From: Phaeosaccion multiseriatum
Taxonomy: Eukaryota > Protista > Ochrophyta, other classes
Direction of reading: 5' to 3'
NCBI GenBank assembly: GCA_965112735.1
Contig: OZ218952.1
Coordinates: forward strand, 4,526,001-4,590,000
Length of the DNA: 64,000 nucleotides
The notes beneath the pieces are model-generated. The model saw only the letters and a program-made list of their open reading frames with translations, did no database searches and had not been told where the DNA came from. The stretch's first letter is position 1. Every line of letters starts with the position of its first letter. Made by a program: the position numbers and the translations under genes. Shown one piece after another: positions 1-64,000 of this stretch.

Positions 1-973
1 CGAAGCCGTTCGGAGTGGCCTCTAACTCCGCCACAACGTGCTTGAACCGCGGGGGGGCCGGAAACATCTTGTCCACGGTTAGACGTAGCGTGTCTCCGAT
101 CAGCGCCGTGAGCAGCTCTTCCAGTAAAGGGCAGGAGAACTCGAGGCACGGGTTGGAGTTAACCTCCAGTAACGTCACGTTGAGATTCGCATCGACCATA
201 AAGTCGTATCCGAAGAGCTCGAATCCGCACTTGCTGCCATCTGTGACTCTGCTGTGGCCCATATTCCTGCTGCTGGTGCTGCCCATGTGACTGGTGCTGC
301 TGATGGAGTGTTCCACCGCAGCGATAGACTGGGCCACAAGGCTCTGCATACGCGGCTGCAGCACCTCCCACACCCACCCACGCTGTTGCCCGTATGCCTG
401 CTCCTGCCCCTGACCCACGCAATGCTGCTGTTCCCCATATGACTGCTGCTGCGGCTCATGCAAATCGTCGAGATATCGCTGCAGTTCCTCCATGCTCATC
501 TGTCAGTGACCCCGGGGGGGAGGAGGGAGGGGAGGGAGGGAGGGTGGAAGCGTCAGGAGGGAAGGGAGTGAGAGGGGGGGGACAGGGGGGCGAGGGGAGG
601 GAGAGGAGGGAGGGGAGGGAGAAGAGGGAGAAGAGGGAGGGGAGGGAGAGGAAGAAGGGAGAGAGGGTGTATTCCAACGGGCTGTGTGCTGCCTTCCCTT
701 CCCTTCCCTTCCATTCCATTCCCTTCCCTACCTTATTTCCCGCCTCGAATTTGCCGTAACTGTCGCTCTTCTGCTGCACGGCATCGTTGGTGAGATGTAT
801 GCACCGATCTGTGAGCTTGCTCGGGTCTGTGGAGTACTTCTTCCCACTGAGGCGAACGTACTGGCGCTTGTACATGTACACACTTGGCCGACCACCGCCT
901 CCCGCCTTTCGACTCGGTACTGCTAGCACAAAGCACCTGAGGGAGTGTCCATCATCGGTCGATTGGTTTCACA

Positions 974-1038
<65 letters not shown>

Positions 1039-1868
1039 CCAGAGGAACAGAGGAGGGGGAGGGGGGGGGGGGGGGAGGGCGCATCTGATGAGGCGTCTTG
1101 ACTGTCTACTTGCCATACCGAGGGTCCCTTCCTTTCACCCTCCCCCCTCACACACCCCAGTCTCGATCCACCCCCACCCGCCCCTCTCTCCGTCTTACCG
1201 AATGTCAAACTTCCTCCCCTTGATGAGCAAAGGCCTTTCTAGGTACTTTTGTACAATCCAGCCGGGATGTGCGCTCTTCCTCCTCTTCTTCTTGTTCTTC
1301 TTCTTCCCCTTCCTCCTGTGGGCCTCCCTCTCCTCCCTCTCTCCTCCCCTGCCCCTGCTAGTACCTCTACTGCTTTCCCTTCTAACTACTTGTGCCTCTT
1401 GTACTGCGCCTCCGCCAAACACCCCATCGACCTTTCTCAGCAAGGCGTCTATGCCCGCGCACACCTCTATACCGTTGCCCCTGTTGGACATAGAGGCCGG
1501 CTTCAGAATCCAAAGAGGAGGGCACACGCCATCTACAACCCTGCTGCTGCTGCTGCTGCTGCTGCTGCTTCTGCCGCCGCTGCTGCTGCTACTGCTGATG
1601 TTGAGGCTATTCCTCGCCTTGAGTACGGCGTTGTTGTAGTTCAAGAGCGCCTCTCTGTCGTCGCCTCTGCCGTGTCCTTCGCCCCGGCAGAGGTTCGTCT
1701 CAGCTCCTATTGCAGGTCGAGCTTTTCCCTCCTCCTCTCCTTCACCTCCTGATCGCCGGCCCGAGAGTGAAGGTGAGATAGACGGTAAGCGTGCTTCCTC
1801 TTCTCCTACTGTTACTGCTGCTGCTGTTACGGCTTTCTCTGTTGCATTCCCAACTGCCGCCGCTGTCG

Positions 1869-1914
<46 letters not shown>

Positions 1915-2866
1915 GGCTGCTGCCGTCCTGAGGTAGAAGGTCGGAGGCACAATGGAGAACAAATCGTCTCCACTGCGGGCGCAGTACGCTCGGAGAGACT
2001 GAAAGAGGCCCTTTTTGGTCACCAATCCCTTGTTGAACTGCAGGTGGTTGATGGCCTGCTTTGTCGGCTTTCTCGCGCCACCCTGCGTGTGGAGAGATAG
2101 CAGCAGCAGGAACGTCAGGGAGAATGGAAGAAGAATGGGTAGAGCAGGAGCGCGTGAGTCGACTGACAGACACACAGGTAGGCAGCCAGTCAGAAGGACA
2201 GGGATAGAAAGGCAGATAGCAGACAGTCCCTAGACAGAGAGAGAAAGACATGTCAGAGAGAAAAAACACACCTGATCGTCGAAGAGAGTCTTGAAGCGAG
2301 AGGGGATGAGGTACATGTCCCAGATGAAGTTGCACGTGGAAAGGTCGGGCTTGCCTCGCTCGCCCCCCCGAGCGCAGCTTCCCCACCACGGCCGATCGCG
2401 CAGGGCCTTGAGGATTGCGCTAGAGTTGTTGCCCGGCAAAACCGCGTACTGGTGAGCGTGTTATAGGAAGCAAGAGGAGGATATCAGGTACAGGGGCATG
2501 CAGAGGAGGGGGGCGGGGGGTGGAGGATGCAGAGGAGGAGGAGGACGAGGAGGACGAGGAGGAGGAAGAGATGTGTTGTACGTGACGTACTTTGTAGCAG
2601 ACTGGCAGACTATGGTTCATCCGAGGCCGGCGCCTTCCACTCCCCAGTCGCCGCTGCGGCTCCCCGGCATCGGTCTCCCCCGCTCGTTTAGGCACCGGCA
2701 AGGAAAGGCGCCTGCTCAGCTCTCGGCTGCCCCCCCCGGCCTCCTTGAGGGAAACGCTGGTGCTCCTCTTCAAGAGCTTGCTCTTCTTTTCCTTTCTCCC
2801 TACCGGAAGGGAGGGGAGCTGCTGATGGCCAATTGCATCATGTGCTTCAGGCCCTGGGTCCTTCAT
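1..2866 (-). CDS. Tubulin-tyrosine ligase-like (TTLL) tubulin glycylase/glutamylase; 3' end runs off the window
   Basis: Exons ~2866-2591, 2448-2272, 2082-1199, 936-732, 499-<1 join in frame across GT-AG introns. TTL motifs: INHLQFNKGLVTKKGL, WILKPASMSNRGNGI, WIVQKYLERPLLIKGRKFDIR, HLTNDAVQ, FELFGYDFMVD..LLEVNSNP. Confidence 0.92.
988..1036. repeat. (CAT)n microsatellite in TTLL intron
   Basis: Direct reading of the tandem CAT run. Confidence 0.9.
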
Positions 2867-3074
2867 CCAACTCTAGAGGCTTCTGTCAGTGGGGGGATGA
2901 TTCTCACAGTTACGGAAATTGCTTGGGCCTGGGCCGTAGTGCTTGGGCTGGCGTAACAGGCCTTTGTTTGACTTTATTTTGTGCTGTGCCATGCGAAAGG
3001 CGGAGCGAACGTAGCACTAGAAGAGAGAAGGGAGGGGAGAGCCCCCGGCACGAGTAGTAGCACAGGTTTGCAAG

Positions 3075-4120
3075 ATGAAGAGGCGGAGAGCTAAGGGGAC
3101 GCCCAGCGCGAGAGAGCGTCGCCAGCTCCTGGCTGGGGCGCTGGCTGCCGTGCTGGCGCTGTCAGGGACGGTCGGGGTGGATGCACTGCAGCAGGAGGAG
3201 GTGCTGGTGGGGCTCTACAACGCGACGGGTGGGCCACAGGGGCTGTGGCGCAATGATTCGGGCTGGAGGGGGGCCTACGCGGGGGACGGGGACACGCTTT
3301 CGACGTGCAGGTGGTACGGCGTGGTCTGTACAAGTAGCAGTGGTCTGTCGGGAAACGTCACGGAGATATGGCTGCGCGACAACGGCTTGGTAGGCGATTT
3401 AGACTCGGCGCTGACGACATCAGGTTTCGCAGACTTGACAGCACTTGAAGCGCTGGACTTGTCGAGGAATGACCTCAGTGGAGAGCTGTCCTTGACCCTG
3501 GCAACGATGGACAGTCTTAAGTCAATCAACTTGGCCGGCAATAAGCTGACATCAATACCGGACGGGTGGGGGGGGAATGCCTCCGACCCTTCTTCGGGCA
3601 CTGGTGACACCAGTGCCACCGCCCTGGAGCACCTGGTTCTCACCTCCAACAGCATCTCCGGGCAGCTCCCCGCATCCTGGCTAGCTGTGCAAGACGCTGA
3701 TGCCTCCCAGCTACTACATCAGAGGGCGAACAGCTCCGTGCTTTCCTCGCTTCGATCGCTGCTGCTCGGCAACAACAACCTTACTCAGTCGGCCTACCAA
3801 GCGCTGCAGTCCGTGCTGACGTTGAGTGCCATCCAAACACTCGACCTCAGCAGCAACAACCTCTACGGCCCCATTGTGAACTGCTTCGTCCTGCAAGTCT
3901 GCGAGGATTGGAGTGACTGCTCCTCCACCACAACTTGGTTCGGAGGGGAGAGGCTGAGCCTCTTGCGTCTGGCGGACAACGCGCTGAATGAGTCCTTGCC
4001 CTCCGAGGGGCTTCCCTCCTCCCTTGCCGTGCTTGACATGTCCGAAAACGCCTTCTCTGGGCCGCTGCCAAAAGACTATTCCCTCCTACTGGTGCTTCAC
4101 GTCGACGGCAATAGCCAACT

Positions 4121-4153
<33 letters not shown>

Positions 4154-7100
4154 GGAGGTTTCCAACAGCAGCAGCACTTCTCCCGCTACATATGGAAACT
4201 ACAGCTGCCCCTCCATCGTCGCGGCTGCTGGGGTATCAGAGGGCATGCATCTGAGCTTGGACCCGTCGTACCTCGCCTTCGAACATTGCTCCTGCTCGGC
4301 TGGGCAGCAGCGCTCCTCAGACTCCTCCGATTGCGAACCTTGCCCCCTGGGGACGTATCGATCTAATGCAGCGGCTTCGAATGAGTGCTCAGCCTGCCCG
4401 CTGGGGTCCACCACAGCCTCCACGGTAAGTGAGAGAGACTGATGAGAGACTGAAGGGAGCTGTGGTTGAGTAGTGGGAGGCAGGGGAGACCTTTGTCCCC
4501 CCCCGTTCATGATCTTCTTCGCTCCTTAGGGTGCCATCGCCGTGCCCTACGCCCCGCCTAGCGTTGTCCCACTCCCATCCACGCACACACACACCCACGC
4601 ACCCACCTTTGGCATTGCTCTTCCTGTTTATTATCTTTCACTCCCTCTGTAGGGTGCCATCGGCGTCTCCGAGTGTCTGTGCCCTCCCTCGACGTACCTC
4701 TCCGTCTCCCTCGATGGCAGTCAATGCGCGGCGTGCCCTGCCTTCTCAAACCACTCCTGGACCGGGGCTGCAGACGTCAGCGCCTGCCAGTGCAGCACCG
4801 GCCGATTCCTCAACGAGACAGTTGGTGATTCAGCAGCAGTGTGCCAAGAGTGCCCCCAGGGTACCTACAAGAGCGGGGAGGGCAACGCCGTGGAGCTGTG
4901 CCAACAGTGTCCCCCGGGCTTCATCTCAACAGCCACAGGCGCAACGAGCAGCTCGGTTTGCGTTCCCTGCCCCGCCGGTGCGTACAGACCGAACGACGCA
5001 TCTGCTGCCATCTGCAAGCTCTGCCCTGCAGGGACATACTCGGAGGTCGAAGGGGCCGTATCTGCCAGCCTGTGTGTAGACTGTCCGGCCGGATTCTACT
5101 CATCGCAGGAGGGGGCGGGCAACAGAACGACGACGTGCGAGGCGTGTCCTGCCAACACCTTCTCATCTGAGGCGGGGCAAGTGTCAAGTGCTGCTTGTGA
5201 GGAGTGCGACTTGGGCTTCTTCTCGGACAGTGGGAGTTTCACTTGCACGCAGGAGATTGGCAATGGCCGCAAGATGCTGATGGTGTATCTGATTGTTGGG
5301 GTGTCTACGTTTACCTGCATTCTGCTTTTTATCGGCATTGGCACCAAGGGGGGTGAGTGAGTGAGTGAGTGAGTGAGGGGGGGGTGATTGAGTGAGTGAG
5401 TGAGTGAGAGGGGGTGAGTGAGTGAGTCAGTGAAGGGTGGAGAGAGACGAGAGGGAGAGGTGGGAGAAGAGACGAAAAGCAGATGAAAGTGGGAGACGGG
5501 GGAGAGAAGAGAGGGAGGGAGAAAGAGCGAGAGAGAGAGAGACGGAAGAGAGAGTGCCCTCATCCTCCTCCCTCCCACCTTCCCCCTCCTCACCCCCTCC
5601 CCACCCTCCCCCTCCTCCCCAGTGGTCAAGAAGGACAAGGCTGATGTGCGCCTTCTGGTGCCATACATGATGGCGCGTGCCAAACACCGTGCCGTCATGT
5701 GGGCAATCTTCTTCCACACACTCGAGGCTCTTGATCTCCTCATTGGCTTTGCCCTCTTCATCTACCTTATGGACCACGACCTGGTGTCAGGTAATCTTAC
5801 GGTTTCAGTTGCAGGGGGCAAGGAAGAACGGTAGCAGGTGTCAAAACAGCAGTGCTGGCTCTATCACTCTTTCAATATCGATCCGATTTTATGTCGAAGG
5901 TAGAGAGATGGATTCGATCCGCAAATTGCGACTCCATATCGAAGACAGCTTATCGATCCGAATATCTGTATCGCTGTTGCTTCTCCTCTGGTTGTGTCAG
6001 GCCTTGCGCTGGTGCTCTACTGCTGTGCCGTGACTGTCGGTCTGCTGCTGACGGTGTATCGCCTCTATCGAGTCATATGGGCACAGTGCTGCCTGCGGAC
6101 TGTCTGGGTGGAGAAGACGCATGTCGAGAAGACAGGGTGAGTGAGTGAGTAAGTGAGTGAGTGAGGGAGGGAGGGAGTGAGTGAGGGAGGGAGTGAGTGA
6201 GTGAGTGTGCAAGTGAGTGAGTGAGTGAGTGAGTAAGGGAGGGGAGGAGGAGAGAAGAAAGGATTGAGCGAGGGAGGGAGTAAGTAAGTAAGTGAGTGAG
6301 TGAGTGAGTGAGTGAGTGAGTGAGTGAGATCTGAACTGAACTCGCTCCCCCCTCCCACTCCCCCCCACCCATCACCCACCCACCCACCTACCTACCCACC
6401 CACCCACCCAACCCACCCTACCTACACCCACAACACACCTTCCCGTATCACCCATCTGCTGCCATCCATCTGCGTCACCCCATCCGCTGCCATCCACTGC
6501 GTCACCCCATCCGCTGCCATCCACTGCGTCACCCATCTGCTGCCATCCACTGCGTCACCCCATCCGCTGCCATCCATCTGTGTCACCCCATTGTACAGCA
6601 AAACGTCCATCACCACCTTCTCCGATCCCAACGCGAAGCGATCAAGGCAAGAGCTGCACCCGGCGGACTCACAGTTGGTGGTCGAATTGGTCAAGATACT
6701 CAAACATCTCAATGTTAACAAGTTTAAAGTGCAGATTTGCGTGGTGATGGACATTCCGCTCACGGTGCTCAACCTCTACATTCTGTTGGCTGTGAGGAGC
6801 AGTCTCATTGAGGTGAGAGTGTGTACGTACGTGCGTCAGTCTGTCATTCTGTCTGTCTGCCTGTCTTTCTGTGTGTGCGTTGTATATGTGTGTGCGTGCG
6901 CGGAAACACAAACGACCCCCTCCTCTCTCTCCTCTCCTCCCCCCCTCCTATCTCCCCTCTCCTCCCCAGAACCCCATCTTTCTCTCCTCCCTCGTCATCG
7001 CAGTGTTCAGTGCGGGTAAGGTGAGCACGCTGATTGAGTACCACTTGGAACTAAGGCAGCGAAAGTACAAACTCGACAGGCTACTCGAGACGGAGATGGC

Positions 7101-7155
7101 TGCGGAAGATGCAAGCAAGGAGCCGCCGGCCAACGTCACCTACACAGAGAGCTAA
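3075..7155 (+). CDS. LRR receptor-like protein: signal peptide, plant-type LRRs, Cys-rich (GCC2/GCC3, TNFR-like) repeats, about 5 C-terminal TM helices
   Basis: Exons ~3075-4424, 4653-5352, 5622-5790, 6001-6136, ~6599-6812, ~6970-7155. LRR N-cap (LVGLYNATGG..W..CRWYGVVC), LxxLxLxxNxLxG repeats, CxxCPxGTY repeats, and hydrophobic segments in the last exons. No kinase domain. Confidence 0.85.
6449..6590. repeat. ~26-bp intronic minisatellite (CACCCATCCGCTGCCATCCACTGCGT-like), 5-6 copies
   Basis: Tandem degenerate copies read directly in the LRR gene intron. Confidence 0.85.
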
Positions 7156-7322
7156 GCAGACTGACAGAGAGAGAGGGACAACCCACTGCACAAAAGTGTA
7201 AACACCACGGACCAAAATCATTTATAATGCGTAATAAGATGTCTATACTTCCTTTTGTGTTCTAATACATACACATGGATGCAAAATGCAAATGTAAACG
7301 GGGGTGGGGCGGGCGCGGGCCT

Positions 7323-10300
7323 TCACAGCCCGCCGGAGGCCTGCTTCCACGCCTTGACTAACTTGAGGGGGCGGCAGCGCATCACCCTACCCGCACTAAC
7401 ACTACTACTATTACTATTCTTCTTCTCCTGCTGCTGCTCGTTCTCTTGCCCCTGCCCCTCGTGCCCGTGCTGTGTCACCAACCGCTGCTCCTCCTCCACT
7501 AATGCGTACTTTGCCACGCGCCCTGCTGCTGCTGCTGCTGCTGTATCACCAACTGCTGCACCGTCCCCACTCTCCCCCGCCTGCCGAGCAACAAGCACTA
7601 GTCCATCCTTGTGTAGCCACGAGAGGTGCCGGTCCAGCGCGAAGATGCTCACAGCCTCTGCTGCTGCTGCTGCTCCTCCTCCTCCTCCTCCTCCTCCTCC
7701 TCCTCCTCCCCCGCTCAGCTCGTCCTTCTGTACATCCTTCAACACGGCTCTCTGCACATCTGCCAGCAGCTCCAGCGCACTCAGGGGGCGAGTGGCTCGC
7801 CCCAGCGCTCTCAGCACCAGGCCTCGCAGACGAAGCTCCTCAGAGTAGGTGTTACCCTCACTGCTACCGCCACCACTGCTACTGCTGCCACGGGTGCTAC
7901 CGCCATTGGCGCTTTTGCTGCTGCTACCGCTGTTGCTGCTGCTGCCACTGTTGCTACCGTTGCTCGTTATGCTCTTGCTCTTGCTCTTACCGGAGGACCA
8001 CATCGCCACCGCTGTCGCCAAGAGAGAGCCCCCCAGGGGCTGATACATGGAGCTCTTGCAGGGCTGAGAGTGTTGGTACACAGAGCTCTTGGCATACCCT
8101 TCGATCATTCGCGGAGGAGGGGGGGTCTCATCCTCGTCCTCGTCCTCCTCCTCTTCTTGCTGGTCATCAACACCATTGCTATGACTGTTGCTGCCATTGC
8201 CGTTGATCATACTGCTGCCGCCGCTGCTGCTACTACCACCAACCCCATTCGGCAGAGGTGCCGCCATACTCCCCCCTCCGCCTCCGTTGGCGAGGGGCAT
8301 AATGGGGGTGGAAAATAGACTGCTGGTAGCACTCGACGCCCCCGCTTCGGCGTACGCGGCCTTGACCTTCCCGTCACTTGCAAAGATAAGCTCCCGGTAG
8401 CTCTGCCTCCCGTTGCCTTTTATCACCTTGCCTCGCATGATGTAACTCGCCCTGGGTCCTCCCTCTCCTCCTCCTCCTCCTGCTCCCCCTCCTCCTCCCC
8501 CTCCTCCTCCCCCTCCTCCCCCCGCCGCCTTGGGATCATCCTCAAGCGTGTCCTGCTCTTCCGCCGTAGAGCACGAAGCGTAGTCCTGGCTCCACGTGTT
8601 CATGCTGCAATACCATTTGTCAGGCAAGTCCTCAGGATCAAGGCCAGGAGGCAGCTTGCGCCACTTCTTACAATGCTTGCGGTCACACTGCACCCACTTG
8701 ATCTCGTTCTTCTTCGTCGAGTTGGTCGTCACCTTACTCTTGTTGGATGCTGCTGATCCCGATGCTGATGCGGATGCCGAGGATGCCGGCGCCAGCATGC
8801 TTTGCTGCCCCTCCGGGTCCGGTGTCGCAGCCCGTCCACTGCCATCCCCTGAAGCCGCGCCACCACTGCCTCCTAGGGCGCCCCCACTTGCACCAGTGAT
8901 GATCAAATTGCTCTCAGAACCCCGCCTCCTCTTGGTTCCGCTGCGCTGCTCCACAACACCGCTGCTTCCCTGGCTATGAAGGCCTGGACTTGCTGGTGCT
9001 GCTGCTGCTTCCTGGCTACGCTTCCCACCCTTGCTGCTGCCCCCCGCCCCCGACTTTGCTCCTCCTCCTCCTCCTCCTCCTCCTCCCCCTCCTGTGGTGA
9101 TATCATCCTCCGGGACATCGCACGTTGGGTGCGGCCCCATCCAAGTCGACATGTTGCAGTACCAGGTGTCAGGCAGCTTATCAATGTCCACCCCAGCCGA
9201 GGGCGGTACCCTCCTCCACTTCTGACAGCTCTTGTGCTCGCATTGGACCCACGCCTCCTCTGGCAGCGCACCAGCCACCTCCTCTTCTGCCTCCTCCGCG
9301 TGTTGGTCATACGCCGTCGTCGACAGCTTGGAGGGACTCAGCTCTTTCGGGGCCTCAAACTTGAGCCCGGCAAGCTCTCGGCTCATAGCCCTCGGTTTGT
9401 GACTCGGTTTGGGCTTCCCACCTCCTTCCTTATCCCCCTTCTCTTTCTTCTTCTCTTCCTTCACCTTCTCTGCTGTATCACCAACTGCTGCTGCTGCTTC
9501 TGCGCCCTCTTGCTGCCCGGCCCCCGACGCCGCCCTGTCCCTGTCCTGCCCCCCTCCTTCCTCCTCCTCTTCCATCTCATCCACCTCCTTCTCCCCGCCC
9601 TTCCCCTCCATGTCGCCCCCTTCTTTGGATGCGGCCTGCGGCTGCTGAGGACTAGCCAATCCCGACACTGTCTTGGATTGCCTTTGTGGCTTCTGGTGCT
9701 TCTGCTTCTTCTGAGGCGGTGGCTGTGGCTGCGACCCCCCGCCAGGTGAGTGCGGCTTCTGCTGCTCCCCCGCAAGTCTTGGACTGGGGACCTTCTTCTT
9801 TTCCAACCCTCCCCGTGCCCTCTGCTCGCCTGTCGCTGCTGCTCCTGCTGCTGTTGCTGCTGTGACTTCCGCTTCTGGATGTGCTGCATCGTCTAGAGGG
9901 CGCTTCTTGCCGCTCTTTCCTCCTCCCGAGGAAGAAGGCTCCTTCCCCTTCCCTTGTGGCGTCTTTTCTCGTAACTCACCATCCATGGCCCCCGACGCCC
10001 CCGCTGCAGGTGTAGCAGCAGCAGCTGCTGCTGCCCAGCTCCCCCCAGCAGGCTCCTCCTTGGAAGGCTTGGCCACACCAACCCCCGCTTGCTCCTCAGG
10101 GGCCGTGCACACATTGTGGGCCTTGTCCCAGCGGTTGTCACGGCACACCCAGCGCTCAGGCAGGTCGTCGGGGTTGACATTACTGGGCAGTCGTCGCCAT
10201 TTGTCACACTTGTCACATTGCACCCAGGGGCACTCCGCTGTTTCCACATCCACATCCTCCGGCATCGTGGTCGCAGAAGGAGCGGCAGCAGCCGTAGCAG

Positions 10301-12591
10301 TATCTTCTACCTCATCCCCCATCTCTCTCTCTGCCTCCTCCGAGTCTTCATTCGCCGACCCTCCTTCGTCCATCGCTGATGGGACCTCCGCATCCGCATC
10401 TGCTTCCACCACTTGCTCGCCGCCGCTGCCGTCACCTTCACCCTCCTCGTCCTTAGTGGTCGCCGAAGCCTCAACCACCGCTTCTTCCGCCTTTGTCGTG
10501 TCCTCACTGAGCCCCACTCTCTTGACGCTCGCAGCAGCACCAGCCTTCAGGGGCAAACCCACACTACCCACTGGTGGTTCGTTGTCCTTTCCGACCTCAT
10601 TCTCCTCCTTCTCCTCGCCCCCCTCCCCCTCCTCCTTCGCAGACTTCAACGATCCCACCTCCTCTTCCCGAGTCTCGTCTTTCCCCTTCTCCTCCTTCCC
10701 ATCCTTCTCCTCCTCACCTCCCTCCCCCTCCTTGACCTCACTCCTCTCCTCCTCCTCCTCTTCCTCCAACACCAAATCCTGCATCTTACCCCTCGTCTTC
10801 TTCTCCATTGGTGTAGGCAAAGGACGCTTGTGGCCCTTCCTACCGCCACCGCTGCTACTGCTACCCGTACGCCCACGCTCTTCCTCTTCGTCTCCTCCTC
10901 GCAGCAAAGAGCTACTCGACGAAGCCCTCTTGGGTCTAGGTGAGGAGGAAGACGAAGAGGAGGGGGTGCCTTCTCCTCCTCCTTCTCCTCCTTCTCCTCC
11001 TCCTCCTCCTCCTGTGCCTGTCTGCTGAAGAACTTGTTGCCTTTGCCGCTGCATGAATCGATCGGACTCCATGCTGGGTTGGAAGCGTGCCACGCTCTTT
11101 CTCTGGCGCCCGTGCACTCCTCCTCCTCCTCCTGCTGCTGCTGCTGCTGCTGCACCACCACTACCACCATCTGCGCCTTCTACCGCTAGTGCCTTTGTCT
11201 CCTGGCTGGGGGTCCGCGGTGTGCCGGCGGAGTGCTTCTTCCGCCCTTCTCGGGGTTCTCGGGGGGTGTACTTGCCCTCTGTCTGCCCGGCGTACCCCTC
11301 CTTCTCAGCGCCTGCTGTGGGGAGCTTGATCGATAGTTTCTTCCCCCCGTCCCCGCTGCTTTTTTGACCGGGTGCGGCCGCGTGTGGGCTCTTTGGCCGC
11401 TGCTTCTCAGTCTGCTGCGTGATGTCCTCTCCTTTGCCCTCATCCTTCTCTTCCTGCTGATCCTGCTCCTCTCCTTCCTCCTCCTTATTCTTCTGCTGCT
11501 GGCGGATCAGCTCTTCCTTCGACTCAGTGCCCATGTTCTTGTCGTCCGCCCCCTGCCCAACCGCCAAGCCTTGCGTCTGAGGCACATCCGTGGCCGAACC
11601 TCGCTCCTCCGTCCCTGGCCCACCCCCCCCCTTCAAGGCCTCTGCTCCCTCCTTCGCTCTAGTTCCTCCTCCGTCGTTCTCGGCGCCGGCCTTGAGACTC
11701 TTCTTCGTGGATTTTGATGTGCCTTTTCCCTCAACAGCTGCTGCTGCTGCCGCCGGCTCTTCCGGCCGACTCTTGGCCCCCTTCCCCAGCTCCTCGTCCT
11801 CCTCCTTCTTTTTCTTCTTCTTCTTTTTCTTCTTCTTCTTCTCCTCCTTCCGCAGTTCCGACTCTTGCTCTCGGCCCTTCCTTTCCCTATCGCCGGTGGA
11901 TTCTTTTGGACTCGTCTCCACAGCCTCTTCATCGTCGCCTATACATGTCTTCTCTTTCCTGTGCCCCTCCTGCCCTTGTTCCTGCTCTTGCTGCTGCTCC
12001 TCCTCCTCCTCCTCCTCCTCCTCCTCCTTCTTCTTCTCCCATCCCTTTCGCCCCCGCGTCCCGTCCCTACCCTCTTGGTCGTCTCGTTGATAGCCGCCCA
12101 TGTGCCCTCCTTCCGAGCCCTCACGCCCAGCAGCTTCGCGAGCTGATGGTCCTTTCCCTCCTCCTACGCCAACCTCCTCGTCACGCGTCAGCTCCACCTC
12201 ACGGCCTCCAGGCACACCTTCGTCCTTTCTACTCGGACCCATCTCCCCTTCCCCACCTGTCACTGCTATATTCGCATCCTTCTTTGCTTGTTCTTCCTCT
12301 TCTTTTCCGTCTCGTTTCTCCTCATTCTCTTGTCCCTCCTTCTCCTTCTCCTGATTCCTGCCCTCGTTGCCCATTCCTTCCTTTCCCTTCTCCAAGCTCT
12401 CTTGTTTTACCCCCTCCGACCCACCCTTCCCTGCCTCATGTCCTTTCTGACTCCCTTCGTCCAGTTCCACCGGGGTCACCTCCCCTTTCGAGCTCCTCCT
12501 CCTCTTCTTCCCCTTCTTCCCTCCACCTGCTACCGTGCCGCTGCCCTCCTTCTGCAATCCTTTCGAACATGATGATGATGATGATGATGAC

Positions 12592-12623
<32 letters not shown>

Positions 12624-15336
12624 CCCTTGGGAGGATACTGACCCGCGTCGCACAGCCGCGTGGCCGTCCTTGTCCTTGTCCTCGTCTTTGTTGCCTGACT
12701 CTTGTGCTGTAGCAACCACACCACGGCCACTGCCCTCCCCAGCCCCGTGTGATTCCCGTTTCTCTCCGGGCCTCTCCTCTGGGGCTTTGGCTGCTGAAGC
12801 TTCTTCTTCTCCACCCGCCCCTCCATCTTCACCTTTTTCAGTAGGGAATAATCCGCCCTTCTCCTTCTCCTGAGAGGCAAGAGACCGAGGTGCGGCTCCA
12901 TGTCCCTCCTTCTCGCCCTTGCGTTCCCCATCAGCCCCTTTCGCGGTTGCGGTTGCATCTCTGACGACAAGTGCAGGAGGAAGCTCTGCGCCAGCCTTCC
13001 CGGCGTGCGGCTGCTCTCGAGGCTGGGTAGTAGACGGGGGGGGTGCCTTCTCCTTCTCTCTCTCAGCACGACCACCGCCTCCACCACCACCTCCTCCTCC
13101 TCCTCCTCCTGACGTTGGTGGCGCTGCTGCTTTGGAGTCGTCAGCACCACTCGTCGCTGCAGCAGCACTTGGAGCAGCGCGAGCCGCGGACCTCTCCTGT
13201 GGAGGACCCTTGCCCTCAGCAACAGGAGGAGAGCACGAGCGGGGGCTCGAGGACGCCGATCCAGAGGATGTGGAGGAGCTCTTACTGCTCACAGAGGAGG
13301 TCGTTGGGTTGCCACGCCCCTTCCCTTCGCCGCTCTTGTCACTGTCTAATGCAGGAGCACTATTCTCTCTCTCGACAGGCCCAGCGTGTGTAGGAGTGTC
13401 TTTGCATCGGAAAGAGCCTTCCCTCTCTCCATCGCCGAGCAACGAGTGGTGCTTTCCGTCCGCCATCATGCGCGGCGATCGAGGCGAATAGGGAGAGTTC
13501 CCTACCCCTACACCCCTCTCGGAATCCGCCTCTGCGGTGCCTCCTCCTGAAGTGCTCCGCCGCTTGATGGGTGAGAGGGGTCCCTTGGGCGAGCGGGGAC
13601 CCTTGGGAACAGACACAATCCCCAGAGTGCGGTCGTCCATCTCCGCCTCTGACTCGCCTTCCCCTTCTTCCTCCTCGACAGCGCTCATCTTCCCACCCCT
13701 CTTCTGCTGCTGCTGTCCCCGCTGCTGCTGTCCCCGCTGCTGCTGCTGGCTAGAGGCTGTAGACGACGACTCTGAGTTTGAATTGTGGTGGGAACGGAAC
13801 AACGACAAAACAGGGGGGGGGGGGTGACAACACACAAATTGAGCAGTTGGTCAGTGCTCTGATTGAAATCCTGAAGGGTAAAACCAAATGGCACTTTCTC
13901 GTCTTCGCTCTCTGTCCAGCCCCGCCCATTCCATCCCCTCTTTTCCTCTTGCAGCCTCAGCCGTCCTCCCCAACTCCTCACCTACTGAGCCTGAGCCGGC
14001 TTTCCTCCGCTTGTTCCCTTCGTCGCTGGTGTTTTCCTCGCTGAAAACACTCTCGCTCCTTCCCCGCTTCTTGCCTCCGTTCCCGCCCCCCCTTCCCCTG
14101 CTTCCGTCTGAGCAAATCACCACATCCGCGTCAGGAACCTTGGTGTACTCTTCTGTTCCATCGTCGTAAGAGATGAGTACCACGCTCCTGTTGAGCGCAA
14201 ACACAGGGGCCGAAGAGAGTGAAAGGGACAAAGGGCGCGGCAGGAAGTGAGAGGGGGAACGGGGGGGGGGGGGGAGATACCCACCCATCTAACTAAGAAA
14301 AGAGAGCAAGTGGCATTTCAAACAAGTCGACCCCTCTCGAAGCAACAGCGCACTCTTACCCTGCCTCGTTGTAGTCTGCCACAGTGCCTCCGTACCACTT
14401 GCCCCCGTCAAACCTGACCCTCACGCGACACCCGTTGGAGGGAGGATACTGCGCTTGGATAGTCGCAGGAGAAGGGGGGTGTGTATCCCGTGTTTGCTGC
14501 TGCTCGTCTTCATCAGAGTCCCCAGATTCGTCGTCGTCCTCCTCATCTTCATCACCCTCTTCCTCCTCCTCGTCGTCCTCCTCCTCTTCATCTTCTTCTT
14601 CGTAGGATTCGTCATGCTCTGCATCGCCGTCTTCCTCGTCCTCCTCTTCGTCTTCCCCCTGCTCCTTTGAGCGCTGGCTCCCCCCTTTCCGCTCCTCCTC
14701 CCTCCTCTGCTTCTTGATCCTCTTTCTCTTTTCCTCCTCGCTTTCCTCTTCATCCCGGATTCGACTAGCCCCCTTCTGCCTCCCTCCGTTTGCAAGCTTG
14801 TGGCTCGACCCGTTATGAAGACCCGAATCACTTCCCTTTCTCGCCCCCGCCTCCCCTTTCGACCCAGACCCTCCGCCTTTCCCCCCCCACGGCCGTCCCC
14901 GCTTCGAAGCGCCCCCATCGCCGCTGTCCTCCGCACTCTTCCCTCTCGCCCTGTTCCACACACCTCCCTCGCCATCCTCTCCGTCGTCCCCCCCTTCCCT
15001 GGCCTTGCCCATCCTCCCATGGTGCTGAGACTTGGGACTGCCCCGCCTCCCGCTGCCGTGCCCGTGTGGGTCTCGGTGCTTCCTGTACTCAGACGACTTG
15101 ACCCTCCCCATGGAGCCATCCCTACTACTACTCCTCTCCTTGTCCCGGTGATGATGGCCTTCCCTCCCCCCGTGCGGAGGCTGCGGCTGCTGCGGATGGC
15201 CTGTCGAAGAGGCAGCGGGTAGCCGACCTTCCAACACCGCCTTCCCACCGCTGCTGCTGCCTCCGCTGCCGCTGCCGCTGCCCACGCCGCTGGCCCCGGC
15301 CATGGACGCCGCCAAGGCCCTCCTCAGCGACGTCAT
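7323..15336 (-). CDS. Large (~2500 aa) low-complexity chromatin protein with an N-terminal Tudor-like domain and three CW-type zinc fingers
   Basis: Exons ~15336-14360, 14187-13982, 13771-7323 with matching splice phases. Three CW motifs (WVQCDKCDKWRRLP..WVC..C; WVQCEHKSCQKWRRVP..WYC..C; WVQCDRKHCKKWRKLP..WYC..C). The Tudor-like RVRVRFDGGKWYGGTV..ISYDDGTEE spans intron 1. Confidence 0.88.
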
Positions 15337-15501
15337 GACTCCTCGTGGGCCTTCACACTCTTCTTCTATCTCTCCCTCCACTTCACTTCAAAGCAATAAA
15401 GCAGCCCCCGGGGGCCCGGCCTTTTTGAGCGCCAGTCTTTATGGTAGATCCAAGGAGAGGGGGAAATCAACGGAGTTATCATCTTGGGGTTGTGGAAAGG
15501 G

Positions 15502-18500
15502 ATGGCCTCCATGGTGTCCAGCAGCAGCAGGAGGCCTGCCTTATTGCTGGACGTGGCCTCTCGCTTAACCACCAAGGAAGAGGGCGTCTTGGACATCTGC
15601 CTAGCGGCGGGGCGAGAGGCGGGCACTACCACTGTTGTTCGCGTCGCGGGCGGCTGGGTGAGGGACAAGCTGCTAGGCCTGGAGAGCGACGACATGGACA
15701 TCGCGCTGGACGACTGCTCCGGAGTGCACTTTGCTGAGGTTGTGAACAGCTATCTACGTTCGCGGGGCGACCCCACGAGCCTCGGCGTCATTAAGGTGGG
15801 CGCTTTCACTGTGTTGCTCGCTGCCCTCTCCATCGATCCACCCCTCCCTTGTGTCACGTCTAGTTTCGTCCTCGTCTTGTGTTCGATCCACCTCTTGCGT
15901 CTCGAAGCATTGGATATATTTCATCTTCCTTCCACATCGTGCCCTCGTGTTGCCTCCGGTGCCAGGCTAACCCGGCCCAGTCAAAGCACCTGGAAACTGC
16001 GCGGATGAAGGTTTGCGACGAGTGGATAGACTGCGTCAACTTACGAACAGAGAGCTATGGGCAGGTGAGTCTTCACAACGCTGCCGCTGCTGCTGTGTCG
16101 CTCTGCCGAGGTGACACCTCTCCCTCTCTCTTCTTCCCTCTCCTTTCGCTTCTGCTGCTACTCACCCCATGCCTGCTGCGCCATTTCCTCTCTCGCTTGC
16201 CGTCCCTCCCACCCATGTGCCCCCCTCCCTCCCTCCCTCCCTCCCCCATCCATCTCCCATCAAATGGGCCGATTGGGGCACAACAACACAGGACTCACGC
16301 ATCCCCGAAATAAAGTTTGGCACCCCAGAGGAAGACGCCTACCGGCGCGACTTTACAGTCAACGCGCTCTTCTACAATGCCTCGTCCAAGGAGGTGGAGG
16401 ACTGGACCAACAAGTGAGTGAGTGAGTGAGTGGGGGGATTGATTGAGCTGGTCGGTTGGTCAGCCAGTCAGTCGCTCTCCTGGGTCGTTAGGTTCTCTTA
16501 CCCCCAGAAAGTCGTCGCTCCGCCGTGCTGACTTGACTTGACTGCCCTTTGTATGACAGCGAGCCCGATGGAATTGAATGGTTTGTGAGCTGACCAAGTC
16601 ACTGCTGCGGCTCCTCCTCCTCCTCCTCCTCCTCCTCCTCCTCCTCCCCCTCCCCCCCTCCCTCTTCCCTTCCTTCTTTTACATTTCCTTCCACACAACT
16701 GGACTCATCCATCTGTGAACCGGAAGAGGCTTGGAGGACCTGCGCGACGGCCTGATCCGCACTCCTCTTGCCGCCTCAGTCACTCTGCTTGACGACCCCC
16801 TAAGGGTGTTGAGAGGTATCCGCTTCGCCGCTCGCTTCGACTTTAGGCTGCACGAGGACCTTGTGGCTGCAGCGAGGGACCTCTCCGTACAGAGGGCCTT
16901 GGCCAGCAAGGTAAGGGAGGGAGGGAGGATGGACGGACGACGTGTGTGCGTGCGCGCGCGTGTATGTGCGTGTGTTCCGTAGCCCTGACTGCGCTTGACC
17001 GCACCTCCCTTGCCCTTTGCCTTGCCTTGCCTTGCTTTGGCTTTCCCCGGCTACGTATCTTGTGCCCTTCCCCGCCCCCCATCACCATCCTCCTCCTCCT
17101 GCGCTAGGTGAGCAAGGAGCGGCTGGGAAGCGAGCTGGACGGTATGCTCAAAGGCAAGGCCGCTAAGCCGTTCCTCGCCTTCTCGCACCTCCATAGCCTT
17201 GGACTGCTCTCCACCGTCTTCACGCCGCCTGCCGATGTGTCTCCCGTGCCGGAGGGGGGCTTTGACTGGGACCTGCCGATGAAGGGGGTACTCTGTCTGC
17301 GGTACCTGCACAAGCAGGCGGAGGGGGTGGAGACGGAGAGACTGCTGCTGAGTGGAGGGGAGAAGGAGGAGGGGGCTTGTACAGAGATGGAGACGGACGC
17401 TGCTACTATTGCCCCTTGTCCTCCTGCTGCTGCTGGGCCCTGCTCTACGACTACCAGCGCGGAGCACGACAGACTGCTCTACCTGGCTGCGGGTGTGCTT
17501 CCGCTGGCTGGAGCTTGCTTTGAAGAGAAGAAAGGGCAGTTCTTCCCCGCGGCCCTGTATGTGATTCGCGAGTCCCTAAAGCTCAAGACCAAGGACGCGC
17601 AAGATGTATGCAAGTTGCTTGACTTCTCCACCTGGAGAGACCTCGCACAACTACACGAGCAGCAGCAGCAGCAGCAGCAGAAGGGTCAGCAGGGAGTAGG
17701 GATAGAAGGAGCCTCACAAGAGCCCGCAGAAGGGTCAGCAGGAGGGGGATGCTCCCGGCTGAGGGCGGGTCTCGCGGTGCGTGATGCGAAGGACATGTGG
17801 AGGGCTTGCATTGATATGGCCTGTGTGGTGGAGCTCTGTGGGCTGTTTCCAGAGGGGCCGCTGGCGCTGCCGTCAGAGTCCTCGGGAGAGAAGGTGCTGC
17901 AGGTGGAGAGCTGCCGGGCCATCGTTGAGAGGTATGGTTGGAGGGGGTGGGAGAGGATGTTCGTTGGTACTTGTCGGGTGTATTTTTCTGGTTATTTGGG
18001 TGTCCAAATGCGTTTGTTTGTTTGGGTGTGAATGGATGGCGTGTGAACTGTCTCAATCCGAGTGTGGAGAACGCGTGTGTGAAGTGCCGTGTTGTTTGTA
18101 TTGCTGCCGGGTGGAAGACGGGACTATCACTTATCAGCATTCGGTAGACATCGATCTCATGATGTGGCCTTCATTGGTTCTGGTACTACTGGTACTAGAC
18201 GGCGTCTTAAGAATCTGAGGCTGAATAGACAACAAAGGCCTGGCGCACAGCTCAACGACCTCACTCTACTCCTTCCTTCCTCCTGGTGCTGTTTCACCCC
18301 GCTCACAGATACCGCGCCTTGAAGCACCACATTGTAGGCCTCGGCCTGGATGGCGTGTGGCGCATGAAGCCCCTCTGGGATGGCCAGGCAATGGTGAATC
18401 TGCTCAAAGATAAGCTCCAGAAGAATGTCAAGCCCGGCCCCGCGGTCGGCAAGATGATGCAGGTGCAGCTTGAGTGGCAGCTGGAGCACCCCTCGGGAAC

Positions 18501-18663
18501 GAAGGAGGAGCTGATGCGTCATCTGGAGGGGAAAGTGGCCGCTGTGGTGGCAGAGGCCCAGGAGGAAGCGGAGCAGGAGCTGCTGCAGAAGAAGCAGGAG
18601 CTGCTGCAGAAGAAGCTCAAGCGCAAGGCGGAAAGGAGTGCACACGTAGAGAGCAAAGGATGA
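15502..18663 (+). CDS. CCA1: CCA-adding enzyme (class II tRNA nucleotidyltransferase)
   Basis: Six exons. Motifs RVAGGWVRDKLLG..DMDIALD, ANPAQSKHLETA, IDCVNLRTESY, GTPEEDAYRRDFTVNALFYN, DDPLRVLRGIRFAARF, VSKERLGSE. Confidence 0.95.
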
Positions 18664-18878
18664 GTGAGGATGAGCCTCAGTATTGGCCATTGGGTTAGAG
18701 GATTATGGCCCCCTTCAAAGCCAATCCACCCGTGCGCTCTCTCGCCAAACTCGTGCCCTTGGACGTGGAGCGCGGGGCGGAGCAATGGTTAGTGCGCGGT
18801 TGGGGCGGAAGGCCTACTTCCTGCACGAGGACTGCTGCCGTGCTGCTGCAGTATCACCAACTGCTACGGGTGCTATTG

Positions 18879-21800
18879 CTATTGCTTGATGCTGGCCTTG
18901 AGGGCAGCGAGCATGGCCCTAAACTTTCGCTGGATGAGCGTCACGGGCAGGCCGACTTGCAGGGAGAGGCCCCGCAGCTTGGCCACGTTTAGATTGGGCA
19001 CAGTTGGTGATATGCCCGAGTGTGCCTGGTGGAGCCACAGTTGCTGCCATATACCAGTACCAGCGGTTGGAAGAGGCAGAGTGGAGCAGTGGCCGCAGCA
19101 GCAGCAGCGGCACCGAAAGGAAAGGAAAGGGAAGAGGACGGATGGGGGAGAATGTGTGTGAGCTCGCGCTGATGCATAGCGCTCTTCTACGTGGGAGTTG
19201 AGTTTCTGCTGTCTTTCCTGACTTTCCTGCGCGTTTGCCACGTGCCGTTCCCGGGTGGGCCTCTCTTTCCTCCGCCGCGGTGACTTACTACACGCATTTG
19301 GAAGTGCTTGGGGGAAAGAGAGAGCTCACTACTCACTTGGTAGTACTTGCGGACCACATCAGCAAGCTCGTCAAGCTCCTCGCGGGCCGTATCAGAGCCT
19401 TCTTCCTCCTGTGACGGAGTAGCAAACCGAAAGAGAGAGGGGGGATTGGTAAGAACTACAACTATGGGCTTTGGGAGCTGCCCTCTCTCCTCCCTCTGGG
19501 GAAGACAGTGGGGAGGGAGGGAGGGAGGGAGGGAGAGGGGGACAGGGACAGGGCAGATACTTCATTTCTTTGCTGAGGCGAGGCTCATCCTCGCCCCCCA
19601 TCTACTGCCATCCAACCCACCTGTGGCTCCTGGGCGGACGGACTTCGGTCAAAGCCCGAGGCCAGGAAGGGGTGGTTGAGCAAGCTCTTGGCGGAGGGGC
19701 GAAGCGAGGGGTCCTTCTGCAGGCACTGCGCCAGAAAGTCGCAGAACTCAGGGGAGAACTGTTTTGTTTGGCACCATTGGAGGGCACGGGGGGGGGGGGC
19801 AGGGGGGGACAAGTGTTGGCATCATTGGTGGTGGGGGGGGGGGACAACTTTCTGTTGTCTTGTTTGGTTGGTGCGTTCCTTTTTGTTTGTGTGTCCTTGT
19901 TGAAAGCTTCAACAGGGTGGCAAACACTTTCCAGATGAGATTCTCGGACTGCTCTGTACTCGGCGTTGTTGTGCTTCTGATGCGCTCTCTGGGGGCGTCT
20001 TCTTCCCGTGGCATACATCGCTGATGCTTGGTCTGATAATTTCGTACCGTGACTTGGGCCAACAGACCAAGCATGACCTCTTTACCTCATGTCATTCAGC
20101 AGGAGGTATATTGCTCATCGTGAGTGCACACTGAAACCGACGACGGTACCGAGAGAAGACTCTCGATATTCAATCTTGGTAGTGGCCTAACACTGATACA
20201 CTGAAATGTGTACCCTCCACGGTTAATAACTCTGAGACCCAACCTATAACCTACCTCGCCTTCCGGGAGGCGCGGGGGCTCCTCGTCCTTGAGAGCCTGC
20301 AGAGCAGAGCAGAGCAGAGCAGAGAGGAGGAAGAAGAAAAAGAGAAACAAGAAGACGAAGGGGGAGGAGGAGGAGGAAAAGAGGAAGGAGACGATATGAA
20401 ACAAAGGACGACAACCCCAACCCCAACAACAGCCCCAGTGTGCGTGTGTGTGTGTGTGTTAAGTGTGCGTATGTGTGTGTATGTGCGGTTGAGGGTCTGA
20501 TCATCTCGTAGGATTACGTAAATACTTCCGAATGCAGGCCAACAACAACCCCACCCCAACGTCACTAACCTGTAGCAGGCCCCAATAGCCGCCCTTGTCG
20601 GTGTAAGGGAAGCGTCCCTGTGCGCAGGTCATGATGGCGAGGCCCAGGCTCCAGATGTCGACGGCGTAACTGTATTTGAGGCCGGAGATGCGCTCGGGAC
20701 TCATGTACGTGAAGGTACCCACAAAGGTCTCGGCCTGTCAAGACAGTGTACAGTGCGAGTGTGTGTTTGTGAGAGAGAGTGAGAGAGTGAGAGAGAGTGT
20801 GTGTGAGAGTGTGAGAGAGAGTTTGTGTGTGTGAGAGAGAGTGAGAGTGAGAGAGTGGGTGTGTGTGTGTGAGAGAGAGAGAGAGTGAGAGTGTACGTGT
20901 GTGAGAGAGTGTGTGTGTGAGAGAGGGATATATATGGAGAGTGTATGTGAGTCTCTCTTTCTCCGTGTGATTCATACACACACACTCTCTCGCCCTCCTC
21001 TCCGCATATACAAGATTCACAGAGGCCCCACTGAGAGACCCCCCCCCCCCCCCGAGCAGCTGGGACGGGCTTGCCCGACTGAAACTCACATTGGCCATGG
21101 TGTCCTCTAACGATCGAATTATGCCAAAGTCGCTGATCTTGACCTGTCCGGTGTGGCTGATGAGCAGGTTTCCGGGCTTGATATCTCGATGGATTTGCTT
21201 CCTGCTGTGGAGAAAGTCCAAACCCTTTAACACCTGATAGGTTATGCTCTTCATCACCTGCGGCCAGGGAAGGGAAGGGAAGGGAAGGGAGGGAGGAAGG
21301 GGCGGGAGGGCAGGGAAGGGAGGACAGGAGACGCAACGCACACATGCATACGCGAACAGAGAAAGAGAAGAGAGGGAGGGGGGCATAAGAGAGAGAGGGA
21401 CGAGAGAAAAGGAGAGAAGAGAGAGAGGGAGGGAGGGAGACGAGAGAGAGAAGAGAGAGACACTGAGGAAGAAGGGGGTGGACAAGGAATGGCAGGGCTG
21501 TTTCGGCCCATACCCTACATCCACACCTAACACCTTACCTCCTCAACGCTGCACCCCCCCGCGTCGACAATGTCTTGCAAGGAACCGCCGTCCATGTACT
21601 CCACAATCATGCAAATGTTGCCCTCCTGGGGGCTGATAAAGGCGTCGTAGAAGGACACAATCTGCGGGCAGGGGGACGCCACCACCTTGGCCTTGGGGGC
21701 CTCCCCCTGCTCCTGCCCCTGCCCTTGCCCCTGCTCCCCCTGCTGCTCGTGTCCATGGACTGATGCTACCCCTCGCTCGTCCCCCGCCCCTGCTCCTGCC

Positions 21801-23210
21801 TGCCAGCCCAAGGGCGCAAGGTTGCTGTAGAGGGCCCGAACTTCGTGCATCAATTGGCGACGCTTGGAATCATCATGCACGGGGATAACTTTTTGTGCCA
21901 CCAAAGTGAGGGTCGGCTGCGAGGAGTGGGGGAAGAGGAGGGGAGGGTATGAGACAGAGGAGAGGGGTGGGGGGATGGAACACACACACGCGCGCGCGAA
22001 CACACACACACATACGCACGCACGCACACACGCACACACGCACCACATGAAGGGCCTTGTAGACCTTGCCGCTTGCCCCTTGCCCGAGCAGCTCAAGCTG
22101 GACGATGTTGCTTTGTACATCGTCCCACCCGCTGTTGGCGAAGCGAAGCTCTGTGGGGCCGCCGGGGGTCCTCGCCAGACCGCTCCGGCGTATTTGGAAG
22201 TCGTCTACGGTTAGAGTGCCGCTCTCCGACAGTTTGTAGCTCTGTTTGTTTGTTTCATTCATTGCCAGCGAGAGAAAGGGAAGAAATGCGACGAAGGAAT
22301 GAATGGATGAACGGAGAGGGGGATGAAGAAAGCGATAGAGGACGGAAGGAAGGAAGGAGGGGTAGGAGTGAAGGAGTCATATGGGCCTTTTCTCTCCACC
22401 TCCTCCTCCGCTCTGCCGCTTTCATCTCACCTCCGAGTTGGTAAAAGTATTCTCCTCTTCGATGGTGACAATGTCCAGCTCCAAGCCCAAGCCGGCCATA
22501 ATGTCTTCCTCCCCGCCCCATTTCAGGTCGAAGTCCCCCCCCGCTTTCACCTCTTCGTCCCGCTCCTGTCGTTTCCCTTCACCCACCCCCTCTCTTAATG
22601 TACCTACTTGCTCGTCCTCCTCCCCCTCCTCTTGCTTGCATCGATATCGGTGCTCATTGTCATCCTTTGTCTTCCCTGGAGCGTTCCCTGTCGGATCTCC
22701 GGGCCGCGAGACTTGAGTCGAGACTTGAGTCGAGCCGGCTGGAAGGGCCTTCTCCACCATCTCATCAGCACTTGCCGCCTTGGTGTCTTGGCCTTGCGAG
22801 TGGCCCATTGGCGCCTTGAATCGACATCGGATGTCTTGGTGGTGCAGCTCAGCCAGAGCTGCTACCTTGCTCTTTGAGCCCTCCGTACTGGTCCCGGACG
22901 AAAGTGCAGCCCCATAGGCAGTAGCTTTGGCCATATCTTCATCCCGAGCAGTATCTTTCACCGACCCGTCTCCATCACTCTTACAGTGCGACGCTTTCCT
23001 CCTCCTTCTGTTGCTGCTACTAGTGGTGGTAGTACCGCTACTGCTGCTACTATTAGCACCATATTTGCCTTCGGCCTTGGGTCGAATAGCTTTCTCTATT
23101 CCCCTAAAGTCGCCAGGCACAGGTAAGGGTTTCGAGGGAGCTTTTTCCGCATGCCTCGGCCCCTTTCGTGAAGGGCGACCACTGCTGCTTCCGCCTACGC
23201 TGTCACCCAT
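18879..23210 (-). CDS. MAP kinase kinase (STE7/MAP2K) with a long low-complexity N-terminus and a short helical C-terminal extension
   Basis: About 9 exons: [78 protein letters not shown], then [15 protein letters not shown]|QLWLHQ..KASIKQ* (last exon 19043-18879). The start ATG at 23210 is a best guess. Confidence 0.92.
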
Positions 23211-23435
23211 CGCTACGGCATTAATAAGGACGGGGGGGGGGGGGGGAATAAGCGGGAGGGGCGATATCTTTCTCTGAATGGCGTGCGATGAGTATACCAA
23301 TTGGTCATTCGATCTGTGAGCCTTAACGGCTGAATTCTGAATTGTGTCTTTGATGGAGGTTAGGCAGCGGTACAGCACTTCGCAGGCCTCTCTCCCCTTA
23401 TGTGCCATCCATTTTGCCTTCTCCATCCATAAGCG

Positions 23436-23530
23436 GCTCCTCTCTCCCTCCCTCTCTTCAGATAAGACCAGGCCTTCAAGCGTCTCCTCTCTCTCCCTCC
23501 CTCTCTTCAGAGAAGACCAGGCCTTCAAGC
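23436..23530. repeat. ~48-bp tandem duplication just downstream of the RUVBL1 stop
   Basis: TCTCTCCCTCCCTCTCTTCAGA(T/G)AAGACCAGGCCTTCAAGC occurs twice. Confidence 0.85.
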
Positions 23531-23557
23531 CAGCACCACCCAACTACACCACCCAGC

Positions 23558-26242
<2,685 letters not shown>

Positions 26243-26546
26243 GGTTACCAGCGAGGTCTGTTGACTGTGCGAAGCTCTCTCAGGAGGGTCAAGGGACTAA
26301 GGCGTAGGATAGAGACAAGGTAGAGTAAGTGTCTGGCTGTTGCAGGTGTAAGCGTGGAACTGTAGAGAGCGAGAGAGACGGGCGATAGACGGTCAAGCAA
26401 GGCGACAACGGATGACCCACCTGGGTGTGTGGCTGCTTACGACTGGGCCGCTGACATATTGAGATTTAAAATCTCGGAGGAGACCGACGAACAAGTTGGG
26501 AAAATGACAGCAACCTAAGAGGTGGAGGCTCTTTCATCAGGGGAAG

Positions 26547-29425
26547 ATGGCTCCCACCCACCCGGACGGGCGCCGAACCAGGTGAGCCATTGCCCTTTCC
26601 CTCTCTTGCTTTTGTATTCTCCTCCCCTTACCGGCTTGCTCCCCCCTTCGTCCTGCTCCCGCGCGCAGATCCTTCGACCTCCCGCCCATGCTAGCAGTGC
26701 ACACGAGCATCAAGGATGTTAGTGAACTACTGAAGACGGACGCGCTTTTTTCTGTATGCCTCGTTCTCCTCTCGTAAGTCCTGCCGCTTCAACATTCCCC
26801 TCTCTCGCCTTGTGACCGCGTGTCACTCACGACAGCCCATCCCCCCTGCCACTCGACTTATCCTTCGCATCCTTCCGCCTTCTCCCTCCCCTCTCCCCCT
26901 CTCAGACCCTCTTCCCCTTCCCACGTCCCTTGTCCGGCTCTTGCGCCTTACTCATGCCTGACTCATGCCCTGACCTCATCCCACCAACAGGACGTGTGCC
27001 CTGGGCTTCATCCTGACCTTCCTGAGGGGCATCCTCATCCCCTTCGCAGTGGCCGTTTTCCTCATGTATCTGCTTCAGCCCATCGTCAACTACCTGTCCA
27101 AGCCGCCCCGCCGCTGGTGCGACAAGTGCTGCGGCCGGAGGGGAGAGATGTGCTGTGAGGGCTTCTTTGCCATCACCCGCAGTCGGTAAGGGAAGGAGGA
27201 GAGTGGGGGGAGTCGAGGAACGGGAAGTGGGGTGGGCCCACTTGGGCAGTCAGTAAGGATCTAACGGGAGATGAGGCACTCGAGAGGGGGGCTCCACCTA
27301 ACCCACTGCCACTGTCAGCTCATTTTCGTTTTCCCCTCCCCTCTGTGTACGATCCATCGCATTCTGTTCCACTCACACACACACACAACGCAGCCGGTAC
27401 AGCGATGTGGGGCTTGATGTGGATGAGGAGACTTCGCAGCGGATGCACCTGCAGCAGCGGGACTCATTAATGCCGCCGAGGAAGAAGGGGTGCGCGGACA
27501 GGCCCTTCATCCCCAGATGGCTCGCTGTCATTATGGCCATATCAGCGGCTGTTGTCCTTCTCGGGGTGAGTGAGTGAGTGAGTGAGTGATTGTGTGATTG
27601 TGTGCGTACGTCGGTGCGTGTGGGATGCTCAAGGGGGGGGGGAGGGGGGGAGGGAGGCAGGCAGGCAGGCAGGCAGAGTAATTCGCAAGGTGTGCAGACA
27701 TACTACTCAACTCACTTCCTCTCACCGTCCAGTCACTCGACTCCCTCTCTCCATACCTCACTCACTCAATTCAACTCACTCACGTAGCGCATTCCTCAAC
27801 CCCCAACCCGACAGCTCGTGGGCTCCATCCTCTACGGCAGTGTCATTAAGCTTGAGAAGTCCATTCCCAAGTACGAGCGGGGTGCCCAGCAGGTGTCCCA
27901 GACGCTCAAGCGATACCTGGCGGTGCTCCACTTCAGCTTGGATGACGACCTCGTGCCCTTCTTGGTGCTCAAGTTTCGAGAGTTGACACCCCATGCCGTG
28001 TCGCTAGTTCTCGGCACCATGGGCCACGCCATTTATGTGGTGATTTTCCTCATTTATTTGCTCATTAGCCCGGCCAGACCCATTCCCAGCGGGGTGTGGG
28101 GGCAGATCGACCTTCACATTCGAAGGTACATTCGATTAAAGGTACGACTGTGTTCGGTGTGGACTGTTAGGAATTGTCACTGTCTTTCTTTGTCTACCCC
28201 TTTCAGAGTAAGGGGTGCTGGTGGAGGCTACCCCCCCCTCCCCTACCCTACCCTGCTCTCTCTCTCTCTATGTGTGTGTGTGTGTGCCTGTGAAGCGCAC
28301 TGGGCCTGACTTGCACGTCTTTGTCTCCTTCTCTTGTTCTCTCTCCTCGCCTCTCTCACACCCTCTCTACGATATCGCCCTCTGCCCGCGCCTCTCTCTC
28401 CTTTGCCTTTCCTTTCTCCCCTCCTCTCTCCTCTCTCCTCTCTCCTCTCTCCTCTCTCCTCTCCCCTCCCTCGACCTCTACTTGTGGACTTGACTGGACT
28501 CTCCGGCCGACGAGAGCAGACCGCAGTATGTCTGGGAGCGGGAGTGAGTGTCGGTGTCACCCTCTTCCTCCTGGGCATCCCCCTGGCCTACGTGTTTGGC
28601 CTCGTCACCTTCATCTTCAACTTCATCCCCAACATTGGACCCCTCTCCGCCACCCTCCTGCCCATGCCCGTGGCCATTTTCGACCCGGACTTGACGCTGA
28701 GTGTCAAGATTTTGACATTTGTGATTCCCTCGGTGATCCACCTCGTTATTGGCAGCTTCGTGGAGCCCCGTGTGTTCGGCGAAAGCTTCGAGCTCAGCCC
28801 CGTGGTAGTGCTCCTGTCGCTGACCTTCTGGGGCTCGCTGTGGGGCGTGCCTGGTATGGTGCTGGCGGTGCCCATGATTGTGATGCTGAGGATCGTGTGT
28901 CTTCATTTGGGAGAGCACCCTTTCGCTGCCACGGTGGTGGCGTTGCTCGCAGGCAAGTTACTACACGCACTCACCTACTCACTCATTCACTAACTTACTC
29001 ACATGTACTCACTCACTTGACTTACTTCCTCACTCACTTGTACTCACCCTCTCCCTCCCTCCCTCCCTCCCTCGATCACTCAATCACTCCCTCCCTCTCT
29101 CCCTCTCTCACTCACTCACTCACTCACAGGCAAGTACTTTGAGAAGTACGAGCAGTGGGAAGAAGAGGCGGAGTCGCGCTCTCGGGCGGAAAGCATGGTC
29201 GGGGTCAATGTGGGCAATGACCCCACCACCTTTGACGGCCAAATAGGGGGAGGAGGGCCGGTGCTGCAGCAGCCACAGCCCCCGAGACGGCAGAAGAGCA
29301 GTGGCAGGCGAGGGATGGGGGGAGGCACCAGCCCTGGAGGGGGCCAGACTCAGCGCGATCAGCAGTTGCTGATACAACAGCAGCAGCAGCAGAAGCATGG
29401 GGGCGGGGAATACGGATCTGTGTAG
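26547..29425 (+). CDS. AI-2E family (TqsA/YdiK/PerM-like) transporter
   Basis: About 7 exons. N-terminal LTFLRGILIPFAVAVFLMYLLQPIVNYL; C-terminal FIFNFIPNIGP and GSFVEPRVFG..LSPVVVLLSLTFWGSLWGVPGMVLAVP are family-typical. Confidence 0.9.
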
Positions 29426-30384
29426 ACTACGAGAGAGGGTTCTCTTCATTTATGTACATGTATAGCAAGAGTTAGGGGAGATGAGTTTATACGGGAGAGG
29501 GAAATGTACCTCCATCCTCCATCACATGTAACCGTCATAGGCGAGCGCGAGCATGGGTTGTTCCGTAGGATTGGTCTTGTTGCCGCCTCAACACCTCCTC
29601 CTTTCTTCCTCGGGGACTTTTCAGATGAACCATCACAGAACCAAATCGATCGCAAGCACTACGAGGGCAGCCCCCTTCCCCTCTTCCCTTTGGAGGGGCT
29701 ACCCTCTTCCCTCTGACTCTTTGGCTTCTCGCTTTACGCCTCTCCCCTGTGCGTCTCTCATCTCCTCTGTGTCCTTGGAGCTGCTGGGCTGTTTTGCTGC
29801 CTGCTTAGCCGCCCTTAGCTTTGCCGCCGTAGTCCTCTTACTGCCGCCGTCCTTCCGATCACCCCCCCCCCCCACAAACCCGTTGCGCGCAACTCGTTCG
29901 CTTCCACATCACAACAGCACCGGAGAGCCCACCATATTGGCAGCAAAACAGACTCATTCAGGCCGACTAAGGCATAAGAAGTATAAACTTTGTATTGCAA
30001 TAGAATGTACATCCCTCTTATCCCCGAACGTATCAACTGACCCTGTGTGTGTCTGTGTGTGTAAGTAATGAACAACCATTGGACGGTATTTATGCACTAA
30101 CGTGTAAAAGATAACCCCTCTGGTGCAGCTGACACACGACGCTTCAAAAATTGGCAGCACTGCATAGCGCATCCGCGCACGACGAGGCAAGCAGTTGGTG
30201 ATTCAGCAAGGAGCGTGAAAAAAGGCCCACCAAGCTGCACGCCTCTCCTGCACTATCTGTCTCTCCTCCCCCCACCCACCCCTTCATGGCGACTCTTCTC
30301 TCCTCTTCGCTGCTCTGCTCAGCTCTCTTCCCCTCTCCTCTTCTCCTTCCACCGTTCCTTGTCTGCCCTGGGACACAGACCCAG

Positions 30385-30421
30385 AGTAACGCTCGTAACG
30401 CTCGTAACGCTCGTAACGCTC
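30385..30421. repeat. (GTAACGCTC)x4 tandem repeat
   Basis: Direct reading. Confidence 0.9.
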
Positions 30422-30511
30422 TACATTGTATAGCAAAGGGACACACATGCTGACCCCTTCCTTGTTCCTCACACCGCCTTTCTTCGCAGTCACATTCATT
30501 CATTCATACAC

Positions 30512-31493
30512 TCATGTGCAGCCAAACGCTGCTCGAAACTTGACCTTGAAGGCTTTGTTCCCAATGCCCCCAATACCGAAGGCTGGCCCGATCCGGCAGA
30601 TCCGCGCCGTTACTGATGGGGCATACTCCTTCACTACAAACTTTAGTCTGTCCGACACACCTGCTACCGGCCTATTATACAGGTCCAGACCAATCTGAAG
30701 AGGGAGGAGCGGGGTGGGTTGAGGAGGTGAGTCGAGGACGAAAGCACGGAGTGGGAGTAATAAGGCAGCGAAGCAAGCACAACGGGGGGGAGGCGGACGA
30801 GGCAGAAAGCCCAATTGATCTGAAAGAAGCAGGAGAGGGCAACACCAGAGATATCACACGACTGACCAGTCAGTAGCAATCCTCTGCGAGTAAGCTTACC
30901 AAATGCAATGGCGTGGAGAGGAACTGCACAGCGGCCGGGCAGAGCAGTTGCGCGGTGAAGTCGGCTCTCTCCTTCGACACACCGTACCTCTCTTGCAGCG
31001 ACTGGGAGGCGGGGTCAGGCAGGTTGAAGCTCGCCCCTATTGTCATGCCGTCGCGAATGGTGAAAAGCGCATAGGTGGGGAGCGGCAAGGGCTTTGCGGC
31101 TACGGTGCCAAACATCCTGGTGAAGGCTCGGTCCTTCGTGATGCAAGCCGCCATATTCACCGTAGAAGTGCCGATGAACCGAGGCCAGCCCGCGTCCTGT
31201 TTCCGGTGCTCGCAGCCCGTGTTGATGTAGTTTGCCGTAGTGTATGTGGCCGCGTAGAGCCCCCATATCATGAGGAACTCTGGCCTACGCACAAAGACGT
31301 GCGGCCGTGTGAACAGCTCCTTGAACCCACTCCTTACGCTGTCTCCCATCTTCATTGCCCCACTGGCGTTCTGGATGATCCCTCTATCGATGATACAAAT
31401 CAATGGCGAAACCATGAAGGAGGCAGAGAGGGCGCTGAGCGTGTCTACTGCCAGTCGCCGGGGCAGCAGAATGTCTCCCTGCGTGTCCCCCAT
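30512..31493 (-). CDS. Conserved uncharacterised membrane protein (S. pombe C365.16-like, probably mitochondrial)
   Basis: Exons 31493-30900 and 30694-30512. Motifs SPLICIIDR, YAATYTTAN, KDRAF, LFTIRD..TIGASF, QFLSTPLHLIGLDLYNRP, ARICRIGPAFGIGG, recognised from memory of that family. Confidence 0.8.
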
Positions 31494-31694
31494 CGTCCCT
31501 TTACCGCTCCTCTCTACCTGTCCCCCTTATAGATAAAGCCCCTCTAATTGGTCTTTATTCTGCTTTATTTCCTCTCTCTCTTTAAGCCACGCCAGTCTTT
31601 TAGTCGGAGTTTCAGTTTGTTTGTTTTCCCTTTAACAATCCTTCCACGCGACGTTACATCCTGGCGGGGAGCGAAGGGGGAAGGAGGGGGCAAG

Positions 31695-34600
31695 ATGAGG
31701 GCCTTTGTGGGAGGTCTAGACTCCTGCGTGGGCGGAGCTATCACTGAAGATCTGGTGGGGCGTGGTTATGAAGTCGTGGGCAGCAGGAGCCGAAGGGGAG
31801 ACTACAGTCGCCTCATGCCCGAGAGGGTGGTGCAGTGCGTGGAGCCCGGCAGCAAGGAGGCGGTGACATTGGCGCTATCATGCGACGCCATCATTCTGTG
31901 CATACTGGAGAGTCCTGCTGGCGCCAATGAGATCCTGGCGGCTTTACGGTTTGCAGCTCTGTCGGCTCCGCCCTCTGGAGGGGGGCGGCCAGGCGGCAGC
32001 AGCAAGAGGCTACTGCTGCTCTCGTCGGCCTTGACTTGGGGCGCCACGCCCGCGCCTGCAGCTCCAAAGACTCCTGCCATGCTTTCTCCGCTGTCGTCGC
32101 CTTCCCGGCATGATCGCCGTGGCAGCGGTAACTCGATGCTGCCGGACAACAAGGCTGCTGGCGTGGTGGCGAGACGGACCGAGAAGGAGTGGGCGAGTAG
32201 AGAGCCTCTTCGCGCTTTCCGGGAGCACTTCCGCTTGGAAAACGAGGTGCTGAATTTGAAGGGTCTGGAGGGACTGGATGTGGCAGTGGTGGCGGCCGGC
32301 GTGCCGTATGGCTGCGTTGAGGGGTCCCTTTGCGACTTGTTCACCACCGCGTGGGAGAAGCCGGGCCATCCCCTGCCCATTCCATGCCCGCCCAGCTCAG
32401 GCCTCCTGCCTCCACGCGAGTCTTTCAACAAGGACTTTGCGTCGTCGTCGTCTGTTGGCGGCATGAACCTCCTCCCCCTCATCCATCTGCAGGACTTGTG
32501 TTTGTTCATTGGAGCTCTGCTGAGCCCCCAGGGGCCACCCTCATCACCCAGCAAGAAGGCACCAGCGAGCAGCAGCAGTAGCAGCAGCAGCACTCGCTTC
32601 CCTTCCCCGTACATGCTTGCCGTGGATGGAGACGACACGCAGCCAACGCTCCAGCAGGCGTGCCGCAGCATCGCAAAGGCCTTTGGCGGAGGAAAAGGTG
32701 AGCAGCGAGAAGAAGCATTACCTCTATTGCTCCAAACTTCGCTGCTGAGTGTGCACACATCCTGAAAACATGACCAGCAATCACCGTCTTCTCTACCTAT
32801 CCCTGACACTCACCCACCTAACCAACCCCGAAAACAACTCCTCACCCGTTCGATACGACACAACAAAAACAAAACACACCACAGGCACCACCCGCTTCCT
32901 CTCCGAAGACGAGATGGAGGATGCCGTGCTGTCCGACCCGGGCATGCTCCACCTGCTCGCAGACGTGGGCTTCTCCATGAAGGGTTCCGTCATGGCTTGT
33001 CTGGTGCAAGAAGGGCGCCTCCCCAGAGACAAGCTGACCTCCTGGGGGTCGGAGTTGGGGTTAAAGTCGGGCGGAGGCGGTGGTGGCTTTGTGGCCCACG
33101 CGACTCAGCTCGGCAAGGACCTGGTGTCAAGCCTCGGGCTCGAGCCCATCGCCGCAATCGTTCTTGCCCCTCCCATGACCGCCACCGCCCCCACTGACAC
33201 TGACACTACCCCTGGCACCTCCTCCTTGTCGACGGAGGCGAGGGAGCGCATTTGCAGCGCTGTGGCGAGCAAGTGTGGCCTAGCAGAGGTCAACCTCCGG
33301 GCCGCAGTGGACGCAGTTATTGTAGCGTCGGGAAGGGAGGTGCCCAAGGCTTTGTTTGCCGAGGATGGCACACCCATCACGGTGGCTCCGGGGACCGCAG
33401 GGGGGGGGAAAGGCGGCGGGAAGAAGTCAGAGAAGGCGGCGCCAGCAGCAGCGGCAGCGGCGCCAGAGAAGGGCAAGGGGAAGGACAAGAAGGGTGCAGG
33501 ACGTGGAGACTCGGCGGGAAGGAAGAGCTCGACTGGTGCTGGTGCTGCCGCGGCTGCTGCCATTGCTGCTGAGTCGACTCTCTCGACCCCTGGGACCGGT
33601 GGGGCAGAGGGCGGCGAGGACGACAGCAAGGAGCGCCTCTACACCGACGTGTCTGCTGCGCTGAGCGAGGTGGGCATCGATGTGGAGTCTGTGGCCTACG
33701 CGGCCCTCAGCGCTGCGGACTTGTCGGAGAAGATGCCGCCTGCGCTCGCGGCTGCTTGTCTCCGCTCTCTGCTCCTCGTGCCCGCCATCAGGGAAGGTGG
33801 TGGTGAGGGTGGGGGTGGTGGAGGAGGAGGAGGAGGAGGAGGGCAGATGGTCATGCGTAAGAGGGCGGGCTACCTGCTGCAAGACGCGGACAGCCTCGTC
33901 GAGTCGGAACGTTTCAAGTTTTGGGACTCTACTGCGACCACTTTTGAGGAGAAGGACAAGTCGGAGGAGACGCGCACAAGCACAAGCAACAACAGCTCGA
34001 ACACCTCTTGGTCTTCCTCGTTGTGTTCGTCGACGTCCTTGTCTTTGTCTTGCCCCGCGGTGCCTTCACCAACCCACATCGTCTACATGTGGGCCCGGAA
34101 GAAGGTGCTGCTGCCGGATGACAAGGAGGAGGAGGAGGGTGGACGGGTGGCCAGCTACTGGAAGGCTCATGGTATGGATGAAGAAGCGGCTGCTGCTGAT
34201 ACGACAGAAGCGGAAGGAGGAGAAGGAGGAGGAGAGGAAGGGAAAGGGGCAGGAGCTGGAGCTGGAACAGGCGAGGGAGAGGGAGGAGAGAAGACTGCAG
34301 GGGGGGGAGACGTTGGACAGAAGAACAAGAAGGGAGAAGAGAGCAGCGAGTGCTGCCCCCCGGCGTGGGTGGTGCGTCTGGCGGAGAGGCTGGGGGCAGA
34401 GGTGATCACCATCGACGCGGAGAAGTATTTAGGGTTGGGAGGAGATCAGGCTTGCCCGCCCCCCAGAGGGGACGAGGAGGTGACTCTCAGCCTCGCGCGC
34501 GGTCTGACCGGAGGGCATGTGACGGGCTTTTCTTACCTTGGCCTCGCCCCACCACCCACTTGCGCTTCTAGTCCCACTCCACCCTGTCAGGGCACGGCAG

Positions 34601-35118
34601 CAGCAGCAGCAGCGGCGGCATCAGTAGCGGGACGAGGAGGAGGTGCTGGGACGACCTCCTCCTCCTCCTCCTCCTCCTCCTCGTCGCCCTCCTTACTCCC
34701 ATCCTCCTCATCAGCATCTTCATCATCATTACTACCGCCACCCTCATCGACAACACCATCACCACCTCACGGAGGAGCCCAACAAGCACAATCACAGCAC
34801 GCCCCACCGCCGGCGGATGACCAACGTGACCAGCGCCAGATGGCACCCGACGACCCACTGAGCATCGTCGCGGGGCTCAGCACCGAGGACTACAACCTGC
34901 TGGAGACGAGAAGCCAGCAGTATCGAGACTACCTCATGATGAATGTGGTTTCCGAGGTGACACGTGGGGTGATGGACGTGGTGGCGCAGCAGCCGGCCAA
35001 CCCCATTGATGCCTTGGCGGACTACCTCATTCGGGCGGGGCAGCGGGTGCAGCTGGAGGCGGAGCAGGAGGCAATGGTCAAGTATAAGGAAGGCCTCCGC
35101 ATTCTCCAAGACCTCTAA
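31695..35118 (+). CDS. AK7: Adenylate kinase 7-like axonemal protein (Rossmann-like N-terminus, degenerate AK domain, Dpy-30 motif)
   Basis: Exons ~31695-32697 and 32885-35118. LLLLSSALTWGAT, EHFRLENEVL, VVAAGVPYG, GMNLLPLIHLQDL; C-terminal RDYLMMNVVSEVTRGVMDVVAQQPANPIDALADYL (Dpy-30). Confidence 0.82.
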
Positions 35119-35156
35119 CTGACTGACTGACTGACTGACTGACTGACTGACTGACT
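35118..35156. repeat. (CTGA)n microsatellite immediately after the AK7-like stop
   Basis: Direct reading. Confidence 0.85.
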
Positions 35157-35429
35157 CTTTGCTTAGCTTGTAGACAGATCCACCCCACCCCTCTTCCCGA
35201 TTGACATGTTCGCTAGAAAGATGGCTCCCGTTGCCGGCGCGTCACTGGCTACGATGTAATGTAATATCTGATCTATTGCCCCTGTGAATCAATTATTAAA
35301 TGTCTCACCAACTTGCATGCTTCACGAGGTGTGCGACCACAGCCTATCCGAGGGGTGAGGCTGATAGTACCCTTGTCCTCTATTGCCCCCTGCCGCTCCG
35401 CCTTTTATTTGACTGTGTGACAAAGTGTG

Positions 35430-35860
35430 TCCTCCTTCCCAACATCAAAAGTGGTGAGCTCCATCATGCCATCTCCTCTGCTACATCATCCTGCAGCGCC
35501 TCAGGGCTAATCTCTCTCTGCCACACCTTCAGCCTCCCTTCCTTGCCAAAGAGAGGGTCAGTGCCCCGCATCAGGTCCAACGCGCTATGTGACGCAAAGT
35601 GCTGTCGCTCCACGGTCAGTAGGCCTTGATACAGTGTTCATGCTCCATCCCTTGTGCTTGAGCCAGGGCCGCTTCAAGTGAGGCCCCTCCCGAGAGCAGC
35701 TTCAGCGCCGCCCCGATGTGACCGGCTAGCGTCGCGTTCAGCAAGGCCGTCCCAATACAACTGCCCTCATGGTCAGGGTTAGCTCCCGCAGACAGAAGCT
35801 GACGGATAACTGCCACGTGGCCCAGCAAGACAGCAATGCAGCCAACAACATAGCTGTGCC
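35430..35860 (-). pseudogene. Degenerate ankyrin-repeat gene fragment
   Basis: GHVAVIRQLLSAGANPD..GTALLNATLAGHIGAALKLLSGGASL resembles two ankyrin repeats, but the frame stops early and no convincing start or continuation is present. Confidence 0.45.
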
Positions 35861-37642
35861 CCCTTTGCAACCCAGCATCTCTACTTCGGTACATGCCAAG
35901 TGTATCGCTCCAGCGAGCCCTTCCAAGGGATCTTTGCTCATTAAAGTCATTAAACATCATAGATGCGCATGCGTATGCATGTCTAGATACAAAACACAGA
36001 TATGCCAACTTTATAGTAGACCCATGCGTACGCTACGTACCTGGTCCTGCCGAGGGCGTCAAGGATGAGACGCTGCCTAAGTGTGTTGGTGAGGTGCTCC
36101 TCCGCTCTACTTGTAATGACGTGCGAAATGCCCATGGTGGCGTCGTTCACTGGCATCCGAGGGGAGGAGGGAGGACACATACGGTGGCAACACGATAGGA
36201 TTTGATGAGTAAGGCACAGGCTCGGGGGGGGGGGGTGGGGGTCGGGGAGAGAGAATCGTGTCGTTGTACAGTTTCAAGACAGTCATTCCTGATTGGGCTG
36301 TCGGTCGCTCAGGGTACTAATACAATAGTGTCCTCAATTGGGAACGAGTATACTCGCTCCCTTCTCAGATCGTCAGTTATCTTCACCGCGAGCCATAGCC
36401 ATCCACTGCCATTCCTTCTGCCTTCCACTACCATCTCCTCCACCTTCCACTGCCATACCCTCTTCTCAAACAGGCGTAATCAAGACTAGTGCGCAGTCTT
36501 ACAGTAAGAGTCGCACTTTTGCTAGACTCACACCTTTCCACTCTTTACAGCAGCACGCGAGCACGCCTTCTTCCGTACCAGCCCACGCCATGACTCGTAC
36601 CTTTCCACCGCGTTGAGGGAGGCTCTCCATCATCGTGCTTCATGTACAGCACGGAAGATATGCCATGAGTGGGACTTCGACAGGGGCCACTCGCTACGGC
36701 CCGGCCCCTGTGGGAGTGGAGTGTTCATGGGGCCTGCCACGCCGTACGAAGCCCAACAGGAACGTAGGCCGAAGCATGATGTGGGAAGAAGCAAAGGCGC
36801 GAGGCGCACAACACGGGCATGTTTCACAGGGTGCGCGGGCAGGTCAGGTAGGCCGGCCCAGCATGGGAATTCAAGGCCGAAAGACAGGAAGAAAGCGGGA
36901 CGGGAGACAGCGAGCACATACACTGAGATGAGAGCCCCAGAGGGAGACAGAGACGAGCACGGACTGAAGGACAGGGAGAGATCAAGCGAGAGAGAGCAAC
37001 AACGGGAAGAGAGAAATACCAAACGCCCATCACCACCTGCCCCAAAAGACCGTAAAGCAAGCCGCCAGACGGCGCCGGCAGATGCAAAGTGGGGATTCAA
37101 GGCAGACATAAACAGAGAGAGATAGAGACACATACAGCGAGATGGAGAGACAGGAGAAAGGGGCGAGACCTACCCCCAAAGCCCCAGCCCCTTCCATCCT
37201 CTCTTTCCACGCTTCATGGCCCTGCTCAGCGCTTCCGCTGCGGTAGAGTGCGGCCTGCCCATGCACAACGCCACCGCCGATCCGCCGGAACAAAAGGCCA
37301 GCCCATGATGGGCTAGCATCGCCAGCAGCAAAAGCATGAGACACCCGCATGCTGCTGGATGAAGAGTTGCAAAGAAATGGGGCAAAAGCGTCTCTACTCC
37401 ACGCACACTCCACCACACATAATCACTCTTCCCTGCCCAATCTACCTCCTCCTCCTCCTCCAACGATACGAGACCCAGACCCGCTGACAGGAGGAGGGGA
37501 AGAGGAAAGGGAGCGCAGAGAGAATGAGGGAATGTGAATTGTGAATTGTAGTCCGTATCACCAACTCCCCCCCTTTCATCCTTCCAAATAATGTTCATCC
37601 TTCCTCCTGTTTTCCTTCTCCTCCATCTCTCTCCTCTCCAGT

Positions 37643-39013
37643 ATGTTCGACGTGCACGCTCACCTCACGGACAAAGCCTTCCAGATTGACCTGGAGGAGG
37701 TGCTAGTCAGGGCTGAGCAGGGTGGGGTGACGGGCGTGTGTGTCGTTTCTGAAGACGAGGATGACGCAGTGAAAGTCCTGCAGCTTTGCGGGCGGTGGAA
37801 GGACTCCACAGACTCACGTCAGGGGCTGCGGCTACACCCGTGCATTGGGATTCATCCGGAGAGGGCAGACATTTCGAAGGTGAAGTGTTCAAATAGTTGC
37901 TTTCCTCAGGACTCGCGCACAGCATAAACTCTCATACATGTATCCTACTTAATCTTTGCCAAAAAAGGTGCAGGCGATGCTGGACATGATGGATGCGAAC
38001 AAAGATGTGCTCGTGGGGGTGGGAGAAGTGGGCTTAGACTACACCAAACACCATCTCGAAGCGGCCAGTGCCCACGCCCAGCGCCGAGCAAGAGAGCTGC
38101 GGGAGGGAGAGGAGAGGCAGCGGGAGCAGCAGGAGGAGGAGGGGGTGGAGGGAGACGAGGAGGAACGAAGAGACATCCCCACCGGTGGCAGCGTATCCGA
38201 GTCGCAAGCCCAGGCGGCGGCTGTGGAGAGCGTCAAAGAGGAGCAGCGGCAAGTCTTTAGTTTGCAAGTGCGCAAGGCGATGGAACTGAATCTTGCCGTG
38301 AATGTGCACAGCAGGAGCGCCGGTCATCATGCGCTGAAGCTGTGCCAGGTAAGCAAAAGGGACGGACCGAACGAACGCTCGCTGCCAGTGATATTCGGCG
38401 TGGATGGACTCCACCGTCCTCTTTGGACCTTGGCGGATTAAACTGTCTCGCTCCGCGCCCCCTCTCTTCTTCGTGCACCTTTGACCAGGCTCTGGGCGTG
38501 CAGCGCGCTCTCTTCCACGCCTTCGATGGAAAGGCCTCGTATGCGGTGGCTGCAGTGGAGACGCACCCCGGCTACGCCTTCTCTATCCCTCCCAACATCA
38601 CTCGCAGTCCAGGTTAGTGCGGTAACGAAGGGTTTGCAGGAGAAGATTAGAGAACATATGCGCGTACCCGAATCACCCCATGAAGTCATGGGAGGGAAGA
38701 ACACCCACCACACCTGTCAACCCATCCTCTAACCCATCCGACCCCCCCTCTTTCGACTTGCTCCCCTCCTTCCTCCCTTCGTCTAGGTTTCACCAAGCTG
38801 GTACAGCGTTTGCCGCTAGAGAACTTGGCCCTTGAAACGGACAGCCCTGCCCTTCCTCCCGTCAAGGGCGAGCGCAATGAGCCTTGCAATGTGGGGACCA
38901 GTGCCATGGCCATCGCGGACATTAGGGGAGTCACAGTGGAGGAGGTCGTAGCGGTCACCAGCCGCACGGCCCGGGCGCTCTTCCCAAAGGCCTTTTCCGA
39001 ATCAGTGGATTGA
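37643..39013 (+). CDS. TATDN3: TatD-family DNase (TATDN3-like)
   Basis: Four exons. FDVHAH, GIHPE, GVGEVGLDY, NVHSRSAG, FHAFDG, LETDSP..ERNEP. The ATG is preceded by a pyrimidine tract + CAG, so a further 5' exon is possible. Confidence 0.9.
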
Positions 39014-39149
39014 CTGATTGATTGATTGATGAAGTAGAAAAAGGTGGGCCGAACTGTCGTCGTTTCTTCGGGTGGAGGGGCTTTCCTCTCTAGACGAGAG
39101 TGTGAATTCTGCCGTGTCGCCTCGGACTTTGCGGAGACGATTCAGGGGG

Positions 39150-39557
39150 CAGCCGGAGGACGAGATTGTGTCCATTTTCCAGCACCGCATGGAGCATGGC
39201 TACCCCACCCCTTCTCTGGGGCGAGACCGCGTTCTGGACGAGGCCCTCCCCCTGCTGGAGGAGCAGGGCGGCCTGCTGTCCAGGGGTCGGTTTGGCTCGT
39301 ACAAGTATGAGGTGGGCAATCAAGACCACTCGGTGATGCAGGGCGTGGAGGCCGTGGATCACGCCGTGTTTGGGGCCAAGGAGGTTTGCCTGCACCACCC
39401 TTCTTTGGCGAATGCCCCTGGCAGGGCGGGTAGGAATGCGAATGAGGAGCCTCGATACAGCGCCAGCGCCAACGCCAACGCCAACGCCACTCCGCTCATC
39501 GTGGCAAAGGAGTCGGAGGAGAAGCAGGCAGAAGAACATCATCAGCAGCAGCACTAG
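39150..39557 (+). pseudogene. Orphan C-terminal fragment of eukaryotic-type UDP-galactopyranose mutase (UGM/GlfA)
   Basis: DEIVSIFQHRMEHGYPTPSLGRD..SRGRFGSYKYEVGNQDHSVMQGVEAVD matches the C-terminus of fungal/kinetoplastid UGM. No N-terminal FAD-binding exons were found upstream. Confidence 0.75.
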
Positions 39558-39830
39558 CAGCACAGTACCAGCATGAATCAGCGACAAGAGGAGCTCCCAG
39601 GCCCAGTCTTCGTATTCTTCCAGCACCCACACGCATTCATCGGCCAGAAACTTGCGTGGGTTGTGAATGCGTGTGCGTGTGCGTGCGTGCGTGCGTGCGT
39701 GCATATGGGTGTGTGTACAATAGCAGCAGCTCCCTCGGCATCCATCGTGCCGTGGCCCCTCCTTCCTTCCTTCATTAGACACACCGGTGCTCGGAAATCA
39801 ATCGCCTTTCGTCAAAGTCCGGAGTAGCAA

Positions 39831-39997
39831 CCGGCCCCTGACAAGGTTCTGAGGCGACCCAGGTTCTGGCCGGCGCCAGCCGGCCAGGTTCCAGGTTCTG
39901 GGGGAAAGCCATGTAATAAGGCAATGATGAGGGCCAAGGCTGCTCTGCCAAGCTTCGCCAGCGGGCGGCTTGGGTCGCCTCAGAACCTTGTCAGGGG
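39831..39997. mobile_element. MITE-like element A (27-bp perfect inverted repeats, eroded ends)
   Basis: CCCCTGACAAGGTTCTGAGGCGACCCA at 39835-39861 is inverted at 39971-39997. Internal AGGTTCY repeats and CCGGCGCCAGCCGG. No clear TSD. Confidence 0.75.
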
Positions 39998-40133
39998 AGG
40001 GGAAGATAAGAGGAATTATTGACTTAGGAAGCAAGTACGCAAGCGCCTTGAAAATATGAGTTGAAGATATTGGCCTACCTTCCACTTTCGCAGTGCAGGG
40101 TTTCTCGGCTGTGTGCGCCTTGCGTGCCTCATA

Positions 40134-42610
40134 ATGGTTCAGGCATGGGTGGTCGCCTCCATTGTGGCCATTTCTTGTGTCCATAGTCCCCTTACGGAAG
40201 GCTTCCTCAGTGGGGGGGGGCTGGTCCCGATGGGAAAGGGACACGGAGTTCAACCCCCGCCCGCAGTCGGGGTCAGCACGGCCGCCTCGAGGACCCACGG
40301 GTCTCTGGCGCCTCTGACCCTCAGCACTGGGAGGAAGGAGGGCACTGGGATGGTGCGCTCGCGCCTCCAAATGTCCACACGTGACCAGGAGGAGAGGCTG
40401 GAACTCAGAGGGGCGCCAGAGTTCGACGGAGCGGAGGTTGCCCGAGAAGTTGTCGCTGGAGTGGGCACGGCCTTCCTGCTGGCCGGCAAAGGCGTTGAGG
40501 GCTTGTTTTCGGTGGGGACCGCTCTCAAAGACCGCTTCTACGACACCGTCTCTGCCGTGTCTGCCACGGAGAAGCAGCAACAACTGTACGACGAGTGTGT
40601 GTGTGAGTGTGATGAAGCCGCTGCTTCGTCCTCGCTACTGGGGAGGTTCAACATCCAGCTGCCTTCTATGGTCACGTTAGCGGTCGCTTTGAAAGATGGG
40701 GCCTATGACTTCTTTGAGAGCATCGAGGAGAGAGGGAAAGCAGCAAGGTACTCTGGAACATACGTGTACGCTGACGAGGAGGAGAAGAAGAAGCCTCAGG
40801 ATGTTGCTGGGGAGATCGTGAGAGCCATCTCCGATAGCAGTGCGGCTGCCCAACAGGGTAAGGGGCGTTGCTTTTCTGCAACTCTGAAGTGAATCACTGG
40901 CGCCCTTGCTATTGCTGTTCCTAAGCTCTTCCTTTTCCCTTTCTCATGTAACCTCCTCTGCCCCCAACCCAACCCAATCCAACCCTGGCCCCCTTGTACC
41001 ACGGTACAGCGTCGTACGTCGCTGTGGAGAAAGTTGAATCGGCGGTGCAGGCCGTGCGGGATGCGCCCAAGCGTGTCACAGAAGCAGCCGAGAGCCTGAA
41101 GCACACGGCGGAGGAGATTGTCGACTTGCCCAACAAGGTCACCAACGAGGCGACCACTCTCTTCCAAGCAACGGCGAATAAAGTGGAAGAGTCCAAGCTC
41201 TTTGCTGTCCAGTCCGTGGCTACCCTGCAGGAGACTGCAAGCAAGGTGGCCTTCGTGGCGAGCGGGCAGTGGTGGAAGGAGAGGCAGGCCAGAGAGGCGG
41301 AGAAGAGGGCCATGGAGGCACTGGCCAGGGCCCAGCAACTGGAAGCGCGCGAGGCCTTCCTGGACTCGGCCAAGACGGTGACCACCACGGCTGTGGACCT
41401 CACCGGCAAGGCTGTTGTGGGCCTCGCGACAGTGGCCAAGGGCGCTGTGACCCTTCCCGACAGCCCCCTTCGAGCTGCACTGGCGCCCCTCTTCCAGGAC
41501 CGGGTTCGGAAGCAGGCTCAGCTGGGGCCGGGGCGGGCGAAAATGGCGGCACCAGTCGGAGGAAGACAGGAGGCTGAGAAGGGTAAGATGCAGAGCATGT
41601 CAGTGGCGCAGCAGCAGCAGCAGCAGCAGGAGAAGGGGGCAGAAGGCGGCACGGTTCAGAGCATGTCATTGGTGCAGCAGCAGGAGAAGGAGAGTGTGGC
41701 TTTGGGAGCGGGAGTTGAGCAGGCACAGAAGGAAGCTCAAGCCCCTGCAAAGGCGGTAACGCAGCGGGAGACCGACGCTTTGCAGACAAGAGTCCTGATG
41801 GCGCAACAGAAGAAGGCGGCACAGGAGGCTGAGGCGCTCAATGTAAGAGCCCTAACGGCCGAAAGGAAGGCTCGGGACGATGCACAGGTGCAACAGGAGG
41901 CGAAGGCTTTGCAGGCAAGAGGGATACTGGCGAGGAAGAAGGCTCAGGACGATGCAAGAATGAAGCAGGAGGCAAAGGCTTTGGAGGCACGAACCCTACT
42001 GGCGCAAAAGAAGGCTCAGGAGGATGCAGTAAAGCAGGAGGCGAAGGCTTTGAAGGCAAGAGTCCTAATGGCGGAGCAGAAGGCTCAGGACGATGCGAGA
42101 GTGAGGCAGGAGGCCGAGGATCTGCAGGCAAGAGTGCGCCTGGCACAGGAGAAGGCTCGGGTGACAGAGGAGCGGGAGGCCGAGGATCTGCAGGCAAGAG
42201 TGCTACTGGCGCAGGAGAAGGCTCGAGCGAGGAACGAGCAGGAGGCCGAGGACTTGCAGGCACTGGTCCTGCAGACACACGCGAAAGCTCGGGCCGATAC
42301 CGCCGCAGTGGAGGACGCAGAGGCTGCGCAAGAGAGGATCCGACAGCAGCAAGCCAACGCTGCAACGCTGACGGATGTCGACATATCGCTGCCACCGCCA
42401 CCGTCGGCGACGAGAACAAGGAGAATCGCCTTTCCCTTCTTGGGCATGGGGGGAGGGGCAACTGTCATCACAGAAGCGGGCAAAGAAGAAAGCGGCGAGG
42501 AGGGGGTGACCACTGTAGGAGGGATCCGGGTTGTGGCGGGGGGGGACACGTGGGTTGGGGGCAGGACGGTTGGCGGAAGAGCACCGAGGAAGAAGAGATG
42601 GAGGGCATAG
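40134..42610 (+). CDS. Putative plastid-targeted coiled-coil protein with ~7 tandem 22-24 aa repeats
   Basis: Exons ~40134-40857 and 41010-42610. Signal peptide ending TEG-FL, then a Ser/Thr/Arg-rich transit-like region, an LEA-like helical region and EAxxLxARxLLAxxKAxDD repeats. Confidence 0.7.
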
Positions 42611-42620
42611 ACCCCTGCTG

Positions 42621-42807
42621 TCGGCCCTGGAAGAGGTTATCAGATTACTGATTACGGCCGGCGCAGCCGGCCTGATTACTGATTATGGCGCCAGCCGGGC
42701 CTGATTACTGATTATGGCCGGCGCCAGCCGGGTCTGATTACTGATTATGACCGGCGCCAGCTGGCCTGATTACTGACGGCGCACACTGTAACCTCTTCCA
42801 GGGCCGA
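42621..42807. mobile_element. MITE-like element B (19-bp TIR, 6-bp TSD CTGCTG)
   Basis: TCGGCCCTGGAAGAGGTTA 42621-42639, inverse at 42789-42807. CTGCTG at 42615-42620 and 42808-42813. Internal array of TGATTAC-TGATTAT + GC spacer. Confidence 0.92.
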
Positions 42808-43065
42808 CTGCTGTTCCTGTCAGATTTGTATTTTAGTTATTTATTCTTTTAGCCCTCTGTGTGTACGGCTCCCCCACACACTCACTCCTGGTAATTAATT
42901 TTTTATTTTGTCGTGTTTGCTCTTCGTCACGCCGCCGAAGGCACAGCCCTTAGCACGTGTTTTTTGAACATATGCTTCACACAGCTTTACTTTTACGCAG
43001 CGCGGATGGCACTGGATGTGCATCTGTTGGTCTCTCTCCTCTCTATCCTTCCCCATCTCCTTCTC

Positions 43066-43959
43066 ATGTGGTGGTGCTCCTTGGTCGTGTGCACTTTGCT
43101 GCTGTGCCTCCTCCCTCGGCTTGACGCCTTCGCCCTCCATGTGTACTGCAATGCAAAGACCCGGCCCACCACGACCTCACTTGGAGCTACGTCCTCTCGC
43201 CGATCCTTCCTTACAGAAGCCCCTACTTTGCTGTCGCTTGGGGTAGCCTCTGCAGCAATTGTTGGGGGGGGCTCAAGCGCTGTGGCGGGCAATGGGAGCC
43301 CAGGGCAGTGGGAGCCCACTGGGCCTCGATCTGAGGCAACGTCCTACTTCCCCACCATTGAAAAGGGTTACGCCGTCCTAAAAGGTGCGAACGCATTCTT
43401 GTAGAGAACAACGAGGCAGTCGACTCAAGAGGGGGGGAGAGGTCCATGTACTGACGGTAGCTGTGAGGTGAAGGGAAGCAAACTCTCTCACATCCTCTTT
43501 TCGTCCTTGCGTGTGTGTTCGTGTGTTCCTACAATTCATCCCTCACTCTTCTCATCGATCAGACTTAGACCAGAACTGGGACGAAGTTACCAAGAAGCCG
43601 TCTGCAGGAGACGATGTCCGTCGTGTCTTGGGGACAGTGGGCAACTCGAGCCCGCTGAGCTATTTCAAGAAGGCCTCTGCGGGCATTAGAGACGCAGCAG
43701 TCATCCCTGTGAGTGCACCCCTGTTTGCTGCCAGCCAGAGTGGTAGATTTATCCTTTCAAGAAGTACATGCGGTGCATGCTTACTACGAAGAAAGAGCCA
43801 CCACTATTCATCGTTTCTACCGGGCTGAGGAGTCCCTTTGCTGCGCATTCGAACATTCGAACAGGCTCTTCGCTTACTCCCCTCTCGCTATTCGTGCAAC
43901 CACCACCCATTCCTGCCTACAGTAGCTCACCTCAATCTCTGTGTTGCTGTCCTGCTGCA

Positions 43960-43991
<32 letters not shown>

Positions 43992-44456
43992 ACCCCAGGC
44001 CGAGCTTGACGTGATCGACTTTGCGGAGAAGAGCGAGGAGGTCATCACCGAGCTGGTGGATGCAGATAACGACGCATACAGTAGCAACTTTGCTGAGTTC
44101 AGTGCCGGCGCTGTCTCTGCCAAGATCTTCCTTGACAAGGCAAGAAAGTCCGTCAAGGTAAGTGAGGAGAAGTGAGGAAAATTATTTTGAGAATAGGAAG
44201 CAGGGAGATGCGTGACAGCGGAGCACAGCATCCGTCGGTCCACTATAGGACTGTAGCGAAATTGCCCATCGCCCTCGATTCTATCTCTCCCTCTCTCTCT
44301 TGATGTCTACCATTTCTGCATCTCTCGAGTCCGACGACCCCCACAACCCACTCCCTTCTTTCTCGTTCCTTCCACCCCCCCATTTGACGCCTTCCACCAC
44401 AGAGTGCCCTCCGCCTGTACAAGGAGCTGATGCAGATCATGGGGAAGCAAACCTAG
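43066..44456 (+). CDS. Thylakoid lumen protein (PsbQ-like/TL16.5-like helical bundle), Tat-targeted
   Basis: Four exons. Signal peptide (..PRLDA-F), twin-Arg SSRRSFL + hydrophobic + AVA; mature LDQNWD..GDDVRRVLGTVG..SPL. The family call is from memory. Confidence 0.75.
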
Positions 44457-44473
44457 CCACGTACTACAGCCCA

Positions 44474-44711
44474 TCGGCTCCCCGCAGGGCTTCTCGAGCC
44501 CCCCGATAAGCAGAAGCCTGAGGCGGCCTGCGGCCGAAAGCAAGAAGCCCGGGGCTGGCCTGCGGCCAGAAGCCTGCATAATCTCTCCCCCCCCCCCTGA
44601 GCGCCCCTGAGAAGCCTGAAGCCCAGACCGCTGGCCTGCGGCGCAGAAGCCCGAAGCCTGAGGGGGCTATGGCCCAGAAGCCTGGAGCCCGAGAAGCCCT
44701 GCGGGAGCCGA
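44474..44711. mobile_element. MITE-like element C (~25-bp TIR, 6-bp TSD AGCCCA)
   Basis: TCGGCTCCC(C)GCAGGGCTTCTCG at 44474, inverse ending at 44711. AGCCCA at 44468-44473 and 44712-44717. Internal AGAAGCC doublets. Confidence 0.92.
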
Positions 44712-44937
44712 AGCCCATAGATAGATCCGTATGTATATAAAGGATATCTATAAAGTATCCCAACACTAAAAAGGACAATGTGCACCACACCTGAGGTGCT
44801 CTTGAGAATGCGTGTTTCCCACTTCTCCTGAGGCTTGAGGGCGAATTTTCAAACGAACCTGTCGGCAGATGTGAAAGACACAGAAAAAGAAAAAAATATG
44901 GCATTCGGGCGTTGGGTGCCATCGAGCACAAAGGTAA

Positions 44938-46644
44938 AGAGGGAAGGGGGGGGGGAAGGAGGGAGGGTACCGAGCAGAGAGAGACGGCGACCTGCCTGCT
45001 CCCACCGGAAGGAGGTGGAGGGCACAGGGCGGAGAGCCCTTGCTTGCAGCGCACCAATGGCGCGTGTATTGTGCCAAGACGGCTCGAAAGGCAAAGCACG
45101 CTTCCAGTGATGCTGCAGTCATGGCTGGGTGGGATGAGGTGAAGTACCGGCTGTGGAAGTTGTTGCCTTACTGCTGCTCATTCTCCTCTCACTCTTTCCT
45201 CCTCCCCTCCCCTCCCTCCCCTCTTATCCGAGTAGTGGCGCCGCGTCAACCCTTCTTGGCTGGGGCCGTGTTTCCATTACTCTTCGCGGTGTTCTTCACC
45301 AAGTTTGGCAGTTTCATCTTCTTCCTCATCCTTCAGTCGGTGGTGTTTTCACTCATGCCCTTCTCTGCCTACCTGGCCGCCTTTGGACCAGCCAGAGCAG
45401 CGATGGGGAGTAAGGCAGCGGGCAAGAAGGTCAGCTAGTAGCACAAGTGAAGAGGCGAGAGAGAGAAAGCGAGAGAGACAAGAGTAGTAACGAAGAAGAC
45501 AAGCAAGGGAGAGAGAAGAACGCGGATGAGAACGAGAGCGAGCGAAGTGTCCCGGGTCGCCCCTTCCTCGCCCATCTCTCCTGCCCCGCCGCCCCTGACT
45601 TGCTTACGCCGCTACCTGCCTCCTCATGCCAATCCACGCGCCAAGCAACTTGTACCACCCTCTTCACACTTAATCACTCACTCTTGCTTCCCTCTCTCTC
45701 TCTCTCTCTCCCTCTCTTTCTCTCTCCCTCTCTCTGTCCGTCTGTCTGTCCGTCGCTCCATGTGCCACTCTGTCTATCACTACACACACTCACACACTCT
45801 GCAGGGCAAGCTTGTGCACGTGCGGCGGCCGAAGCCCTCCTCCGACGGCAGCGACTTGGACGAAACGTCGATCCTTCACAACTCCTCCTCTGCCAGCCGT
45901 TTGAGGGACCGTAGCAGCCAGCAGCAACGCCAAGGACAAGGAAAAGGTCACTACAGCCGTGTCCACACCCAGCCATGCACGTCGTCGGAGGTGAGGAGGA
46001 GGAGCAGAAAGTCGGTAGTAGGGATGCGGAGAAGACGCAGGGCCAGCCCACAGCGGGAAGCCCCACTCCTCGACCTTCATTTCGCTGGCTCGTGTGATTG
46101 AGCCCGTGGCCGAGACTGACGGCAACAGCAAGCACGTGCGTGTTCAGCTGCTTCATCACAAAGAGCTGGAGAGGGGCGGGATGATGGAGGGTTTGGGGAC
46201 TGTCCTCACGGTGTCACGTGACGACCTCCGGCTCGCACACAGCCCCGGTACCATCACCTTTTTGGGGGCCCTGTGCAATTATTTGCCTTCTTGCCTGCTT
46301 GGCCTGGCTGCTGCTGCTGGCTGCGCCAGCCAGTCGACCCCTGACACGCTATCCGCTATCCCGGCGCCAGCCGGTGCGCTATCCGCTATCGCCGGCGCCA
46401 GCCGGCTTTGGGGGGGGGGTTGTGGGGGCGTGCTATCCGCTGTTGCCGGCGCCAGCCGATCCGCTATCCGCTATCGGCCGGCGCCAGCCGGCGCGCTATC
46501 GAGAAAGTGGGCGATAGCGTGTCAGGGGTCGAGCCAGGTGCAAGAACAATGCGGCCGTCGATGACCTGGCTGCTCCTTCGCAGTAGGTAGCTACGGCCAT
46601 CGATGACGTGGCTACTCCTTCCCATTAGGCAGGGAGTGTGTCAA
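44938..46644 (+). pseudogene. Degenerate duplicate of the 3' end (last two exons, intron parts, 3' flank) of the Dispatched-like gene at 53331-54826
   Basis: Colinear high identity with 53331-54826, with indels/frameshifts and a MITE insertion (46334-46532) that is absent from the downstream copy. Confidence 0.9.
46334..46532. mobile_element. MITE-like element D (20-bp TIR, GCCAG/AGCCAG flanking duplication)
   Basis: TCGACCCCTGACACGCTATC / GATAGCGTGTCAGGGGTCGA. Internal CGCTATC-CGCTATC + CCGGCGCCAGCCGG. The empty site is visible in the paralogous copy (~54670-54685). Confidence 0.93.
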
Positions 46645-46698
46645 GCAAGCAAAGGGAACACAGAGACGGCCGCCCATTTTGTTTTTTTCCCTCTTTTT

Positions 46699-46812
46699 TC
46701 GACCCCTGACGTGCTACCTGCACCTGCTACCGCCGGTGTTATACAGCTGACGTGCTACATGCTACCACCGGCGCCAGCCGCCGCGCTACCTGCTACGGCG
46801 GCCAGCTACACC
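46699..46812 (+). mobile_element. Solo left end E of the same TIR element group
   Basis: TCGACCCCTGACGTGCTACC followed by TGCTAC(C) repeats and CCGGCGCCAGCCG. No nearby right TIR. Confidence 0.7.
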
Positions 46813-47105
46813 GAGACTTGAAGGGGCGGGCAATTTTTTCGCGGGAAATTTTTTCAGGGGACCTCAAACAGTTTTCTGTCCGTCGCTCGGCCGGTGTTGG
46901 CGCCGCCTTCCTACCCCCGGCCAGTTTTCAGGCAAACCGACTGCCCGAAAGCACGTTCATCCATACTTCATCTCCTTTAACGTTATCACGAACTTTCCGT
47001 ACGCTCCTGCTGTAAGAAGTAGCTTCTTCACTTAGTCTAAGAAAGTTTTGTTACAAAGAGCGACAGCCTGCGGGGGAAGCCATCCTCGCCTTCCGTCGGC
47101 TAAAA

Positions 47106-50100
47106 ATGGCCAAGAAAGAGGTCATACTAGGCGAGGGGGGTGCGTACTTTTATGACGAGGAGGAGGAAGGGGAGGAGGAGTGCTGCTTCGATCCTTTCTG
47201 CACCATCCCGATCACCGTGAAGAAGCCGTGTGGCACCTGCTGCTGCCTATGCAGCATGATGATTTTCGTCCTCGTCGCCATTGGTGGGCTCCTCGCGGCC
47301 GGCGTGGACATTATTCGCTTCTCGAACGATGTGCCTTTCTACTGGTATGAGCACGAGACATACAAGGCCGAAGTGGCGCTGCGGTCGGCCAAGGACACGG
47401 CGAACTTTCGCCTTGGGGGGAGGTTTCGTGAGCGAGAGTTCGCCGACACGTAAGTAAAGATATCATCCTCTCTCCCTTCCCTTGTTGTTGGCCCCTCCCT
47501 GTCAGCCCCCCTTCCTCTCTCGACTCGACTCGGCTCCCTCCCCTTCCCTGCCTGGCTGCTGCCTGAGCCCTGCTGTCCTTCCTTCCTTGTGTCTGGTGTC
47601 TGGCTGCCTGGCTGACTTGGCTGTGGCCTGCTTCCCCTCAGCGACTTCGCTCTGTGGATGGTCTACGAGCTGGACGAGGACGGCACCTTCGACGACACTC
47701 TTTTGGAGCCCTCCATACTCATGGGCATTCGAGACCTCGAGGCCACCCTGCAACGCTCCCCCTCCTTCACCACCTTCTGTGCATTGACGTACGACTTTGA
47801 CGATTCCAATCCCATTTGTCTTCGGCCCAGCTCGGTCATTAACATCATGGACCCGGCCTTCTTCATACCTGCCGGAGACAGCACCGCTGCTTCGTCTCCC
47901 ACGGTGGCCAGTGTAGAGAACCGGAACGTGGTTCTTGCTTCCCTCGTCGCGGCTGGGTTCGACGAGTCTACGGTGCAGCAATCAGAGTTTTACATTTACG
48001 GCGATCCTTACGATGCTGAGATGGAGATGGACGAGAGCTTCCTCGAGAGTGCCAACGTGGCCGCCATCACTGAGTACTGGGCAAAATACTGCTCCTCTGC
48101 AGATGGCAACGGGTGCACCGCGGGGGTCAGCAACACAGACACCACGCCCTTTGCCCTGACTTTCCAGGATACCAATATAACTGTACCCAACCTTCTCTCC
48201 CCCCGGGTGCAAGGCTCGTTTGGGACAGTGGATGGAGACGGGAATTTGGAGCAGAGAGTCAGGGCAATGACCAGTGTGCTCTCCTTCGGCTCACCGCAAG
48301 TGAGGGACGAGAGCACGGGGGAGCTTTACGAAACCGACACCTCAGGAAGGGAGGACATGATCGACAATCTCGGGAAGTTCCTGTTCGATACGTATCACGG
48401 TGAGGTTCAGTTTCGGCCTCTTCCTTCCTTCCTACACCCCTTGCTTGAATTCCTCCCCTTGACTTCTTAGCATTCCCCTTCCTCTCTCTCCCCCTCTCGC
48501 TCTCTCTCTCTCTCTCTCTCCCTCTCGTCGCTCTCTCTCTCCCAGATTTGCTCAGCGACTATCGCATACCTGGCGTCAACATCTTCTGGACAGGTGGGTG
48601 CGTGGCTAGATTGTTGAGACTGGCTGAGTATCTTCAGAGGAGCAGCCAAACCTAGTCCGCCTGTTGCAGATGGGGCTTTGTTGACCAGCCACTCAGGAGG
48701 ACTCCGTGACTTACTATGATTTACGACACAGGCAACAACAACGGCATGGAGGCAGAGTACACAGCAGAGGTGCAAGCGAGGGACACGGGCCTCATCGTGG
48801 GCAGTTTCATCTTAATAGCGTTGTTCCTCATGTGGCAGCTTCGCTCGTGGTTCTTGGGATTGCTGGCGTTCCTCCTCATTCTCGGCAATTTTGGGCCCGC
48901 CATCGTACTGTATCGCATTTTGTTCGGCTCCGCCTACTTCGGTGAGTGAGTCAGTGCGTGCGTGCGTGCGTGCTTGCGTGCGTGCCTGCGTGCGTGCGTG
49001 CGTGCGTGCGTGCGTACATGATGTGATATGGTATGATGTGAGTGAGTGGTTGGGTGACTGACCGACTCAGTGGCTGATTGATTGACTGGCTGAGACTGAA
49101 TTTCCTTCCTGCCTGCCTGCCTGCCTGCCTCCCTTTCTTCCTTCCTTCCTTCCTTCCTTCCTTCCTTCCTTCCTTCCTTCTTTCCTTTCTTCGTTCCTTC
49201 CTTTCTTCCTTCCTTTCTTTCTTCCTTCCTTCCTTCCTTCCTTCCTTCCTTCCTTCCTTCCTTCCTTCCTTCCTTTCTTCCTTCCTTCCATTCTTCCTTT
49301 CTTCCTTCCTTTCGTTGCTTCCTTCCTTCCTCATCATACGCACAGGTACGCTGAACCTTTTAGCGGTATTCATTCTCCTGGGGGTTGGAGCCGATGACGT
49401 CTTCCTCTTCGCCAACACTTGGAACGAAATGCGTAACCATGCGAGCTATGGAGACAGCGTCACCCACCAGCTTCGCCACACCCTGCGCCGGGGAGGTAAG
49501 GCCATGGCAGTTACTTCTCTGACCACCATGGTGGCCTTCCTGACGAACGCCACAAGCAGCTTTCCGGCTATTCAGAGCTTTGGAATCTTCGCGGCCATGT
49601 TGATCTTCGTCAACTTTTGTAGCGTGGTGACCACGTACCCTGCGGTGAGTGAGTGAGGGAGGGAGGGAGGTAGTGAGTGTGCGTGTGGGTGCGTGAGTGA
49701 GTGAGTGAGTGAATGAGGCGAGTGAGTGAGGGAATAGCTAAGTGCGTGCGTGAGTGAGTGGGGGTAATAAGTAAATGAGTCAGTTGAGTCAGTGAGTGAG
49801 CAAGTCAAGTAAGTGATTGTGTTACGATATAAGGCATCCCAATATGCCTTCAGTACTATCCAAACGTTTGGATAGTACTGAAGGCATATTGGGATGCCTT
49901 ATATCGTAACAAAAGAGGGGTTCGGATGCCTTATATCGTAACAGATTGAGAGAGCACTCAAGTACTTACCTCCATCCCTCCCTCCCTCCCTCCCTCGCCC
50001 CCTCCCTCCCTCATCCCCTCCATCGCCCCCTCCCTCCCTCCTTCCCTCCCTCCCTCCCCGCTCCATCTCTTCCTCCCCCCACTCCCAAGGGGATGATGGT

Positions 50101-53100
50101 CTACGAGTACTACATCAATGACCCCAAGAGGCTTGAGCTTAAGAGGGAGACGAGGACGGCAAGAAGGCGAGCGGGAGGAGGAAGAGGAGGAAGGCTCGGC
50201 TCCATCCTCTCGGGCTGTATCGGCCGCGCCACCGACATCTGCCAGTGCTGTACCAAGAAGCCGCGGGGGTACGCACCTCAGCCGATGAGGGACGCCGCGG
50301 AAGCAGCAGAGGTCCAGAAGCCAGCCACGGAAGTGTTCTTCCGCGAGAAGTACTTCCCCTTCCTCAATAGGGCCAAGTACATAATGCTGGCTGTGTTTGC
50401 TGCCATCTTTGTGCTCTACTGCGTGTGCACCTCCTTCCTCGTGCCCGACCCGGACGCTCCCACGCTCCTTCCGGACAGTGACCAATACATTCAATCCGTC
50501 GACAAGCTGCAGGAATACTTTGCCAACGCAGACGACATCCGAACCATCGTCCAAGTCCCCTTTGGACTCCTCGGTGTGGACAGGGGTGACTGCGATGGGA
50601 GCAAGTGTGATCCCACTCTCCTTCAGGATCTTGGTGCCCCGGTGTGGGACGAGGCGGCGTTTACGATGGAGGCGGTTGCCGATGTCAACGCTCAGCACTG
50701 GATGCTGGACTTCTGCGCCGCCCTTGCTTCGGACGCAGCACCAGAAAGTGAGTGAGGGACGGAGGGAGGGAGAGAAGGAGGGACGGGGGGAGAGAGGGAG
50801 CGCGTGAGTATGTTCGTGAGTGACTATGTGAGTGGAGAGAGTCTCACGTCGGCCCTCACAACTCTTTGTCTCTCGACTCTCTCTTTGTCTATTGGTTAGC
50901 TGCCCACGCACTCTTTCTTGCAGCCGCCAGTTGCTTGTTCCTCCGTCCTCAATTCTGTCACCCCCCTCCGCACCCCCTGTGGCACACACACACGCACAGC
51001 CAGTCACACACTGATCCTCTTGTCATGTCGACACCTCCTTCCCTTCCCTCCCCTTCTCTTCCCTTCCCCTCCTCTCCCTCCCCTCCCCTCCCCTCCCCTC
51101 CCTTCCCTTCCCCTTTCTGCCCTCCTCCCCCGTTCCCTCTCCAGATCTCCTCATCCAAGCGCCCTCTGACGCCGTGCCCGAGCCTGTCACGTGCCTCCAT
51201 ACGGGCTTCAAGACGTGGTGCGCAGCCAACTCCACCCGCTGCCCCCAAACGGACAGCACTCTGGCGGAGGAGGACTACATCATCGATGCTGACGCCTTTC
51301 CAGCTACGCTTCTCACCTATCTGGAGTCTGAGGTGGACCCTGGAGGCTCCTCACCCATCGGTTCAACTTATGCGGACGTCTATGTGGATAACATTCGGGT
51401 AAGATGGATGGTGTACCGCCAGGCCGGCTTGTTTGTCGTGCCGTGCCGTGCCTTGCGTTGCTTTGCCTTACATTGCCTCGTGCCCTGCTTGCCCTGCTGG
51501 CCCGGCTTGCCCGGCTTGCCCGGCTTGCCCTGCTTGCCCTGCTTGCCCTGCTTGCCCTGCTTGCCGTGCTTGCCCTGCTTGCCCTGCTTGCCCTACATAC
51601 GACGTCCGAGGGTGTGGGGGACGGGGGTGCGTTTGCTTCTGTCATTCCGTTCATTCCGTTTCTGTAGCTTTAGACATTGTCACACGAAAGTCATTCAGCA
51701 GCCGCAGCCACACGACAGCCATTCAGCAGCAGGCAGCCACATGGCGGCCTTGTGGTTGGTAGGTTGGCTTTGGCTGGTAGCGCTATGTCTACGTTGCGGA
51801 GCGAGTGCTGATTTCCCCCCATTCTCCTTGCTTCGTCTCGCTTTTCTCGAAACCACGACCCTCCCCTCCCGGGCACCCTGTGCTTGGTTGACCTGCCTCT
51901 CGCCTCTCGGCTGTCGCTTATCGCTTTTCGCTCTTTTACTTCTCTCCTTCCTTACCTCCTCCTCGCCCTGCTTCCTCTCTCCTACGATACGGTACCGTAA
52001 GGCGACAAGCGAGCTTGAGGTTCCCACACCTGAGAACCCTGCGACCCTGCGGTATATGGTGGTGGAGGTGCAACTTCAGACTGACTTTACGTACAACTTT
52101 GAGGATGGACAGGTCAGTCAGTCATTACCTGGTGTCAGTCAGTCAGGTCAGGCAGTGAGACAGACAGGCAGTCAGTCTGTCTGTCAGTCAGTCAGCCAGT
52201 CAATCAATCGATCAGGAAGGAAGGAAGGAAGGAAGGAAGGAAGGGAGGAAGGAAGGAAGGAAGGAAGGAAGGAAGGAAGGAAGGAAGGGAGGAAGGAGGA
52301 AGGAAGGAAGAAGGAAGGGAGGAAGGAAGGAACGAACCGAAGCAACGAAGCAACGCACGAGGGAAAGAAGGAGGGCAGTCAGTGAGTTCGTCAGTGAGGA
52401 AGTGAATCAGTCAGTGAGTCAGTCATTCAGTTCATCAGTCAGTCTATCAGCCAGCTAACCCTAAGCGCACGCACGCTCAGGATCTGTACAAAGCCTGGAA
52501 GGCCTACGTTGCGGAATGGGTGGATCGAGCAGCCACCGACACCGACGTGTACGGCACCGCCATCGGCCCGGTTTACGCATCTGGCTTCGTTGGCGACGAA
52601 TTGGCCTTCCACTACTTCTACTTGCAGGACAAGATCATCACCGAGGCGACCAACGGTATTCTCATCTCCCTCGCGGTGGCCTTTCTGATCATGTGTGTGG
52701 CCAACCATAATTGGATCATTTCCATGGTCGCGACGCTAACCATTGGGACCATGGTGCTCGGAGTGATGACCTTCACCGTGTTGGGGGGCTGGAAGTTGGG
52801 CATCATAGAGGCTGTGATCTACGTTATGGTGGTCGGCTTTTCAGGTGCGTGGCTTGCTTTTGCTGTCATATGTCGGTAGCATGCTGCTGGCCGCCGGCCG
52901 ATAGCACGTAGCAAGCCGCGCTGACGCCGGCTGGAAGCAGGTGGCACGTCAGGCGCCGATGAGTGGTCGGGTGTGGATCCGGGGATGGAGAGAGAGGGTC
53001 TGTACGGTGATGGTGGTGCGGTGCACTCAACGCTTCCTTTTGCGCTTTCCCTCGCTCTTCTTTCGCGCCGTACTGCTCACTCACTCACTCCCTTTACTCC

Positions 53101-54728
53101 TTCGTTTGGGCTGTGCTGTGCTTCGTCAATCAACGTCCACCTATCACATCCATCACGGCTGATGCACCAACACGACATACACAAACGGCATACACGTGCA
53201 TACAGTGGATTACACTGTCCACCTGTCGGACTCGTACCTCGAGAGCCCCGCCATGACTCGAGAGGACCGCACCAGAGATATGCTCGGCATGATGGGCTCG
53301 TCTGTGTTGAAGTGAGGGAGTTGCTGATACAGAGGGAGGGGGGAGAGGGAGGGAGGTTACCGAGCAGAGAGCGACGGCGACATGCCTAAGGAGGTGGAGG
53401 GCACAGCGCGGAGAGCCCTTGCTTGCAGTGCACCAATGGCGTGTGTTTTGTGCCAAGACGGCTTGAAAGGCAAAGCAACGCTTCCAGTTATGCTGCTGTC
53501 AGGGGGGGGGGTGAGGTGAAGGAACGTCTGTGGAAGTTGTTGCCTTAGCTACTGCTGCTCATAGTCCTCTCACTCTTCCCTCCTCTCCCCTGCCTTCTCC
53601 CCCCCCCTCCCTCCCCTCCGTTCTCCTCCCCTCTCATGCGAGTAGTGGTGCCGGATCAACCCTCCGGGCCGTGTTTCCTTTACTCTTCGCCTACACGGTG
53701 TTCTTCACCAAGTTTGGCAGTTTCCTCTTCTTCCTCATCTTCCAGTCGGTGGTGTTTTCACTCGTACCCTTCTCTGCCTACCTGGCCGCCTTTGGACCAG
53801 AGCAGCGATGGGGAGCAAAAGCAGCAGGCAAGAAGGTTAGTAGCACAAGTGAAGAGACGAGAGAGAGAAAGCGAGAGAGACAAGAGTAGTAACGAAGAAG
53901 CAAGGGAGAGAAGAACGCGGATGAGAACGAGACCGAAGTGTCCCGGGTCGCCCCTTCCTCGCCCACCTCTCCTGCCCCGCCGCCCCTGACTTGCTTACGC
54001 CGCTACCTCATGCCAATCCACGCGCCAAGCAGCGTGTACCACCCTCTTCACACCTAAACACTCACTTTTGCTTCCCTCCCTCTCTCTCTCTCTCTCTCTC
54101 CCTCTCTCTGTCTGTCTGTCTGTCCCCCCCTCGCTCCGTGTGCCCCTCTCTCTCACACACACTCACACACTGTTCAACACACACTCTGCAGGGCAAGCTT
54201 GTGCACGTGCGGCGGCCGAAGCCCTCCTCCGACGGCAACGACTTGGACGAAACGTCGATCCTTCACAACTCCTCCTCTGCCAGCCGTTTGAGGGACCGTA
54301 GCAGCAGCAGCAACGCTAAGGACAAGGAAAATGTCACTGCAGCCGTGTCCACACCCATGCACGTCGTCGGAGGTGAGGAGGAGGAGCAGAAAGTCGGTGG
54401 TAGGGATGCGGAGAAGACGCAGGGCCACAGCGGGAAGCCCCACTCCTCGACCTTCATTTCGCTGGCTCGTGTGATTGAGCCCGTGGCCGAGACTGACGGC
54501 AACAGCAAGCACGTGCGTGTTCAGCTGCTTCATCACAAAGAGCTGGAGAGGGGCGGGGAGACGGAGGGTTTGGGGACTGTCCTCACGGTGTCACGTGACG
54601 ACCTCCGGCTCGCACACAACCCCGGTACCATCACCTTTTTGGGGCCCCTGTGCAATTATTTGGCCTGCTGCTGCGCCAAGTGCAAGAACAATGCGGCCGT
54701 CGATGACCTGGCTGCTCCTTCGCAGTAG
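47106..54728 (+). CDS. Patched/Dispatched-family (RND, sterol-sensing domain) 12-TM transporter
   Basis: About 12 exons. ILLGVGADDVFLF, AMAVTSLTTMVAF, FGIFAAMLIFVNF; second half VMVVGFS|VDYTVHL, GSSVL..GAGSTL, FFTKFG..AAFGPE; two large luminal loops. Confidence 0.9.
49100..49330. repeat. (CTTC)n microsatellite, intronic
   Basis: Direct reading; the complementary (GAAG)n tract is in another intron at ~52215-52330. Confidence 0.9.
49820..49943. mobile_element. 124-bp TG...CA element (20-bp TIR, 5-bp TSD GATTG) containing a 92-bp perfect palindrome
   Basis: TGTTACGATATAAGGCATCC at 49820; its inverse ends at both 49911 and 49943. GATTG at 49815-49819 and 49944-49948. Confidence 0.88.
51482..51593. 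repeat. (GCCCTGCTT)n 9-bp minisatellite, intronic
   Basis: About 12 tandem copies read directly. Confidence 0.9.
52873..52959 (-). mobile_element. Solo inverted end E' related to E, in a Dispatched-like intron
   Basis: The reverse complement reads TCGGCGCCTGACGTGCCACCTGC (20/23 match to E), with TGCTAC motifs and GGCGGCCAGC. Confidence 0.65.
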
Positions 54729-54815
54729 GTAGCTACGGCCATCGGTGACGTGGATCCTCCTTCGCAGTAGGTAGGTAAAGGCCATCGATGACCTGGCTAC
54801 TCCTTCGCAGTAGGC
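54695..54815. repeat. Three tandem ~42-bp copies spanning the Dispatched-like stop codon
   Basis: GGCC(G/A)TCGATGACCTGGCTGCTCCTTCGCAGTAGG x3; two copies in the duplicate at ~46553-46630. Confidence 0.85.
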
Positions 54816-57157
54816 AGTGTGTCAAAGGGTTGCAAAGCAAGATGCGATGAACAGCGAGGAGTCTATCGACGCACCGCCCGAGGACACTCCACGCTTACTG
54901 GAGGCCTACCCGCAGAACCATCAGGACAAGCAGCTAGTCAGCGCAGTCCGAGCCTATCTGCGCAATGTTGCGTCACGACAGGCAGCCAGCCAAGGCCACA
55001 CCGATAACATAAGTTGGAAAGCGTCGCCGACTGCGGCGGAAATTTTTTTGCCGCCGCTAAACCGTAGAAAGCGAAAAAACCGTACAAAGGCCTCTGAGTG
55101 GCTGAGAGAGGGCCTTAGGTCGTGTACAGTGTACAGTAGCAGAGAAGAAAGAAAAAAAATTGAATTTCAGTTTTTTTTGGCAGGGGCGGGAACCTTTATT
55201 TTCAAGAGGGTACAGGCGTCTAACTAAACCAAACAACGCATTCTCCGCGCGCGCCTACGTGCCTTTGCATGGGGACGGGCTTTGTCACTTGGTCTCCTGT
55301 GCCTCTTTCCTCCCTGACAGACCACAGCGGAGGTGACTTGGTCTCCAGTCATAGCCTACAGGATGTTGAGGGGGTTGCACTAGCGCATGGCCGCGATACC
55401 ACCCCACCAAGAGTTTTGCCAAGTCTTCGGCTTGATTCGGTCGGTCCCGACATGGTAGCAGCAGCAGCCAGAGGTCCACAGGAGCTGAAGCCAGTCTTAG
55501 ACGGGGATAAAGGCGAGAAGAGTGCCGAGTCTTCTCCAAGCCGCCTCGCGCTTGGTGTGGTAAGAAGAAAGGTATTCTTGGCTGTCTCGCGCGCCGCAAT
55601 GTATCATCGCGTTCTCAGTTCACAGGAAGGAGGGGGGGGGCTCTGGGTGGGCTCCAGGACCGAAGGCATGCCGGGCTGGTACTAGATAGTAAAGAGACCT
55701 CCAAGGGACCAGGATGATGGGGTCGAGGAGTGTGAATGGGCGGGTCAGAGAGCAGAAGGGAAAGCAGGCAAAGGGGGAAGTTAAGGAGGGCACCTTCTCT
55801 GCGGGTCGAAGCAAGGGGATTTGGGCGCTTTGCTGTGGGCTCTTTGGACCTAATTTGGACTGATGCAAGCATAATAGAGGCCTACACACACTCATACTGC
55901 AAGGACACTCATGGGGGGGGTGTACAGGGCCGTCTACAGTTTGTTTTTGCCCCGACGGTTTCTTCCGCCCGCCCGCGGCCGATTTTTTTACCATATGTGC
56001 GGCGCTTTCCAACTTATTTTATCGGTGTGGCCCAAGAAGCAGCGCGACAATCGCACCATTTGTTCGGCCCGCGCTCCGGCGCACACCGTGCCCACGCGCA
56101 AGAGGACAAACCCCGGATAGACACTTTTGCTTCAGAGTCGGACTGTCGCTTGGAGGTTTGCTTTGGTTGTCCTGCCTGAGGGTTTCCGGTCACACATTCT
56201 GGGGTATAGTAAGAATGTCGGTTTCCTAGGCACGACCCGAGGGGGCTTGCTTCTCTTTCCCCCCTCTCCAGTAGTAGCGATACTGTAAATAAAACGTAAA
56301 ACGCCCCTCCATAGGCACAGCATGTAGATAGTCCAAACCCCTCAGAGAAAAAGAACTGTTTTGTGCAGTGTAGTGGTTGGGCAGTGGGTTAGTTGGACGG
56401 TTGCTTGCGGTACTTACCCACTCGACGAGATGAGGGCAAGCGGATTTGACGCAAGGACGCACTTGCTTGCCTTTCTTGAGGGGACAGGCGCACAGCCAAT
56501 ACCATCCAGCGCTCTGTCTCCCTCTCTGTACAGAGTACAATCAGTGTACGTCTTTTTATTTCATTTAACGTTGTCCACAGCAATCAAGAGATCGATTCTG
56601 AATGCTTCCTTTTTTGGTGCGTCAACTCGAACAAGCCCATGAGTCAGACCCCTGCGCCAACAACAAATTCATGTGCAGGTCGTGGTGAAAACTTTCACTT
56701 GCTGCCGCTGCAGGAGGTGCGAGTTGACACATTGCCGTCGTGGCACCATGGGGCTGTGCAGCGTCTTGCGCCCGCGGCTCATGCAGGGGGGACAGAAGCG
56801 TAAATAGAGCCTTCGTTGCCTCCCGTCCCTCGGAACATCGTCGCAAAGACGGGCGAGGCTAGCGATCAACGATAAGTTGACACCCCCCAACCCCCCCCCC
56901 CCAATCAATGGAGCCCGAGGCTCGACGGAGTGCACGCGCCTGAGCGATGGAGCGCACACACCTGGATGGAGGGTTGACATGCCAGTGCTCTTGAAAGTGC
57001 TTGCCTCTTCGCTTGAAAGGCTGAGGGCTGCCCCCAAGAAAGCAGGCAGGCCAGCATCCAATAGGTCACCCTATTTGCAGTTGTTGCGGTGTTGGCGAGG
57101 CCTTACTTTCTTCGTAAGAGTCAGCCTGCTTGTTCGTCAGAGCCGTGTATCACTTCA

Positions 57158-57988
57158 TCAGCCTCTGAAGGAGCTGTAGAAGCCGAGGATGGCCGACGCC
57201 GTGAAGAGCACCTCCAAGCACAGAAAGGCTAGCCCAATGGCACTTACTATGACGTCCATGCGCAACACATAGGTCTGCAGCGCGATGAAATAAGAGTACA
57301 CGACCACGTTCGGGATGCCGAGACCGAGGGCGAAGAGCAGAGGGTTGATCTGCTCCGTCTTGTTTCCCTTGGACGTCAGGAACAGCCGCATACAGTCCAG
57401 CAGCACGAAGAGTAGCAGCACCCTGTGCGGTAGGCAGGTAAGTAGATGGGAAGGAGGGAAACAGAAAGGTATGTGTGGGTAAAACTGGTGTGCGTGCGTG
57501 GCGGGCAGGGTGACGCTGAATCAGGTTCGGCCTTTCGAGGGCCGGAGGGAGATGAAGGGAGGGCAAGTCGTCCGCCTATTCTCGTTTGTAAAGTGGAGGA
57601 ACTGCGATTTCGGGGATGAGCATACCGGCCAGGGAGGATAGTAAGGCAGAGAATGGGAGTAGACCAGCATTCGAAGATCTTCACACCTCTCCATCTTGCA
57701 ATCACTTACGCTATTTCCATGCCCAGGGCCGTCTTTGGGTAGTAGTAGTTGATGCCTTTGTACGTATAGAGTGCGAGGTTAAGCACCACGAAGAAGATGT
57801 TGAACCATCCGTTGAAATACAGCAGTATCTTGACGGCGAGCGGAGGGCAGAGGGGAAGGGAGGGAGGAGAAATGAATTGTCTGCTCGTCCTCGCCCCCTT
57901 CTGTCCTGTTGCTGCTACTCTCAAAGTCCCTCCATACCTGCAGAGGCAGCGAGGAGAGAATGACTCTGTTCTCGTCACTGCGCATCAT
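57158..57988 (-). CDS. TMEM216: Ciliary transition-zone protein TMEM216 (TMEM17/216/80 family)
   Basis: Exons 57988-57938, 57828-57710, 57422-57158. LSSLPLQILLYFNGW, YKG..YYP, RLFLTSKGNKTE, LQTYVLR.D. Confidence 0.9.
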
Positions 57989-58612
57989 GGCTCTTGGCGA
58001 GCCTCACCGCCCCCCCCCGACTGACCCAATTGCTCACGCAGTCGTTCGTACTCTTGCTTGATCCATCAGAGAGTGGGGGCCCGTCGAGTGCACCGTTCTC
58101 TGGTAGAGTATAACCCTCCCCTCACTGCTCGGTGGCGCAGAGCCAGAGAGAAGAGGGCGGGAGAGCCAAGGCCCCGAACAGCCGAGGGGAGCTGTTTTGC
58201 TTGCCTCTCTGCTCACCCCCGGCTCCTCTTCAGCCCTGCTCTTCCCTCCGCTCCCCTCTCTCCCTCTTGTCGCGTCCCTCCTTCAGCCCTTGGGATAGTG
58301 GACGCTTACCCTCTCACAGATCTCGTTCTTCTTGAGCAGGTAGTGTGCAGGTAGTCGTAAGTCAACGGCGCCCCCGGTGGGACCTTTTCATTTCCCTTTC
58401 CCCCTCATGTTTTTTATTGCTTCCGCATCACCGTGTGAGAGCCTTGACGTGACGAGGTGGAGGACAAGTAGCACACCCAGAGCACCACAGTGCTTTCCCT
58501 GCTTGGCACTGAGAATGGCGTAGCAGCTTGTATGTGTTGAGGAAAGTGGAGACGAGAATTCCAGCATCAAATGTTCCTTGAAGAGCAGAGGGCACGAGAG
58601 GAGAGAACGAAG

Positions 58613-60173
58613 ATGATGGAGAGGATAGGCGTGCCACGGTGCGGGACACGGGAAGGGTAAGTGCCACCGCGCCAGGACGACACCAAGGAATTTGGCCCAG
58701 CACTTGTGGCCTCTTCACTTTCTCAATCTCTCTCTCTCTCTTTCTTGACGAACGGCCTCACTTCTCCTCACTTCTCCGCTTTTGTGTTGGTCCCCCTCTC
58801 CTCGCTGCTTCTCGTTCAGGGCCCAGTTCTGGCTTAACGTGGACTGTTGCGGCTTACTGTGCGCCGCGATTACCTACTGCTTACTGGTGTACTCCCAGTA
58901 CGTCATCACCACCTGCCTCGGACTCGGGCAGAGCTCTTGGGGCCGCTTCCACATCATGTGCTTCAACAGCCTCTCCCTGCTGTCATGCTACGTGCACTTC
59001 CGGACCATGGTAGGCGACCCAGGGGCTGTGCCCAAGAGTGCTGAGGGTGTTTCCAGGGCGGGCCTGGACGTCGAGGCGCAGGGAGGGGGCGACACAAGCA
59101 CAGAGGGCATCATCGCTGCGGAGGATCAGCCGCCGAAGCCGCGGATGTGCAAAAAGTGCCGAGCCTTCAAGCCAGTGAGGGCCCACCACTGCTCCATCTG
59201 CCAGAGGTGTATCGTTAAGATGGATGTAAGTGGATAAGGAAGGTTTCTGGACTCGCCCCTCTGAGCCCCACTGAGCGAACCGAGGGGGAGGGAATGATGT
59301 CAGCAGTGCTCTGCTTCGCTTCTGTTGACTATGCTCATGCGATGTGATGCACGGCTTGCTGTTGAACGACGTGGCGCTTACCTCGCCCCCCCTCCCTCCT
59401 TCCTCTTGCTCGTGTTTCCTGTCCCCTCTGCCTTTTGCCCCGCTCCCCCCTCCCAGCACCACTGCCCGTGGGTCAACAACTGCGTGGGGGTGGGAAACCA
59501 TAAGTTCTTCCTCCTCTTCATCATGTATGTATTTGTGCAGTGCGCATACGCCATAGCGTTGGTCGTGACACGCTTCCTCGTGTGTCTGAGGGGGAGGTTT
59601 AGGGACGACAACTGCATCGACCCGCAGCGGAACCTTCTCGTGGTCTTCTTGCTGGTGGAGTCGTTTCTATTCGGCCTCTTTACCATGTGTATGTTTATGG
59701 ATCAGTGGCAGGTTGTCACGTCCAACCAAACGCAGATTGACCGGCTGCAGGGGCTCCACTTCCCTGGGGTGGAGCACGTGAATGAGGTGTTTGGGGGCTC
59801 GTCAAAGAAGTTTCGGTTACGATGGCTCATACCAAACAAGGTGTACTTCGCCCCAAATCTTCGAGACGTCATACTGGGCTACCGGACGACTCTGCAGCGG
59901 GCGGGAGGGGGCAAGGGGGATGATGATGGAGGAGCAGGAGTAGGGGGGGTGGGGGGGGGAGGAGAATCCTCACGGTCTGGGGTTTGCCCGTCTATCCCCA
60001 AACTTAGTACGGACCCCGCCTCGGCGTTGTCGGGGGGGAGCGTGAGAGAGCGTAAGCCCCGCCTTGCCGCTGGAGTGGCGGGCCTTTTCGATGAGCAGCA
60101 GCAGAGCGGCATCCGTATGGCCGATTTGGGAGGGAAGCGGGCACTTCTCTCGGGGGGGCTCGGCGTGGTCTGA
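58613..60173 (+). CDS. DHHC palmitoyltransferase (ZDHHC3/7-like)
   Basis: Exons 58613-58656, 58820-59225, 59457-60173. DPGAVP, CKKCRAFKPVRAHHCSICQRCIVKMD|HHCPWVNNCVG..NHKFFLLF. Confidence 0.95.
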
Positions 60174-60611
60174 GGCACCACAATGAATATTCGTGTAAAA
60201 CTATTTGATTCACGGAAAAAGCAGCAATTCGATTCGGGAGATCAGAGCCGCACAGGAGGAGGAGGAGCGGCTTGGAATTATTCATGGAATTATTTTGTTT
60301 CACGGAAAGAAAAAAACGAGAAAAAAATTATGGCGTCTGAAGTCAACGAAAGTGGGACTCGACTTTTTTACTTTTATTCTCTCCTCCGTCTCTCTCTCTT
60401 CCTCCCTCCCTCCTCAACCCTCCGTGCTCAGGCTTTGCCACAACTCCTCATAGATTGTTCCTCTTTCTTTGCTTCATCCCCTGCAAGGTGGTGGTGAAGG
60501 ACTGTGCTTCCGTAGAGCTCACGGCTCTTCTCTTTTTTCTTTTTTTTCCCTTTCAAACTGCCTCAGAGCTAACAGCGGAAGAGCCGTCTTTCTCTCCCCC
60601 GCCGAGACACA

Positions 60612-62543
60612 ATGTTCTATTCACAGCTTATATTAGCCAAGAAAGGCCCGCTGGGCAAGATCTGGACCGCCGCGCACTGGGATAAGAAGCTGACGAGGAC
60701 GAACATCTTCCAGACCAACGTCGTCGTCTCGGTGGACTCCATCGTGAACCCAGCGGTACCGTTGGCGCTGCGCGTGTCGGGGCACTTGCTGCTGGGGCTG
60801 GTACGCATCTACTCGCGCAAGGTCAAGTACCTCATGACGGACTGCACCGAGGCACTGTCGAAAATCAAGATGGCCTTTCGGCCCGGAGTGGTGGACTTGC
60901 CCGCGGGGGCGTCCGAGGCGGCCTCCCACGCCATCAACGTGCAGAGCTTTGGGGAGTTCGACGTGAACATGGACAGCGGCGACCCTTTCGCGCTGGATAT
61001 GGAGGTGCTCCCTGAGGTTGACGATTGGATTGCAGCTGACTCCAGCACTGTGGCGCATCGGAGAGGCATTTCTCTGGCCGACCCAGACTCGTTTGGGGGC
61101 GAGGAGGGGGGCAGTCGGTGGACGGAGCTCGACGACGAGGGGGCAGCTGGAGCGGCAGGGAGGGAGAGCGACATTGAGAGCTTGCGTGATGGAGATCAGA
61201 GCAGGAGCAGGCTGGGGCGTCTCAGCTTCCTGTCTCAGTCTGCCGCGGGCGGGGTGGGGGACAGGAGCGGAGAGGAGCACGACGACTTGGGGCCCGGGGA
61301 CATGCCTGAGGACTTTGAGGACCAGCCGCGTAGCTACAGCGACATTGAGATTGCTCGGGATGGAGACGTGAGCAGGAGCACGGTGGGGCGCCTCAGCATT
61401 GGTGGTCCAGCGGGGGGAGGGGAAGGAGGGCAAACCAGCGGGCTGAGGATACTCGGGGGCGGTGAAGAGGATGAATTGGGCGTTGGCGAGGAGCCCAATG
61501 ACCTGTACGACGCGGATATGGACCTTCCCCAACCGGACTATGACGTTGGAGGCGACGTGATGGACTTTGGGCCGGTGGGGGGAGGACGACATGCAGAGGG
61601 TGAGGAGAAGGAGGAGGAGGAGGAGGACGACTTGGGTGCACCCATTCGAATGAGTATGGGGGAGATCGAGCTGCCGACGCCGGCCAAGACGGTGGACTCC
61701 ATGGGAGAGGAGCTGGACAACGCGGTGCAGCAGCTGCAGCAGGAGGAAGAGGCCGCTGCAGCAGCGTGCAAGGAGGCGAGGGGAAAGAAGGGCGCCAAAG
61801 GCGGCAAATGTGCACAAGCTGCCGCCAAGAGGAAGGTAAGCAGCAGCAAGAGGAGGAGGCTGCAGCTTGAAATGGATGAGCGTATCACTTTGGACCCACG
61901 GGTGCTGAGGCGGAACCTCGAGGACACGTCGGACATCCTGCGCGTGCCTCGGTTGGTGCGAGACGAGCCCGAGAAGGGCATCACAGGAGAGGAGATGCTC
62001 ATGGAGCCGCTCGTGCCCAACTTGGCGCCTCAGCTGCGCAATATGCTCATGTGGACTATGCAGATGGACGGCTTGACCTTCGATATGCCCAAGAGGAAGA
62101 GGCCGAGGGGGGGCAGTCCAAGGGGAGAGGAAGAGGAGGAGGAGGAAGAGAAGCAGCAGCGACGACAAGGGGGAGACGAGGAGGAGGGGGGGGAGGAGGG
62201 GAGGGGAGGAAGAGCCAGCCGGGGCGATTGGCGGGACGACCAGCAGCGACTTGAGGGGGAGGGGGAGCAGCACTGGAACCTTGAGGACGACATGTACCCG
62301 GCAGGCGAGGACGTGCTCCTGCCTGAGGAGGAGGAGCAGGAGGAGGTGGAGGAGGCGCGGAACGGGGGCAGGGGCAAGGACGAGGACGAGCGGGAGGAGC
62401 CCCAGTTGCCGGAGGAGGAGGGTGAGGAGGAGGAGCGACGCAGCGAGGAGGGCGGGAGGGACTGGGAGCTCAACCCGCCCACAGAGGGTATGGCCTTTGA
62501 TGACACCTTCGACCACCAGCCGGACGAGGAGCAGTACCACCAC

Positions 62544-62587
<44 letters not shown>

Positions 62588-62963
62588 CGACGGGGAGGAC
62601 GTGCCGCCCCATGTGGCCCTGGACCTGTCCATGTCTGCTGTGGAGGGCATGACTGCAGAGGTTGAGTTTGGGGCCGATCGGGTGGGGCAGGAGGGCGGGG
62701 AGGGGGGTACGACGAGCTTGGTGAAGGAGGAGTGGAACAAGCAGACGGTCAAGGTGCTACAGTTGGTGCAGGAGAAGCTCAAGGAGAAGGAGGAGGTGAG
62801 CCTCTTGCACATGACCAAGGGCTCCAATCGCCGCACCGCCGCAGCTTGCTTCTTTCAGCTGCTGCAGCTCAAGACCAAGGACTTTGTGGAGCTGCGGCAG
62901 GCGGGGCCTTTTAAGGACATTAGTATCCTGCCCGCGGTACGTCTTCAGGAGAATGTACAGTAG
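60612..62963 (+). CDS. RAD21: Cohesin kleisin subunit RAD21/SCC1
   Basis: Single ORF. N-terminal [38 protein letters not shown]; C-terminal winged helix [23 protein letters not shown]. Confidence 0.96.
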
Positions 62964-63236
62964 AGAGGATGTGAAGAAGAAGCTATACCGACCACTCACA
63001 TCCTTGTCTCGACTGGGGCTCGGTTTGAGTTGAGCAGGAGGGAGATCGATCATCTCCTGAAGCACCAGCGCTCCTGAGATCCACGATGGCACAGCGAGAG
63101 CACTCTTGGGCGTACGTATGTGTTTGACCCAGCTGTGATGAAATTGAAGCACCAACGTCACCACCACAGTGGGGCAGAATATAGGTCCTAATTTCATCAT
63201 CTCTTTTTTCCTCCCCTTCTCTCACTGCACAACTCA

Positions 63237-63719
63237 ATGCGATCACAAAGAGGGCTTGCTACTGCTGCTGCTGCTGCTGCGGGTCTCAGTGTCGTCAAGA
63301 TCTCGGCGCTGCTGGTGGGTACTGGGAGTTTCCCAGTTGTCGGCGGCACATCCACCCCGCCCCCTGTGAGCAGCAGCCAACACAAGCCGCACCACACCGC
63401 CAGCAGCGCCATCAGTAGCGGTACTACAACATCAAGCCGAAGAAGGCGGCGTCGTGCCCTCGGCCAGTCCGCTGTAGACGGAGAAGGAGAGGTATCCGAA
63501 ATGCCGGACATGGAAGAGGACCGTCAAGGAGGAGAAGGGGATGATGCATTACCGAGACCGAAGGCTGCGGCCATCAAGTGGATGAGTTTTGACTTGGACG
63601 ACACTGTTTGGTCGACGATGGCAGTCATCAATCAGGCCAACGCGGCCTTGGATGATCATTTGCAGGTAGCACACCCAGAAGTCCACGCAAATGCCGACAT
63701 TGGGAAGCTAATGAAGGAG
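63237..63719 (+). CDS. HAD-superfamily hydrolase, first exon (organelle-targeting presequence); continues beyond the window
   Basis: Hydrophobic N-terminus, Ser/Arg-rich leader, HAD motif I MSFDLDDTVW, donor GAG|GTGAG near 63719. Confidence 0.75.
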
Positions 63720-64000
63720 GTGAGATGGAGGGGCCCAGTCTATCTGATCTAAGTGGGCCTTGCCTGTGGCACAGTTTAATGGTGGGTCTTCTGCAGCTGG
63801 GTGGGCACTGCTTCACAGCACGCTCCCCGAAGCATTTGCACCTCACCTTCTGCCCCTCTGCTGCTTGCGGGTGGTGTGGTATCTCCTCGGCCCTCTCTAC
63901 GCCTCCCCTCCCCCGTCCCTCCTCTCTCCTCCTCCGTGATACGTATCTCCCTCAGGTGCATGCTGAGCAGCGGGCTAGCAACCCAGAGCTAGGACCCGCA

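Follow-up and report, generated by a model that had tools for sequence, protein, structure and literature searches.

MITEs with internal tandem repeats have been described before, among them Xmix and Xstir of Xenopus, pearl and CvA of bivalves, and the DINE elements with their central tandem repeats (PMC9659126). The elements described here, compared with these by their descriptions and not by reference sequences, are likewise small and non-autonomous and carry a short array between the terminal repeats, of the kind that expands by unit duplication. They differ in that the repeated unit is composite, consisting of a 7-mer doublet and a conserved GC hairpin, and that this hairpin is common to subfamilies with differing 7-mers. 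Also, no satellite expansion was seen outside the elements.

A second group of known systems are Ac/Ds, En/Spm and the P element, in which a transposase-binding word is repeated subterminally, scattered and in both orientations, near both ends. As in these transposons, a short word of the inner TIR recurs here several times inside the ends; unlike in these, the words form doublets of one orientation, which are spaced regularly by the conserved hairpin.

With regard to target-site duplications (TSDs), 3 bp are reported for EnSpm and 8 bp for the usual hAT elements (PMC12730594). TSDs of 6 bp are found in IS3EU, and TSDs of 5 and 6 bp were described for the lineages hAT5 and hAT6 (PMC12730594).

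Six inverted-repeat features in the window

The window, i.e. the whole 64-kb stretch of DNA that was analysed, belongs to the nuclear genome of an alga-like stramenopile. Six small, non-coding inverted-repeat features are located at 39.8-53.0 kb, namely the four complete elements A-D and the two lone ends E and E'. Each of them was recovered at the place given in the original prediction. The complete elements are 163-238 bp long with TIRs of 19-27 bp, and none of them contains a meaningful ORF, the translations being repeat-derived only. This anatomy is not random. If perfect, non-low-complexity arms of at least 16 bp that are 60-1500 bp apart are counted, the window contains six inverted pairs, while resampling with a first-order Markov model yields 0.02 on average and never more than 1. 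The six pairs are those of A-D plus two perfect pairs contributed by an unrelated element at 49820. Single-strand folding is stronger than in shuffled sequences for D (z = -3.8) and B (z = -6.9).

We consider A-D to be most probably MITE insertions of one family in a stramenopile nuclear genome, with E and E' as their decayed remnants. Their proposed nature as DNA transposons agrees with the lack of coding capacity and with the perfect 6-bp TSDs of two elements, which are the signature of cut-and-paste insertion. A DDE-type transposase encoded elsewhere would have moved them. Several observations speak against the MITE reading. The window holds only one copy per subfamily (two for E/E'), whereas multi-copy status is the usual proof of a family, and no further copies occur in the remainder of the window outside 39.8-53.0 kb. 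A TSD is missing at A and measures just 5 bp at D. Moreover, six features of differing subfamilies are found within at most 13.1 kb (P of about 0.002 for clustering by chance), where independent random insertion predicts otherwise.

The elements and their neighbouring genes

The features are situated among ordinary host genes in intergenic, 3'-flanking and intronic positions. Element A (39835-39997, + strand, 163 bp) has a perfect TIR of 27 bp (39835-39861 and 39971-39997, 27/27), no notable ORF and, as far as the flanks of the element show, no TSD. Its start had been set to 39831; as the CCGG at 39831-39834 is unpaired on the right arm, this boundary was corrected. The interior consists of a single spacer with copies of AGGTTCT on its flanks.

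Element B (42621-42807, + strand, 187 bp) is bounded by a perfect TIR of 19 bp (42621-42639 and 42789-42807, 19/19), which extends to about 23 bp if a 1-nt indel is crossed. A unit of 33 bp, made up of a TGATTAC doublet and the spacer, is repeated 4.3 times. Element C (44474-44711, + strand, 238 bp) shows 24 of 25 paired TIR positions with one indel, and its 7-mer GGCTTCT together with the reverse complement occurs eight times exactly. Both elements were predicted to have clean 6-bp TSDs, and in both cases perfect repeats (6/6) directly abut the TIRs: CTGCTG for B (42615-42620 and 42808-42813) and AGCCCA for C (44468-44473 and 44712-44717). The chance of each of these direct repeats is 1/4096.

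Element D (46334-46532, + strand, 199 bp) has a perfect TIR of 20 bp (46334-46353 and 46513-46532, 20/20) and contains four units of a CGCTATC doublet plus spacer, which are spaced by 31, 54 and 32 bp. The flanking duplication GCCAG has a length of 5 bp only (46329-46333 and 46533-46537). D sits in frame within an ORF at 46094-46564 (199 + 5 = 204 nt).

Between the inferred stop codon of the upstream gene (42608-42610) and the start of B lie 10 nt, between another one (44454-44456) and the start of C 17 nt, and D is located at the end of the last ORF of the next gene, all in a single run of same-strand genes. Together with the identical orientation of the spacer in A, B, D and E and the strong clustering, these positions would fit host cis-elements, that is hairpin or binding-site cassettes at gene ends with a role in transcript 3'-end formation, insulation or replication, for which the closeness to stop codons would be functional. 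We regard this as improbable. Perfect 6-bp direct repeats which abut TIRs that are perfect or, in C, nearly so are a signature of insertion and have no role in such a cassette, and E' is inverted and intronic. Gene ends elsewhere in the window, over 51 kb, do not have such a cassette, no match was obtained in Rfam at E values up to 1, and the gene models were inferred solely from ORFs. In practice, gene models and the annotation of 3' UTRs in this genome are affected by elements that lie less than 20 nt from a stop codon or, in frame, inside an ORF.

E (46699-46810, + strand, right boundary approximate) is represented by a left end only. Its terminus agrees with that of D in 12 of 13 positions, and the interior contains TGCTACC-type doublets as well as a single spacer (46768-46781) that deviates by 1 mismatch. 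Neither a right arm nor a TSD was found for E. E' (52883-52959, - strand, inner boundary approximate) is also an end only and belongs to the E subfamily, with 71% identity to E over 87 aligned columns. It is located in an intron of a Patched/SSD gene and has a degenerate spacer at 52917-52930 with 3 mismatches.

As E and E' are mutually inverted, agree in about 20 of the 23 bases at the terminus (read by eye) and carry the same type of 7-mer, they could be taken as the two ends of one element of 6.3 kb. That is very unlikely and was rejected: a flanking duplication is absent, and the interval comprises most but not all of the multi-exon Patched/SSD host gene, which runs through it and continues past E'.

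The intronic position of E' also bears on introners, i.e. MITEs made to be spliced from transcripts. Introners with TIRs and TSDs occur in stramenopiles (PMC11282704). The TIRs of A and B hold AG|GTT on the left side and a pyrimidine run followed by CAG|G on the right side. However, such sites are lacking from the TIRs of C and D, and all host donors read in the window have a purine at +3 (GTA or GTG), where A and B have GTT. None of A-D is an intron inside a coding exon; they are placed either outside the exons inferred to be coding or, in frame, inside an ORF, and 246 nt separate the end of E' from the intron acceptor. Due to splice-site quality and position, this explanation was rejected as well; there is hardly any probability left for it.

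Shared termini and spacer, differing 7-mers

Each element can be divided into the following parts. The terminal stretch of about 13 nt is common across the subfamilies and would be the part at which the transposase cleaves and positions itself, and the inner part of the TIR contains the 7-mer specific to the subfamily. The interior is a tandem array with a period of 31-33 bp (about three helical turns), each unit of which is composed of a 7-mer doublet and then a short GC hairpin palindrome; the remainder is filler sequence. Tandem Repeats Finder (TRF) arrays were obtained for B (33 bp, 4.3 copies), C (31 bp, 2.1 copies) and D (30-32 bp). These arrays may have grown by tandem duplication of the unit adjoining the TIR, and the repeated words and the spacer may act as additional binding or structural sites.

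The spacer CCGGCGCCAGCCGG is a GC sequence of 14 bp and itself a hairpin palindrome. With up to 1 mismatch it has eight matches in the window, as compared to 0.06 expected, all of them on the + strand and confined to A, B, D and E. The prediction of a GC spacer common to the elements was thus borne out, with 13-14 of 14 positions conserved in these four. C carries its own version, a separate GC hairpin (GGCCTGCGGC) in three copies, the first two of which are 32 bp apart. The 7-mers are indeed element-specific: with up to 1 mismatch allowed, the word of an element occurs 5-10 times within it, and that of any other element 0-1 times. The TIR 7-mers form two groups, A/B/C and D/E/E', and those of A and B agree in 6 of 7 positions. 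Between elements, terminus and spacer are kept significantly better than the 7-mer; A and D, for example, share 25 of 27 positions in terminus plus spacer and 2 of 7 in the 7-mer (p = 0.0014).

The copies are related. The termini of A, D, E and E' have 10-12 of 13 positions in common, and given these termini, the spacer of A, B, D and E and the array period, it is reasonable to speak of one family with subfamilies. The Repbase rule for a non-autonomous family asks for the same TSD length and for at most 1 mismatch in terminal positions 1-11 (PMC4455052). Over these positions D and E are identical (11/11), while D differs from A and from E' by 2 mismatches and from B by 3; C is over the limit, too. 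For A, B, C and E', a common origin is instead argued from spacer and layout.

It was proposed that the 7-mer of the TIR predicts the internal repeat. This does not hold for B, where the TIR has AGGTTAT and the interior TGATTAC, which resembles the TIR word solely as reverse complement (6/7, read by eye). The match between TIR and internal word is therefore not obligatory. A role of the 7-mer as an address for the transposase is conjectural. A tandem duplication of the TIR-adjacent unit would give the same match without any role in binding, and the shared modules, terminus and spacer, are at least equally good candidates for recognition by the transposase.

It is quite possible, at somewhat less than an even chance, that the 7-mers are no addresses and one transposase reads what all subfamilies share, i.e. 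the terminus of about 13 nt and possibly also the 14-bp spacer. The arrays would then be neutral minisatellites, formed in each lineage when the unit beside the left TIR was duplicated in tandem, which by itself causes the internal words to match that of the TIR. The first doublet of D overlaps the TIR itself, so that duplicating that unit yields the observed array, and D additionally holds a higher-order duplication of 85 bp. The spacer is identical (14/14) among A, B and D, yet the 7-mers are only 2-3/7 alike, and the internal word of B is unlike its TIR word. A single transposase for every copy is also more economical than four or five. On the other hand, the perfect symmetry of the TIRs goes beyond the shared 13 nt to 20-27 nt and includes the subfamily word, which is the expectation if this stretch is bound at both ends. 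Neither does neutral drift explain an intact spacer beside replaced words.

A more far-reaching proposal is that of an undescribed stramenopile lineage with three end modules, of which these elements would be the non-autonomous members. All subfamilies would have retained the cleavage terminus and the GC hairpin spacer, while the 7-mer doublets between these two were swapped blockwise and co-evolved with the DNA-binding specificity of several sister transposases. We regard it as doubtful. If true, the 7-mers would be natural 'swappable addresses' that stop related transposons from cross-mobilising one another.

Comparison with known superfamilies and searches for relatives

It had been argued that no known superfamily fits TSDs of 6 bp. 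That list was incomplete, as both IS3EU and hAT6 have 6 bp (PMC12730594). Of the original interpretation, the small TIR elements and the modular pattern are supported and a single family is reasonable; the exclusivity of the TSD length and, for B, the 7-mer rule are not supported. Like the elements B and C, IS3EU are TIR-bounded DNA transposons with 6-bp TSDs, but the fungal families, to which the comparison refers, have TIRs of more than 30 bp with TAYGG..CCRTA termini (PMC12730594), in contrast to the 19-27 bp and TCGG/TCGA found here. The 5- and 6-bp TSDs of hAT5 and hAT6 correspond to those of D (5 bp) and of B and C (6 bp); these two were, however, reported from an animal lineage of hAT (PMC12730594), and the present host is a stramenopile. 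Membership in hAT is defined by the transposase, which is absent from these elements, and 5-6 bp fits only the rare short-TSD lineages. PIF/Harbinger and EnSpm/CACTA do not fit, as they have 3-bp TSDs and EnSpm has CAC..GTG termini (PMC12730594), versus the 6-bp TSDs (B, C) and TCG termini of the present elements. The family may belong to an undescribed lineage.

Neither a transposase domain nor an autonomous partner was detected among the 35 ORFs or exons of this one window scanned against Pfam. The exons of the Patched-like gene were searched one at a time rather than joined. The translation of D in its open frame had no match in the protein collection, from which the species is absent, and the spacer and terminus strings had no relevant match in the full text of the literature. 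A 22.6-kb locus from Chrysoparadoxa australica contains no such termini, no spacer and no TIR of at least 13 bp. Of two scans of viral contigs one was without a match, and the other gave six chance matches in GC-rich phage contigs. A scan of metagenomes for two spacers 10-30 nt apart returned 39 contigs with a GC content of 0.64-0.76, save one at 0.32. These were rejected as relatives: all are unrelated tandem repeats in which the 14-mer occurs, and they lack both the 7-mer doublets and the termini described here.

The elements look like an ordinary kind, MITEs with internal arrays, in an unusually tidy modular layout. The catalogue of transposon families in stramenopile algae is poor, and a family with duplications of 5-6 bp and TCG-type termini would extend it. 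The layout has three tiers, with variable 7-mer doublets between a common terminus and a common hairpin spacer that recurs at about three helical turns. Should it hold throughout the genome, it would show in a compact natural case how one transposon family comes to diversify in the recognition of its ends, and would illustrate the birth of minisatellite arrays inside MITEs.

Among the host genes of the window is a Rad21 ORF, which has no identical record in the protein collection and the best homologues of which are from oomycetes, Chrysoparadoxa, Phaeothamnion and brown algae, with at most 54% identity among the top matches.

Terminal inverted repeats and flanking duplications

The window was scanned for inverted repeats whose arms match perfectly over 11 bp or more and lie 60-1500 bp apart. 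Four long pairs stood out, and these are the terminal inverted repeats (TIRs) of four complete small elements, designated A (39835-39997, 27 bp), B (42621-42807, 20 bp, including one extra G/C pair beyond the element), C (44474-44711, 16 bp) and D (46334-46532, 20 bp). The TIR of C grows from 16 perfect base pairs to 24/25 if one indel is allowed. Together with the two lone ends E (46699-46810, plus strand) and E' (52883-52959, minus strand) these positions agree with the original prediction, apart from the start of A. That start had been placed at 39831, but CCGG at 39831-39834 does not pair with the right arm. Six perfect inverted pairs of at least 16 bp are present in the window (those of A-D, and a further two that belong to an unrelated palindromic element starting at 49820), compared to a mean of 0.02 in first-order Markov resamples.

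The 6-bp target-site duplications (TSDs) claimed for B and C were found directly adjoining the arms, CTGCTG on both sides of B and AGCCCA on both sides of C. The flanking duplication of D, GCCAG, is only 5 bp long, and no duplication was found in the flanks of A. Insertion is marked by the 5-6 bp signature of a staggered cut. The set of MITE-like insertions is real and well-formed, and probably of recent age. Since the TIRs are far beyond chance, two TSDs are exact, and the elements are small, non-coding and situated in gene flanks or introns, A-D and E/E' are likely to be non-autonomous cut-and-paste DNA transposons (MITEs).

Modular conservation and the possible role of the seven-nucleotide words

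Each subfamily carries its own 7-nt word in the TIR. Doublets of this word, or in B of a different one, recur inside and are accompanied by a GC-rich spacer, which is a 14-bp sequence in A, B, D and E. A scan of the window for this spacer with at most one mismatch gave eight copies, all on the plus strand and all within A, B, D or E, where 0.06 were expected; its orientation is identical in these four. With up to three mismatches a further copy is seen on the minus strand in E', and another lies immediately to the left of D. This second one, an 11/14 match at 46320-46333, may be part of an older member of the family into or beside which D inserted, or it may be due to chance.

The spacer is a hairpin palindrome with a 5-bp GC stem around GCCA. 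Read by eye, longer stems are formed by two of the D copies (6 bp), the first B copy (7 bp) and the copy in A (9 bp). C has a different spacer of its own, a GC palindrome with a 4-6 bp stem around TGC. As this spacer is likewise palindromic, a short GC hairpin behind each doublet is common to all subfamilies, whether or not its sequence differs. Single-strand folding gave z = -3.8 for D and -6.9 for B relative to shuffles.

When the five words were counted in the six features, each feature had its own word 5-10 times and any other word once at most. By their TIR words the features fall into A/B/C on the one hand and D/E/E' on the other. Taken together, the terminal 13 nt and the spacer of A and D are identical at 25/27 positions, their 7-mers at 2/7 (Fisher p = 0.0014); the same contrast gives p = 0.014 for B/D and for B/E. 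Conservation between the elements is therefore modular. The rule that the word of the TIR is also the internal word does not hold for B, the TIR word of which is near that of A (6/7) while its internal word is different and resembles the B TIR weakly, in reverse complement. In A and D the internal words are oriented as in the left TIR, in C as in the right.

TRF reported arrays of 33 bp x 4.3 in B, 31 bp x 2.1 in C, and units of 30-32 bp with a higher-order 85-bp repeat in D; successive spacers are 31-33 bp apart. We infer from these arrays that they grew by unit duplication. Common terminus, spacer and array geometry indicate that the copies belong to one family with diverged subfamilies. The modular layout is that of a MITE with internal tandem arrays, a kind which has already been described (PMC9659126).

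A transposase encoded elsewhere would recognise the element ends. The 7-mer, proposed in the original prediction as the transposase-binding word, may be its address. In favour of this reading, the two arms mirror each other perfectly through the word of the subfamily and up to 20-27 nt, and a period of 31-33 bp would make all doublets face the same side of the helix. However, duplication of a TIR-adjacent unit would by itself yield the match between TIR and internal words, and B lacks that match. Terminus and spacer are the modules common to all copies, so that one transposase recognising those is the more economical model. Within the MITE reading, neutral arrays combined with recognition of the shared modules are a mechanism we consider quite possible, if tentative.

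Position relative to the host genes

The window (G+C about 58%) is eukaryotic nuclear DNA, and no part of it resembled human or viral sequence. Gene models were derived from ORFs and splice-like sites only. Host genes encode a Rad21/Rec8 cohesin, an LRR protein and a Patched/sterol-sensing-domain (SSD) protein, the homology of which was searched one exon at a time; further ORFs encode a RuvB-like TIP49, a DHHC palmitoyltransferase, a protein kinase, a TTL-domain protein (tubulin-tyrosine-ligase family) and a TatD-like protein. The closest relatives of the Rad21 ORF come from oomycetes, Chrysoparadoxa, Phaeothamnion and brown algae, with at most 54% identity among the top matches, which places the source among the stramenopiles; no identical record of this ORF was found in the protein collection searched. 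A single ORF of 2170 aa with three CW-type zinc fingers (zf-CW) occupies 7323-13835 on the minus strand, and GC and AT skew are strongly negative around it, over 8-16 kb.

Element A lies upstream of a plus-strand gene (ATG 40371), and B starts 10 nt past the stop codon of that gene (42608-42610). The same gene contains, at 41866-42262, about five 72-bp (24-codon) tandem repeats with a charged, coiled-coil-like product; it has no Pfam family. C starts 17 nt past the stop codon of the next gene (44454-44456). Insertion of B and C just behind the stops of two consecutive genes possibly reflects a preference for the start of the 3' flank, or chance (n = 2). D is located within 46094-46564, the putatively coding terminal ORF of a third gene, which has no Pfam match. 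Together with its 5-bp duplication D amounts to 204 stop-free nucleotides (68 codons), so that frame and stop codon of this ORF are unchanged.

E precedes the Patched/SSD gene (ATG 47106) by about 400 bp, and E' is situated in one of the introns of that gene. Both belong to the same subfamily and are mutually inverted. A single 6.3-kb element bounded by them was rejected; as no duplication flanks them and the host gene continues past E', they are two remnants. No further copies or fragments were found in the remaining 51 kb of the window, and the probability that six features cluster within 13.1 kb by chance is about 0.002. This clustering and the closeness to stop codons would suit host cis-elements instead of mobile ones, an explanation we regard as improbable because it leaves the flanking duplications unaccounted for. 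Even less credible are introner elements. Host introns in the window are short, microsatellite-rich and of the GT-AG type, and all host donors read here have a purine at +3, whereas the GT in A and B is followed by T at that position. The TIRs of C and D are without such splice sites, and the elements are not introns.

Relatives, superfamily and other miniature elements

Searches of metagenome contigs, viral contigs and a Chrysoparadoxa locus gave nothing or chance matches. The translated open frame of D had no relative in a protein search, nor did a literature string search reveal one. Rfam gave no match for the elements, and Pfam detected no transposase domain in 35 ORFs/exons of the window. 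Assignment to a superfamily would require a transposase.

The superfamilies said to be ruled out by a 6-bp TSD formed an incomplete list, from which IS3EU and hAT5/hAT6 were missing. TSDs of Polinton and Dada are also in the 6-7 bp range. IS3EU has 6-bp TSDs, and the hAT5 and hAT6 lineages have TSDs of 5 and 6 bp (PMC12730594). Fungal IS3EU families, the only ones compared, differ from the elements described here in their termini (TAYGG..CCRTA) and TIR length (more than 30 bp) (PMC12730594). Harbinger and EnSpm are excluded, their TSD being 3 bp. According to Repbase, non-autonomous elements are joined by equal TSD length and by termini with at most one mismatch at positions 1-11 (PMC4455052). 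This rule would join D and E only; A, B and C are tied in by spacer and layout.

An intron of the Patched/SSD gene contains the unrelated palindromic miniature element at 49820-49943, whose inverted repeat is perfect over 27 bp. The right arm of this repeat is partly duplicated (49885-49911, 49924-49943), and a 5-bp direct repeat, GATTG, flanks the element. Two introns of the same gene contain long microsatellites, (TTCC)n at 49102-49331 and (AGGA)n at 52214-52336, whose inverted arms of 96 nt are 90% complementary and 2.9 kb apart. A 1039-bp element at 54994-56032 has TIRs of about 30 bp (29/30) and a 3-bp flanking repeat, CAA, which fits the 3-bp TSD of Harbinger-type elements (PMC12730594). 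Its subterminal sequence at 55031-55060 and a sequence beside E (46826-46861) contain alike short motifs, GC-rich words around T6-T7 runs, possibly by coincidence.
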